From a virus (lineage: Duplodnaviria; Heunggongvirae; Uroviricota; Caudoviricetes): 39,649 nucleotides of DNA. The translations under genes and the position numbers were made by a program. Every line of letters starts with the position of its first letter. Positions within the stretch are counted from its first letter, which is position 1. The DNA is taken from the IMG/VR virus record IMGVR_UViG_3300009594_000001; one strand, written 5' to 3'. The notes under the pieces were generated by a model, which did not search any database, had not been told where the DNA came from, and saw nothing but the letters and a program-made list of their open reading frames with translations. Below are positions 1-39,649 of this stretch, piece after piece.

Positions 1-96
1 AATTGATCTATTGATTTTGATACGTTGCAATCGGTGCATTTTTTGACTTGCATTGTCCAATTTTACCAAACGGTCCAATTCGCAAGCAAGATACAG

Positions 97-125
97 TTGA
101 CTGTTACTTTTCTTTCTAGTAGGAT
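97..125 (+). promoter_or_regulatory. sigma70-type promoter upstream of the AAA ATPase
   Basis: TTGACT (97-102), 17-nt spacer, TAGGAT (120-125); ATG at 159. Confidence 0.6.
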
Positions 126-158
126 TCGATTCTCTACCTGGAAAGAGGAAGCGACGTA

Positions 159-2225
159 ATGTCTATACACGACGAGAACAGAGAGCTACAGGACATACTA
201 TTGAACGCCCCCAGAAGAGCAGCATATAGAAAAAGCGATGATCGTAATTCGACGCCGGGCTACGTTGATGAAGATGACTTCAACGCTGGCAAGCTAGTTC
301 AATGGACTACCGGCGACGGCCTTCGCTTTTTCCCTGCGGGGCATACGCTGAATGAGCTTCCTCCTGGGGCATACGAACCTGCGTATACCCCAGAGAAGGG
401 GTACTTCATGCAAAAGGTTCACGTTAAGACCGAGGGTCTGTTGCAATTCCCAGAGACGAATTCCGAGAGAGTTATCAACGAGATTCAGAAGTTCTGGGAT
501 CGGGAAGACCTTTTTTGTGACTACAGCTTGACGCACAAGCGTGGCATCATGCTGTGGGGGCCTCCGGGTTGTCATCGCAAAGGCACCAGGGTCATTATGG
601 CTGATGGTTCTCTCAAGAATGTAGAGAATGTAGTAGAAGGCGATTCGCTGATGGGGCCTGATTCGTGTCCAAGGAAGGTTTTTGCTCTTTGTCGAGGACG
701 TGATTTAATGTACAAGATCACGCCGAATAAAGGAGAGCCTTTCTATGTGAATGCTAATCATATTCTGAGTTTGAAACGGTCGGGGGACGTTCGCAAGGTT
801 TCTTGGATTCCAGATGTACTCAATATAAAGGTTTCCGACTATTTGAAATTGTCAAAAACAACTCGTGCTAGGCTCAAACTATATCACACAGGTGTGTTAT
901 ATGAAGAGCGTTTGCTTCCGCTAGACTCTTACTTTTTGGGGGTTTGGCTGGGAGACGGGTACGAGGACAATACGGCTGTTACGACTCAAGATCGAGAGAT
1001 CATTGCTTGTGTTGAGCATATAGCCAATCAGTTCGGACTGAATGTTAATCCGCAACAAAAGCCTGATTCTAAAGCAGCCAGTTATTACATAACATCTGGT
1101 CCAATGCGTTTGGGAGTGCAAAAAGAAGGCAGGAATCCCCTTCGTACTTTGTTGAAAGAGTTGGGCGTCTTGCAGAATAAGAGGATACCTTATATCTATT
1201 CTACCTCCAGTCGTATGCAACGATTGCAGTTGCTTGCCGGGCTTATTGATACAGATGGTAATTATGTTTCCAAGAGACTCAAGGATGGGCGTGCAAGTAA
1301 AGGATATTACGAAGTCACTCAGAAGCGGCATGATCTTGCTTGTGATATTCAAGCATTGGCCCGGAGTTTGGGGATGGGAGCCACTATTAACAAGAAGTAT
1401 GTCGATGGTGATTTGTATTGGTGTGTTAATGTGTTTGGCGAAATACAAAACATACCTGTCAGAATCAGCTATAAGAAAGCACCGGTTGGCACCTCAAATA
1501 AAGACCCCCTAGTTACTGGATTCAAAATCAAATCAGTAGGGATTGAGAATTATTATGGATTTCATCTTGAGAAGGACCATTTGTATTTGACGAGCGATTA
1601 CGTCGTTCATCATAATTCTGGCAAATCATGTACAATCCAGTTGGTAATGGCCGACGTGATTCGGCGAGGCGGTGTAGCCATCATCTTCGAGGAGCCGAAT
1701 CTATATCTGGAAAACGTGCGGCAGTTTCGTGAGATTCAACCGAACACGCCCCTCGTTGTGTTGATGGAAGATATAGATTCGATTCTAGAAATACACAACG
1801 AGAGCGAGGTACTCAACATTCTCGACGGCGTTGAGAAAATCGAGAAAGTTGTTTATCTGGCTACGACTAACTATCCAGAGGTACTCGGCGAGCGTATTAT
1901 CAACAGGCCGAGTAGATTCGACCGTCGATTCAAGATGCCGCACCCTCGCAGTGCATCTCGCAAACTATACTTTGAGCATCTGCTTAAAGGCAAGGAAGAA
2001 AAACTAGCTGGAATCATGGATGTCGAGAAGTGGGTCAAGGATACCAGAGGAATGAGTATCGCTCACTTGAAGGAGTTGTTCGTCTCGGTGTGTATTCTTG
2101 GCGACGACTACGACGAAACGATTAGAGTTCTCAACTCGATGATGGAGGACCAGCCGGACTCTAAAGACGACCGTGAGGACAAAGCAGGAATGGGGTTTAA
2201 TCGCAATGACTCGAACTTTGATTAA
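159..2225 (+). CDS. AAA+ ATPase (BCS1/FtsH-like single AAA module) interrupted by an intein
   Basis: After intein removal: Walker A GPPG/SGKS, Walker B VVLMEDIDS, sensor ATTNYPEVL, arginine-finger RPSRFDRR; spliced product about 339 aa. Confidence 0.9.
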   Translation: MSIHDENRELQDILLNAPRRAAYRKSDDRNSTPGYVDEDDFNAGKLVQWTTGDGLRFFPAGHTLNELPPGAYEPAYTPEKGYFMQKVHVKTEGLLQFPETNSERVINEIQKFWDREDLFCDYSLTHKRGIMLWGPPGCHRKGTRVIMADGSLKNVENVVEGDSLMGPDSCPRKVFALCRGRDLMYKITPNKGEPFYVNANHILSLKRSGDVRKVSWIPDVLNIKVSDYLKLSKTTRARLKLYHTGVLYEERLLPLDSYFLGVWLGDGYEDNTAVTTQDREIIACVEHIANQFGLNVNPQQKPDSKAASYYITSGPMRLGVQKEGRNPLRTLLKELGVLQNKRIPYIYSTSSRMQRLQLLAGLIDTDGNYVSKRLKDGRASKGYYEVTQKRHDLACDIQALARSLGMGATINKKYVDGDLYWCVNVFGEIQNIPVRISYKKAPVGTSNKDPLVTGFKIKSVGIENYYGFHLEKDHLYLTSDYVVHHNSGKSCTIQLVMADVIRRGGVAIIFEEPNLYLENVRQFREIQPNTPLVVLMEDIDSILEIHNESEVLNILDGVEKIEKVVYLATTNYPEVLGERIINRPSRFDRRFKMPHPRSASRKLYFEHLLKGKEEKLAGIMDVEKWVKDTRGMSIAHLKELFVSVCILGDDYDETIRVLNSMMEDQPDSKDDREDKAGMGFNRNDSNFD
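570..1616 (+). mobile_element. Intein (349 aa) with LAGLIDADG homing endonuclease, inserted in the Walker A loop
   Basis: Starts CHRKGTRVIMADG, ends VVHHN followed by Ser (+1); endonuclease motifs YFLGVWLGDG and LLAGLIDTDG. Confidence 0.93.
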
Positions 2226-2688
2226 GGTAATCTCAGGCGGGCAGACTGGTGCCGACCTGGGCGGGCTAAAGGCAGCCAAAGCATCTGGTATACAGACCGG
2301 TGGTTTGATACCTTCTGGGTTTCTTACCGAGGTAGGTCCACGCCCTGAGTATGGGCCGCTCTACGGCCTAATCCAGCATCCGTCGAACAGGTATGAACCC
2401 AGGACGGTTGCCAACGTGTTGAACTCCGATGGCACAATTATTTTCTCTAGCAACTTCGGCTCTCCAGGCAGCAAGTTGACAATGGAGGCTTGTGGTCGGG
2501 CACCGAAACCCATGAAGTTGATCGATGTGCGTTCTTCGGGCGAGAATGCCGTGGACGATGTAGTGGCGTGGCTGCAAGAGAACAATATCCGAACTCTGAA
2601 TGTGGCTGGGAATAGAGAGTCTAAGTCTCCCGGCATAGAGAAGTTTGTAGAGACCTTCCTGATCGAAGTCTTCAAGAAACTAGGCTAG
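2206..2688 (+). CDS. Circularly permuted YpsA-type SLOG protein ('putative molybdenum carrier' family)
   Basis: KVISGGQTGADLGGLKAA, RTVANVLNSDGT and LNVAGNRES motifs; start reassigned to ATG 2206. Confidence 0.8.
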   Translation: MTRTLIKVISGGQTGADLGGLKAAKASGIQTGGLIPSGFLTEVGPRPEYGPLYGLIQHPSNRYEPRTVANVLNSDGTIIFSSNFGSPGSKLTMEACGRAPKPMKLIDVRSSGENAVDDVVAWLQENNIRTLNVAGNRESKSPGIEKFVETFLIEVFKKLG

Positions 2689-2714
2689 TCAGAATTCTCC
2701 CGTTCGGCTATACT
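2686..2714 (+). promoter_or_regulatory. Possible sigma70-type promoter for dnaE
   Basis: TAGTCA, 17-nt spacer, TATACT (2709-2714); GGAG-like SD before ATG 2742. Confidence 0.4.
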
Positions 2715-2741
2715 AGTCTAATTCAGAACGGGAGTAGAGGT

Positions 2742-5513
2742 ATGACGAGCAAGGATAGACTACAAGACCTGTGCCAGCAGGCTCTTGTAGACAAGGGTTT
2801 CGCAAACGACGTATACAAAATCCGGCTTCGTGACGAGTTCATGCATGTCGATGTACAGGGTGAGTACGAGTACTTCCTCGACCTGTACGACCGGAAGGTT
2901 CGCTACCCTAAAAACCAACATAATCTTCTCATTCCATATCTATTAGGTATTGTAGATCATTTCGACATAGAACAGGATTCGGCCCACGTCTTTGGCGAGT
3001 TTCCTGACATCGACATTGATTACCTTCCACAGATACGAGATCATCTCAAAAACGTCTGGGCCATTGAAGAATTCGGCAAAGAGAACGTCTGTGCCATCGG
3101 CAACTATACGACGTTCGGCATCAAGAGTGCCCTCATCGACATGGCGAGGGTTCACGACTGCGATCGTGAGGAGATTCTATCCCTCACAACCCAGTTTGGC
3201 TTGAAAGACGATTCCGGCAAAGCCTTGACTTGGGATTCGGCAATGAAGCTCTACCCGGAGCTAGAAGCCTACTGTAAGGCACATCCAGATGTAGCCGATG
3301 CTGCCAAGCGACTTCTCAATCGCAATCGTGGTATGGGTATGCACGCTGGTGGTTTAATTGTCGCCAATCAATCTATCGACAAGCTGGTTCCATTGGTGAA
3401 GGGCAGGGATGCACAACACGTCTCGGCGTTTGTGGAGGGTCTTCATGGTACAGACCTGGGGCCGTTGGGTCTGATTAAGTTCGACTTGTTGGTAATCACC
3501 GATCTCCTTCGCATTGTGTTGACGTGTAAGCTGGTGAAGGAGCGGTACGGGTTGGAATCTATCAGTGCCCTTCCAGGTCAACCAGATTGGTCTGATACGA
3601 GCTATCTGAATGACCCCAAGGCCCTGGAGATGGCGGGCAAAGGGCAACTCACTGGCATTTTCCAATTCGATTCCTCTGGCATCCGCAAGCTCGCACGAGA
3701 TGGCGGCGTTACCAGCTTTGATGATCTCTGTGCCTATTCCGCTCTCTACCGCCCTGGTCCGTTGGGTATGGGAATGCATACGCATTATGTAGAGAGGAAA
3801 AACGGAAGGGATGCAGAGTGGATCAAACATCTACATCCCATCTTGAAACCCATCCTTGGCAAGACTTACGGGGTTATGGTTTTTCAAGAGCAGGTTATGC
3901 AGATACTCAACGCAGTCGGCGGTATCCCGCTGAAAGACTGCGAGATCGTGCGTAAGGCCATCTCGAAGAAGAAGGTCAAAGAGTTTGGTAAGTATAAGGA
4001 GCAGTTCCTAGAGGAAGGCTCACGTCGCACTGGTTGGCCTATCGAATCAGTGATGGTCCCTTCCAAGGGCGAAACACCGGGTATGGTGCCTACTAACGCA
4101 CCGTGTATGCAAGGTCTGTGGGACCAGATAGAGAGCTTTGCAGAATACGGCTTCAACAAGTCACACACGGTAGCTTACACTTACATTTCATCTAGGTTGC
4201 TATACTTCAAGGCCCACTATCCTCTGGAGTTCTACACCGTCACGTTGCAAATAGCTGGCGAAGACGATAAGATCAAGGAATACAAGCGTGACGCCGAGCG
4301 TCATGGTATTAAGATTCAGAAACTAGACATGAATCTATCGAAGGAAAACTTCTGCATTGTTGATAACAAGGTCTACGTTGGTTTCAGAAACATTAAGGGC
4401 ATTGGTGAAGAGGTTGCCAAGGAGATCGTATCGAAGCAGCCATATAAGTCTTTTGAGGATTTCTTGGCCCGCTATGGCACCGATGCTAATGTGGTGAAGC
4501 CGCTGGTCTGTCTTGGCGTGTTCGAGGATGGCTCACGAGATGTTCTGTGGGAATTCTATGAACACTACAAGAAGGAAACCAAGCGACGTATAGATCGTGA
4601 CAAGCGGCAGGATAAATCTCAGGAGAAATACGCCGAGGAACTACGTTTCTTGCTGCGTGAATGGGGTTGTATAGATGAGGATACTAGCCAGCCGATGGAA
4701 CCCCAGGCGGTCTTCGATTTCATTGAGAAGCATAGCTTTACCGATGACTTGGAACTGCACAAGGCCATTACCGGGGCAGAGGGTGAAGAACAAATTCCTG
4801 GGTTTGATGCTTTTCTAGCGTGGAAGGTATACAAAAAGTATAAGCGGTCTAAGGACAATTTTGCCGTCAAGAAAGGTGAGGATAAGCCGATCTCGCTGAA
4901 GTCATTCGAGCCGATCGGTGAACTAGAACCAGAGGTTAAGGAACTTCTCGGCAAGGATGTTATGGATCAGGAGTCGATATTCTACGGCTTCAGTTGGCAG
5001 CACCCTTTAGAGCTTAGTTCTGACTTTTGCCACGATGAGGACCGAACCTTCCGTCAATTCGAGGAAGATCAATCTCTAAGTATAGCGTTGGTCGAAGTGA
5101 TGGTGTCCTACGAGGATATCAATCGCAAGGGCAAGACCAAAGGTGCAAAAAAGGAATTTGAAAATCCCAGGAAGGGGCAGAGTAAGTCCAAGAAGGAAGT
5201 CTGGTGGATGGACCTCTATGTAGAAGATGCCGACTTCGTGCAGAAGCGTGTTCGCTTCTGGAGCGATGATTACGAGCGGTTCAAGGATGATTTGGCTAAG
5301 GGTAACTTACTTAAACTACGGGTTCGTCGGCAGGCGGAATATGGCAACTTCACACTAGATGGCCCCAAGAAGCACCTACGCCTCACTCTGCCGCCGAAGG
5401 AGCATGATCCCCGTTTACAAGTAATGCGTAAGGCTGAACAGACCAAAACGGCAGTGCAATGCTCCGATGACACCCAGGCCGTACTAGATGAAATACGAGG
5501 TATGTTTTCATGA
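2742..5513 (+). CDS. dnaE: DNA polymerase III alpha subunit (DnaE family) lacking the N-terminal PHP domain
   Basis: FPDIDID, HAGG, GLIKFDLL, GIFQF, ALYRPGP, FQEQVM, YGFNKSH and KAHYPLEF motifs. Confidence 0.92.
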   Translation: MTSKDRLQDLCQQALVDKGFANDVYKIRLRDEFMHVDVQGEYEYFLDLYDRKVRYPKNQHNLLIPYLLGIVDHFDIEQDSAHVFGEFPDIDIDYLPQIRDHLKNVWAIEEFGKENVCAIGNYTTFGIKSALIDMARVHDCDREEILSLTTQFGLKDDSGKALTWDSAMKLYPELEAYCKAHPDVADAAKRLLNRNRGMGMHAGGLIVANQSIDKLVPLVKGRDAQHVSAFVEGLHGTDLGPLGLIKFDLLVITDLLRIVLTCKLVKERYGLESISALPGQPDWSDTSYLNDPKALEMAGKGQLTGIFQFDSSGIRKLARDGGVTSFDDLCAYSALYRPGPLGMGMHTHYVERKNGRDAEWIKHLHPILKPILGKTYGVMVFQEQVMQILNAVGGIPLKDCEIVRKAISKKKVKEFGKYKEQFLEEGSRRTGWPIESVMVPSKGETPGMVPTNAPCMQGLWDQIESFAEYGFNKSHTVAYTYISSRLLYFKAHYPLEFYTVTLQIAGEDDKIKEYKRDAERHGIKIQKLDMNLSKENFCIVDNKVYVGFRNIKGIGEEVAKEIVSKQPYKSFEDFLARYGTDANVVKPLVCLGVFEDGSRDVLWEFYEHYKKETKRRIDRDKRQDKSQEKYAEELRFLLREWGCIDEDTSQPMEPQAVFDFIEKHSFTDDLELHKAITGAEGEEQIPGFDAFLAWKVYKKYKRSKDNFAVKKGEDKPISLKSFEPIGELEPEVKELLGKDVMDQESIFYGFSWQHPLELSSDFCHDEDRTFRQFEEDQSLSIALVEVMVSYEDINRKGKTKGAKKEFENPRKGQSKSKKEVWWMDLYVEDADFVQKRVRFWSDDYERFKDDLAKGNLLKLRVRRQAEYGNFTLDGPKKHLRLTLPPKEHDPRLQVMRKAEQTKTAVQCSDDTQAVLDEIRGMFS

Positions 5514-6034
5514 TTCAAGAACCAGAGAACCAGGAACCACTGGAGGAGAAGCAGGAAGAACGAGAGCCGGATTTGGTGATCGATGAGTCTAACTTCAAAG
5601 ATTACTTCTTCGACGTGCGACTACACAAGCCGCAGCGTTGGCAGGTTATGGCCGCATATACCGGCATGGCCTTGCTTGTGAATGGCAAAGAGAAAGAGAA
5701 CTTGGTTGACTTATTGATGCAGACTACGAAGGTCAGGGCTGCAACTCAGGTGATGCGAAAATTATTTCACGCCTGTGAAGAAGATGCCATCCGGGTTCCG
5801 AAGAGGATTATTGAGGACTTGATTTCCGGCATGAGCCGCCAGGAAGTTCTAGAGAAGTCCTATCAATTCAAAGCTGAGCTTTACTTTTACACGAAAAGCG
5901 AGTACGTTCCACAAGATGATCCGCACTGGAGCATTGTGTCGATTGCCAACTTGGATGACTACCTAGCCAAAAAGGAAGGCGATTATGTAATAATGACAAA
6001 ACGGATTGATCCAGAAGAGAATCTATCTTCTTAG
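5510..6034 (+). CDS. Hypothetical protein
   Basis: 174-aa ORF, ATGA overlap with the dnaE stop. Confidence 0.75.
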   Translation: MIQEPENQEPLEEKQEEREPDLVIDESNFKDYFFDVRLHKPQRWQVMAAYTGMALLVNGKEKENLVDLLMQTTKVRAATQVMRKLFHACEEDAIRVPKRIIEDLISGMSRQEVLEKSYQFKAELYFYTKSEYVPQDDPHWSIVSIANLDDYLAKKEGDYVIMTKRIDPEENLSS

Positions 6035-6077
6035 AAGATAGATTGACGATATACTAGGAATAGAGAGCGGAGAACTT

Positions 6078-6683
6078 TTGATGAAAGCCTCCATTGTCGA
6101 ACGAAGGGGGTACAATATCGTCCTCCCTGAAGATGCGAAAGATTTTCGCATTACAGCGGGGTCTTTCTCCTTGATCGATCACATCTACGGAAGACAAGTC
6201 TACGCTAACGGGTTTGTGTATTGTCGTGAGTATTTCCAAGATGAAGCCTGCCGGGTTCGGCGTTTTCTGTTCAGCCATCGTTCTGGTTGTGGTGAGAACG
6301 TGGCTCATTTCATCAAAAAGGTTGAACGCCGTTTGAATCTCATCGAACACTCGAAGTTCTATTCTACTAATCGAAGAACGGTTACGATGGTCCGGCCCAA
6401 TCCCTGGTGGATGGACACTTCAATGAAGAAGTCTCTCTTCACCATCCTCGTCCGGGCTGGCAGTCGTTACGAGCCGGACCTGGACAACTTCGACTCGGCT
6501 CTCTTCTCCATTGAGTACAGCAGCAACACCAAGTACGCAGTTCAGCGATTTCTTCTCGGCTACACTAAATACACTGGCAAGGTCCGTGGTTGGGTCGCCC
6601 AATTCTGGGAAGGAACGGGTGACTGGTACGATCCCAAACCACCCGGCCCAGAGCGAGTTAGAGAACTCCTGGTCCGGCCTTAA
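6078..6683 (+). CDS. Hypothetical protein
   Basis: 201-aa ORF with GGAG upstream, followed by a terminator. Confidence 0.75.
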   Translation: MMKASIVERRGYNIVLPEDAKDFRITAGSFSLIDHIYGRQVYANGFVYCREYFQDEACRVRRFLFSHRSGCGENVAHFIKKVERRLNLIEHSKFYSTNRRTVTMVRPNPWWMDTSMKKSLFTILVRAGSRYEPDLDNFDSALFSIEYSSNTKYAVQRFLLGYTKYTGKVRGWVAQFWEGTGDWYDPKPPGPERVRELLVRP

Positions 6684-6702
6684 TAGCTGCGATAGCGGCA
6701 GG

Positions 6703-6731
6703 AAAAGGGATGGCTTCGGTCATCCCTTTTT
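6703..6731 (+). terminator. Intrinsic terminator
   Basis: AAAAGGGATGGC-TTCG-GTCATCCCTTTT stem with C(UUCG)G loop and T-run. Confidence 0.85.
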
Positions 6732-6747
6732 CGTTTAATATACAAGC

Positions 6748-7134
6748 ATGGGAACCAAAGCATACTATAAGGCAAATAGAGAGAAGATAATTGCATAAGC
6801 TAGAGCTTGGCAGGAAAAGAATCGGACTAAGTATCTCGAAAAGGCCCAAAGAGCCAAATACAGGGCGTCCTTAGCAGCTATCAAAACTCGCTATGGTTGT
6901 CAAAATTCAGGGTGCCCCTGCGACAGTTGTATACCGGCATGTTGTCTGGATTTCCACCATATCGGCGACAAAGGGTTTAGGTTCAACAAACGCCCAAAGC
7001 GGCTAAGCAAAGTGGTTGAAGAGATCAATAAATGTATTGTTCTATGTGCTATATGCCACAGGATGGTGACGTATGGGCTGCTAGAAGACACCTTCCTAAG
7101 ATGCTCGATAACCGAGGAAGATATTGAAGGCTAG
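6748..7134 (+). pseudogene. HNH homing-endonuclease-like gene with in-frame TAA at codon 17
   Basis: Manual translation MGTKAYYKANREKIIA*ARAWQEKNR...CCLDFHHIGDK...EEINKCIVLCAICHRM; TAA at 6796-6798; absent from the ORF track. Confidence 0.75.
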
Positions 7135-7194
7135 CTGTCCTTTTTCTTTTTACCTTGCATAGATAGTAGGAGGGTTGATTAGATAGGACAGTAT

Positions 7195-7722
7195 ATGGAC
7201 GATTTCAACACAACAAGAGACTCGCTAGATGCTTGGGTAACAAAGTGGGAGAAAGCCCAGCAGGACGGTATTTTCAAAGACGCCCCAAAGGGCAAGTCGC
7301 CGTACACCCCACAGACATTTTTCCCTCCGGTAGAGGAAGAAGAGGATGCCCCGAACCCAGATGATGTAGATTCTGCTTATTGGGCCAGCACACCTAAAGA
7401 CGGCTATGTTGATCCCCTGGACAACAAATTGTTGCATGAAGCTGTTGCCAAGGTGAAGGAAGGGCACGGTAAGGCAGGAGGCCCTATGAATCCACAGCCT
7501 TTTTATGCTGCTGGTAAGGATCAAGAGTACAATGCTGCTATGTTCGATGTAAAGGAATTCGAGGCTCTAGAAAAAGCGAAAGTTCAACTACATGAACTAG
7601 AAGACCAGATTGCCACGCTAGTAAGCGGCAAGGATTTACAATCCAAGGTAGTGGATTTGAAAAAGAAGATTGATGAGTTGAGCAATGTACTAACATATTA
7701 CTCTGATACCCAGACGGCTTGA
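7195..7722 (+). CDS. Hypothetical protein, acidic with C-terminal coiled coil
   Basis: 175-aa ORF; TAGATA box at 7180-7185. Confidence 0.7.
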   Translation: MDDFNTTRDSLDAWVTKWEKAQQDGIFKDAPKGKSPYTPQTFFPPVEEEEDAPNPDDVDSAYWASTPKDGYVDPLDNKLLHEAVAKVKEGHGKAGGPMNPQPFYAAGKDQEYNAAMFDVKEFEALEKAKVQLHELEDQIATLVSGKDLQSKVVDLKKKIDELSNVLTYYSDTQTA

Positions 7723-7746
7723 TTTATTGACTGTTTTAGGTATAAT
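7719..7746 (+). promoter_or_regulatory. sigma70-type promoter
   Basis: TTGATT (7719-7724), 16-nt spacer, TATAAT (7741-7746); GGAG before ATG 7765. Confidence 0.6.
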
Positions 7747-7764
7747 GTTTAATCGGAGTAGAGT

Positions 7765-8298
7765 ATGGCTATAACCTGGAAGGCACCCTCGAATGTCTTC
7801 GAGTTACTTGAAAACATCAAACAGAAGGATCACCATCCACGGCTTGAGTCGGCTAAGATAGCGGTCGCATTCAACGATGCGAAGCCATTCACGAAAGATC
7901 GTCTGAACCTGGGAAGCACGACTAAGTTCACACCATTTGCTAAAATCTGGCAGAAGGAAATTTACGATTTCTGTATTCTGCTTTGCAGCGATCTCTGGCA
8001 CCAGATTTGTGATGACACCCAGCGAATGGCTTTACTAGATTTACATCTCACCCGCTGTCAGGTAGAATACGTGCCTGAAACCGTTGTCGAAGGAAAGAAG
8101 AAGAAAATCGTCAAGGATGAATGGGGTCGTATTCAATACACCGATCAGATAAAATGCGACGACGATGGGAACCCGAAATGGTACGTTGCTCCATTGGATT
8201 TGGTGGTGTTCTCTCAGAATGGGCGACGGTACGGCATGTGGTATGAAGACCTAGCCTCGCTCGCTGATGCCCTTAAATTACATGGAGCGGCGGTATGA
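7765..8298 (+). CDS. Phage metallopeptidase-like family protein with degenerate zinc motif
   Basis: HPRLESAKIAVAF...YDFCILL...W...QRMALLDLHLTRC resembles the putative phage metallopeptidase family, where HExxH is expected in place of LHLTRC. Confidence 0.55.
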   Translation: MAITWKAPSNVFELLENIKQKDHHPRLESAKIAVAFNDAKPFTKDRLNLGSTTKFTPFAKIWQKEIYDFCILLCSDLWHQICDDTQRMALLDLHLTRCQVEYVPETVVEGKKKKIVKDEWGRIQYTDQIKCDDDGNPKWYVAPLDLVVFSQNGRRYGMWYEDLASLADALKLHGAAV

Positions 8299-8768
8299 AA
8301 CGAATCACACTAACGCCGGACGAACCGGCCAAATTGTCTTGGAATCGCATCTTTCTACTTTGTTTAGTGGTGGGGCTGGGAGCCGCCTTGTTCTTCGCCT
8401 ATCGCCACAAAACCACTGTTAGTAGCTTGAGTGTATCTCCCGGCGAAGAACCAGTTGCACCGGGGCCGCTTGAATTGAACCAAGAACGAGCCATCAAACG
8501 AATTCAGGTTCTTCAAGGCCACGAATTTGACATCACCCTGGATAATGGTCTTCGTATCCACGCAATGCTTCCGGTGCGTACCGGCAAAGAAGCAAGGGAT
8601 AAGGTGTTGACGTTTATCTCTCACAGCACCAAACCCAGAGTCATCATATTGCAAAAATGGCAGGAAGTCTGGACCGTCGATATCAAGGTTAGCAACGGCG
8701 GCACGGATGTCCTTTTGACTGAGTGGCTCAAAGCTAACCGCTTAGTGTGGGACAATAAAAATGGCTGA
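8295..8768 (+). CDS. Membrane-anchored hypothetical protein, possibly a degenerate SNase-like OB fold
   Basis: TM segment IFLLCLVVGLGAALFFAY; IKRIQVLQGHEFDITLDNGLRIH weakly resembles the thermonuclease N-terminus. Confidence 0.6.
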   Translation: MKRITLTPDEPAKLSWNRIFLLCLVVGLGAALFFAYRHKTTVSSLSVSPGEEPVAPGPLELNQERAIKRIQVLQGHEFDITLDNGLRIHAMLPVRTGKEARDKVLTFISHSTKPRVIILQKWQEVWTVDIKVSNGGTDVLLTEWLKANRLVWDNKNG

Positions 8769-9933
8769 GAATACCCTGCCTGTTGACGAAGGAGTTCAGC
8801 AACAGGACGGAGAGGATTCCCCTAGTATCAAGGCTGGTGTACGAAAGCTGAACTCAAATGGGACACCGGCCAAATTTCAAAAATTACTATCAGAAAAGAA
8901 GCCACGACGAGCGGCTATATTCACACACGCATTCCCTGATCCCGATGCCATCTCCTCAATGATGGCTCTGGCTTGGTTGCTACGCAAATCGTTTGAAGAG
9001 ATCGAAGTGATCTGCTTCTTCGATGGCGTGGTATCTCACCCGCAGAATATCGCAATGGTCAACCTGCTCGATCCTGAGATGCGAGCAGTCGAAGAGTACA
9101 AACCCGAAGGCTGGGACTTACACTTCCTGGTTGACACTGTTCCGAGTCATGCGGGCGTCGGTGCCGATGTAGGAGAAGATGACAAGCCGGTTTGCCGGAA
9201 GGTCAAGTTCGATTGCATCATCGATCACCACAAAGAACAACTCACGCCAGATTGCCAAGGCTTGTTCATCAATCTCAAGGCAGGCAGTTGTGCAGCCACG
9301 GTCTTTCATCTCATTAAGAAGATGGGCCTCAAGTTCGAGAAGACTATTGACTACGATGTGAAAGTAGCTACGGCGATCATGGTTGGCATCATGACCGATA
9401 CCGAAAACCTGATGTCCGAAGATGCTACGGTCTATGAATCAGATGCCTTCGCCGATCTACTGGAACTCAAGAACCATAGCATCCTCAAACAGATCGTCAA
9501 TTACGAGCGGCCCAAGTATTGGGTGAAGAAGGAAGCTGAGGCCGTCAATAGAGCAGAAGTCCACGAGGGCGTCGGTGTCGTCGGCCTGGGTATCCTTTCC
9601 AGAGAACATCGGGATATGATCTCGGATATGGCTCAGCAAATGGTGTCGTGGGAAGATGTAAACACAGCCGTGGCTTTTGCCATAGTAGACGGTCACTTCA
9701 TCGAGGGCAGCGTTCGTAGCAAGAACGCTTCTACTTCGGTCCCGATCCTGTGCAGACAGTTGGGGTTGGACAAGGGCGGCGAGGGCGGCGGCAAGCTGGG
9801 CAAGGGAGCCTATCGGTACGACTTAGCGGGTGCCGGTGTGGAGGAAGACGAAGAAGAGAAGACCAAGGATGAAATCTGGGAACTCTTCAGGAAGCGAGAG
9901 CTTCTTCGTATCTTCAAGATCATCAAGAAATGA
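8761..9933 (+). CDS. DHH/DHHA1 family phosphoesterase (NrnA/GdpP-like)
   Basis: HAFPDPDA, LVDT, IIDHH and GIMTDT motifs; DHHA1-like SVRS...GGG. Confidence 0.88.
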   Translation: MAENTLPVDEGVQQQDGEDSPSIKAGVRKLNSNGTPAKFQKLLSEKKPRRAAIFTHAFPDPDAISSMMALAWLLRKSFEEIEVICFFDGVVSHPQNIAMVNLLDPEMRAVEEYKPEGWDLHFLVDTVPSHAGVGADVGEDDKPVCRKVKFDCIIDHHKEQLTPDCQGLFINLKAGSCAATVFHLIKKMGLKFEKTIDYDVKVATAIMVGIMTDTENLMSEDATVYESDAFADLLELKNHSILKQIVNYERPKYWVKKEAEAVNRAEVHEGVGVVGLGILSREHRDMISDMAQQMVSWEDVNTAVAFAIVDGHFIEGSVRSKNASTSVPILCRQLGLDKGGEGGGKLGKGAYRYDLAGAGVEEDEEEKTKDEIWELFRKRELLRIFKIIKK

Positions 9934-9944
9934 CTTAGTAATCC

Positions 9945-9974
9945 AAAACCCCACCGCTTGCGGTGGGGTTTTTT
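9945..9974 (+). terminator. Intrinsic terminator
   Basis: AAAACCCCACCG-CTTG-CGGTGGGGTTTT plus further Ts. Confidence 0.9.
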
Positions 9975-9997
9975 GTTGGCCCTAGCTCTAATAGGGC

Positions 9998-10192
9998 ATG
10001 GACAAATTCTTCACTATCAAGTGCAGGTGCGGCTGGGTGAAACAGACCACCGGCCTGGATGACGATCTCTCCTACAAGGGCATTCCGCTTCACGAATATC
10101 AGAAATGTTCTAATTGCGGCAAACCCAGATCGTTTCGTTGCCCGGTCTGCGGTACTATATGCAAGATGTTGAGGATCAGAGGGAACGAATGA
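9998..10192 (+). CDS. Small Cys-rich zinc-binding protein
   Basis: CRC, CSNC and CPVCGTIC motifs in 64 aa; ATGA-coupled to the next gene. Confidence 0.65.
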   Translation: MDKFFTIKCRCGWVKQTTGLDDDLSYKGIPLHEYQKCSNCGKPRSFRCPVCGTICKMLRIRGNE

Positions 10193-11388
10193 AACAAGCC
10201 AAAATAGGGGCGAAGTTGCTTGCACCCAAGTTCTTCAATCCAGGCAACTACACCGAGATGCAACCGGAGCCTGAGATCGAGGATTTGAAGTTCATCGTCC
10301 ACAAATTTTCAAGTAGGAAGAAGCCGAGCAAGCCGCAGGACATTCACTACATCTCAAACTTTTCTGAGTTTGGGTGCGAGTCTGTCGGCGTGATGTACAA
10401 CATACCCGTTGTATTAAATCAACCAGAGACCAAGGGAAAGTATTCTATAGCGGTCGGTTGGTATGGCCGAGAATATCTTTACCGCCATTTGGTTGATGAG
10501 TTCTGGGAGTTGGATCAAGAATTCATGTGGCTGAGGGACTACGCCAGAGCTTTCCACCACGTCTCAAAGAACTTGAAGAGGTTAGAATCGACACTAAGGA
10601 ACACAGGGCATCTAACTAGCTGCGAAAACCTTGGCCAAGTGGCAGTTGGGAATACTTGTGCCAAGTGCGGGTATAATTGGGGCCAAGCAGAGTACGCCGT
10701 GTCTTGTCCTAAATGCGGCGGTAAGGAGTTTTCGCACCGGTCTCTATTCAGTGATGTAAAAAACTGGAAGCCCAAAGCAGTTCGCTTGCCCAAGCCGTCC
10801 AAGAGAAAACTAGATGAGGTTGCCAAATACCTGAAGCCTAATTCGGCAGGCATCTTTGCTCGTGGTCGTAAAACCTATGGTAGAAACCTTCAGTCAGAAT
10901 TCTATGTGAAACTCATCGATCTATTGGAGCGTAAGGGGTATAATCCGATTTGGCTTGGTGAAAAGCAATCTACTCTGGAATGCCCGGTCGATCATATCAC
11001 AGACTTTTCTAGGATGTCGGAAGCCAGAGACCTAGAGCTAACACTAGCCATCATTTGCCAACTCAAGTTCACGGTTCAATTCTGGACTGCTTCTACTAGG
11101 TTTGCGGGCATGATGGGTATTCCTTATCTTCTCTTTGAAAGCCCAGATCAGATATGGGGCAATGGGCAAGAGGGTTTTCGACGCAATCTTTGTGACTTTG
11201 GGCCACGCAAGCTAGTTGCGGCACACTTCCTGAATGTGTATAACGATAACGAACGTGGTTTAAGCGTCGTTGGACGATGCATAGAGGAAATGGAGGCCGA
11301 GAACTGGAATGACGTAGTTGATATGGTCGAAAGCAGTGCGGTCGTTCAGGGCATGAGAATGTCTAATGAGAACAGAATAGGGGGATAA
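10189..11388 (+). CDS. GT-B/GT9 (heptosyltransferase-like) protein with inserted zinc ribbon
   Basis: C-terminal LIDLLERKGYNPIWLG...LELTLAII...WTASTRFAGMMGIPYLLF fits the GT9 nucleotide-sugar domain pattern; CAKC/CPKC insert; start reassigned to ATG 10189. Confidence 0.55.
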   Translation: MKQAKIGAKLLAPKFFNPGNYTEMQPEPEIEDLKFIVHKFSSRKKPSKPQDIHYISNFSEFGCESVGVMYNIPVVLNQPETKGKYSIAVGWYGREYLYRHLVDEFWELDQEFMWLRDYARAFHHVSKNLKRLESTLRNTGHLTSCENLGQVAVGNTCAKCGYNWGQAEYAVSCPKCGGKEFSHRSLFSDVKNWKPKAVRLPKPSKRKLDEVAKYLKPNSAGIFARGRKTYGRNLQSEFYVKLIDLLERKGYNPIWLGEKQSTLECPVDHITDFSRMSEARDLELTLAIICQLKFTVQFWTASTRFAGMMGIPYLLFESPDQIWGNGQEGFRRNLCDFGPRKLVAAHFLNVYNDNERGLSVVGRCIEEMEAENWNDVVDMVESSAVVQGMRMSNENRIGG

Positions 11389-12528
11389 ATGGAAACCGTT
11401 GCCATACTTAGAAAGGCAGCCGATGCTTGCGGCTTCCGTCGTTCCAAGTTCGTAGAAAAAGACATACCCACTAATCCAGACAATATCTCGGCCATGCTTA
11501 CGTTGGGCGATATTCGATCTACCTTCGTTCTATCTTCGTTACTACTCAGAAGGTATAGGGAGGAAGTCAAAGGGTCCAAGTATTTTATCGTGTGTTCTTG
11601 GCCTGGATATGCCGGGTTGTTTCCATTTGCCAGCGAGTTTTGGGAGATTAGGGATAACACAGCCCTCCAAAGAATATATGCGGCTACAAGCAACTTTGAG
11701 AACACGTCGTCGGAGTACGACATCTACAAACGGGCATTGAACTGGCACCTTGCTGACGTGAATGACTTCGAGAACCTGAAGCCCTACTATTCCAACGGGC
11801 TGACTAAAGAATTCACCGAAAGATTTCGACATGTTAAAGTATCGTTTCCCTCGGTTCCTTCTGGGGCTATCCTCGGAACCGATTTTGTGAGACAGTTAAA
11901 CAGGTTGTCGGGCGAGAAGGTCTTTATCTACCCTTGCCTGTATTTTAATTACTGGCTCAATGGAAGGCTATATAAAGAAAAGACACCGAAAGGATTCTGG
12001 GTGGAGTGTTGCAACAGCTTGATTAAGGGCGGCTTCAGGCCCGTCGTCTACCAGAACTGGCTCGCACACGATATCTCGCCGGATTTGGCAAACGAGTGCG
12101 TGTTTGTGACCGACGAAAACCTATCTTCGGTCCTGGGTGCCATGCGGCTATGTAGTTGTGTAGTTGATTTCTATTCCGGTATTTCAAGATTTTCTATAGC
12201 TGCCAGGACTCCTTTCATTGCATTTGACGAGCGACTTAGGTATTCTAGTTGCAAAGAGTACGAGGTTGATGACCTCTGTGGAAAGGGCATACCCAACAGG
12301 TATATTTTTACCTTTCCCACTATAATAAAGGATGGCAATCCGTTTCTGTGGAAGGCCAACTACTATGACTTGCTGGTAGCCAAGTTGAATTCATTCTTGC
12401 CGGAAGTAGATCGTGATCTGTTGCCGAGTACCTCAGAATTAGCGGAAATAGTTCCCTATGACAATGTTCGCAAAATCAAAAATAAGCGACTAGGTACGAG
12501 ATTTGTGAAAGTCCCAAAGGAGATATGA
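11389..12528 (+). CDS. Second GT-B/GT9-like protein
   Basis: FWVECCNSLIKGGFRPVV...LSSVLGAMRLCSCVVDFYSGISRFSIAARTPFIAF; abuts the previous gene. Confidence 0.5.
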   Translation: METVAILRKAADACGFRRSKFVEKDIPTNPDNISAMLTLGDIRSTFVLSSLLLRRYREEVKGSKYFIVCSWPGYAGLFPFASEFWEIRDNTALQRIYAATSNFENTSSEYDIYKRALNWHLADVNDFENLKPYYSNGLTKEFTERFRHVKVSFPSVPSGAILGTDFVRQLNRLSGEKVFIYPCLYFNYWLNGRLYKEKTPKGFWVECCNSLIKGGFRPVVYQNWLAHDISPDLANECVFVTDENLSSVLGAMRLCSCVVDFYSGISRFSIAARTPFIAFDERLRYSSCKEYEVDDLCGKGIPNRYIFTFPTIIKDGNPFLWKANYYDLLVAKLNSFLPEVDRDLLPSTSELAEIVPYDNVRKIKNKRLGTRFVKVPKEI

Positions 12529-12529
12529 G

Positions 12530-12781
12530 ATGTCATGCAAAGTTGAAAACAGGCTGGCCAACCCGCACGCCTCGTATGACGAAAGAGAGAAGGCGTTCAA
12601 GACCATGTTGGCTATCTTTAAGAAGAGGGTCAGTGAAGCAGGTATCATCTCAGAGTACAAACAGCGGCAGTCTTACGAAAGTAAGGGCGAGAAAGCCAGA
12701 CGCAAGAAGAAAGAATCAGCTTTGGCTCGACAACGGGGAGTAGATGGGAAGAAGGTAAGGGAATACTTTGGAAGAGACTAG
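12530..12781 (+). CDS. rpsU: 30S ribosomal protein bS21 homolog (phage-encoded)
   Basis: MLAIFKKRVSEAGIISEYKQRQSYESKGEKARRKKKES matches the bS21 pattern (LRRFKR...GI..E.R.R..YEKP..KRRRK); AAGGAG upstream. Confidence 0.8.
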   Translation: MSCKVENRLANPHASYDEREKAFKTMLAIFKKRVSEAGIISEYKQRQSYESKGEKARRKKKESALARQRGVDGKKVREYFGRD

Positions 12782-12788
12782 GTGTGAT

Positions 12789-13061
12789 ATGGCAGTAAAA
12801 AAAGAAGGCAACGTGGTCATCATCAGTGCGTCTGTGCGACCCAAGATCAAGCAGATTCTAGATGAGGCTAAATTGAAGACAGGGAAATCAAAGTCGGTTA
12901 TCATCAGTGACTTGGTAAACAAGTACCTGGATTTGGTCGTCAATGATGGCGATGAAGTGCCGGTGATACTACGCATACCTGCCTTGCTCAAGGGAAAACC
13001 AGACGAGCTACGGGATTGGCTAGAAGCTAGAAGCGAAGCCGTCATCAAGGCTCTATCTTGA
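12789..13061 (+). CDS. Small protein, possible ribbon-helix-helix (CopG-like) DNA binder
   Basis: VIISASVRPKIKQILDEAKLKTGKSKSVIISDLVNKYL has a beta-alpha-alpha pattern. Confidence 0.5.
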   Translation: MAVKKEGNVVIISASVRPKIKQILDEAKLKTGKSKSVIISDLVNKYLDLVVNDGDEVPVILRIPALLKGKPDELRDWLEARSEAVIKALS

Positions 13062-13579
13062 TTTGTACCGTTGATTTTGATAAACTTGATTCAATGAAGA
13101 TCGTCAAGTCAGAAGAAATCCCGACCAAGGATTCTATAGTTTCCGTTCCGACCGACCCTCTGATGAAAGTCTACCAGACGTGTCAGGCGATGGAAATCAT
13201 CTGTGAGCGGAATGGCGGCATTGGGCTGTCGGCTGTCCAGGTCGGAATTCCTTGGAAGCTCTTCATAGCCAAGCATGGCGACAAATACAAATACCTCATT
13301 GATTGCGAGTACGAGCCAGTTGGCACAGTTAGATCGACTTCTATAGAGGGATGCTTGTCCTTGCGTGACAGCTTCGGCACGCTACGACATTTCGTAGTGG
13401 AGAGGTTTGATAAGGTGAAGGTCAAGGGCAAGGAATTGCTGTATGAGAAAGACCTTGAGTTGGTGGATATGGATGTCGAACTCGGTGGTCTAGATGGTAT
13501 ACTGTACCAACACGAAATCGATCATCATCGTGGAATCTTGATTTCTGACTTCGGACACGAGATAGTGGTGTACAAGTAA
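13058..13579 (+). CDS. def: Peptide deformylase
   Basis: All three motifs intact: GIGLSAVQVG, EGCLS, QHEIDH; start is TTG 13058 or ATG 13094. Confidence 0.93.
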   Translation: MICTVDFDKLDSMKIVKSEEIPTKDSIVSVPTDPLMKVYQTCQAMEIICERNGGIGLSAVQVGIPWKLFIAKHGDKYKYLIDCEYEPVGTVRSTSIEGCLSLRDSFGTLRHFVVERFDKVKVKGKELLYEKDLELVDMDVELGGLDGILYQHEIDHHRGILISDFGHEIVVYK

Positions 13580-13863
13580 TGCTTTCAAAACTTCAATTGC
13601 TCAATGTCTGTTTGCTGTACTCAGGAGACCACAAAAAGTGCCGGTATCTGTCGCAGGATCACCAGGACTATAATAAGTGGTACTGCATCAAGCACAAGCC
13701 CGCCGAGAAGGATAAGGTGGATCAAACTATCCAAGATTTCATTAGTGACTGCAAAAAGAAGGGCCTCGACCCGTATTCTCAGGGTGTGGCCCTCGGTGAT
13801 AACTGTGCCGGGTATCCAGTCCTTCGCTACATCGAGCAGGGATATGACAAGGACAAGAACTGA
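13579..13863 (+). CDS. Hypothetical Cys-containing protein
   Basis: 94-aa ORF, TAATG coupling to def. Confidence 0.65.
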   Translation: MLSKLQLLNVCLLYSGDHKKCRYLSQDHQDYNKWYCIKHKPAEKDKVDQTIQDFISDCKKKGLDPYSQGVALGDNCAGYPVLRYIEQGYDKDKN

Positions 13864-13940
13864 TGGACTGGTTGATCCTCTTCAACCTGTTTTTCGCAAT
13901 ATACAATTTCGTTTTCTGGGGTATATTTAGGAATAAGCTA

Positions 13941-14480
13941 TCACTCGTCTGCGGCCTGCTCTCGCTGACGGTAACACTTGTACTGATTCTGGCTCTTTAC
14001 CATTAGGTGGTAAACCTGATCCTCGACATTCGAGTTCATGGCAGCCATAAACACGTTGTCGTTCAGGTCCACGTCGTTGTAGTTCGCTATTTGTTGAGCC
14101 ATGATTTCCGCCGTCTTGGTTTGTTTGAGAGCTTGGGAGCGGTAGTATAAGACGAGTAACATGCCGATTACGATAGTAGCAAAAACGGCTACCAGGGCAC
14201 CGTCGCCTTGTAGAATCTGAACGCCGCTGTTTTGATTGTTTTTGTTGTAGTTGATGAGGCCGTTTTGCAAGTTCTGAATATCCCTTGCATTGATGTCGTT
14301 TTGTTGACGTAGATTAAGCAAGTCCAACATGAGGCCGTTTTGGTTGTTCTTGATGTCATCTATCTTGCCATTTTGGTTTTGCAATTCTTGCTTCAGTTCT
14401 GGGCTTAGTGGACTGAACCTTCCACACCCGCTCAGTGTCAATGTTGTGAGTATTGCGAATATAGTTAAAATCCTTTTCAT
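13941..14480 (-). CDS. Lipoprotein with coiled coil and internal TM helix (u-spanin-like topology)
   Basis: Start reassigned to ATG 14480 (GGAGG SD); signal MKRILTIFAILTTLTLSGC with lipobox LSGC; TM ALVAVFATIVIGMLLVLYY; 179 aa. Confidence 0.75.
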   Translation of the reverse strand: MKRILTIFAILTTLTLSGCGRFSPLSPELKQELQNQNGKIDDIKNNQNGLMLDLLNLRQQNDINARDIQNLQNGLINYNKNNQNSGVQILQGDGALVAVFATIVIGMLLVLYYRSQALKQTKTAEIMAQQIANYNDVDLNDNVFMAAMNSNVEDQVYHLMVKSQNQYKCYRQREQAADE

Positions 14481-14519
14481 TCGAGCCTCCGACTTGCTAG
14501 AGTTTTCTAAAAGTATGTA

Positions 14520-14548
14520 TTGCCAGACCCGGCGAATTTCGGTAGAAT
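14520..14548 (+). promoter_or_regulatory. sigma70-type promoter for the operon that includes IDO
   Basis: TTGCCA (14520-14525), 17-nt spacer, TAGAAT (14543-14548). Confidence 0.7.
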
Positions 14549-14610
14549 GAGTCGTTCTCTCGTCGGGTATGTTGTGAGGGAACTTCCTCCAAGACTGAGG
14601 AGCAAAGTGT

Positions 14611-15081
14611 ATGACTAAATTCCTCGTTAGGAGTGACGAAGAGATCGACATGGAGGACGGCTGCCAACTGGAAGAGCCGCCAGCAGAACAAGAGGAGACC
14701 TGTCCAGAGATTCTCGATGAGACTTTCTTCGGGGATTTCCTTCTCGATATCCAAGCCACGATTCGAGACCTGATCGACCGGTTCTTCGTAGGACGAGAGA
14801 TGTACTGTGGCGGCGAGATTCCGAAGTCGGTTCTACATGCCGATGAGTACGTGTCGCTGGTCCTGAACACAGATGTCATCAACGGCATGGATATCGTGTA
14901 TGATGCGATTGCCCGCTCCGGGCAGTATCAAACCGAATTCGAGCATGGCGTCTCCGATGACGTGAAACACGTCATCGACCTGATTCACGAGATCAAAGGC
15001 TTCGGCGTGCCCAAGCCTTTCATCACTGGCATCCTTCTCATGTACCTAGAGCTTTGCGAAGGAATGAGTGTAACTGAGTGA
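14611..15081 (+). CDS. Hypothetical acidic protein
   Basis: 156-aa ORF with GAGGAG SD. Confidence 0.7.
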   Translation: MTKFLVRSDEEIDMEDGCQLEEPPAEQEETCPEILDETFFGDFLLDIQATIRDLIDRFFVGREMYCGGEIPKSVLHADEYVSLVLNTDVINGMDIVYDAIARSGQYQTEFEHGVSDDVKHVIDLIHEIKGFGVPKPFITGILLMYLELCEGMSVTE

Positions 15082-15383
15082 GTGCCAGCGATCAGGATAT
15101 AGCCCTTGTGTCTGGGAGCTTCTTCGAGAAGGGCGTTCCCAAGAACAAGCGGTATTTACTAAAATACTTTGACAGTGAAGTGGCTGCGGTTTTTGTAAGT
15201 TACTTTTTGATTTTCCGAAGCCACACGCACTTTGTAGACCACACAGGATTCAGGGTCGGCAAGCGTTGGCTGCGGAAGTCTCAAGAACGCATAGATAGGC
15301 TGGAGAATGCATATGGCAAAGCGAGGAGTGCCGGTGACTTTAGTGCTGTGGCCGAGATTGAATCTGGGAGATACAATCTATGA
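15078..15383 (+). CDS. Hypothetical protein
   Basis: 101 aa, GTGA and ATGA overlaps at its two ends. Confidence 0.65.
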   Translation: MSASDQDIALVSGSFFEKGVPKNKRYLLKYFDSEVAAVFVSYFLIFRSHTHFVDHTGFRVGKRWLRKSQERIDRLENAYGKARSAGDFSAVAEIESGRYNL

Positions 15384-16504
15384 GCCTTTGGAGAATCTGG
15401 AGAGACGGCTTCCTGCCGTTCCATGACCCTGCCTGCCAACTACATGAAGACCTCCCTGCCTCTCAACAGGTCGAGAAACTAGCTGCCGATCTACCAGCAT
15501 TGGTTGCTGAGGGCACCATTCGACAAGAGCTAGTATCACGTCTCTCCTCGATCTCCGAACTCGAATTTTTCACTTTCTTTGACTGCCTGCCAGGTTTGCA
15601 GGGGTACGCCGAGAGAGCCATGATGCTCTTTTCGTACTTCGCTAGTTCCTATATCCACGCTCCAGGCCAACCAACTGCTACGATTCTCCCCAAGGAAATA
15701 AGTTTACCATTGGTGAGGCTGTCCGAGATCGTCGGACGCCCACCGATTCTCTCTTATGCTTCCTATTGTCTTTTTAATTGGGAGCGGTTGGAATACGACA
15801 AGCCCATTGAACTAGGCAACATCAAACTCCTTCAGAACTTTACATTGGATGAAGGACGACGTGATGAAAATTGGTTTGTCTTGGTACATGTAGATATCGA
15901 GGCTAAGGCAGGTCCAGGGATTGCAGCTATCTCGTACATGATGGACAAGTGGCGTGGCTGTCCTTTGGACGACCCTCTGGCCGAAGTGTATTCCAGTCTC
16001 GACGCCATGTACAAAACCCTTTGCCGGATGCCAGAGGAGTGTAGTCCCGATGTTTATTTTAGCAGAGTTCGGCCCTACATCTTCAGTTACGAGAATATGG
16101 TCTATGAAGGGTGGAGGCCAGAACCACTGACTTATCGAGGCGAGACCGGTGCCCAGAGTTCCGTAATCCCAGCATTTCAGATTGCCCTGGGGGTTCAGCA
16201 CAAGAATAGTATGCTTACGGAGCATTTAAGGGACATGCGGAAATACATGCCTCCAGAGCATCGAAGATGGCTCGCTAATCTAGAAAATCTGGGAACCGAT
16301 TTTAGGCAATATGCTATTAAGTTCGGGGAAAAGGAATTGTATAATAAGTGCCTTGGACGGTTGATCGATTTCAGGAAGAAACACTTGGAGTACGCTATAG
16401 AGTACATCCAGAAGAAAGTCGATAATCCAACTGGTACTGGCGGGACGCCCTACATTAGATGGCTCTCTCAGCTAGTTCAAGAGACTGAGGAGTTCTATCT
16501 ATGA
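15380..16504 (+). CDS. Indoleamine 2,3-dioxygenase (bacterial-type heme tryptophan dioxygenase)
   Basis: ENWFVLVHVDIE, RVRPYI, RGETGAQSS, MRKYMP.EHR, FRKKH (proximal His) and GTGGT are all IDO-family hallmarks. Confidence 0.88.
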   Translation: MSLWRIWRDGFLPFHDPACQLHEDLPASQQVEKLAADLPALVAEGTIRQELVSRLSSISELEFFTFFDCLPGLQGYAERAMMLFSYFASSYIHAPGQPTATILPKEISLPLVRLSEIVGRPPILSYASYCLFNWERLEYDKPIELGNIKLLQNFTLDEGRRDENWFVLVHVDIEAKAGPGIAAISYMMDKWRGCPLDDPLAEVYSSLDAMYKTLCRMPEECSPDVYFSRVRPYIFSYENMVYEGWRPEPLTYRGETGAQSSVIPAFQIALGVQHKNSMLTEHLRDMRKYMPPEHRRWLANLENLGTDFRQYAIKFGEKELYNKCLGRLIDFRKKHLEYAIEYIQKKVDNPTGTGGTPYIRWLSQLVQETEEFYL

Positions 16505-16734
16505 ATCGCTTCCTGACCTTGGCGACCCTAGACCGCCTTCGAGTTCTAGAAGGTCGTCTAACTGAATCCAAAGCAAAAACACAATTGTTGGAACTCAAGT
16601 TAGACGATCCCGATCTCTCCACAGACGACGTTTTTAACATATCTTCTAGTCTTGAAATTATTGAGGCAGATATGATAGACTGTCTCAATAATGTCCTGCT
16701 TGTAGAGCAGGAAGTCGGCCAAATTCTTTGCTAA
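16501..16734 (+). CDS. Hypothetical coiled-coil protein
   Basis: 77 aa, ATGA overlap. Confidence 0.6.
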   Translation: MNRFLTLATLDRLRVLEGRLTESKAKTQLLELKLDDPDLSTDDVFNISSSLEIIEADMIDCLNNVLLVEQEVGQILC

Positions 16735-16752
16735 CTTCAGATATATACATCC

Positions 16753-16947
16753 ATGATGAAATTCATGGATTGGTTTGTTGCTAGAGAAAGCACAGCCAGG
16801 AAGAGAGCGAAGGAAAACTTCTGCAAGTTTGCTGACAAGGATGCTCCTTGGCCGGGCGGAAATCCGCACGATGGGAACACCGGTAGTCAGGATTTGGTCG
16901 ATAAGTTCAAAAAAGCTGAACGCAAGACCAAGAAGAAAAACCGGTAG
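16753..16947 (+). CDS. Small basic protein; C-terminus altered by the 61-bp duplication
   Basis: MMKFMDWFVARE...; removing one repeat copy restores the ending KTKKKKCDD* (stop at 17014). Confidence 0.55.
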   Translation: MMKFMDWFVARESTARKRAKENFCKFADKDAPWPGGNPHDGNTGSQDLVDKFKKAERKTKKKNR

Positions 16948-17001
16948 TCAGGATTTGGTCGATAAGTTCAAAAAAGCTGAACGCAAGACCAAGAAGAAAA
17001 A
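16880..17001. repeat. Exact 61-bp tandem duplication
   Basis: CCGGTAGTCAGG...CAAGAAGAAAAA at 16880-16940 and 16941-17001. Confidence 0.95.
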
Positions 17002-17367
17002 ATGCGACGACTAACCGTACTTGTTTGGGTTGGCTTTTTCATGTTCATCGTGGTCTTAGTGGCGGCGATAGACATGTATTGGTCCATCAAGGTAGGCCCA
17101 GCCTTGCAGCAAACCGAGGAAAATCCTGTAGGCAGGCTCCTCATCAAAATCGACGGCGGCTCTTCAGCCCTGTTTATGTCAGTGAAGATGGTGGGAACTC
17201 TATTAGTGGTTCTCGCTATAATTTGGCTCTGCAATTATAGGCGGTGGTGGGCCTTTACCGTGTCACTGGTCCTGGCGGTGATGCAGGTGTCTTTGCTACT
17301 GTACCTGTACGGTGTCATTCCAGATATCCCGTCATTGCTGAGATCGTCAGCTACACTAAGGAGATGA
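17002..17367 (+). CDS. Small membrane protein, DUF5658-like
   Basis: Three hydrophobic segments; D.Y.S...EENPVGRLL...LFMSVK pattern. Confidence 0.55.
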   Translation: MRRLTVLVWVGFFMFIVVLVAAIDMYWSIKVGPALQQTEENPVGRLLIKIDGGSSALFMSVKMVGTLLVVLAIIWLCNYRRWWAFTVSLVLAVMQVSLLLYLYGVIPDIPSLLRSSATLRR

Positions 17368-17368
17368 T

Positions 17369-17806
17369 ATGACTAAAGAGATAGAAGAATCTGAAGTCAT
17401 AGCGGATGCCCAAGGCAATGACGATTTCCGCCATCAGCTACGGCTGCAAATTACTTCCGACGCCACATACGTAGTAATGCTATCAGTCAGCGACCGTGAT
17501 GATGAGAATGTCATAAGGAAGTTGACTGCAAAGAGGGGCGTTCCATTGGTGCCCTATGCGTACAATCAGGTCAGCGAGCATTACAACGTGCGATGTGTTG
17601 ACTACATGCCTTTAGGGGCCGTCCCGGTCGGCTTTCAGTTGACGCTTCCTGGCGTGTCGTTTTGGAAGGTCCGAGTGCCAATGCCAGAGGACGTGTTGGA
17701 GCGGTTTCTGACCCACGAGCAGAAGCAGGAGGCAGAGGGATTCAAGAACGCTGCTAGGGAAGCCAACCTGAAGGTAGAATACCTCCAGATGGTAAGTTGT
17801 TTCTGA
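17369..17806 (+). CDS. Hypothetical protein
   Basis: 145 aa, AAGGAG SD. Confidence 0.7.
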   Translation: MTKEIEESEVIADAQGNDDFRHQLRLQITSDATYVVMLSVSDRDDENVIRKLTAKRGVPLVPYAYNQVSEHYNVRCVDYMPLGAVPVGFQLTLPGVSFWKVRVPMPEDVLERFLTHEQKQEAEGFKNAAREANLKVEYLQMVSCF

Positions 17807-18339
17807 TGCTAAAGTTTATCTATGTCGGAGATCATGGGTCTAACCGAGATAAGTTCATTCAGAAGGTAAACAAACAAGCCGGAAAGGGCAATTGGTTCTT
17901 CGCCTTCCGAGCCGGGAAGAAACTGTATTCTTGGAATTGGGGTATGCAACTCTATGAGGATGCATACCTTTCTTTTTTAGGCAAGGATATCAACCTTGTC
18001 AAAAAGCTAGTTTCTGCTTGCGATGTCTGCGAAATCAATAACAAAGACCTTGATGCCTATCTTGACTACAAAAAGCAGAAACACGACAGAGATCATTATC
18101 AGGACATAGCGATTCGCCGATGTCTAGTTCGGTTGGGCGTCTGGTTCAAAGGAACCGACCTTTTAAGTGTACCGGGCACCGAGTTCGACCATTCCAAGAT
18201 ACCATTTCACTTGCCACATTTATTGCGGAAGCCAGATTCTTTGAAATCTATTAAGTCATGGCTAGATGGGAATCACTTGTTAGTGATTGCCTCATCTAGC
18301 GAAGACAAGGCAGAGCTTGCAGGAATCATGGTAAACTGA
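17806..18339 (+). CDS. Hypothetical protein
   Basis: TGATG coupling; ATG 17806 preferred as start. Confidence 0.65.
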   Translation: MLKFIYVGDHGSNRDKFIQKVNKQAGKGNWFFAFRAGKKLYSWNWGMQLYEDAYLSFLGKDINLVKKLVSACDVCEINNKDLDAYLDYKKQKHDRDHYQDIAIRRCLVRLGVWFKGTDLLSVPGTEFDHSKIPFHLPHLLRKPDSLKSIKSWLDGNHLLVIASSSEDKAELAGIMVN

Positions 18340-18363
18340 TACCATCCTGTCAGGAGATTACAA

Positions 18364-18885
18364 ATGAGTAAGAGAAAACCCAGAGACGTTCCAAGCCGAG
18401 ATGACTACTACATGGGTCTAGCTTTTTGGATTGCCTCCAAATCGAAAGACCCAGACACCCAGGTGGGTGGCTTGATCGTGAGTGCGGCAAATCGGCCCCT
18501 TGGTTGGGGCTATAACGGACCCCCACAGCAGATCAGGGACGAGGATATAGATTGGTCTCGTCCAGAGAAATACGATTGGGTTGAACACGCCGAAGAGAAT
18601 GCCATCGATCACTCCAGAGGCATGGACCTTACTGGTTCTACGCTGTATGTGATCGCCTCGCCGTGCAAGAATTGTATGCGAAAGATCGTTAAGGCTGGGA
18701 TCAGGCGAGTGGTTTACTTCCCCATCAAGCCCTCCGAAGGGTCTTCTATCAACCAAACCCAAATAAGCAAGTCCGAGGAGATTGCACATGCCGGGCACGT
18801 CCAGTTGGAGCGATTCAAAGGCAACCTTAACTGGATGCGAGATCGCATGAAGTGGATGGAGAGTGTGGGGGTGTTCAATGTATAG
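18364..18885 (+). CDS. dCMP deaminase (ComEB/T4 cd family)
   Basis: SKDPDTQVG, GYNG, HAEENAI and SPCKNC zinc motifs. Confidence 0.92.
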   Translation: MSKRKPRDVPSRDDYYMGLAFWIASKSKDPDTQVGGLIVSAANRPLGWGYNGPPQQIRDEDIDWSRPEKYDWVEHAEENAIDHSRGMDLTGSTLYVIASPCKNCMRKIVKAGIRRVVYFPIKPSEGSSINQTQISKSEEIAHAGHVQLERFKGNLNWMRDRMKWMESVGVFNV

Positions 18886-19255
18886 TCTTGTTTTACTCAA
18901 GCCAGATGCGGTCGAAAACACGATGGTCGGCGATCTGATAGGACGTTTCGAGCGACACTTCTCAATCGCCGGTCTCAAGTGGGTCAAAATGAATACGGAC
19001 TTGTGCAAGAAGCACTATCGGGAGCATGTAGGAAAAGATTTCTACCCAGGTCTGGAAAAGTTTATGACTAGTGGTCCGACCGTGGCGTTGGCGATGGAAG
19101 GCGACGTTTCCCTGGTTAGACGCTTAGGAATGATGTTGCGGATCGAGTTTAACCCAGACTACGCTGGTGGTCCACGGAATCTAATCCACGCCTCTGATGG
19201 TCCTGAATCTGCGGCTCGTGAGATAGCCTTGTGGTTTCCTGAACTGGTCTCCTAA
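18878..19255 (+). CDS. ndk: Nucleoside diphosphate kinase with shortened Kpn loop
   Basis: LKPDAV, HY.EH.GK.FY and RNLIHASD (catalytic His); start reassigned to ATG 18878. Confidence 0.9.
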   Translation: MYSLVLLKPDAVENTMVGDLIGRFERHFSIAGLKWVKMNTDLCKKHYREHVGKDFYPGLEKFMTSGPTVALAMEGDVSLVRRLGMMLRIEFNPDYAGGPRNLIHASDGPESAAREIALWFPELVS

Positions 19256-19258
19256 ATA
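19253..19258 (+). promoter_or_regulatory. Putative late-promoter box TAAATA
   Basis: 5 nt before ATG 19264; overlaps the ndk stop codon; same motif recurs before other genes. Confidence 0.5.
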
Positions 19259-19263
19259 CAGGT

Positions 19264-20127
19264 ATGGGAATCACAGGAGTACGAGTCGGGGTTTCTTGCT
19301 CACCAAAGAACAACTGCATTGATGTGCTAGGCTGCCCGAAAGGGGTATGTCCAGACTTCACCATTCGTCGCCATGATACGCAACCGCCATTTCGAGTCTT
19401 GGTTGAAGATTGCGATGGTCTTCTAGACCTTACCAGCGAACACTTAATCCTCGAAGTCAATATGTGGGCCAAAGCCAAACTGAAAAAGGCTATCACTGCC
19501 TGCGAAGATTACTTTGCTTTGGCTGACAACATAGGATTTGACCAGATTATGGTCGGTGATGTAATCATCATGGATCGTGTCAGAAATCCAGAGAGAATGT
19601 TGGTAACTGCTTTTGATGAGCAGAATAAACTTGTCAAAGTACAGAGAGGTCATCAGAACACAGAGTCTTCCGCTTGGAAAAAGGGCACCACAATGAAGAT
19701 CATGCGAGTGATTTCAGCGGCGGCGTCCATTGAAAGTGAGCGTCAGGATGTGCTACAGATTGACGGCACCACAGCCGAAGACCAATTGATTGCTACCTAT
19801 CTAGTACACAATTGGAAAGCGAACGATGTTTGTCTTCCTGGCTGTTACTGGCTGGAGTTCAAGTTGCTCAAGATGATAGATTTGGACCCCGATGGTGATG
19901 GTATATCTATTTCGTTGCCCAATCTGTTGTTTACATGCCCCGAAGTACCTAGTATAGTTTCTTGCGATCCAACTATATCCAACGTACCTAGTTTCACTCC
20001 AAGCACTATACCGGAGTGCCTGGGATGCTTTCTAGGTGATGGAGTAGAATGGATTCGTAGATTTCCAATTGAGGGCGAGGGCTTCTTAATCAAAATAGTT
20101 GATTCGCCAACAAAAGAGCTTGTATAA
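19264..20127 (+). CDS. Probable virion protein, BppU/baseplate-N-like
   Basis: FTIRRHDTQPPFRVLVEDCDGLLDLT...YWLEFKL resembles the GDT.P...D..G..DLTG...Y..EF baseplate Ig-like domain. Confidence 0.45.
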   Translation: MGITGVRVGVSCSPKNNCIDVLGCPKGVCPDFTIRRHDTQPPFRVLVEDCDGLLDLTSEHLILEVNMWAKAKLKKAITACEDYFALADNIGFDQIMVGDVIIMDRVRNPERMLVTAFDEQNKLVKVQRGHQNTESSAWKKGTTMKIMRVISAAASIESERQDVLQIDGTTAEDQLIATYLVHNWKANDVCLPGCYWLEFKLLKMIDLDPDGDGISISLPNLLFTCPEVPSIVSCDPTISNVPSFTPSTIPECLGCFLGDGVEWIRRFPIEGEGFLIKIVDSPTKELV

Positions 20128-20143
20128 TTTGGGAGGAGAGCCA

Positions 20144-21775
20144 ATGCCAAGTGTAGCTGATTTCCTAATTGAACGGCTGGCGAATTCTGGAGTCAAACAT
20201 GTGTTTGGCGTGCCAGGAGACTATGTACTTGGTTTTTATAAGAGACTAAGCGACTCACCAGATGTTGAAATAATCAATACAACAGATGAAAATCATGCTG
20301 GCTTTGCGGCAGACGCATATGCTCGTGTGCATGGGATTGGTGCTGTGTGCGTTACCTATAACGTCGGGGCACTGAAAATTGCCAACGCTGTCGCTTGTGC
20401 TTACGCCGAACGCTCCCCCATAGTTGTCATTTCTGGTTCCCCTGGGTTGAAGGAACGAGACGAAGGGTTCTTGTTGCACCACATGGTTCGCTCTTTCGAG
20501 TGCCAGAGGAAGGTCTTTGAGAACATTACCTGTGCCTCGGTTGTGTTGGACGACCTCGGCAAGGCTGGATATGCAATAGACCGGGTTCTTTGTGCCTTAC
20601 AGCACTACAAGCAACCCGTATACATTGAATTGCCTCGTGACGTGGCTGAAAAACCTGTGGGTTACGATGTATACACTCAGGGCACGCCTTCACTTCCCCA
20701 AACAGACGTGCAGAATCTTGAGGAAGCCCTGGCAGAGACCGTTCAGTGGATCGAGTCGGCCAAGAAGCCGGTGATCCTGGCCGGTGTCCAGCTTGCGAGA
20801 TATGGTCTCGGCACCGATCTAGTCAAGTTTGCCGAGAAGAAGAATATTCCTATACTCACCGATTTGTCGAGTAAGTCGGTGGTCAGTGAGAAACATCGGT
20901 TATTTGCTGGCTCTTACTTGGGTAACGTGAGCAGTCCTACCATTCGGCAATTGGTGGATGAATCAGACTGCATCCTCATGTTTGGGGTGCTGTTGACCGA
21001 TATGACGCTTTGTTTCAGACCAGTGAAATTCAGTATGAGGAATACTGTATCTTGTTCTGTAGAGGGGCTGAAGGTTAGAAACCATCTTTACGAAAATGTA
21101 CACTTCAAGGATTTTTGCACAGCCTTGTTCAAAGCCGAAGTCACTGTACAACCCAAGGGAGAGGGTTTCCCCAAGAAAGACATACCGTCATTTGTGCCCA
21201 GGGCAGATAAGAAGATCACTGTGATCAGGCTTTTCGAGAAGATAAATTCAATTCTCAACGACAATTATTCTATAATCGCCGATATCGGAGACTCGCTTTT
21301 CGGTGCTTCCGACTTGACGGTGCATAACAAAAATACCTTCCTTGGAAGTGCGTTTTATGCTAGTATGGGCTACGCTATCCCCGGTGCTTTGGGCATGAGT
21401 ATTGCCCAGCCGGACAAGCGGGTTATCGTCGTGGTTGGCGATGGAGCTTTCCAGATGTCGTGCACCGAGCTAAGTACGCTCGTTGCCAAAAAGCTCAATT
21501 CTATAATCTTTGTTTTGAACAATAGGGGGTATACTACCGAAAGGTTCCTGATAGACGGGCCTTTCAACGATGTGCCGAACTGGAACTACCACAAGATCAC
21601 TGAAACCATCTGTGGTGGCAAGGGTGTTCTAGTCGATTCAGAAGAAGGTTTGGAGAGAGCGGTCGCCGATGCCCTGAAGAGCCGAGAACTATTCATTATT
21701 AACGTCATGCTCGATCCAATGGATATTTCTCCAGCGTTGAAAAGGATGACCGACAGCCTTTCTCAAAGGATGTAG
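20144..21775 (+). CDS. TPP-dependent 2-keto-acid decarboxylase (pyruvate/indolepyruvate decarboxylase family)
   Basis: FGVPGDY, TDENHAGFAADAYAR, LLHHM, GDGAFQM...NNRGYTTER; start reassigned to ATG 20144 with GGAGG SD. Confidence 0.92.
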   Translation: MPSVADFLIERLANSGVKHVFGVPGDYVLGFYKRLSDSPDVEIINTTDENHAGFAADAYARVHGIGAVCVTYNVGALKIANAVACAYAERSPIVVISGSPGLKERDEGFLLHHMVRSFECQRKVFENITCASVVLDDLGKAGYAIDRVLCALQHYKQPVYIELPRDVAEKPVGYDVYTQGTPSLPQTDVQNLEEALAETVQWIESAKKPVILAGVQLARYGLGTDLVKFAEKKNIPILTDLSSKSVVSEKHRLFAGSYLGNVSSPTIRQLVDESDCILMFGVLLTDMTLCFRPVKFSMRNTVSCSVEGLKVRNHLYENVHFKDFCTALFKAEVTVQPKGEGFPKKDIPSFVPRADKKITVIRLFEKINSILNDNYSIIADIGDSLFGASDLTVHNKNTFLGSAFYASMGYAIPGALGMSIAQPDKRVIVVVGDGAFQMSCTELSTLVAKKLNSIIFVLNNRGYTTERFLIDGPFNDVPNWNYHKITETICGGKGVLVDSEEGLERAVADALKSRELFIINVMLDPMDISPALKRMTDSLSQRM

Positions 21776-21783
21776 TGTTTTCC

Positions 21784-22386
21784 ATGAAGCCTTACAAATT
21801 CCATAGGGATAACCGTGGTCCAAGCAACAGAGTCAATGAGCAGATTAGGCTGTCGCCGATCTTGCTCATTGACGAAAACGGAAATAAAGTTGGCGTTATT
21901 TCTAATAGAGATGCGTTAGCTAAAGCTAGAGAAGTAGGGTTGGACTTAGTAGAAGTCTCGCCGAATGTGCGTCCGCCTGTCTGTCGTATCATGGACTATG
22001 GCAAGTTTAAGTACGAGCAGAGCATCAAGGAGAAGAAGCAGAAACCGAAAGCATCTCAGGTCAAGGAAGTCAGATTCCGACCGTCCATTGGGGATGCCGA
22101 TGTCCAGACAAAGATACGTTCTATACGGAGCTTCTTGGAGGACGGACAGAAGGTTCAGATTCGCCTGGAGTTCAAAGCCAGGGAAAATGCACACAAAGAC
22201 CTGGGGTACGAGGTAGTTAAGAAGGTCACGGAGGCCGTGGCTGATATCGCCACTACTACTATGCCTCGGTCGGAGGGAAGATTTCTCTCCTGTTTAATTG
22301 AACTCAAGAGGAAATCGATTGGTGGAAAAGATGAATTACTTTCCGAAGCCCAAAGGGACAAGGGAGTTAGTACAGGAAACGCATGA
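21784..22386 (+). CDS. infC: Translation initiation factor IF-3
   Basis: RVNEQIR, GLDLVEVSP...PPVCRIMDYGKFKYEQ, VKEVRFRPSIG..D...K, FLEDGQKV. Confidence 0.93.
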   Translation: MKPYKFHRDNRGPSNRVNEQIRLSPILLIDENGNKVGVISNRDALAKAREVGLDLVEVSPNVRPPVCRIMDYGKFKYEQSIKEKKQKPKASQVKEVRFRPSIGDADVQTKIRSIRSFLEDGQKVQIRLEFKARENAHKDLGYEVVKKVTEAVADIATTTMPRSEGRFLSCLIELKRKSIGGKDELLSEAQRDKGVSTGNA

Positions 22387-23584
22387 GAAGGCTCTGGCCG
22401 CTGTGTTTGCTCCTAGTGAGAAGGTAGACACTCCATCTTCCCCTGGCATTCCTCTTCTAAGAACGATCCTTGAGAAACCAGAGGCCGCTAGGCAAGCACT
22501 TCTAGGCGATTTTGGAGATCGCCTCTTTGACTTCGCTAGCTCGATTGATCTCAAGCACCCCGACGTATTGCAAAACACAATTCTAGACGGTACGTTGGGC
22601 GGTGAATTCTCTACCAAGATTCAGCAGTTGTTCGCACTTTACGAGTTTGCGTCTGAGAGAGACCTGACCACAGTGATACCATGCATCGTAAAGGTAGCTC
22701 TGACACGCATAGAGAAGGAACTAAAGGCCATTGGCTCGCCATATGATAATCAGCAATTGGTGCGACTACTACCGACTCGTGAAGAAAGAGATGTAGTTCG
22801 CAAGACGAAAGAGGTACGAGATATACGTCTGGGGTACTACCTCAAGAAAGGCGAATCGGTTTGGGCCGGGCTACCTACTACTTTTGACATGTTTATCCGG
22901 CATAGCACCCTTTACAGGCAGGAAGTAGACAAAGCCAAGAAGAAGGCCGATAAGTTTGCTTCGCTTGGATGTGTGAGCATGGCTAAGGTGGTCGAGGACT
23001 CCATAGCTTCGTTTTCCGAGAAAATCGGTGATAGTCACTATGGTTTCCACCGAGTTACATTGGCAAATGCGGCTTTAATTGCGGCCAAGATGTATAAGTT
23101 TCCCATCAACTTCAAGACACCGGAAACTCTCAAGGTGCCGAAGGACTTTTTTGGCTACGATCTACATCCGTGCAAGGGCGATGTGATTGTGTCTAAGCGG
23201 GGCAGCCGCACGCCGCACATGATCGGGACTCTAGCCCCTTCACTAATGGACTATGCCCCTCGTGTCTATCCGGTGCATAGGTTGGTTAAAACAATGTCCA
23301 ATCAAATGCTCAAAGTGCTAGACCGCTTGGAGTCTTTTCCAGAAGCCGATGACAAATCTTTGTTCGATCATTACTTGGTCGTCGTGCCAAGTGTCAGGTG
23401 CCCGAAAGATATGGACAACAAGCTCAGTTTCTATGAGCGAAATGCGAAAACTAGGTCCGTCTTCAAAAACGAAAAGGAAGCAAATGAGGCTTTGGACATA
23501 CATCTAATCACCATAGGCACCGTTCACCCGCTTCTGTTGGGGGAGAAGGACGGTAAGTGCTACTTTATTTCGTATTGGAGATAG
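22331..23584 (+). CDS. Hypothetical protein
   Basis: About 417 aa from ATG 22331, overlapping the infC 3' end. Confidence 0.75.
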   Translation: MNYFPKPKGTRELVQETHEKALAAVFAPSEKVDTPSSPGIPLLRTILEKPEAARQALLGDFGDRLFDFASSIDLKHPDVLQNTILDGTLGGEFSTKIQQLFALYEFASERDLTTVIPCIVKVALTRIEKELKAIGSPYDNQQLVRLLPTREERDVVRKTKEVRDIRLGYYLKKGESVWAGLPTTFDMFIRHSTLYRQEVDKAKKKADKFASLGCVSMAKVVEDSIASFSEKIGDSHYGFHRVTLANAALIAAKMYKFPINFKTPETLKVPKDFFGYDLHPCKGDVIVSKRGSRTPHMIGTLAPSLMDYAPRVYPVHRLVKTMSNQMLKVLDRLESFPEADDKSLFDHYLVVVPSVRCPKDMDNKLSFYERNAKTRSVFKNEKEANEALDIHLITIGTVHPLLLGEKDGKCYFISYWR

Positions 23585-23691
23585 TATGGCTGTTACATTG
23601 ACAGAACGTGTGGTTAAGGAACTCAAGCACATCATCCAAGAACAACACGCCAATGAGCCGGAAATCTACATCCGTGCTGGCGTGAGAGGGG

Positions 23692-24450
23692 AGGTTTAGC
23701 AGTTTTCACTGAACCCATGACAAAACCCGAAAATCTATGAAAATCGGCTAAAAATCGGAGGAAAATGACGATGAATACTGCTCGGTGGGCGGTGTTTTTG
23801 GACTCGTTCAACGAGGAGTGGCAGTACAAAGTTGATGGCTACGAACTACTGGACGGTATCTGCTTGATTTCTGGTTGCCACGGTTGTACTGCTGGCTGGA
23901 GATCAAGGGCGAGAAGCCGACCGAGTTGGAAGAAAAAATGCTCTACGAGTTGGCTTACGCTACAGACAAGCCAGTGGCGATAGTATGGGGTTTGCCGGTC
24001 GCCGCACGGAAGTATTATCACGATGGCAAGAAGTGCATCCCCGACTACATCACAGAACACATCTTGTCATGTCCACGCAGAGCGGAGTTCACACGTCAGG
24101 GAAAGGCGAACCCGGTGTATGAGGACTATACCGCCGAAAGGCTCAAAATCGGCAGCAGGAAATGGAATAGAAAACAAAGCAACTTTGTCTGGAGGAAGTT
24201 CTTGACCTTACTGGAACGCAAGTGTGGAGAATGGTCGTTCACCAGTATCATCGGCAAGTACAAGTACAGGTGGATGCACAAGACAAGTATCCATGAGTCG
24301 GCGGCTTTTGTGATAGGTCGGTGTGGACTTGGGTATAACGAAGCCGTCCTCACAGGACTACAGGTTAGACTGGCAGACCTAAAAGAGTTTGTTGGCACTT
24401 GAAAGAGGGCGATTTTAGAGTCCCATGATTTTCATGGGTTTTAGAAAGCA
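23692..24450 (+). mobile_element. Non-autonomous IS200/IS605- or IS607-like element carrying a tnpB remnant
   Basis: Interrupts iscA at the GGGCSG motif; AGGTT at both junctions; right-end hairpin CCCATGA-TTT-TCATGGG (24422-24438); AACCCATGA near the left end is the inverse of TCATGGGTT. Confidence 0.75.
23765..24402 (+). pseudogene. tnpB: Degenerate, internally deleted and frameshifted TnpB
   Basis: C-terminal NRKQSNFVWRKFLTLLERK...TSIIGKYKY...SIHESAAFVIGRCGLG is typical of one TnpB clade; split over two overlapping frames. Confidence 0.7.
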
Positions 24451-24685
24451 GGTTGTAGCGGCTTCCAGTATAACTTTAGCTTGGATGAATACTTCGATGA
24501 GACCAAAGATGTTATGACAGAACAGGACGGACTCAAGGTGGTTGTCGATAAGCGGTCGATGATGTACATCGATGGGACCACTATCGATTTTCATGACTCG
24601 TTAGACAAACGGGGATTCGTTTTCAATAACCCATCTGTCAAAACCACCTGCTGTTGCGGTTCTAGTTTCTCTATGTGAGGAACCT

Positions 24686-26170
24686 ATGCAATACATTGGG
24701 ATGAACTACATTAACGGCGATTTTTGTGTGACCAGGGTGGATTTCTCGGACGTGAATCCCTGTACCGAGGACAGCCTGGGGATGTTCCCTCAGTCTACTG
24801 AGGCCGAGGTCGGCGAGGCTATCACTGCTGCCAAGTCTGCTTTTAAGAAATGGAACAGCTTGAGTCGTGTCCAGCGAGCGGACCTGTTTGACAAACTGGC
24901 ACAGTTAATCAAGCAGGATGCCGCAAACCTCCAGAGAATCATCTGCGAAGAGACCGGCAAGAACCAAAATGAGGCACACGCCGAGGTAATAGAGGCGTTG
25001 CATATGTGTCAGACAGTTGCCGCTTCCGGCAGGAATCCTTGTGGCGATTGGATGGCATCTGAATTGGCTACTAAGGATGCCTATGTGATCCGCAAACCAA
25101 AGGGCGTGGTTCTCGTAATCAGTCCTTGGAACTTTCCGCTAGCTATAGGGTCGTTCTGGTTGAGTGGTCCTACTTTACTGGAAGGAAATTGTGTGGTCCA
25201 CAAACCGTCTGAGTTGACACCAATGACTGCTCAGGCAGCAGCCGCTCTTTACAATGCGGCTGGTTTTCCATACGGCGTGTACAACTTATTGCATGGAGAT
25301 GGATCGGTTGGGCGTAAGTTGGTGGAACATCCTGGTGTAGATTGTATTCTTTTTACCGGCAGTCCGCAAGTTGGACAGTATATTCGACAAGAGTGTGCTA
25401 ATTCGTGGCACAAGACCTGTGCCTGCGAAATGGGCGGCAAGTCAGCGGTGCTTTTGTTCGAGGACGGTAATCAGGAGTTGGCCTTGGATGTCATGGTTGC
25501 TAGTTCCTTGAAGTTATCTGGTCAACGCTGTGTCTCTGCTGGAAGACTGCTGATCCAGAGGAGTATTTTCGAGGACTTCACCGAGAGGTTCGTGTACCGA
25601 GTGTCTGGGTTGGTGCCGGGCGATCCATTCAATTACGAGGACGTGGACCCGCCATACTATGGGCCATTGATTAGTGCAAAGCAGTTAGATCGGGTCATGT
25701 ACTACAACATGCAGACGACTCGTGATCCAGCGGTTGAGGTTCTGTTGGAGGGTCATCGTTTGAATCGGTCTGGTTATTTTCTGACGCCTCACGTCTACCG
25801 AACCGAGTGGCACGATGCACCCTTTTTGAAGGAAGAAGTTTTCGGGCCGCATATTGCTTTGATTCCCTTCAACGATCTAGATGATGCGATAAGGATATAC
25901 AACGACACGGAGTATGGGTTAGCCTGCGGGGTTATCACTGATGATTTCCGCAAGATGAGGCGATGTCGGGACGAGTGCAAAGCTGGGATGATCTACTTGA
26001 ACGGCGGAAGCATAGCAGCAGAAAGTCACATGCCCTTCGGCGGCATAGGCAAGTCTGGAAACGGGTACAAGTCAGCAGCAGGGACGTACAAAGCCGTCAC
26101 GGAGGAAGTCGCAGTTACAGTCAACTACGAGGTCGGCAAGATGACATGGGCACAAGGTATGAAGTCATGA
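24686..26170 (+). CDS. NAD(P)-dependent aldehyde dehydrogenase
   Basis: ISPWNFP, HKPSELTP, FTGS, EMGGKS (catalytic Glu), SGQRCVS (catalytic Cys), EEVFGP. Confidence 0.95.
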   Translation: MQYIGMNYINGDFCVTRVDFSDVNPCTEDSLGMFPQSTEAEVGEAITAAKSAFKKWNSLSRVQRADLFDKLAQLIKQDAANLQRIICEETGKNQNEAHAEVIEALHMCQTVAASGRNPCGDWMASELATKDAYVIRKPKGVVLVISPWNFPLAIGSFWLSGPTLLEGNCVVHKPSELTPMTAQAAAALYNAAGFPYGVYNLLHGDGSVGRKLVEHPGVDCILFTGSPQVGQYIRQECANSWHKTCACEMGGKSAVLLFEDGNQELALDVMVASSLKLSGQRCVSAGRLLIQRSIFEDFTERFVYRVSGLVPGDPFNYEDVDPPYYGPLISAKQLDRVMYYNMQTTRDPAVEVLLEGHRLNRSGYFLTPHVYRTEWHDAPFLKEEVFGPHIALIPFNDLDDAIRIYNDTEYGLACGVITDDFRKMRRCRDECKAGMIYLNGGSIAAESHMPFGGIGKSGNGYKSAAGTYKAVTEEVAVTVNYEVGKMTWAQGMKS

Positions 26171-26931
26171 GAACAATTGGACTGGTAGGAGTGGGATTTG
26201 TTGGTAATGCTGTCCTCGAAGGTATGATACATGCTTTCAAGGTGCAGTGTTATGACAAGTACAAACGGCCTCGAACAATATACGAACCAGTATATTCAGC
26301 CCCTTACTATTGGCACGAAGATTTGGTATCGCTAATTAAAGGGATGGATGGGTCGGTGTTTGTTTGCGTGCCTACGCCGATGAATAAAGACGGCAGTTGT
26401 TCAACGAAGATCGTTGAAGAAGTCGTGCAGAGTCTAGATAATGCTTCTCAAACGGCTCTGGAGGACTTTAAGAATCAAGATCGCATCATAGTAGGAGGGC
26501 CGAGGGAAGCCACGGATGTGATGAAGCTGATGTATGAAATAGCATATCCAAGAGTCCTTGTGACAAAGATTAGTTCCACCATAGCAGAAATAGTAAAGTA
26601 CATTACGAATGTATTTTTAGCTACCAAAGTGTCTTTGTCAAACGAATTCAAACAGATCAGCGATGCTCTCAACATAGATTACGATAAGGTGTTGGAGTAC
26701 GCTACCAAGGATAAGAGATTGGGCACGTCTCATTGGGCTGTTCTTGGTCCTGACGGCAAGAAGGGCTTCAGTGGTTTTTGCTTTCCGAAGGATATCAATG
26801 CCTTTATTTACAAGGCTGAAAAACTATTATTGAATCCCATCGTGATGAAAGCCGTATGGCAGAAAAACCTGGAGGTACGTCCAGAACGTGATTGGGAGTT
26901 GTTAAAAGGACGGGCTATAGTTAATGAGTGA
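26167..26931 (+). CDS. ugd: UDP-glucose/GDP-mannose dehydrogenase family protein with internal in-frame deletion (possible pseudogene)
   Basis: GVGFVG, VCVPTP, AEIVKYITN and GFCFPKD present; the KST and NPEF segment is missing; start reassigned to ATG 26167. Confidence 0.75.
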   Translation: MRTIGLVGVGFVGNAVLEGMIHAFKVQCYDKYKRPRTIYEPVYSAPYYWHEDLVSLIKGMDGSVFVCVPTPMNKDGSCSTKIVEEVVQSLDNASQTALEDFKNQDRIIVGGPREATDVMKLMYEIAYPRVLVTKISSTIAEIVKYITNVFLATKVSLSNEFKQISDALNIDYDKVLEYATKDKRLGTSHWAVLGPDGKKGFSGFCFPKDINAFIYKAEKLLLNPIVMKAVWQKNLEVRPERDWELLKGRAIVNE

Positions 26932-27412
26932 ACTAATAACATTACAGAAAAGCGAGTTGCTTTCTCTATTACGGCAAGCATATGAACAAGGATGGTTGGG
27001 CTATAGGGAATTAGCCGAGTCCGAAGTGGACTACCTGCTGGATGAATACTTGAAGAAAAACCCTGGCAATACTTACCCTGCTGGTGGTGGGAACGGTTCG
27101 ATGCCGCCGCCTATGTCTTCCTACGTTATGGCTACGCCTCCAAGTGTTGCCACTGGAAGAGATAACGACCCCAATTTTCAGATAGAAGTGGGTGACGTAC
27201 CTCAAATGGAGTTGGGCGATGTTCCTGATATGCCAAGCAACATTACGATTTCTGGTTCTGGTTTAGATATGCCTAATGCAAATGGCAACGTCTACCGATT
27301 GAACAGTGATGGTGCTTTTGGAAACTTTGGAGCTTACGGCAACCCCGTCTCGGCGTTTGGAGCTAGGAGTTCATCGACTTCGAGTGCTTCAAGTTCAAGG
27401 TCGAGTTTCTAA
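26924..27412 (+). CDS. Hypothetical protein with low-complexity C-terminus
   Basis: 162 aa, overlaps the ugd stop. Confidence 0.6.
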   Translation: MSELITLQKSELLSLLRQAYEQGWLGYRELAESEVDYLLDEYLKKNPGNTYPAGGGNGSMPPPMSSYVMATPPSVATGRDNDPNFQIEVGDVPQMELGDVPDMPSNITISGSGLDMPNANGNVYRLNSDGAFGNFGAYGNPVSAFGARSSSTSSASSSRSSF

Positions 27413-27483
27413 AGGATACTTCAGACGCCAACGATGTACGAGGCGTCACAAATACTGAATAGAAACTGATATAGGAGAATGAA

Positions 27484-27855
27484 ATGAGCAAGATGAAGTT
27501 GGTAGATGGCAGTGGTGAAGAGGTATTCGTTGCATTGCCGAAGATTGCTAGAGTCAAGCCGACTGGCAGTTTGGTTTTGCTGGAGATTCTAGACCAGCAA
27601 GAGGTCTTGGGCACCAAGATGATCCTACCTGCCAGCAAACGTGGCCCCGAAGCCCCGATGTACGGGGCACCACAGGCTTGGGTCCGTGCAGTTGGCCCGC
27701 AGTTCAAGACCGAGACCTATGGGTACGATGTGGGCGACCGAGTGTTGTTGTCTACTGGAGTGGCCGTTCCATGTCCTCCTCGTGAGGGTGATAGACGAGA
27801 TTGGGTCATCGTAGAGCCGCAGGCAGTTCGAGGCGTCATTGTGGAAGAAAAGTAA
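27484..27855 (+). CDS. GroES/Cpn10-like co-chaperonin
   Basis: [12 protein letters not shown]...KMILP...AWVRAVGP...YDVGDRVL...[11 protein letters not shown] follows the GroES pattern. Confidence 0.65.
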
Positions 27856-27856
27856 T

Positions 27857-28816
27857 ATGAGTAAGGATTACTATGGGGTTTTGGGGGTTGGCAAGGAAGC
27901 TACCGACGAGGAAATCAAGAAAGCCTATAGGCGGTTGGCGTTTAAGTACCACCCAGATAGGAACCCTGGCGATAAGGAGGCCGAGACCAAGTTCAAGGAG
28001 GTACAAGAAGCTTATGATGTTCTTACGGACTTGGACAAGCGACGGAATTATGATGGCAGCGATAGCTTCCATCCATTCTTCTCCTTTTTCCATTTTGACT
28101 TCACCAATCGAAAGGTTGGCAAAGACCTTCGTTTTGATGTGACGATCACCTTGGAAGAGTCGGTTATTGGCTGTGTGAAGAAAATAAAAATGCCACGGCA
28201 GGAGAAGTGTGTCATTTGTAGTGGCACCGGAGCCAATACACTCCAGCCCTGCGAACGCTGCGGCGGAACCGGCGTTGTAACCTTGCAAGATCGGCCTTTT
28301 GTGCTTCAAACTACCTGTTCTCAATGCAAGGGACGAGGTACACTGCCGTTAGACGTTTGTGAGGTTTGTAAAGGAACCGGCCACAAAGCTGTTGCCGAGG
28401 AAGAAGTAACTGTTTCGATTCCTGCCGGGGTCGAGGATGGCATGGCGATAGTGCTGAGGGGCAAAGGTCAGGATGGCGGCGACTTGTACATAGTTGTGTC
28501 CATAGCTCCTCATGATATTTTTACTAGAATAGGTTTAGACCTTCTGGTAAAATACCCACTGACTTACACTCAACTAGTCTTTGGGGATACAATACAAATT
28601 CCTACGCCTACTGGACTTATTACGGTTAAAGTCCCGGCAAGGACGCAGGTTGGGAAGAAGTTGAGAATCCCAGGGGAGGGTGTTCGGCATGTATTTGGAC
28701 TTAATACCGGGGATTTGATCGTTATTTTTGAGTTAGAGGTTCCGAAGGAGATTAGTCCTGAGTACAAGGCAGTTCTCGAAAAGCTCAGGGAGCTAGAGAA
28801 TAATGTGACTGAGTAG
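27857..28816 (+). CDS. dnaJ: DnaJ/Hsp40 chaperone
   Basis: [17 protein letters not shown], four CxxCxGxG repeats and C-terminal domain; start reassigned to ATG 27857. Confidence 0.95.
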
Positions 28817-28872
28817 ACTGTCAGTTTTGTTTAGCACAGGGCTAAATATGGCTGATAGGAGGTCGTCTAAAA

Positions 28873-29226
28873 ATGAACGAGAGCATTATGAACAACAAAT
28901 TGCTATGGATAGTGATTGCGTTGGGCGTAGTTCTGGTTGGCGTGTTTGTTGGTGGTCCGATCTTGATTGACCGAATCAGTCAGAAGGTCATCAACAAGAT
29001 GCAGAAGGAATACTCTCCTGGGCCATATGCTCCTGGGTTTGACCCGGATCGTATTGATCCTAGATTTTTCCAAGGGCAACCAAAAAGCCCGCCGCCCGGT
29101 TGGACTCCCCCAACTTCGCCTTCCACAAGCCCATCTTTTGGCTCGATAGCAACTCCCAAGAGAGGGGATACATTGCCATCGCCTGATGAATGGAATAAGA
29201 TGTGGGAAAAGTATAGGGGCGACTAG
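28873..29226 (+). CDS. Membrane-anchored Pro-rich hypothetical protein
   Basis: N-terminal TM segment; TAAATA (28843-28848) then AGGAGG upstream. Confidence 0.65.
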   Translation: MNESIMNNKLLWIVIALGVVLVGVFVGGPILIDRISQKVINKMQKEYSPGPYAPGFDPDRIDPRFFQGQPKSPPPGWTPPTSPSTSPSFGSIATPKRGDTLPSPDEWNKMWEKYRGD

Positions 29227-29609
29227 TAGCAGTAACAGCTTTGTACTTGCGATGGGAGTAACGATCTATCGTTACTCCGTCGCTGGAAAGTCACGGTCAT
29301 CTTCTTGCCCGGTTGCGGTTCACTCCCACCAATTCTCTTGAACTCATCCCAGCTAAGATATAGCTTCGTTCCATCGTCTAGTGATATGCGAATGGGGTTT
29401 TTATTCCTTTCTACCACTCTGATAACTGACGTTCTCTTTACGGTTGGTATGTCCTTGGGAATGATTAGATCGACCGAAGGGAGCTTCGAGCCTGCTTCGC
29501 TGCGACTAACAGCAGATGATAGAAATGCAGTAGTAGCACGGTCGTTGTGGGTGCCGACAGTATTCATTTCGCACTGCAACATGTACTCTTTGAAATTTAG
29601 TTCTACCAT
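29223..29609 (-). CDS. Hypothetical protein with FKEY capsid-targeting-like N-terminus
   Basis: Start reassigned to ATG 29609 (MVELNFKEYMLQCE); TAAATA 5 nt upstream. Confidence 0.65.
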   Translation of the reverse strand: MVELNFKEYMLQCEMNTVGTHNDRATTAFLSSAVSRSEAGSKLPSVDLIIPKDIPTVKRTSVIRVVERNKNPIRISLDDGTKLYLSWDEFKRIGGSEPQPGKKMTVTFQRRSNDRSLLPSQVQSCYCY

Positions 29610-29635
29610 CACTCTATTTATGGCGAAGGAGCCAA

Positions 29636-30088
29636 ATGTCTGAAGAGCAACTAGAAAAAGACCCGACATGTTTCTTCTACGAAGCCAACATCAAGCTCAA
29701 TCTGAAAAAGCTCAACGAGCGAGTCGGTGGATTTAGCCTGGAGGAAGTTACCCCTCCGGTTGCCGAGTTTGAGGGCCGCAAAGAAGGAGAGATGCTTCGA
29801 GTGGTCGAAGTGAATTTGCTTCAGGGGGCAATGATGCACTATCAGACCGTGGACGATCAGAACGTAGTGACGAATCACGCTCGCCTCATCTACTTGGATT
29901 TTATCAACGATAAGGCATATGACTCAACCGGCTCCGAGATTGTCAGCGATCTAGGTGTAGAAGTCAGGAAGATACTTTCGTCGGCGAAAGGTCGTTATTT
30001 AACGCCTAGTGTTCCTGCTGACAAGATACAAGAGCATTTGTTGAGATCAAAACAGATATTCGATCACGAAGGAGTAAGCAATGTTTGA
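29636..30088 (+). CDS. Hypothetical protein
   Basis: 150 aa, AAGGAG SD. Confidence 0.7.
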   Translation: MSEEQLEKDPTCFFYEANIKLNLKKLNERVGGFSLEEVTPPVAEFEGRKEGEMLRVVEVNLLQGAMMHYQTVDDQNVVTNHARLIYLDFINDKAYDSTGSEIVSDLGVEVRKILSSAKGRYLTPSVPADKIQEHLLRSKQIFDHEGVSNV

Positions 30089-30485
30089 AGCGGGCCAGAT
30101 GAAGATCAGCGTGAATATCAGCGGTGACGACCGAAGATCGAAGGTAATAGACAAGCCGATTACACTAGATTTTGTAATCAATTATATCCACGCCCAGGGC
30201 TACGACCCCTACATTGAGGAGCGGTTAATCAAAGCCGTCAGGAAATATCCGCAACAGGCTCTCACCAAGTTTGTCGGCACGATCCCGTCACGAATCGTCA
30301 AGATACAGTCGGAACGCAAGAACGAGGAGCCTGTTTATCGAGACTTGAACGATGCTGCCGATCCTGAACAAACACCGCAAGAATCGTTTGGGGATTTTGA
30401 GGAGCAATACTCTGATCCAATAGGAGAAAAAAATGACCAAGAATCCTTCAAAGCAGCAATCCAAAGAACAAAAGACGACTTCTAA
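30081..30485 (+). CDS. Hypothetical protein
   Basis: 134 aa, AAGGAG SD. Confidence 0.7.
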   Translation: MFEAGQMKISVNISGDDRRSKVIDKPITLDFVINYIHAQGYDPYIEERLIKAVRKYPQQALTKFVGTIPSRIVKIQSERKNEEPVYRDLNDAADPEQTPQESFGDFEEQYSDPIGEKNDQESFKAAIQRTKDDF

Positions 30486-31026
30486 ACCCAAGCCCAGGGT
30501 AAAGGCGTTTTGTGCATCACTGCCAACCTCCGCAGCTACAGATTACAGGCCGCTATGTAGTTTCAATGTGCCGGTCAAAATCGTGGCCGACGAGGGGTTT
30601 GTGCCACAATACCAAACCGAAGGCTCTGTGTGCGTTGATCTCGCCGCATCGGTGCCTCCAGATCATGCGGGAATCAAACAGATAACATTGCCACATCGGG
30701 CTAGTGCAGTTATTGACTGCGGGTTCTGCATGGAGCTACCAAAAGGCTACCGTGCGAGCATCACCGCCAGGAGCGGTTTGGCTAGTCGTGGTTTGATGGT
30801 ATCTAACTCGCCCGGCATTATCGACAGCGATTACAGAGGTCGGGTGAAAGTTGCGGTCATCAATGTTGGTAAAGAGATCATCGTCATCAAGGACGGTGAT
30901 CGCATAGCTCAAATGGCTATAGAGCCAGTCTACCTCTTTGATTTCGAGTGCGTTCCGGCGTTGGAGCCAACCGAGCGAGGAGAAGGCTGTTTTGGTTCTA
31001 CAGGAGTGGAGAGAAAGAATGCCTGA
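30433..31026 (+). CDS. dut: Trimeric dUTPase
   Basis: Five motifs: DL, ARSGLA, GIIDSDYRG, GDRIAQM, RGEGCFGSTG. Confidence 0.95.
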   Translation: MTKNPSKQQSKEQKTTSKPKPRVKAFCASLPTSAATDYRPLCSFNVPVKIVADEGFVPQYQTEGSVCVDLAASVPPDHAGIKQITLPHRASAVIDCGFCMELPKGYRASITARSGLASRGLMVSNSPGIIDSDYRGRVKVAVINVGKEIIVIKDGDRIAQMAIEPVYLFDFECVPALEPTERGEGCFGSTGVERKNA

Positions 31027-31282
31027 TGAAGTCAAGCAGATGTTCGTCGTCACCGTCGTGGCACGACAAATAGAAGGTGAATACATCTTCGTTAGACAAG
31101 AGAAGGTGTTCCATCACATGTCAAATGCTGAGGCATATGCCAAGACCCTCAAAAAGCAATTCTGTACACCAGACGGAAAGACTGTACCTCAAAACATAAC
31201 CACCCCGCATGGTAACGCCGAATGCTCGTGTGACGTCGGTGTGTTCGAGGTTGTCGTGGGAGATGGTCCCGATGCCGTATAG
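31019..31282 (+). CDS. Hypothetical protein
   Basis: Start reassigned to ATG 31019 (MPDEVKQMF...). Confidence 0.6.
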   Translation: MPDEVKQMFVVTVVARQIEGEYIFVRQEKVFHHMSNAEAYAKTLKKQFCTPDGKTVPQNITTPHGNAECSCDVGVFEVVVGDGPDAV

Positions 31283-31619
31283 CGATCCCGATATGAAGAG
31301 AGAAGCAGATGCAGCGTGGCGTGCGGCTAATTCCAGGAAGATGATGGGTTATAGAGTTAGTTGGAAAAAGAGGAACCTTGATAAAGTCGCTGCACAACGT
31401 AGACGTAAAGGACTAAGAAGCTATGGCTTGACTGTCGAGCAATATGACCGGTTGTTGGAAAATCAAAGTCATTGTTGTGCTATATGCGGAACCACAGACC
31501 CAGGTAGTAGAGTTAATCATTTTCAAGTAGATCACGATCACGTAATTGTTCGTGGACTGCTATGTGTAAACTGCAATCGTGGTTTGGGTCTGTTGGGAGA
31601 CACACTGGAAACATATTGA
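31272..31619 (+). CDS. Endonuclease VII-like HNH protein, probably C-terminally frameshifted
   Basis: YGLTVEQY..LLE.Q...CAIC...VDHDH..VRGLLC..CN.GLG..GD; the expected ...KYL helix continues in a different frame. Confidence 0.75.
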   Translation: MPYSDPDMKREADAAWRAANSRKMMGYRVSWKKRNLDKVAAQRRRKGLRSYGLTVEQYDRLLENQSHCCAICGTTDPGSRVNHFQVDHDHVIVRGLLCVNCNRGLGLLGDTLETY

Positions 31620-31646
31620 TTGTTGAAAAATATCTTAGGAGAGCCA

Positions 31647-32390
31647 ATGAACAGACCCCAACACGTCCATAATCCGCTTGAGGGCGAGAGGCCGCAGATG
31701 GTCTTCGACCTTCAGAAATCAAGTGAAGAGCAAATCTCTATCATCATAGTTCATAAGGATAGGCCGGAATACCTGAATATCTGCCTGCAATCCATAGCAG
31801 TGACTAGTTTTAACAACAATTACGAAATCATCGTGGTTGACAATGCTTCCGGCAAGGATACGCAAGATTTCCTAGACGATATCGAGTCGGAGGTTAAGGT
31901 CATCCGCAATGACAAGAATCTATATTGGTCTGCCGCAGCCAACAAGGGAGCTAAGATGGCGGACAAGCACTCGAAATACTTGGTTTTCTTACATCCCGAC
32001 GTGGTTATCCTGAACCAAGGATGGTTGGACCTGTTGATTAACGTGTCGGAGTCAACGGGGGCTGGGCTGGTCGGCGTAGACATGCAATCCTACTTCATGA
32101 ATCAGCAGAAGCTAGATTTCATCCCAGAGTGGCTTATGATGGTGACGAGAGAATGCTGGGAAGAAGCCGGACCTTTCAACGAGAAGCTGCCTCTTGTCGG
32201 ACACTCCTTCTTGTTCTGCATGGCAGCCAACCAGTACGGTTTCAAACCACAGTGCATGAGGAACCCAATAGCTCATCACTATCGCATCTTTGGTATGGAT
32301 ATCAATGAGTTCGAGCGGATGACGGAACAAGCGATGGTGACTATACCGCAACTTGTGAGGGAACTGCAAACAGTTCAGCCGATGAAATGA
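31647..32390 (+). CDS. Glycosyltransferase family 2
   Basis: ISIIIVH, EIIVVDNAS, N..WSAAANKGAK, LVFLHPDV; start reassigned to ATG 31647. Confidence 0.85.
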   Translation: MNRPQHVHNPLEGERPQMVFDLQKSSEEQISIIIVHKDRPEYLNICLQSIAVTSFNNNYEIIVVDNASGKDTQDFLDDIESEVKVIRNDKNLYWSAAANKGAKMADKHSKYLVFLHPDVVILNQGWLDLLINVSESTGAGLVGVDMQSYFMNQQKLDFIPEWLMMVTRECWEEAGPFNEKLPLVGHSFLFCMAANQYGFKPQCMRNPIAHHYRIFGMDINEFERMTEQAMVTIPQLVRELQTVQPMK

Positions 32391-32851
32391 AAAGCATCCT
32401 GCCTGGAGTAGTTCTGATCCCTCTCTCTAAATACGCCGACGAGCGTGGTTGGTTGATGGAATTATTTCGGAACGACTGGCTCTATGAACATAATTTCCCT
32501 GAGATGGTCTACGTTAGCGAGACCTTCCCTGGAGTAGTTCGTGGGCCACATGAACACTGAGAACAAACCGATTACTTTGCCTTCATCGGTCCAGGTGATT
32601 TCAAGCTGTACCTTTGGGACAATCGGGAAATTTACACCAAGTACAAAAAAGAAGCATTTCTAGTTGGGGCAAACAATCCCTGTGCGGTCCTGGTTCCACC
32701 GGGCGTGGTCCACGCCTACAAGAACATTAGCGACATCCCAGGCTGGGTCTTCAATGCACCCAATCAACTGTACGCTGGACCCGGCAAGCGGTATTCGGTA
32801 GACGAGATCAGACACGAAGATTTAGTGGATATCAAGTTCGACATAGACTAA
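32387..32851 (+). pseudogene. rmlC: dTDP-4-dehydrorhamnose 3,5-epimerase (cupin) with in-frame TGA at codon 58
   Basis: Manual translation: DERGWLMELFR...VVRGPHEH*EQTDYF...LYLWDNR...VPPGVVHAYKN; TGA at 32558-32560; absent from the ORF track. Confidence 0.85.
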
Positions 32852-32854
32852 AAG

Positions 32855-32884
32855 AGAAAGGCCCGCCTCACGGCGGGCCTTTCT
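32855..32884. terminator. Bidirectional intrinsic terminator between convergent genes
   Basis: AGAAAGGCCCGCC-TCAC-GGCGGGCCTTTCT, perfect 13-bp stem. Confidence 0.88.
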
Positions 32885-32885
32885 G

Positions 32886-34133
32886 TTACAGTTCGCCGAC
32901 TTCCACTTTCTCCTCTGTCGGTTCATCATTTTCTAGGCCAATGAGGTCGATGATCCTCTTAGGTTGGGCACCCATGCCTTTTCCGTCGCCTAGTGCCAGT
33001 TTCTCGATGGCCTTCCTGACATTCGTAGCAATCATCCCGTCATCATCCAGTTCATGGTTGTTCATGATCTGACCAGTGCAGAACTTGTCGAGCCGCAGTC
33101 TGGTAATCTCCGACCATAGGACTTTCCTGTGCCACTTATTCCACTTGGCGACGTTCTTCCAGTGGATGCACTTCTCGATCACGTTCTGGGTATAGGCTTC
33201 GATCTTCTTACTCAGAGTCTCTACCTTTTCCTTGAGGAACGGGAAGTATGCCAGTACCTCGTCTTGTTCTTCATTCACGACAACCGGAACGAGGTATTTG
33301 TAGTAAGTCTTGTCGAGCATGTGGTGGTACTTCACGTACTCTGGGTCTTTTACCTTGATTCTGTGCCCGGTATTTTTGTCTCGGAACACGAACCCCTCGA
33401 AGTCCGGCGTTGTCTTCTTTATGTCCTCCATCATTTGGGTGATGTACTCATGGTTGGTGGACGCCGCCCAGCGACGTGGCCTCTTGGCCCCGATCTTGGT
33501 CGCAACCTTGTCCAGTTCCTCCTCCGTGAGTTCGACATAGGATTTTAGGTTCCTTGCTCCCAGCAGATAGAGGCCGTAGTGTTCTGGCTGGTACTTCGTC
33601 CAGACGAAGCTCGCCTCGTGGATGAACTCGAACACGTAGGTCATGTTTGCACGATGCGTCCAGTCGAGGGCCTTGACGAACTCCCCGATCAAGCTGAGGT
33701 ATTTGTATGGCTTACCGTGGAAGCCAGTGATGACCATCTCCATGTCTTTTGCATGGGTACAGATCATCCTCCTGGTGTGCCACAGCAATTCGTTGCCCTG
33801 GAAAAAGACGCCGACCATAGTGCCGTCGAGTTTCTCGATCATCTCGGCATTCTTCAGGTCTACAGGAGCGGCCTCCTTCTCGCCTTGGTTGTAGAACCGG
33901 ACAAACGAGAAGCTCCTAATTCGCTCTAGTGGGTCTTTGGACGCAGCCTTAGTGACAACCATGCCACGGACTAGTTGGTTGAAGTCGTTTCTTGGGCCTG
34001 GGCCGTAGTTGAGGATGAAGTGGTCTCCCTTGTCGCCGCACCAGATGTTGTGGTGCTTCAGCCACTCATTCCCCTCTATGCCGGTCTTGGAGATGATTTT
34101 ACGCAGTCTGTCTAGTTCATGCATAGAAAGCAT
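32886..34133 (-). CDS. RNA ligase, T4 Rnl1-like nucleotidyltransferase
   Basis: Motif I EKLDGT, Ia HTRR, III VFEF, IIIa LYLLGAR, IV EGFVF, V KVKDPEY. Confidence 0.85.
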   Translation of the reverse strand: MLSMHELDRLRKIISKTGIEGNEWLKHHNIWCGDKGDHFILNYGPGPRNDFNQLVRGMVVTKAASKDPLERIRSFSFVRFYNQGEKEAAPVDLKNAEMIEKLDGTMVGVFFQGNELLWHTRRMICTHAKDMEMVITGFHGKPYKYLSLIGEFVKALDWTHRANMTYVFEFIHEASFVWTKYQPEHYGLYLLGARNLKSYVELTEEELDKVATKIGAKRPRRWAASTNHEYITQMMEDIKKTTPDFEGFVFRDKNTGHRIKVKDPEYVKYHHMLDKTYYKYLVPVVVNEEQDEVLAYFPFLKEKVETLSKKIEAYTQNVIEKCIHWKNVAKWNKWHRKVLWSEITRLRLDKFCTGQIMNNHELDDDGMIATNVRKAIEKLALGDGKGMGAQPKRIIDLIGLENDEPTEEKVEVGEL

Positions 34134-34161
34134 GGTGATCCTCCTTCTGTAGAAGGAAGCT

Positions 34162-34170
34162 AGTATAACA
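34162..34170 (-). promoter_or_regulatory. Extended -10 promoter for the RNA ligase
   Basis: TGTTATACT on the minus strand, followed by AAGGAGG SD. Confidence 0.55.
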
Positions 34171-34178
34171 CAAAGCTA

Positions 34179-34616
34179 TTATTCTGGAAGAGCTTTAATG
34201 AACCTGGACCACTCTGGATGGTTATGTATAACATCCTGGTGATTTGCATATTCGTTGGCATAAGCCATACAGAATAGTTCCTCGTTGTTCTGGTCTTGTT
34301 TGTTCTTGGTACGCTTGACTATCTGCGTCCAAGCCTTTCGCATATCTTTATCGACTAGGTACTTCCAGACGGTATGGCCTATCTCATGTAGAAACGTGAA
34401 TTCCCTGCCATAGTTCCAGGGGGCGGCGATGGTGATGGTTTTCTTTTTTTCGTCTATGAACCCGACATTCTCGCCATCGCTTAGGGTTGGGGAGGATATA
34501 AACTTGAATTTGTAGCTCTTGACCAAGGCACGATGTCTCTTGGGCAGTTTCTTCAGCGTTTCTTTAGCATTGTTTTCGTAGGTGTCAGCCCGCTCCAAGA
34601 ATTCTTTGAAATTCAT
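34179..34616 (-). CDS. HExxH zinc-metallopeptidase-like protein with MNFKEFLE N-terminus
   Basis: FLHEIGHTVW and downstream NEELFC; TACATA 4 nt before the ATG. Confidence 0.7.
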   Translation of the reverse strand: MNFKEFLERADTYENNAKETLKKLPKRHRALVKSYKFKFISSPTLSDGENVGFIDEKKKTITIAAPWNYGREFTFLHEIGHTVWKYLVDKDMRKAWTQIVKRTKNKQDQNNEELFCMAYANEYANHQDVIHNHPEWSRFIKALPE

Positions 34617-34686
34617 ATCCTATGTAGAAGGAAAAGGCTAGAAAAAGCTAACCCTTCTGGCTATACTACATAGGCGACTTGTTTGA

Positions 34687-34914
34687 GTCGGCACAAAGAC
34701 CTGTCGGAGAAAGACCTTTAGCTGTGGGGGTATCGGAATAACATAGTTGATGAACTGCGATCAATAATGCTGTCTTTCTACCAAGGGAAGATGGCTACGC
34801 CAATTGATTGGTCGTAGTTTTAGGCTAGTTTCGGCTTGGTTGCTTTGGCAGTTAAGCCCGCTCAGTTCGACGCTGGGAAATGCAGGTCGCTATATAGCGT
34901 GGTTGATGGCCGAC
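34687..34914 (+). ncRNA. Candidate structured ncRNA of unknown family
   Basis: No credible ORF; closing helices GTCGGC/GCCGAC and GACCTG/CAGGTC; at least five internal hairpins including a GTTCGACGC T-loop; promoter upstream and terminator downstream. Confidence 0.55.
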
Positions 34915-34919
34915 AGAAG

Positions 34920-34953
34920 AGCCGCCAGATACGAAGCTGGCGGCTATTTTTTT
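34920..34953 (+). terminator. Intrinsic terminator
   Basis: AGCCGCCAG-ATACGAAG-CTGGCGGCT-ATTTTTTT. Confidence 0.85.
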
Positions 34954-34984
34954 GAAATCCACCACCCACGGATACATATCACAT

Positions 34985-35662
34985 ATGAAGAAAGCTAAGG
35001 GCGAAGAATCTACTTCTAGCAAAAGCTCGAAGATCAAATTCCATCTAGAATTCCTCACCGCCGCACAGAAACTAGCCTGGGCAGCCTTCCAAGAGCATGA
35101 TGTGCTATTTTTGACCGGCCCAGCAGGTGTTGGCAAAAGCCATCTGGCAATGGCTTTTGCTATTAACGAAGTCCTGCAAAAGAAGAAGAAGTGGATCATT
35201 TTGACACGTCCCATTGTCGAAGCTGGCGAGAGTCTAGGATATCTACCTGGAGATTTCTACGAGAAGGTCAATCCCTATATGTTGCCTCTATACGATTGTA
35301 TGAGGCGATTGTTGGGGGTAGATGGCCCGCAAAGGGAGATCATCGATCGTAGTATAGAAATCGCTCCGATAGCGTATATGAGGGGCCGTACTTTTGATGA
35401 CGCAACTTGTATATTTGACGAAGCCCAAAACGCTACGATGTCGCAACTCAGGCTGTTCCTTAGTAGGTTTGGCGAGAACAGCAAGATCGTTATTACTGGA
35501 GACCCAGATCAATCGGACCTACCAACCAATATCTCTGGGTTCGTAGATGTTATGCGTAGGCTGGAGGCGGTTCCAGGTGTGGGCATTGTTGAATTTAAGC
35601 CAGATCAGATCGTTCGGCATCCTCTAGTCGGGCAAATTTTGGACCGCTTGAAGGATAAATAA
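34985..35662 (+). CDS. phoH: PhoH family ATPase
   Basis: GPAGVGKS, LTRPIVEAGESLGYLPG, YMRGRTF, DEAQN, GDPDQSD; start reassigned to ATG 34985. Confidence 0.95.
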   Translation: MKKAKGEESTSSKSSKIKFHLEFLTAAQKLAWAAFQEHDVLFLTGPAGVGKSHLAMAFAINEVLQKKKKWIILTRPIVEAGESLGYLPGDFYEKVNPYMLPLYDCMRRLLGVDGPQREIIDRSIEIAPIAYMRGRTFDDATCIFDEAQNATMSQLRLFLSRFGENSKIVITGDPDQSDLPTNISGFVDVMRRLEAVPGVGIVEFKPDQIVRHPLVGQILDRLKDK

Positions 35663-35683
35663 ACTAGAGGAGAACCAATACTT

Positions 35684-36115
35684 ATGGCAATGTCTAATTA
35701 CTTGGAAGAGCAGCTTCTAAACCATATCTTCCGCACTAACACCTTCCCGAAACCAGCTACGATGGCTATCGCATTACTTACGGCAGCAGCAGTAGATACA
35801 GATACAGGAGCTTTGACCGGAAAGGAAGTCGCCAACTCTTTTGGCTACGCTAGACAGACCCTAAACCCATTGGATGGTAACTGGAAAAACCCGGCTAGCC
35901 CAACGCAGGGCGAAACGGACAATCTGAGTGCAATTACGTTTGGCCCGGCTAGCGGCGGTAATTGGGGCACGGTCGTAGGTGTGGCCCTTTGCGACAGTTC
36001 GGCACATGGCGGCGGGAATTTGCTGTTCTATGGTTTGCTAACTACCTCGAAAGTGGTCAACGATGGCGACACGTTTAAGTTCAACATCGGAGACCTCAAC
36101 ATTCAGTTAGACTAA
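35684..36115 (+). CDS. Phage tail/virion-associated beta-sandwich protein
   Basis: MSNYLEEQLLNH...GYARQ...N...ITF..A..NWGTV..VAL.DS...GN.L.YG.L...K.V..GD...F..G.L pattern common in phage tail modules. Confidence 0.7.
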   Translation: MAMSNYLEEQLLNHIFRTNTFPKPATMAIALLTAAAVDTDTGALTGKEVANSFGYARQTLNPLDGNWKNPASPTQGETDNLSAITFGPASGGNWGTVVGVALCDSSAHGGGNLLFYGLLTTSKVVNDGDTFKFNIGDLNIQLD

Positions 36116-36132
36116 TGCATATCTCATAAACC

Positions 36133-36165
36133 ACAACAAAAGCCGCCGTAGGCGGCTTTTGTTGT
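36133..36165 (+). terminator. Intrinsic terminator (15-bp inverted repeat)
   Basis: ACAACAAAAGCCGCC-GTA-GGCGGCTTTTGTTGT. Confidence 0.88.
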
Positions 36166-36185
36166 TTCTGGAGAGTAAATAAGAC

Positions 36186-38969
36186 ATGTCTTCGTCTAGC
36201 AGCAGCGTTTCATCTAGCAGTAGTCGCTCATCAAGCAGTAGCAGCTCATCGCTGTCATCGAGTAGCTCTTCGTCTAGCAGGAGCAGTTCTTCGTCCAGCC
36301 TTAGCTCTTCGAGCAGTTCTTCCTCAAGCAGTATTTCGAGCAGTTCTTCTAGCAGAAGTTCCTCGTCTTCTTCGTCGGTAAGTTCATCGAGTAGCTCGTC
36401 TAGCCGAAGTTCATCGAGTAGTTCGTCGGTAAGTTCTTCGAGTTCTTTGAGCAGTTCATCTAGAAGTAGCAGTAGTTCTTCAAGTGTAAGCAGTAGCTCT
36501 TCAAGTGTAAGCAGTAGCTCATCCAGCATGAGTAGCTCTTCGAGTAGTTCGTCTCGAAGCAGTAGTTCTTCTTCGTCTTCGAGAAGCAGCAGTAGCTCGT
36601 CTCGAAGTAGCAGCAGTTCATCCAAGAGCAGCAGTAGCTCATCTAAAAGTTCATCAAGTAGTTCTAACAGTCCCATAAATCACGAGGGCAGTGCTAATCT
36701 TCCGGGCAACGCTACCGTGTTGGCTACAGCAGGATTGGTATTTAGAGTTCCGCACACGACTACAGGAACCTCTGTCTTAACTGCCTCTGCTGAGATTGTT
36801 CCTGGTGGTGTTATTAGACATATGCAGGGCAACTCTACCGTTATAGCTCTTGGTATTATTGAACCGGGTGGTGTAGCCAAATTAAACCACACTTCCGTCG
36901 TGAATGCTAAAGGCACTTGGTTCAGAGACTACACCACGTCTGGTCAGCTTACTACGGGCGGGGCCGCTGTCGCTGATATCACCATTACGGTTGGCAAATC
37001 GTTCACTTGGCGTGTGGCTTCCGAGCAGGAGTTCTCGAAGACCTTCACTTGGCGAGTCAACGATGGAATACTTCGGTACTATAGAATTGAAGGCAGGTGT
37101 CTAACTTTCGCCAATTGCTTTAATGCCAGCATAAATGTCAACGACCCACAGTGCGAGTCACAGACATTCGTGCAGATTATCCCTGCCGCAAGTGTTGCCG
37201 ATCTTTGCAGCAAGGCCGCTAAAACCGGAGGTTTGACGTATCCTATGGTCTGGCCTTGGAAATCGGTTAAGAGGTACAGTTTGCCGGTCGATGCGGGCGA
37301 TCTAGCTGAATTAGCTGCCAGAGGCGAAGATACAGTCTGCAACGAATTGGTTGTGGAGGACTTCTGTGAGATACCAGAGTGTTTGCAGTTTTGCCTAGAT
37401 TACATTGCCAACGTAGGCATTGGGGCGTCGGTCTCTATTCAGGAGAAGCACTATAAGTACATGCCTTCAGGCGGTATAAGAGTGAGCGGTGATACGCCAG
37501 CCGAAAAACTCAACCCGTCGCATATAGGTTCTGGAGGCATTGCGGTCGGTGGTGCCGCCATTGCTGCTTCTAGTTTCCACTCGTACACACCTTCTATGTC
37601 ATCGCCGCATTTGGTTATTGCAGGTGCCGTCGATCCCGTTAAGAGCAGTAAGTGGCATTATATCGGTTGCTGTGGCGGACATCCCAATGGTCCCAATGGA
37701 GGACTATTGATCGGTGGGGCTGCTGCTGTGGTTTCTAGCTACTGGAGGTACAAAGCCACTGGAGGCATTTCTGTTGGCGGCTCGTCAGAGGTATCTGACT
37801 TCGTATTGCGGTACTCTGCTACCGGTGGTCTACGTTCTAGTGGTTCGGCTCCGTCATTTTGGATAGACCCGGCTTACGAAGCGAGCGGCGGCATGACTCT
37901 TGGGGGATCAGCGACAGCCATTGCCGACTACTATGCCTATGAGGGCACTGGCGGGTTGATGGTTGGCGGCGAAGCTGGCGTGGTGTCTAACATCTGGCGG
38001 TATACCGCTACTGGCGGCATGGTGTTGGGCGGCATGTCTAATTCGGTTCTAATCTATGTCCCAGCAGGCGGCTTACTGGCTTCTGGTTCTGCTGGAACCT
38101 ATGTAACCCTGAGATACACAGCAATGGGCAGCGTTGTCACAGGTGGTACGGGCGGGCCATTCATAAGTCCTTGGTTTAGTTACCCAGGTGTGGGCGGGCT
38201 TACTATCGGCGGACAGGCCGACGCCGAAGACAATTTCTACGACATGATGGGCGTTGACATAGCAGGGGATGCTGAGCTTGATTTACTGGAATTTGTCCCA
38301 GAAACTAACATCGATTTACCAGAAGGCACTACAGCTTTCTCTATTGACGATGAGGTTGTTTTGACCGATTGCGGTTGCAAAGAATTGGGACTGAGACTCT
38401 TCATGAGGCATAATTTCGGAGATGGAAATCTCTTGAAGGAGTTTCTGTTCAGAAATGGTATGGCATTGCCACAGGAACTAAGCCTGTTGTACAGGGAGAG
38501 CGAGTCTAGCTGGAGCAAGAGCTATCACTTCAAGGGCATGGGCCATGAAAATCAGCTTGAGCAATGGGATTTGTTCTTTGATTGGGGCTGTACGTCAATT
38601 GTTGGTGGTCACGATCTAGATGTTCCTTCTTGGAAGTTTGGATTCTTCGCTAGAAGGAAGAATCTGGTGACGAAAGAGGATACTACAACCAGGATGCTCT
38701 TTACTTTTCCGAAAGACGCTCCGTGTCAGGAAGCGGATAACTTTGGCTTCCAGTTCAGGCTTAATACGCAAACGAAAGACATTACTACTGGCAACGTGTA
38801 TATTGAGACGTTTATATTCTTTGACGAGATCGGGTTGTTTGATGGCAAGCAATGGCTGAAAGACCCTATTTTGGAGGTAAGAATTAACGAGATTTCCTCC
38901 TCCCAGATATTCAATCGCCTCAATTTGACCCCGACTATACCTGAGAGATCGTTACTATTGATAAGTTAG
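36186..38969 (+). CDS. Large probable virion/fiber protein: poly-Ser N-terminus, Cys-rich segment, Gly-rich roughly 21-aa repeats
   Basis: 927-aa ORF; TAAATA 4 nt upstream; Y.A.GG..VGG repeats. Confidence 0.8.
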   Translation: MSSSSSSVSSSSSRSSSSSSSSLSSSSSSSSRSSSSSSLSSSSSSSSSSISSSSSSRSSSSSSSVSSSSSSSSRSSSSSSSVSSSSSLSSSSRSSSSSSSVSSSSSSVSSSSSSMSSSSSSSSRSSSSSSSSRSSSSSSRSSSSSSKSSSSSSKSSSSSSNSPINHEGSANLPGNATVLATAGLVFRVPHTTTGTSVLTASAEIVPGGVIRHMQGNSTVIALGIIEPGGVAKLNHTSVVNAKGTWFRDYTTSGQLTTGGAAVADITITVGKSFTWRVASEQEFSKTFTWRVNDGILRYYRIEGRCLTFANCFNASINVNDPQCESQTFVQIIPAASVADLCSKAAKTGGLTYPMVWPWKSVKRYSLPVDAGDLAELAARGEDTVCNELVVEDFCEIPECLQFCLDYIANVGIGASVSIQEKHYKYMPSGGIRVSGDTPAEKLNPSHIGSGGIAVGGAAIAASSFHSYTPSMSSPHLVIAGAVDPVKSSKWHYIGCCGGHPNGPNGGLLIGGAAAVVSSYWRYKATGGISVGGSSEVSDFVLRYSATGGLRSSGSAPSFWIDPAYEASGGMTLGGSATAIADYYAYEGTGGLMVGGEAGVVSNIWRYTATGGMVLGGMSNSVLIYVPAGGLLASGSAGTYVTLRYTAMGSVVTGGTGGPFISPWFSYPGVGGLTIGGQADAEDNFYDMMGVDIAGDAELDLLEFVPETNIDLPEGTTAFSIDDEVVLTDCGCKELGLRLFMRHNFGDGNLLKEFLFRNGMALPQELSLLYRESESSWSKSYHFKGMGHENQLEQWDLFFDWGCTSIVGGHDLDVPSWKFGFFARRKNLVTKEDTTTRMLFTFPKDAPCQEADNFGFQFRLNTQTKDITTGNVYIETFIFFDEIGLFDGKQWLKDPILEVRINEISSSQIFNRLNLTPTIPERSLLLIS
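36189..36665 (+). repeat. Low-complexity poly-serine tract (residues about 2-160)
   Basis: Ser runs punctuated by single V/R/L/I/M/K residues; TCN and AGY codons intermixed. Confidence 0.95.
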
Positions 38970-38980
38970 GAGAGGTCAGT

Positions 38981-39403
38981 ATGGAAAGTGTTTTTTACAT
39001 CATTACCGGAGCCTTCTTGGTTCTGTCCCTTTTGAACTTAATTGGCTTGGGTTTCTTGGTGAGCTACGTTTTTCGGCTTGCCGAGGCCATGAAGACATCC
39101 AGTGAAGAGATAAAGAAGTCCAACGCCGACTTGATCGAGGAGATGAAGCAATCGAACGCCCCGTTGGTAGAGTTCTTGGTTAAGCTAGCCGATGAGGTTA
39201 AGAAGCAGAATCGTACCCTGAAGACTATAGAACAAATCATGGAAGATATCAATGAAGAAGAGGAAGTTGAGGCCGAAATGAAGGCCCAACAAGCACGGAT
39301 CAAGACTCAGAGGCGTGCCAGAGGTCTACCAGAAGAACCCGGTCTAGTGGATGTAGATCAAGGGGTGTCTTACGATGAAAGATATAGACCGCCACAGGAA
39401 TAG
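38981..39403 (+). CDS. Membrane-anchored coiled-coil hypothetical protein
   Basis: N-terminal TM segment followed by heptad-like helix; AGGAG SD. Confidence 0.7.
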   Translation: MESVFYIITGAFLVLSLLNLIGLGFLVSYVFRLAEAMKTSSEEIKKSNADLIEEMKQSNAPLVEFLVKLADEVKKQNRTLKTIEQIMEDINEEEEVEAEMKAQQARIKTQRRARGLPEEPGLVDVDQGVSYDERYRPPQE

Positions 39404-39438
39404 TTTGTTAGAATGCTCTTGTAGACAAGGGCATTTTT

Positions 39439-39649
39439 ATGGCTGAACTAGAGTACCATCTTTTCAAGAGTGATCGCAAGTTCGGGATAGAGTTGGAAGT
39501 GGGGCCTACCGTATCTCAAAAGGAAATTGCCGATACTATAGGCATCCTCAATCCCAGCAGCAAGGTTGTCGTCTCAACTCACTGGCGACAAACGAACTAT
39601 AACAACACAGATTGGCAGGTCAAACAAGATTCTACCTGCGGCCCTGATG
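39439..39649 (+). CDS. Putative amidoligase-family protein (partial, runs off the window)
   Basis: Manual translation MAELEYHLFKSDRKFGIELEV...DWQVKQDSTCG matches the Amidoligase_2 pattern R.FG.E.E...W.V..D.S. Confidence 0.7.
   Translation, partial: MAELEYHLFKSDRKFGIELEVGPTVSQKEIADTIGILNPSSKVVVSTHWRQTNYNNTDWQVKQDSTCGPD

What the first reader, a model, noticed from the sequence alone, without database searches (positions are those of the whole stretch)
12530..22386. Possible translation-initiation takeover system: bS21 + PDF + IF3 alongside two classes of mRNA 5' ends
Seen: rpsU, def and infC within 10 kb. Many genes have strong SD sequences (GGAGG/AAGGAG), while a second class has a TAnATA box only 4-6 nt before the ATG and mostly no usable SD. 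Known: in E. coli, IF3 level discriminates against leaderless initiation, bS21 supports SD-led initiation, and PDF processes nascent N-termini. Inferred: the phage may supply its own initiation components to tune SD-led versus near-leaderless late mRNAs. I am not aware of this coupling having been described as a system.
Basis: partly seen in the sequence, partly recalled or inferred. Interest (0 to 1): 0.78.

Follow-up and report, generated by a model that had tools for sequence, protein, structure and literature searches.

The report
Huge-phage translation genes, leaderless promoter class
A 436-kb groundwater phage carries its own ribosomal protein S21, peptide deformylase and initiation factor IF3, and about 25 of its genes begin 4-5 bases after a strict TAnATA promoter box and so probably give messages with no ribosome-binding leader; a working link between the two is not shown.

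Summary
Observation confirmed. bS21 (12530-12781), PDF (13058-13579) and IF3 (21775-22386) are intact single-copy genes on a 436-kb IMG/VR huge phage.

- **Two 5' classes are real.** About 63% of genes have a Shine-Dalgarno site. In 25 genes TAnATA lies 4-5 nt before the ATG (16 and 7 at first call, 0.29 expected each). These 25 all use ATG, have a pyrimidine at -1, and only 2 carry an SD 4-mer.
- **The box behaves as a promoter.** When it lies 14-40 nt upstream, an SD follows. Orthologues switch between the leaderless and leadered forms. It precedes fibre-like, spanin-like and capsid-targeting-like genes, and the terminase gene of a 572-kb relative, so it is probably a late promoter.
- **The gene block is conserved** in 11 related phages. 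IF3 always follows a gene headed by this box.

Interpretation partly supported. IF3 looks orthodox, published work reports that excess IF3 inhibits leaderless translation, one IF3-bearing huge phage lacks any such class, and no RNA data exist. Huge-phage translation genes (Al-Shayeb 2020) and leaderless late phage mRNAs tied to IF2/IF3 balance (phiYS40) are already published. This scan noted the same pattern earlier on other DNA. Verdict: a new variant of known kinds.

The parts
12530..12781 (+). bS21 (rpsU) homologue, 83 aa, SD-led (AAGGAG 7 nt upstream), about 12 extra N-terminal residues
   Evidence: Pfam PF01165 33.5 bits; weak PDB matches to plastid and bacterial bS21; orthologue in all 11 clade loci
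12768..13061 (+). Ribbon-helix-helix (CopG-like) protein, conserved between bS21 and PDF
   Evidence: Pfam RHH_1 20.5 bits, at the cut-off; syntenic in all clade loci
13058..13579 (+). Peptide deformylase; the real start is probably the ATG near 13094
   Evidence: Pfam PF01327 68.3 bits; motifs GIGLSAVQ, EGCLS, HEIDH present; relatives align from residue 11-15 onward
16742..16947 (+). TATATA box (16742-16747), 5-nt spacer, ATG 16753; 64-aa protein starting MMKFMDWFVARES (capsid-targeting-like)
   Evidence: orthologues in L004, L006 and L007 keep a box 5-6 nt before the ATG
19253..20127 (+). TAAATA box (19253-19258; its TAA is the stop codon of ndk), 5-nt spacer, ATG 19264; 287-aa beta-rich protein of unknown function that heads the IF3 operon
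   Evidence: AlphaFold pLDDT 66; only weak fold matches, to phage virion proteins, TM about 0.25
20144..21775 (+). Thiamine-pyrophosphate enzyme, SD-led (GGAGGTGA); its stop TAG overlaps the IF3 GTG
   Evidence: Pfam TPP_enzyme N, M and C domains; present in 9 of 11 clade loci, absent in L119 and L121
21775..22386 (+). IF3 (infC), N and C domains; start GTG 21775 or ATG 21784, not ATT; about 23 extra C-terminal residues
   Evidence: Pfam; 152 bits to solved IF3; alignment A2; start codons across the clade
29223..29620 (-). Gene missed by my caller: TAAATA box (29615-29620), 5-nt spacer, ATG 29609; 128 aa starting MVELNFKEY
34179..34626 (-). TACATA box (34621-34626), 4-nt spacer, ATG 34616; 145 aa starting MNFKEFLERAD
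34973..35662 (+). TACATA box (34973-34978), 6-nt spacer, ATG 34985; PhoH-like ATPase
36176..38969 (+). TAAATA box (36176-36181), 4-nt spacer, ATG 36186; 927-aa ORF with a Ser-rich N-terminus (start uncertain; coding score prefers 36822)
35656..36115 (+). Leadered use of the same box: TAAATA (35656-35661), 22-nt leader with GGAG, ATG 35684; Gp80 fibre-like protein
   Evidence: Pfam PF23140 118 bits
13941..14519 (-). Leadered use: TACATA (14514-14519), 33-nt leader with SD, ATG 14480; small reverse-strand ORF that the scan's first-reader note e1-5435300 reads as a spanin-like lipoprotein (not checked here)
34667..34672 (+). TACATA box at the 5' edge of the non-coding RNA gene reported earlier at 34662-34953

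Best explanation
Two real things overlap here, and I see no evidence that they form one dedicated system.

1. **A conserved block of translation genes.** The block runs gp11389, bS21, RHH, PDF ... dCMP deaminase, u19264, (TPP enzyme), IF3. It belongs to a clade of roughly 0.4-0.6-Mb huge phages. It is part of a larger scattered kit: IF1, EF-Tu, an initiator-like tRNA, about 62 tRNAs and a tmRNA. The kit most likely sustains or raises general translation capacity in the infected cell.

2. **A phage-specific promoter.** It consists of a strict TAnATA box with a weak A/T patch 16-18 bp upstream. It probably drives late genes. Transcription should start about 5-6 nt after the box. Where the ATG lies 4-5 nt downstream, as in about 25 genes here and about 54 in a relative, the mRNA begins with AUG and is translated by the leaderless route. 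Where the box lies further upstream, the leader carries an SD.

IF3 is read from the operon headed by the leaderless gene at 19264, so it is probably made at the same time as the leaderless messages.

Shown: the genes, the motif statistics, the synteny, and the interchange between leaderless and leadered forms. Inferred: the transcription start position, the late timing, and any effect of the phage factors on either mRNA class.
For: **Genes and kit:**

**Synteny:** the whole block is shared by 11 distinct relatives at about 40-60% amino-acid identity. IF3 lies directly behind u19264, or behind u19264 plus the TPP enzyme, in all of them.

**The box behaves as a promoter**
- Strict motif, 55-fold and 24-fold over chance at 4 and 5 nt.
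- Strand-specific: 22 to 0.
- Three times denser between genes than within them.
- SD 4-mer in 2 of 25 genes at 4-5 nt, but in 27 of 36 genes where the box lies 14-40 nt upstream.
- u19264 orthologues: 8 have the box 4-5 nt from the ATG, 2 have the box plus a 20-30-nt SD leader, 1 has an SD only.
- A box also sits at the 5' edge of a non-coding RNA gene.

**Leaderless features:** only ATG starts, and a pyrimidine at -1 before the A.

**Late timing**
- The box precedes a fibre-like gene and an ORF that a scan note reads as spanin-like.
- 13 of 25 box genes have T4-IP-like capsid-targeting N-termini, against 8 of 541 others.
- The terminase large subunit of relative G005 has TAGATA-N6-ATG.

**Clade-wide:** G005 has 54 such genes against about 2 expected.
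Against: - No RNA data exist. The only run holding this DNA is the likely source DNA sample, so no transcription start is mapped.
- No T4 gp55-like sigma was found, so the polymerase factor that reads the box is unknown. Two sigma70-family genes are candidates.
- A 4-nt spacer is shorter than the usual distance from a -10 box to the start site.
- Known functions in the box class are mixed: methyltransferases, HAD/nucleotidyl transferase, SNase, PhoH. Late timing is therefore not proven for this genome, whose contig lacks the terminase gene.
- Gene starts come from my own crude caller.
Confidence: 0.6

Rival explanations
1. Phage bS21, IF3 (with IF1 and the initiator-like tRNA) and PDF form a coordinated device that shifts host ribosomes between SD-led and leaderless phage mRNAs during infection. 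For example, un-autoregulated IF3 made late could damp host or early translation, or could set the balance between the two phage classes.
For: - IF3 follows a gene headed by a TAnATA box in all 11 clade members, even where the TPP enzyme gene is absent.
- Phage infC starts with ATG or GTG and never with the ATT seen in E. coli infC, which by established knowledge underlies IF3 autoregulation.
- In L006 bS21 has its own TAAATA boxes plus an SD leader.
- The genome also encodes IF1 and a tRNA-Met with the C1-A72 initiator mark. A review lists IF1, IF2 and fMet-tRNA as stimulating leaderless translation and IF3 as modulating it (PMC9031893).
- A second, unrelated IF3-bearing lineage (G010) has its own class, GATATA-N8-9-ATG without SD.
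- phiYS40 is a precedent for a phage shifting the IF2/IF3 balance in favour of leaderless late mRNAs (PMC3594737).
Against: - Extra IF3 is reported to inhibit, not favour, leaderless translation (PMC9031893), yet here it would be made together with the leaderless messages.
- The phage IF3 is orthodox, and the residues I inspected vary in the same way in bacterial homologues.
- IF3-bearing phage G014 shows only SD motifs, and other non-clade IF3 phages show no excess of TAnATA-ATG over a reversed-pattern control.
- The same gene switches between leaderless and SD-led forms while the kit stays constant.
- PDF has no known preference for either class.
- I had no baseline of IF3-free huge phages.
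Confidence: 0.17
2. TAnATA is not a promoter. It would be an RNA-level signal inside longer transcripts: an A/U-rich translation enhancer, a re-initiation signal after an upstream stop, or an RNase processing site that creates the 5' end.
For: - The box often contains TAA or TAG, and at 19253 it supplies the stop codon of the upstream ndk gene.
- 7 of 25 box genes lie within 15 nt of an upstream gene on the same strand.
- No transcription start has been mapped.
Against: - 10 of 25 box genes have a divergent upstream neighbour, against 20% of other genes, and the median gap is 40 nt.
- The same box occurs 14-40 nt upstream of SD-led genes and in front of a non-coding RNA gene.
- There is a weak conserved patch 16-18 bp upstream of the box, in DNA that would often be untranscribed.
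- The strict requirement for ATG and the pyrimidine-purine step at -1/+1 fit an initiation site.
Confidence: 0.1
3. The pattern is an artefact of gene calling, or of a duplicated cassette (one promoter plus the N-terminal peptide coding region copied many times), rather than a general class.
For: - About half of the box genes share the FK-x-WL N-terminus, so part of the class could be a paralogous head cassette.
- Starts come from my own caller.
Against: - The enrichment appears with starts chosen from coding potential alone.
- The class includes unrelated enzymes.
- Flanks around the box are not alike.
- The box is kept at orthologous genes across phages that are only 45-60% identical in protein.
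- The class recurs in a 40%-GC relative.
Confidence: 0.03

Closest known systems
Translation-gene complement of huge phages (Al-Shayeb et al. 2020, PMC7162821)
   Same: Huge phage with dozens of tRNAs, a tmRNA, IF1, IF3, S21, EF-Tu and PDF. The same hypothesis of intercepting and redirecting host translation. S21 with an N-terminal extension.
   Different: That paper does not mention leaderless mRNAs (0 occurrences). It does not describe this syntenic bS21-RHH-PDF ... u19264-IF3 block or its promoter context.
Thermus phage phiYS40: leaderless middle and late mRNAs with altered IF2/IF3 balance (Sevostyanova et al. 2007, as summarised in PMC3594737)
   Same: Many later phage genes have a promoter abutting the start codon. 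The proposal is that the balance of initiation factors favours these messages.
   Different: phiYS40 is reported to raise host IF2 and lower host IF3. This phage adds its own IF3 and IF1, which is the opposite direction for IF3. The host phylum and the box sequence differ. I could not read the original paper.
T4 late promoters (TATAAATA, read by gp55 with gp33 and the gp45 clamp)
   Same: A simple A/T box about 5 nt upstream of the start site with no strong -35. L006 carries the exact sequence TATATAAATA. The box is associated with virion, lysis and capsid-targeted internal-protein-like genes.
   Different: The third base of the box is free (A, C, G or T) and there is no TA extension. No gp55 homologue was found. 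The T4 internal-protein genes have SD leaders, whereas here many messages would be leaderless.
Phage bS21 linked to late-stage replication (Chen et al. 2022, PMC9723584)
   Same: A phage-encoded bS21 retained throughout a clade and thought to act in translation initiation late in infection.
   Different: In those phages bS21 sits within the structural-gene block. Here it sits with RHH and PDF among metabolic genes. That paper does not mention IF3, PDF or leaderless mRNAs.
Promoter -10 boxes adjacent to ORFs in Deinococcus-Thermus and mycobacteria (PMC12340547, PMC4633059); lambda cI from PRM
   Same: A -10-type box a few bases before an ATG, no SD, and translation from a 5'-terminal AUG.
   Different: Those are host sigma-A promoters with a TANNNT-type box about 6-7 nt from the start. 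Here the box is phage-specific and strict (TAnATA) at 4-5 nt, alongside a majority of SD-led genes.

Membership tests
Ribosomal protein bS21 (PF01165) | Profile match above the curated cut-off over the two-helix core | tested here: met
   33.5 bits against a cut-off of 27, residues 25-64; weak matches to solved bS21 chains
Ribosomal protein bS21 (PF01165) | Incorporation into the 30S subunit near the anti-SD helix | not testable with these tools
   Needs ribosome purification or cryo-EM from infected cells
Peptide deformylase (PF01327) | Three metal-binding and catalytic motifs: G-x-G-L-A/S-A-x-Q, E-G-C-L-S, H-E-x-x-H | tested here: met
   GIGLSAVQ, EGCLS and HEIDH aligned to solved PDFs; 68.3 bits
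Translation initiation factor IF3 (IF3_N plus IF3_C) | Both domains joined by a Lys-rich linker, with conserved core residues | tested here: met
   106 and 86 bits; 152 bits to full-length solved IF3; 22 invariant columns shared with E. coli and planctomycete IF3
Translation initiation factor IF3 (IF3_N plus IF3_C) | Bacterial-type autoregulation through a rare AUU start codon | tested here: not met
   Clade infC genes start with ATG or GTG; E. coli infC reads ATT. This is a regulatory feature, not a requirement for family membership.
T4-type late transcription system | Promoter TATAAATA centred near -10 with no -35 element | tested here: inconclusive
   The box is TAnATA with a free third base. 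The exact TATAAATA occurs in L006 only. There is a weak W-rich patch 16-18 bp upstream.
T4-type late transcription system | gp55-family sigma factor | tested here: not met
   phrog_234 and phrog_12791 give no match at E <= 1 in the 85%-complete contig. Two sigma70-family genes are present instead.
Leaderless mRNAs | Primary 5' end at, or within a few nt of, the A of an AUG start; no SD | not testable with these tools
   The sequence is compatible: ATG only, Y at -1, SD 4-mer in 2 of 25. No RNA run holds this DNA.
phiYS40-like strategy (initiation-factor balance favours leaderless late mRNAs) | Later genes leaderless, together with a demonstrated shift of IF2 up and IF3 down | tested here: not met
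   A putative leaderless class is present, but the phage adds IF3 and IF1 and I found no IF2. The only GTP_EFTU-family hit is EF-Tu. Factor levels were not measured.

The most novel reading that the evidence does not exclude
In this clade of about 0.5-Mb phages, an un-autoregulated phage IF3 (with IF1, an initiator-like tRNA and bS21) is built into the regulon that produces leaderless late mRNAs, and it acts as a timed switch of initiation mode. For instance, it could suppress host or early SD-independent initiation, or set the ratio of packaged internal proteins to structural proteins. That would be a virus-encoded control of which class of mRNA the ribosome starts on.
Probability: 0.15. Interest if true: 0.8.

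Novelty: new variant of a known kind. Interest (0 to 1): 0.45.

Why it matters
If the TAnATA genes are truly leaderless, this clade would be a natural case in which one phage runs SD-led and leaderless translation side by side while encoding IF1, IF3, bS21 and an initiator-like tRNA. That would make it a good system for asking what phage-borne initiation factors do, a question open since they were found in 2020. The conserved placement of IF3 behind a promoter-fused gene gives a concrete, testable handle. As it stands, the finding mainly adds a well-quantified promoter class and a conserved gene block to known themes.

Tried and rejected
- **RNA evidence:** no RNA holder is listed. The only run that holds window 12400-22399 is a groundwater DNA run that may be the source.
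- **Close relatives among deposited phages:** megablast of 12000-23000 against 50,697 phage records found nothing.
- **T4 gp55:** no match.
- **fmt (PF00551):** no match.
- **Terminase in this contig:** tblastn with the G005 TerL and phrog_2 both found nothing. Late timing therefore could not be anchored on this genome's own packaging genes.
- **PHROGs on ten TAnATA-class proteins of this genome:** no family.
- **Sigma70 consensus and terminator scan of 10000-25000:** counts not clearly above shuffled sequence, so uninformative.
- **Fold of the 19264 protein:** pLDDT 66. Foldseek matches have TM about 0.25, mostly to phage virion proteins. This is too weak for an assignment.
- **Alternative genetic code:** considered because of tRNAs with tca and cta anticodons. 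The window's genes are closely packed under code 11, so I dropped this.
- **Upstream stop codon as the source of the box:** rejected as a general explanation.
- **IF3 residue comparison:** the positions that differ from E. coli (for example Y107, R116, R129) vary in the same way in bacterial homologues, so nothing is phage-specific.
- **The original phiYS40 paper:** could not be opened.

Full report
**Context.** The window is bases 103048-142696 of a single 435,946-bp IMG/VR virus contig (linear, CheckV 85% complete, 50% GC). ARAGORN finds about 62 tRNA genes and a tmRNA. The only sequencing run that holds the region is a groundwater metagenome. The window encodes phage-type replication and auxiliary genes: a DnaE-like polymerase, an intein-bearing AAA protein, DnaJ, dUTPase, endonuclease VII, PhoH, a Gp80 fibre-like protein, IDO, NDK, dCMP deaminase, a TPP enzyme and an aldehyde dehydrogenase.

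**The three genes.**
- bS21 (12530-12781), PDF (13058-13579) and IF3 (21775-22386) all pass Pfam's curated thresholds. Each occurs once in the genome.
- PDF keeps its three catalytic motifs.
- IF3 aligns over both domains with solved bacterial IF3 at about 50% identity. Its nearest named cellular homologues are Phycisphaerae and Planctomyces MAG proteins.
- bS21 is divergent but above threshold, with about 12 extra N-terminal residues.
- The genome also encodes IF1, a three-domain EF-Tu, and a tRNA-Met with the C1-A72 mismatch typical of initiator tRNA. No fmt was found.
- The three genes are therefore part of a wider kit that is scattered along the genome.

**Two classes of 5' ends.** I called 566 genes from coding potential alone.
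- SD class: AGGAG-type words pile up 5-8 nt before the starts. 63% of starts pair with the anti-SD at dG <= -4.5 kcal/mol, against 17% of internal ATGs.
- TAnATA class: the box ends exactly 4 nt before 16 starts and 5 nt before 7 starts, against 0.29 expected at any one position. After start refinement the class holds 25 genes.
- All five fixed bases are needed.
- The signal is strand-specific: 22 sense to 0 antisense.
- All 25 genes start with ATG, although 17% of all genes use GTG or TTG. Only 2 of 25 have an SD 4-mer, against 64% overall.
- Position -1 is a pyrimidine in 25 of 27 sites, and it precedes the A of the ATG. That is the usual pyrimidine-purine step at a transcription start.
- Window members are the starts at 16753, 19264, 29609(-), 34616(-) and 36186, plus 34985 with a 6-nt spacer.

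**Why the box is a promoter.**
- TAnATA is under-represented in the genome as a whole: 446 sites, about half the expectation from base composition. It is three times denser between genes than within them.
- Where it lies 14-40 nt before a start, an SD 4-mer follows in 27 of 36 genes. In the window these include the Gp80 fibre-like gene at 35684 and the reverse-strand ORF ending at 14480, which a scan note reads as spanin-like.
- A box also sits at the 5' edge of the non-coding RNA gene reported earlier at 34662-34953.
- The strongest evidence is comparative. The orthologues of the gene at 19264 in ten related phages carry the box 4-5 nt from the ATG in seven cases, which makes eight with the window. 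In two cases they carry the box plus a 20-30-nt leader with an SD (L006 reads TATATAAATA). One has an SD only.
- A weak A/T patch 16-18 bp upstream of the box appears in both genomes that I analysed.
- No gp55-type sigma was found. Two sigma70-family genes are candidates to read the box.

**Timing.**
- 13 of 25 box genes, against 8 of 541 others, begin with M-x(1-6)-F-K-x-W-L...E. This closely resembles the N-termini of the T4 internal proteins, which I read from the T4 record: IPI MKTFKEF, IPII and IPIII MKTYQEFIAE. In T4 these are capsid-targeting sequences (established knowledge).
- In the complete 572-kb relative G005, 54 genes carry the box 4-5 nt from the start, against about 2 expected.
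- In G005, 20 of the 62 genes with a 4-6-nt spacer have the same N-terminal peptide, against 24 of 821 others.
- The large terminase of G005 (phrog_2, E = 4.6e-42) has TAGATA-N6-ATG.
- Together with the fibre-like and spanin-like genes, this points to a late promoter. It remains an inference for this genome, whose contig lacks a terminase gene.

**The gene block in relatives.**
- gp11389, bS21, RHH, PDF, u13579 ... dCMP deaminase, u19264, TPP enzyme, IF3 and u22298 are syntenic in 11 distinct phage contigs at about 40-60% identity.
- The TPP enzyme gene is missing in two of them. There IF3 follows u19264 directly.
- IF3 therefore always lies in the operon headed by a TAnATA gene. In the window the TPP stop codon overlaps the IF3 GTG.
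- Clade infC genes start with ATG or GTG, never with the ATT of E. coli infC. The classical IF3 autoregulation would therefore not apply (established knowledge).

**Is there a coupling?**
- For: the operon position, the loss of the ATT start, and the co-encoded IF1 and initiator-like tRNA. A review lists IF1, IF2 and fMet-tRNA as stimulating leaderless translation and IF3 as modulating it (PMC9031893). A second IF3-bearing lineage (G010) has its own class, GATATA-N8-9-ATG without SD.
- Against:
  - High IF3 is reported to inhibit leaderless translation.
  - The phage IF3 shows nothing unusual.
  - The complete IF3-bearing phage G014 has SD motifs only.
  - The other non-clade IF3 phages show no excess of TAnATA-N4-5-ATG over a reversed-pattern control, whereas this genome gives 45 against 18 and G005 gives 90 against 38.
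  - The mRNA form of one gene changes among relatives while the kit stays the same.
- I had no IF3-free baseline, so the association is untested.

**Prior knowledge.**
- Al-Shayeb 2020 lists IF1, IF3, S21 and PDF in huge phages and proposes redirection of host translation. It does not mention leaderless mRNAs.
- Chen 2022 links phage bS21 to late replication.
- phiYS40 is described as having leaderless middle and late mRNAs, favoured by raised IF2 and lowered IF3.
- Earlier notes of this scan describe the same TAnATA design, the same S21-PDF-IF3 block, and similar pairings of leaderless genes with IF3 on other genomes. They are unchecked leads that agree with what I measured here.

**Verdict.** The promoter and leaderless reading is likely (about 0.6). 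The takeover-system reading remains a hypothesis (about 0.15-0.2). This is a new variant of known kinds.

Noticed in passing
genome-wide; window 16753-16947 (+), 29223-29609 (-), 34179-34616 (-): A family of about 20 otherwise unrelated proteins begins with M-x(1-6)-F-K-x-W-L...E, like the capsid-targeting N-termini of the T4 internal proteins (IPI MKTFKEF; IPII and IPIII MKTYQEFIAE). It occurs in 13 of 25 TAnATA genes against 8 of 541 others here, and in 20 of 62 against 24 of 821 in relative G005. These are candidates for a large set of packaged, injected proteins.
   Followed up: partly
G000 genome 355,000-371,500 (+), outside the window: About 25 consecutive small genes each carry ttgtGTAGTACAGGgcAGGGCGAg, then about 20 nt, then CACGAGGAcc, then 5-7 nt, then ATG. 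This is a third, stereotyped promoter-plus-leader class with an unusual SD-like word, and it looks like an early-gene cluster.
   Followed up: partly
Relative G005 (L045-L073), positions 429-68,337 and 560,167-572,123, minus strand: 46 copies of AAYCTGTACC followed by exactly 9 nt and ATG, with no SD, all next to the two ends of the terminally redundant genome. This is another start-codon-adjacent signal. It is absent from this genome's contig.
   Followed up: partly
G000 genome 149786-149974; about 13,700-14,880; 165134-165208: The phage also encodes IF1, a three-domain EF-Tu, and a tRNA-Met with a C1-A72 mismatch. The tRNA has only two of the three G-C pairs of the initiator anticodon stem.
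   Followed up: partly
G000 genome 143545-144114 and 157310-158137: Two sigma70-family genes, one with regions 2 and 4 and one with region 2 only, lie just beyond the window. They are candidates for reading the TAnATA or GTAGTACAGG promoters. No T4 gp55 homologue was found.
   Followed up: partly
G000 genome 191389-191459 and 219242-219319 (c): tRNA-like genes with anticodons tca (reads TGA) and cta (reads TAG). These are possible suppressors. The window's genes read well under the standard code.
   Followed up: no
window 19264-22386 and loci L119, L121: The TPP-dependent enzyme gene between u19264 and IF3 is present in 9 clade members and absent in 2. It looks like a cargo gene inserted into, or lost from, an older u19264-IF3 pair.
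   Followed up: partly
window 22318-22386: This phage's IF3 has about 23 extra C-terminal residues that no relative has. They overlap the start of the next gene (about 22322).
   Followed up: no
G010 (L094-L111), unrelated IF3-bearing 359-kb phage: 26 genes carry GATATA(T) 8-9 nt before the ATG with no SD. This may be an independent leaderless class with more canonical -10 spacing.
   Followed up: partly
window 12768-13061: A CopG-type ribbon-helix-helix gene is conserved between bS21 and PDF in all 11 relatives. Its role is unknown; it could be a regulator of the block.
   Followed up: no

Follow-up and report, generated by a model that had tools for sequence, protein, structure and literature searches.

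Three enzyme genes of a huge phage look like separately kept cargo in one conserved genomic block

A 435,946-bp huge-phage record in IMG/VR carries intact genes for an IDO-family heme dioxygenase (IDO), a thiamine-dependent 2-keto-acid decarboxylase (DC) and an aldehyde dehydrogenase (ALDH), which look like separately kept cargo in one conserved block and not like a proven single tryptophan pathway. The record is viral, with a completeness estimate of 85%, and all positions below refer to the window, the 39,649-nt stretch of it that was analysed. Translation and metabolic genes are a familiar part of huge-phage genomes. Here, the decarboxylase is a near-universal core gene of an entire lineage, represented by >120 protein clusters at ≥60% identity on contigs of up to 693 kb (~0.7 Mb), with ALDH and IDO recurring nearby. 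All three enzymes are easily assayed and so offer a tractable entry to the chemistry that giant phages impose on their hosts.

Three intact genes within syntenic backbone

The three open reading frames lie on the plus strand where a sequence-only reading of the window had placed them, and they are full-length with complete catalytic residues: IDO at 15380–16504 (374 aa; homologues 363–395 aa), DC at 20144–21775 (543 aa; 541–545 aa) and ALDH at 24686–26170 (494 aa; 487–507 aa). They sit in a 25-kb stretch of syntenic backbone among unrelated genes, including PDF, dCMP deaminase, NDK, IF3, GroES-like, DnaJ and GT2. Translation, nucleotide, chaperone, Fe-S and sugar functions are mixed in this block. 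In such genomes, closeness of genes is mostly a product of common backbone synteny and is no evidence of an operon. Directly ahead of IDO, the stop of a 101-aa plus-strand backbone ORF (15078–15383) overlaps the IDO start (ATGA); its homologues occur at 30–47% identity in nearly all related loci, and a Pfam search with it gave no match. Between IDO and DC (18364–19255) lie two plus-strand genes of unrelated nucleotide metabolism, a dCMP deaminase (18364–18885; PF00383, 9.7e-18) and a nucleoside diphosphate kinase (18863–19255; PF00334, 1e-28).

The decarboxylase and its fixed neighbours

DC is a TPP-dependent enzyme of the PDC/IPDC/KdcA family. The ORF as listed begins at TTG 20099, but the true start is ATG 20144, which is preceded by GGAGGAG and gives 543 aa, as in the relatives; a promoter-like TTGATT-18-TATAAT lies ahead of it at 20099–20128. 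The protein has all three TPP_enzyme domains (Pfam N, M and C) and keeps D26, E49, H112, H113 and E466, the equivalents of Asp27, Glu50, His113, His114 and Glu473, together with GDG432–434 and NN459–460. This three-domain TPP fold, the catalytic Asp, Glu, His-His and Glu, the GDG...NN motif and a length of ~545 aa are shared with KivD and KdcA of Lactococcus lactis (9MSA, 2VBF), AbPPDC (2NXW), EcIPDC (1OVM) and PDC (1ZPD), with E-values against KivD/KdcA, AbPPDC, EcIPDC and bacterial PDC all within 1e-86 to 1e-71. Among solved structures, ANC27, KivD and KdcA are the closest (1e-86 to 6e-84), and bacterial PDC structures match at 1e-71; among structure matches, branched-chain decarboxylases score 294 bits and PDCs 243 bits. 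The best NCBIfam model is the indolepyruvate/phenylpyruvate decarboxylase equivalog, but DC stays below the cut-off of both IpdC/phenylpyruvate-decarboxylase equivalogs, TIGR03393 (310 vs 946 bits) and TIGR03394 (351.3 vs 554.5 bits).

Unlike these characterised decarboxylases, DC is phage-carried, is coupled to IF3 and has a pocket of Leu385, Thr465 and Met287 (from alignments to ANC27 and KivD) that is common to a clade of uncharacterised cellular homologues. Leu385 and Thr465, near-invariant in the phage copies and in that clade, differ from Phe381/Val461 of KivD and from Trp/Ile of the PDC-type ancestor ANC27. The counterparts in Zymomonas PDC are Trp392, Ile472 and Tyr290, bulky residues that enclose pyruvate and restrict the substrate to it; the pocket of DC suggests a substrate bigger than pyruvate. 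The Trp is missing from yeast PDC as well, and its absence is therefore compatible with pyruvate as substrate. Two phage copies have lost catalytic residues and are nevertheless retained, a hint of some function other than catalysis.

All phage copies of DC form a single clade with 100% support, apart from the cellular homologues, which are linked to ALDH in 3 of 79 loci and to IDO in none (0/79). Comparison with a 90%-identical relative (L143) gave a dN of 0.068 with dS saturated; DC is under strong purifying selection. Directly upstream in every lineage lies u287 (19264–20127, plus strand), a phage-specific all-beta protein found in 31 of 31 phage loci at 43–84% identity, whose Atlas cluster is 96% viral and whose model (pLDDT 78.7) has weak matches to phage virion proteins as its sole fold matches. 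Downstream follows IF3 (21775–22386, plus strand; IF3_N and IF3_C domains), whose start codon GTG shares bases with the stop of DC (TAGTG), the next in-frame ATG being at 21784; this order holds in all related loci except L006 and L007, which represent one lineage. Next comes a conserved backbone protein of uncertain start, u428 (22298–23584, plus strand), with homologues at 23–36% identity in 24 loci. Its model (pLDDT 81.8), compared with the PDB by Foldseek/VIA, returned nothing beyond a helical hairpin and no PLP-enzyme-like fold.

The dioxygenase

IDO occupies a variable cargo slot and belongs to PF01231 (217.9 bits against a gathering cut-off of 26, residues 8–346). Human IDO1 and IDO2 structures match it at E ~1e-32 over ~310 residues, and its proximal His335 and its Arg231 align to His346 and Arg231 of IDO1 in 6CXU; across 126 homologues, His335, Arg231, Tyr126 and the motif ETGAQSS are invariant. 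With IDO1/IDO2 and the prokaryotic IDO-like proteins of PF01231 it shares the heme dioxygenase fold family, with the Q-S-S loop, Arg231, Tyr126 and the proximal His conserved. It differs in being shorter (374 aa), in reading ETGAQSS where IDO1 has GSAGQSS, in carrying His at the position of IDO1 Ser167, resembling the distal His of TDO, and in that kynurenine-pathway partners are not encoded alongside. From its family membership, the enzyme is predicted to convert tryptophan to N-formylkynurenine. In phage L002, IDO stands alone amid replication and repair genes and thus does not need DC or ALDH beside it. Searches for IDO in phages gave neither a PHROG family nor a matching GenBank phage record, and we found no paper on such a gene.

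The aldehyde dehydrogenase and its cassette

ALDH, likewise in a variable cargo slot, is a member of the PF00171 superfamily (422 bits) with N149, K173, E176, E248 and C282 kept; the catalytic Cys (C282), general-base Glu (E248) and oxyanion Asn (N149) are retained in 16 phage copies. Among the NCBIfam equivalogs compared (HpaE, StyD, succinate-semialdehyde DH, betaine-aldehyde DH and others) none was reached, the best being HpaE (325 vs 638), with StyD, a phenylacetaldehyde DH, at 274 vs 800. A Glu at the position of ALDH2 Glu195 points to a preference for NAD+; because the phage motif KPSE places Glu there, the enzyme probably prefers NAD+.

ALDH is commonly accompanied by an IscA-like gene and frequently also by a short UGDH-like dehydrogenase, the latter as its immediate neighbour in 7 lineages. 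The sequence-only reading had described several other accessory genes of the window as broken, which is right for one of these two. The IscA/HesB-like gene (24346–24678, plus strand; PF01521 matches the C-terminal half only) continues in frame from a 175-aa ORF (23875–24402) ending at TGA 24400, and with this stop and a second at TAG 24442 it is a pseudogene in this window; intact copies of 111–138 aa precede ALDH in relatives. The short UDP-glucose/GDP-mannose-dehydrogenase-like gene (26146–26931, plus strand; PF00984, partial PF03721) has the N-terminal and central domains and the catalytic Cys and is devoid of the C-terminal domain. We rejected its description as a truncated UGDH, since the same short form directly follows ALDH in six relatives (L004, L006, L008, L018, L059 and L148).

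Co-occurrence and pathway partners

Co-occurrence in relatives had been set beforehand as the test that could overturn a grouping of these genes, and it did not overturn it. Among 27 related DC-bearing huge-phage lineages, DC and ALDH were found together in 16, mostly in the same order and strand: in 13, ALDH follows DC at ~2–6 kb on the same strand, and in 3 it lies 45–60 kb from DC. In addition, ALDH gives >120 clusters at ≥55% identity, and many of their contigs are also among those of the DC hits (for example, contigs of 633,754, 584,235, 242,307, 189,276, 167,683 and 65,111 bp). IDO is present in 6 of the 27 lineages, all 6 of which have ALDH; the full IscA–ALDH–UGDH-like cassette occurs in 5 of these 6 and in 3 of the 21 lineages without IDO. 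One relative with a complete genome of 572 kb has DC but neither ALDH nor IDO. The nesting of IDO within ALDH-bearing lineages gives a raw Fisher p of ~0.02–0.03 on only 3–5 phylogenetically independent contrasts, and it is non-significant once relatedness is counted. On the DC tree, IDO was gained or lost at least 5 times and ALDH at least 6 times, and the trees of ALDH and DC disagree in part.

The missing aminotransferase that had been noted for the window is missing from the whole 435,946-bp record (~85% complete), in which searches for classes I–V (PF00155, PF00202, PF01063 and PF00266), with positive controls, gave none; a phage-encoded route from indole-3-pyruvate to IAA thus lacks this enzyme here. 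Likewise, neither cyclase-type kynurenine formamidase KynB (PF04199) nor PF00266-type kynureninase was found in the 436-kb record, which leaves a phage-encoded kynurenine pathway (KynA/IDO, KynB, KynU) without these two partners.

Discussion

We tentatively favour the reading that all three are auxiliary metabolic genes of host origin in one conserved, co-directional block, in which DC and ALDH would form a shunt from 2-keto acid to acid and IDO would act independently. The genes would be separate units of inheritance. DC may go back to a single acquisition from uncharacterised cellular alpha-keto-acid decarboxylases (Verrucomicrobiota, Planctomycetota, Nitrospira, Nitrososphaeria), kept as a core gene tightly coupled to IF3; ALDH would belong to an optional cassette of IscA, ALDH and in some cases the short UGDH-like gene, in a variable slot ~3 kb downstream of DC, and IDO would occupy another optional slot, 3.6 kb upstream of DC. 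During infection, DC may turn a host-made 2-keto acid into an aldehyde, and ALDH, where present, could oxidise it to the acid, gaining NADH and clearing a toxic intermediate. IDO would separately use O2 to open the indole ring, in tryptophan or a similar compound, giving N-formylkynurenine, with later steps left to host enzymes. This reading has in its favour the full catalytic sets of all three enzymes, the single clade and near-universal presence of DC, the position of ALDH in 13 lineages, the contigs common to the DC and ALDH hits, the pocket of DC, the NAD-type Glu of ALDH and the solitary IDO of L002. Several observations speak against the shunt. The intervening IF3, orphan protein and IscA are unrelated to aldehyde chemistry, so that adjacency here carries little weight; the short UGDH-like neighbour could be ALDH's real partner; DC stands alone in the 572-kb genome and ALDH far from it in three others; the two gene trees partly disagree, cellular DC is rarely linked to ALDH and DC copies short of catalytic residues are kept. 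An alternative is a complete lack of functional link, with IDO, DC and ALDH as independent cargo, of differing purposes or none, in backbone slots that gather host-like genes. We regard this as possible but somewhat unlikely: the mixed gene content of the block, the repeated gains and losses with a nesting that fades once relatedness is counted, the distance that ALDH can have from DC, IDO amid replication genes and the already decayed IscA gene argue for it, whereas the presence of ALDH in every DC-bearing lineage with IDO, the constant slot and strand of ALDH in 13 lineages and the consecutive chemistry of an aldehyde-making decarboxylase and an aldehyde-consuming dehydrogenase argue against it.

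If DC were a pyruvate decarboxylase, DC and ALDH could form a pyruvate dehydrogenase bypass through acetaldehyde to acetate plus NAD(P)H, or, in genomes without ALDH, to ethanol by a host alcohol dehydrogenase, rerouting central carbon and redox. The PDC-type catalytic set is complete, bacterial PDC structures match at 1e-71, and pyruvate, the most abundant 2-keto acid, is a universal substrate that would explain a core DC across varied hosts; the exchanged pocket residues, the higher scores of branched-chain decarboxylases and the NAD-type Glu of ALDH, with which an NADPH benefit is unlikely, make this improbable. The sequence-only reading had instead joined all three genes into one tryptophan module, in which a host aminotransferase would supply indole-3-pyruvate, DC as IpdC would give indole-3-acetaldehyde and ALDH indole-3-acetate, with IDO diverting or removing tryptophan or indoles and with auxin- or kynurenine-type signals as products. 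The recurrence of DC with ALDH, and of ALDH in all six IDO lineages, bears out part of that claim, and the top NCBIfam model of DC, a Leu385 pocket wider than that of KivD or PDC, and the frequency of the full cassette in IDO lineages fit it. As in the Ehrlich/indole-3-pyruvate pathway, the decarboxylase and ALDH may be consecutive, and their genes share a strand at a distance of a few kb; unlike there, the phage record has no aminotransferase, and the two genes are parted by unrelated ones and not always kept together. One linked pathway is not demonstrated, because the stretch is backbone synteny full of unrelated genes, the fixed neighbours of DC are u287 and IF3 and not ALDH, relatives keep DC alone (572 kb) or ALDH 45–60 kb away (three genomes), DC is far under both IpdC/phenylpyruvate-decarboxylase equivalog cut-offs, aminotransferase, cyclase-type KynB and kynureninase are absent from the record, and the IDO/ALDH nesting rests on so few independent contrasts. 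Moreover, IDO and IpdC are alternative branches of tryptophan metabolism (PMC5786828), so that the three enzymes form no line: IDO uses up the compound from which the indolepyruvate route starts instead of feeding that route. DC is also core in the 21 lineages without IDO, and a phage of environmental bacteria has no evident target for such signals, which nothing but the family names favours. We therefore consider the tryptophan module very unlikely. There is a similarly slight chance that IDO, DC, ALDH and the short UGDH-like protein make up an undescribed phage route that degrades tryptophan or another aromatic during infection, its genes kept or lost as a set and DC taking as substrate a 2-keto acid that is ring-opened or carries the indole.

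The text of Al-Shayeb et al. 2020 (PMC7162821) makes no mention of a decarboxylase, dioxygenase, aldehyde dehydrogenase or tryptophan gene. GenBank LR756511.1 (595 kb) carries the clade's DC (52% identity) and ALDH (50%) 5.4 kb apart and lacks IDO; this record and the huge phages of PMC7162821 are the same kind of genome, carrying host-like genes such as IF3.

Genomic setting of the decarboxylase

The window corresponds to bases 103048-142696 of a 435,946-bp linear IMG/VR virus record (~85% complete by CheckV estimate) and carries several marks of huge phages, namely an AAA ATPase ORF (159-2225) split by a Hint and LAGLIDADG homing-endonuclease intein, DNA polymerase III alpha, a DHH phosphoesterase, DnaJ and GT2, together with PDF, dCMP deaminase, NDK and IF3. 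Its conserved backbone of ~25 kb begins with PDF, runs through a 101-aa ORF, a variable position occupied here by the indoleamine 2,3-dioxygenase-family gene (IDO), and dCMP deaminase to the series u287, decarboxylase (DC), IF3 and u428, and continues after a second variable position (IscA, aldehyde dehydrogenase (ALDH) and a short UGDH-like gene) to a GroES-like gene, DnaJ and finally GT2. Megablast of 12 kb of the window against GenBank phages returned no matches. Promoter predictions (24, against 15.1 ± 4.7 in shuffled sequence) were not usefully above shuffles, and terminator predictions numbered 11, against 10.9 in shuffles. The same phage block was found on contigs filed under cellular MAGs: L059 (JAYVUD010000189.1, 46,487 bp; Chloracidobacterium), with the order u287-DC-IF3-u428-IscA-ALDH and IDO upstream, and the 61,839-bp contig bearing P0176 and P0351 ('Thorarchaeota'). 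These contigs look like misbinned huge-phage DNA.

Directly upstream of DC in every locus stands u287 (19264-20127, +), a virus-specific protein (its Atlas cluster is 96% viral) that modelling predicts to be all-beta. With a single exception, every related locus has IF3 after DC, and in the window the DC stop codon overlaps a GTG opening the IF3 frame (TAGTG, 21773-21786; an in-frame ATG lies 9 nt on), so that the two are probably co-translated. Beyond IF3 lies u428 (22298-23584, +), kept in 24 related loci with invariant H87, P88, R156, R168, D357 and E416. Its confident model (pLDDT 81.8, pTM 0.80) points to an orphan fold: apart from a helical hairpin, no solved structure was matched by sequence profile, Foldseek or VIA-align against the PDB.

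DC as a hallmark of a large phage lineage

DC starts at ATG 20144, preceded by GGAGGAG, and encodes a protein of 543 aa; the three TPP_enzyme domains are all present and the catalytic set is complete (D26, E49, H112, H113, E466, GDG432-434, NN459-460). A promoter-like TTGATT-18-TATAAT (20099-20128; 10/12 matches) lies inside the end of u287, directly before the DC ribosome-binding site. Sequence comparison places the protein in the PDC/IPDC/KdcA family, outside every characterised subgroup, with solved relatives ranging from 1e-86 (ANC27, KivD, 6VGS) down to 1e-71 (Zymomonas PDC). Pocket positions were assigned from alignments to these relatives and from the KdcA/KivD/PDC literature; we take Leu385 to correspond to KivD Phe381 and PDC Trp392, Thr465 to Val461 and Ile472, Leu469 to Ile465 and Ile476, and Met287 to Ser286 and Tyr290. 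Leu385 and Thr465 are near-invariant across 32 phage copies and recur in cellular relatives (32/37 and 36/37, respectively), and we therefore assign DC the probable specificity of that uncharacterised cellular clade; restriction to pyruvate appears improbable.

DC is a hallmark gene of a large phage lineage. Over 120 DC clusters at ≥60% identity lie on contigs of up to 693 kb, and the gene was located at 23 IMG/VR loci (≥47% identity) and 13 metagenomic loci (≥53%; one duplicates an IMG/VR record), as well as on the misbinned Chloracidobacterium contig and in one GenBank record, LR756511.1. All phage DCs form a single clade with 100% support relative to cellular homologues. Comparison with a 90%-identical relative (L143) gave a dN of 0.068 with saturated dS. 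Two lineages keep full-length copies lacking catalytic residues while retaining the GDG...NN motif: one with D26A and H113N (L152:1389-2999), the other with D26R, a deleted His pair and E466K (L029:10001-11581, also L030).

The variable ALDH and IDO positions

ALDH (24686-26170; PF00171, 422 bits) has complete catalytic residues (N149, K173, E176, E248, C282) and reached no NCBIfam equivalog; its KPSE motif suggests NAD+ as cofactor. In three genomes it lies 45-60 kb from DC, and its tree only partly matches that of DC, the window copy pairing with a displaced copy in L027 (98% support).

The sequence-only reading had described several accessory genes as broken, which holds for one of ALDH's neighbours and not for the other. 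The upstream IscA/HesB-like gene (24346-24678) contains two in-frame stops (TGA 24400, TAG 24442), and a 175-aa ORF (23875-24402) continues into it in the same frame; intact copies in relatives measure 111-138 aa. Stop-codon recoding is an unlikely explanation, since the two stops are different codons. The UDP-glucose/GDP-mannose-dehydrogenase-like gene (26146-26931) combines an N-terminal and a central domain with the catalytic Cys, lacks the C-terminal nucleotide-sugar domain and, judged by its counterparts (L004:15308-16270, L006:14900-15856, L008:15891-16739), is a conserved short form. It directly follows ALDH as its nearest neighbour in seven lineages, including five of the six with IDO.

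IDO (15380-16504; PF01231, 217.9 bits) matches human IDO1 and IDO2 structures at E ~1e-32. Y126, R231, R332, the proximal His335 and the ETGAQSS loop are invariant in 126 homologues, and a His occupies the position of IDO1 Ser167. Its ATG and the stop codon of the conserved 101-aa ORF (15078-15383) overlap as ATGA (15380-15383), which points to an insertion that kept translational register with this backbone gene. The IDO copy in L002, 61% identical to that of the window, is surrounded by primase, nuclease and glycosylase genes; syntenic copies are more distant (43-51%). Phage IDO matched no PHROG family and nothing in 50,697 GenBank phage records. Literature searches yielded no relevant paper on IDO or keto-acid decarboxylases in huge or jumbo phages, and the huge-phage paper of Al-Shayeb 2020 (PMC7162821) mentions none of IDO, decarboxylase or ALDH.

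Co-occurrence and possible roles of the three enzymes

We counted co-occurrence by distinct lineage among 27 DC-bearing lineages, searching whole records where these were available. IDO and ALDH occur together in six (the window, L006/7, L008, L018, L059 and L021), ALDH without IDO in ten, and IDO without ALDH in none; of the 11 with neither, most are fragments, so that ALDH absence is secure only for the complete 572-kb G003. Before kinship is considered, the nesting of IDO-bearing lineages inside the ALDH-bearing set gives a one-sided Fisher p of ~0.02-0.03. On the DC tree, IDO changes state five times and ALDH six, leaving only 3-5 independent contrasts, with which a sign test is unable to reach significance. 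Co-occurrence in relatives stands insofar as every one of these lineages with IDO also has ALDH, but the nesting is not significant by independent contrasts and G003 has neither gene.

As the most economical account we tentatively favour, at somewhat less than even confidence, three cargo units that share a backbone yet are inherited separately, with DC and ALDH acting as a shunt and IDO independent. DC would be the constant unit; ALDH, which is optional, would plausibly consume its aldehyde product, the pair converting a keto acid to an acid with a yield of NADH and removal of a toxic aldehyde. IDO, an enzyme type that needs O2, would be a further optional, self-sufficient heme dioxygenase. 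Any purely catalytic account is weakened both by the DC copies without catalytic residues and by the UGDH-like gene being ALDH's nearest neighbour in seven lineages. That no functional link at all exists among the three enzymes is the closest rival, only somewhat less likely; to a pyruvate bypass we give little weight. All substrate readings draw on family knowledge and on residue positions from the literature.

The sequence-only reading rightly took all three enzymes to be intact, as domain matches and complete catalytic residues attest. Its tryptophan/indole-3-acetate module is the least credible reading, and quite improbable: DC falls below both NCBIfam equivalog cut-offs for indolepyruvate/phenylpyruvate decarboxylase (351 vs 554.5; 310 vs 946), and the aminotransferase, which that reading had already noted as not visible in the window, is absent from the entire 436-kb record, where searches for classes I/II, III, IV and V (class V covering kynureninase) and for cyclase-type kynurenine formamidase found none, control genomes being positive. 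As candidates for the absent aminotransferase or formamidase, we rejected u287, which is all-beta and matches virion proteins only weakly, and, with the caveat of its orphan fold, u428. Tryptophan is broken down either by IDO or through the indolepyruvate route (PMC5786828), two alternative branches, so the three enzymes form no single line.

Cellular homologues of DC

Cellular homologues (42-48% identity) occur in Verrucomicrobiota, Planctomycetota, Nitrospira and Nitrososphaeria. A cellular operon as the source of the DC-ALDH pairing was rejected: ALDH lies within 6 kb in only 3 of 79 cellular loci (28-30% identity), IDO does so in none of the 79, and the flanking genes vary from locus to locus (epimerase, ABC ATPase, PUA-methyltransferase, radical SAM, HAD). 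Nitrospira and Chloroflexia genomes with a DC homologue also have IDO, at unlinked sites. In one Verrucomicrobiae and two Nitrospira genomes, the homologue adjoins an RlmI-type PUA-domain SAM methyltransferase (L070:7621-8823, L097:4588-5838, L123:4654-5847), an adjacency that may be due to chance.

Follow-up and report, generated by a model that had tools for sequence, protein, structure and literature searches.

A structured RNA unit between a divergent Zn-protein gene and phoH in a huge phage, apparently undescribed

Huge phages are known for their translation and RNA-handling genes; to our knowledge, their own non-coding RNAs are almost uncharted. Among the RNAs carried by phages and prophages, GOLLD and ROOL are comparable to the RNA considered here, being multi-helix non-coding RNAs with conserved loops, discovered by comparative analysis and of unknown function. 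They are 500-800 nt long and are often found near tRNA genes, whereas the present RNA is ~280 nt long, has a Zn-protein gene and phoH as its neighbours and gives no match to the Rfam models of either group. Terminating riboswitch leaders resemble it in that they, too, combine a conserved fold with an intrinsic terminator that directly adjoins the closing helix and precedes a gene. It differs from them in that it matches no known aptamer, the alternative pairing is weak and the gene downstream probably has a start signal of its own. Finally, the YrlA/YrlB RNAs of bacteria and phages are likewise small structured RNAs with a T-arm-like hairpin in genomes that contain Ro60. YrlA-type Y RNAs are characterized by the motif GNCGAAN0-1G near the 5' end and by nearly invariant T-arm and D-arm mimics; they are 80-130 nt long, and their genes share the strand of the Ro60 gene and lie no more than about 4 kb from it (Chen et al. 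2014, PMC4201824). The RNA of the present phage is more than twice as long, lacks a D arm and is located 15 kb from the Ro60 gene.

The window, that is, the whole stretch of 39,649 nt that was analysed, corresponds to bases 103048-142696 of a 435,946-base IMG/VR virus record and belongs to a huge phage. The RNA unit lies at ~137.7-138.0 kb of the record and is housed in a divergent gap of 368 nt (window 34617-34984). The genes and signals around it, in window coordinates, are the following:

32886-34133, minus strand: T4 gp63/Rnl1-type RNA ligase gene, 415 aa (phrog_562, E = 6e-32)
34179-34616, minus strand: HExxH (Zn-protein) gene, 145 aa
34621-34626, minus strand: TA(C/G)ATA box of the divergent HExxH gene, 4-5 nt before its ATG
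34639-34667, plus strand: sigma-70-type promoter, consisting of a -35-like TAGAAA (34639-44), a 17-nt spacer and a -10 TATACT (34662-67)
34920-34953, plus strand: intrinsic terminator, a 9-bp G+C-rich stem (34920-34945) followed by a U tract (T7)
34973-34978, plus strand: TACATA box, outside the RNA and 6 nt ahead of the ATG of phoH
34985, plus strand: ATG of phoH (PF02562, E = 3e-68)

The Rnl1-type ligase gene is thus placed one gene to the left of the HExxH gene and two to the left of phoH, and phoH is followed on the right by the gene of a Gp80-like fibre protein. The 145-aa HExxH protein matched no Pfam or PHROG family. The phage genome also encodes a Ro60 (TROVE) protein, the gene of which is found at about 153.3-154.2 kb of the record, on the same strand as the RNA. 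The order of ligase gene, Zn-protein gene, phoH and Gp80-like gene is also kept in another locus, L254.

The promoter-to-terminator unit spans window positions 34674-34953 on the plus strand, and its transcription is predicted to start near G34674. The initial annotation of this DNA had proposed a TAGAAA-N17-TATACT promoter at 34639-34667 and an intrinsic terminator behind the RNA. Both are indeed present, and the promoter is kept in relatives, its motifs GCTATACTA and GAAAAA being unchanged in 4/4 homologs while the spacer between them diverges. The terminator displays a compensatory change from G-C to A-U in the homolog L131, and its end is 32 nt away from the phoH ATG. A TACATA box said to overlap the -10 element did not hold up, as it is not conserved in relatives. 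Both divergent genes have a TA(C/G)ATA box 4-6 nt ahead of their ATG and no Shine-Dalgarno sequence, and the box is kept in close as well as distant relatives (seen in L003, L004, L131, L030, L079, L002 and L254). The TACATA before phoH is probably the start signal of phoH itself. The box resembles a late-promoter or leaderless-start signal, and loci with a different RNA in the same position (family B, see below) carry CTCATAAATA plus AAGGAG before phoH in its place.

To search for relatives, ~130 syntenic loci were gathered via the neighbouring proteins from metagenomes and IMG/VR, and Logan and ENA contigs were added. The RNA of the window was recognisable in three further distinct sequences, all of them from related huge phages:

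L003, 2163-2448, minus strand: match to the RNA
L004, 627-912, minus strand: match to the RNA
L131, 1330-1634, minus strand: match to the RNA

Two more loci, L258 and L259, are copies identical to L003 that come from other samples. A covariance model built on the RNA body (R1) was run over >130 syntenic loci with default filters and over ~40 loci with filters off, and in these loci it matched nothing beyond L003, L004, L131 and the L003-identical L258 and L259. In the phage's own genome R1 gave no second copy, indicating that the RNA is single-copy. GenBank phages searched by BLAST with the gap, and with the 4 kb surrounding it, contained no match, and four conserved blocks scanned as exact patterns through viral and genome contig collections yielded either nothing or chance 15-mer matches. 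The contigs with the next-closest PhoH and Zn-proteins (74-63% identity) have other RNAs or none at this position. The similarity of GUAUCGGAUAAC to L039 and L052 was rejected as chance, since their own relatives do not have it. The distribution of the RNA gene is narrow, comprising four distinct phage sequences.

The four phages have diverged widely: four-fold degenerate sites of phoH and the Zn-protein genes share only 40-68% identity, which is close to saturation, and the stretch upstream of the -10 element 47-67%. By contrast, identity amounts to 76-90% in the RNA body and to 77-89% in the terminator. Comparison of the sequences therefore provides good support for purifying selection acting on the RNA unit. 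Comparison of the four homologs revealed no conserved ORF in the unit, in agreement with the earlier statement that it contains no sizeable reading frame.

The plus strand from 34668 to 34953 folds at -108.2 kcal/mol (z = -4.95), a value that no shuffle equalled, and the minus strand folds at only -81.1 kcal/mol. G-U pairs account for 21% of pair cells and would be mismatches on the other strand, which identifies the plus strand as the one transcribed; the same assignment had been made initially from the G-U pairs. In an alignment of the four distinct sequences that was itself fitted to the model, and whose small size entails low statistical power, 97.5% of pair cells are standard pairs and 15 out of 79 predicted pairs display double (compensatory) changes. 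Column shuffles did not reach any of five measures (0/500), and when the 3' partners were slid by 1-3 columns, 28-44% of cells remained paired with 0-3 double changes. The elements of the fold are listed below:

34675-34690, plus strand: P1, 5'-terminal hairpin CGACUU/GAGUCG with a variable loop; kept in 4/4 sequences, with one-sided changes only
34701-34916, plus strand: RNA body, closed by P2 and P3, which lead to a four-way junction
34701-07/34910-16, plus strand: P2, 7 bp, CUGUCGG/CCGACAG; 7/7 pairs in 4/4 sequences, one double change (compensatory G-C to A-U in L131)
34713-16/34901-04, plus strand: P3, 4 bp
34718-34855, plus strand: long arm P4-P8, ~140 nt
34718-32/34841-55, plus strand: P4, two double-change pairs
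34733-39/34828-34, plus strand: P5, one double-change pair
34744-48/34823-27, plus strand: P6
34752-65/34807-20, plus strand: P7, seven double-change pairs
34769-95, plus strand: P8, apical hairpin of 11 bp, two double-change pairs
34780-34785, plus strand: P8 loop (A/G)CCAAG, fully complementary to the invariant sequence CUUGGU of an internal loop (34835-40, between P4 and P5)
34856-61/34882-87, plus strand: P9 (arm 34856-34887), one compensatory pair
34888-34899, plus strand: P11, hairpin CGCU/AGCG with a variable loop, one double change (A-U to U-A swap in two sequences)

The four-way junction has almost no linker nucleotides, and beyond its closing stem it carries the arms P4-P8, P9 and P11. 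Among the unpaired columns, 64 out of 106 are invariant, as expected for tertiary or protein contacts. This map of supported helices is a direct starting point for probing and pull-downs. It differs considerably from the one drawn initially: compensatory changes do occur among the four homologs, but they largely support other helices than those claimed. Of the two closing helices proposed, GTCGGC/GCCGAC is incompatible with both P1 and P2 and has an additional mismatch in L131, and GACCTGT/GCAGGTC retains 4-5 of its 7 pairs in relatives. The hairpins placed at 34714-31, 34746-65, 34796-816 and 34823-41 give way to the long-range covarying helices P4-P7; indeed, a U to C substitution in L131 breaks the first of them, yet it is compensated in P4. 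The 11-bp hairpin at 34769-34795 was correctly recognised and is now P8, and a hairpin claimed at 34889-34898 reappears as P11 at 34888-34899.

The loop (A/G)CCAAG and the internal loop CUUGGU can form 6/6 pairs in 4/4 sequences, with A-U or G-U at the variable position and no double change. On the basis of this complementarity they are a candidate for a loop-loop or dimer contact. By a rough geometric estimate, ~26 bp of helix separate the two loops, and the contact would need sharp bends of the arm or two molecules. In the J8/7 bulge, an 11-nt stretch, ACGCUAAUUAG, is invariant in L003, L004 and L131 and contains a perfect palindrome, CUAAUUAG; the segment of the window aligned with it (34796-34806) has CAAUUG instead, which is also palindromic. 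The palindrome could be a dimerisation or protein-binding site, or it could be due to chance.

Comparison with catalogued RNAs gave no relatives. At the gathering thresholds of Rfam 15 there was no match in the window or in 20 related loci, and at E values up to 10 only unrelated sub-threshold noise appeared, which differed between homologs. The initial annotation, too, had recognised no Rfam family. A full-text search of the literature turned up no account of an RNA preceding phoH in huge phages. The structured RNA gene is apparently undescribed, and no catalogued RNA family matches it.

We consider it very probable that window positions 34674-34953 (+) represent a real structured RNA gene. 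The unit has a promoter and a terminator of its own, lacks a conserved ORF and is conserved beyond the neutral level, these being the hallmarks of a stand-alone sRNA gene. Likewise, the conservation of promoter and terminator, the selection on the unit and the compensatory changes lend good support to the earlier proposal of a structured phage RNA that is transcribed on its own and falls into no known family. The reading that we favour as a whole, with a probability of roughly 0.55, goes further: a stand-alone ~280-nt non-coding RNA gene, transcribed early by the host RNA polymerase, the product of which acts in trans as a protein-bound scaffold or decoy and is not a leader of phoH. We infer that transcription would start from the sigma-70-type promoter, probably by the host RNA polymerase and early in infection, and would be ended by the Rho-independent terminator 32 nt before phoH. 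According to its supported helices, the RNA folds into a protective 5' hairpin followed by the 7-bp and 4-bp helices and the four-way junction, which carries a bent arm of ~140 nt, a short arm whose UUCGACG loop resembles a T-loop, and a small hairpin. By analogy, this RNA most likely acts in trans and is bound by protein, serving as a folded scaffold or decoy rather than as the leader of the phoH mRNA.

The alternative that survives best, although we regard it as fairly unlikely, is a cis-acting leader of phoH, either riboswitch-like or a protein-controlled attenuator, in which the folded body would respond to a ligand or protein and choose between terminator and antiterminator, thereby setting the level of read-through. 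Indeed, the order of elements is the classic one, with a promoter, a conserved fold of ~250 nt, a terminator and a gene 32 nt downstream. The closing helix P2 ends 3 nt short of the terminator, and a terminator directly upstream of phoH would allow regulation by read-through. Moreover, when the 3' half of the terminator is omitted, its 5' half pairs with the 5' end of the RNA (GGCGACU) in 4/4 sequences, and an A-to-G substitution in L131 improves the pairing. This candidate antiterminator is formed by the following segments:

34673-34680/34919-34927: candidate antiterminator pairing, which excludes both the 5' hairpin and the terminator

However, the pairing is short, contains an internal mismatch and shows no double change, and full-length minimum-energy folds pick P1 plus the terminator in 4/4 sequences. 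No known aptamer class matches the RNA. Furthermore, the stretch from the terminator to the phoH ATG contains the conserved TA(C/G)ATA box and lacks a Shine-Dalgarno sequence, so that a long read-through mRNA would presumably be poorly translated, and the divergent gene has the same box without any RNA upstream. Many relatives with spacers of 36-120 nt, in which phoH adjoins the Zn-protein gene, do without the RNA altogether. Conversely, family B, another RNA found in this slot, stays beside the Zn-protein gene in L129, L104 and L120, although phoH is >1 kb away. The own box of phoH, the weak alternative pairing and the existence of RNA-less relatives therefore favour a free-standing gene, and a phoH leader is less likely than a stand-alone RNA.

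Appreciably less probable still is a tRNA mimic or Y-RNA-like ligand, either as a partner of the phage Ro60 or as a decoy against host nucleases that target tRNA. The P9 arm contains a T-loop-like hairpin, CAG-UUCGACG-CUG (34863-75, plus strand), whose loop varies only in L131, by the addition of one U, and the sequence GUUCGACGC, a match to GUUCRANNC, is present in 3/4 sequences. The four-way junction core, the Ro60 protein encoded in the genome and the T4 Rnl1-like ligase two genes away would also fit such a ligand. Regarding the T-arm-like hairpin noted initially, its UUCGACG loop is found at 34863-34875, but the stem is of 3-5 bp and its second pair is a U-U mismatch in two sequences, L003 and L004, and the loop in L131 has 8 nt. 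ARAGORN detected no tRNA or tmRNA gene in the window, and the Rfam search of the window matched neither. Acceptor, D and anticodon arms are absent from the RNA; the lack of the acceptor and anticodon arms had been pointed out before, and no D-arm mimic is identifiable. A YrlA-type Y RNA was rejected, given that a regular-expression search did not find GNCGAAN0-1G in any of the four sequences, the Ro60 gene is 15 kb away and the length is ~280 nt. The functions suggested initially, a tRNA-mimic decoy or a binder of RNA polymerase or the ribosome, gained no support beyond the one T-loop-like hairpin.

Finally, it is highly improbable that the stretch is no RNA gene and instead acts as DNA, as an operator array or replication origin, or encodes a small protein: the region is one of divergent promoters, with a short palindrome, CTAATTAG, in three sequences and a TTG-initiated frame that opens at the same column in 4/4, but the compensatory changes keep G-U-rich RNA helices that a DNA site would not require, an origin was rejected as no GC-skew switch was found at the locus, and a small-protein gene was rejected because the frames shift between homologs after about 12 codons and have no ribosome-binding site.

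The RNA of the window is not the only one to occupy the space between the Zn-protein gene and phoH. Of 53 non-redundant loci with a spacer of >=200 nt, 40 possess a phoH-strand terminator, which in the majority of cases is located within about 110 nt of phoH, and in most of them a TATAAT is found about 45-55 nt from the start of the divergent gene. A different and larger RNA of ~450-500 nt, family B, occupies the slot in at least 23 related loci; it has its own TATAAT promoter and terminator and the core motifs GGCGAACC, GGCGGAAAGC and GAGCAGCAAUC. Examples are:

L039, 1988-2442, minus strand: family B
L058, 653-1142, minus strand: family B
L041, 1982-2354, minus strand: family B
L035, 2000-2320, minus strand: family B

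Family B has no match in Rfam, and in a rough alignment of six sequences 54 out of 103 predicted pairs show compensatory changes. It resembles the RNA of the window in its position in the slot, the TATAAT promoter near the divergent gene, the 5' hairpin, the nested closing helices and the terminator just before phoH. By contrast, the slot RNAs show no detectable sequence or covariance-model similarity to the RNA of the window, and their sizes range from ~150 to ~500 nt. Iterative nhmmer searches found no link between the window RNA and family B, and in a k-mer search for motifs common to all spacer RNAs only the promoter and the terminator exceeded shuffled controls.

One may speculate that the window RNA, family B and the types represented by L002 and L254 are one fast-evolving, clade-wide RNA gene, whose product would serve as RNA component, or as regulator, of a ribonucleoprotein not yet described; the protein partner would be a conserved neighbour (the PhoH ATPase, the HExxH protein or the Rnl1-type ligase), although we consider this doubtful. 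The RNA of the window is a compact four-way-junction RNA, clearly under selection and without a relative among catalogued RNAs, and dozens of related huge phages fill the same slot with promoter-to-terminator RNA units of different sequence. If the slot RNAs share a role, they would represent a conserved RNA-based function of the clade and could open a first way into the function of phage PhoH or its neighbours; if they share none, the slot would be a hotspot for the birth of phage RNA genes.

Two further loci contain promoter-led units of their own kind. In L002 (2668-3000), the unit is of about 240 nt, G+C-rich and without a clear terminator. Both this unit and the RNA of the window have a 5' hairpin capped by a GNRA or U-rich loop, followed by CACAAG, and nested closing helices, and R1 does not match L002. 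In L254 (1267-1500), another promoter-led non-coding unit is about 150 nt long and ends in a terminator.
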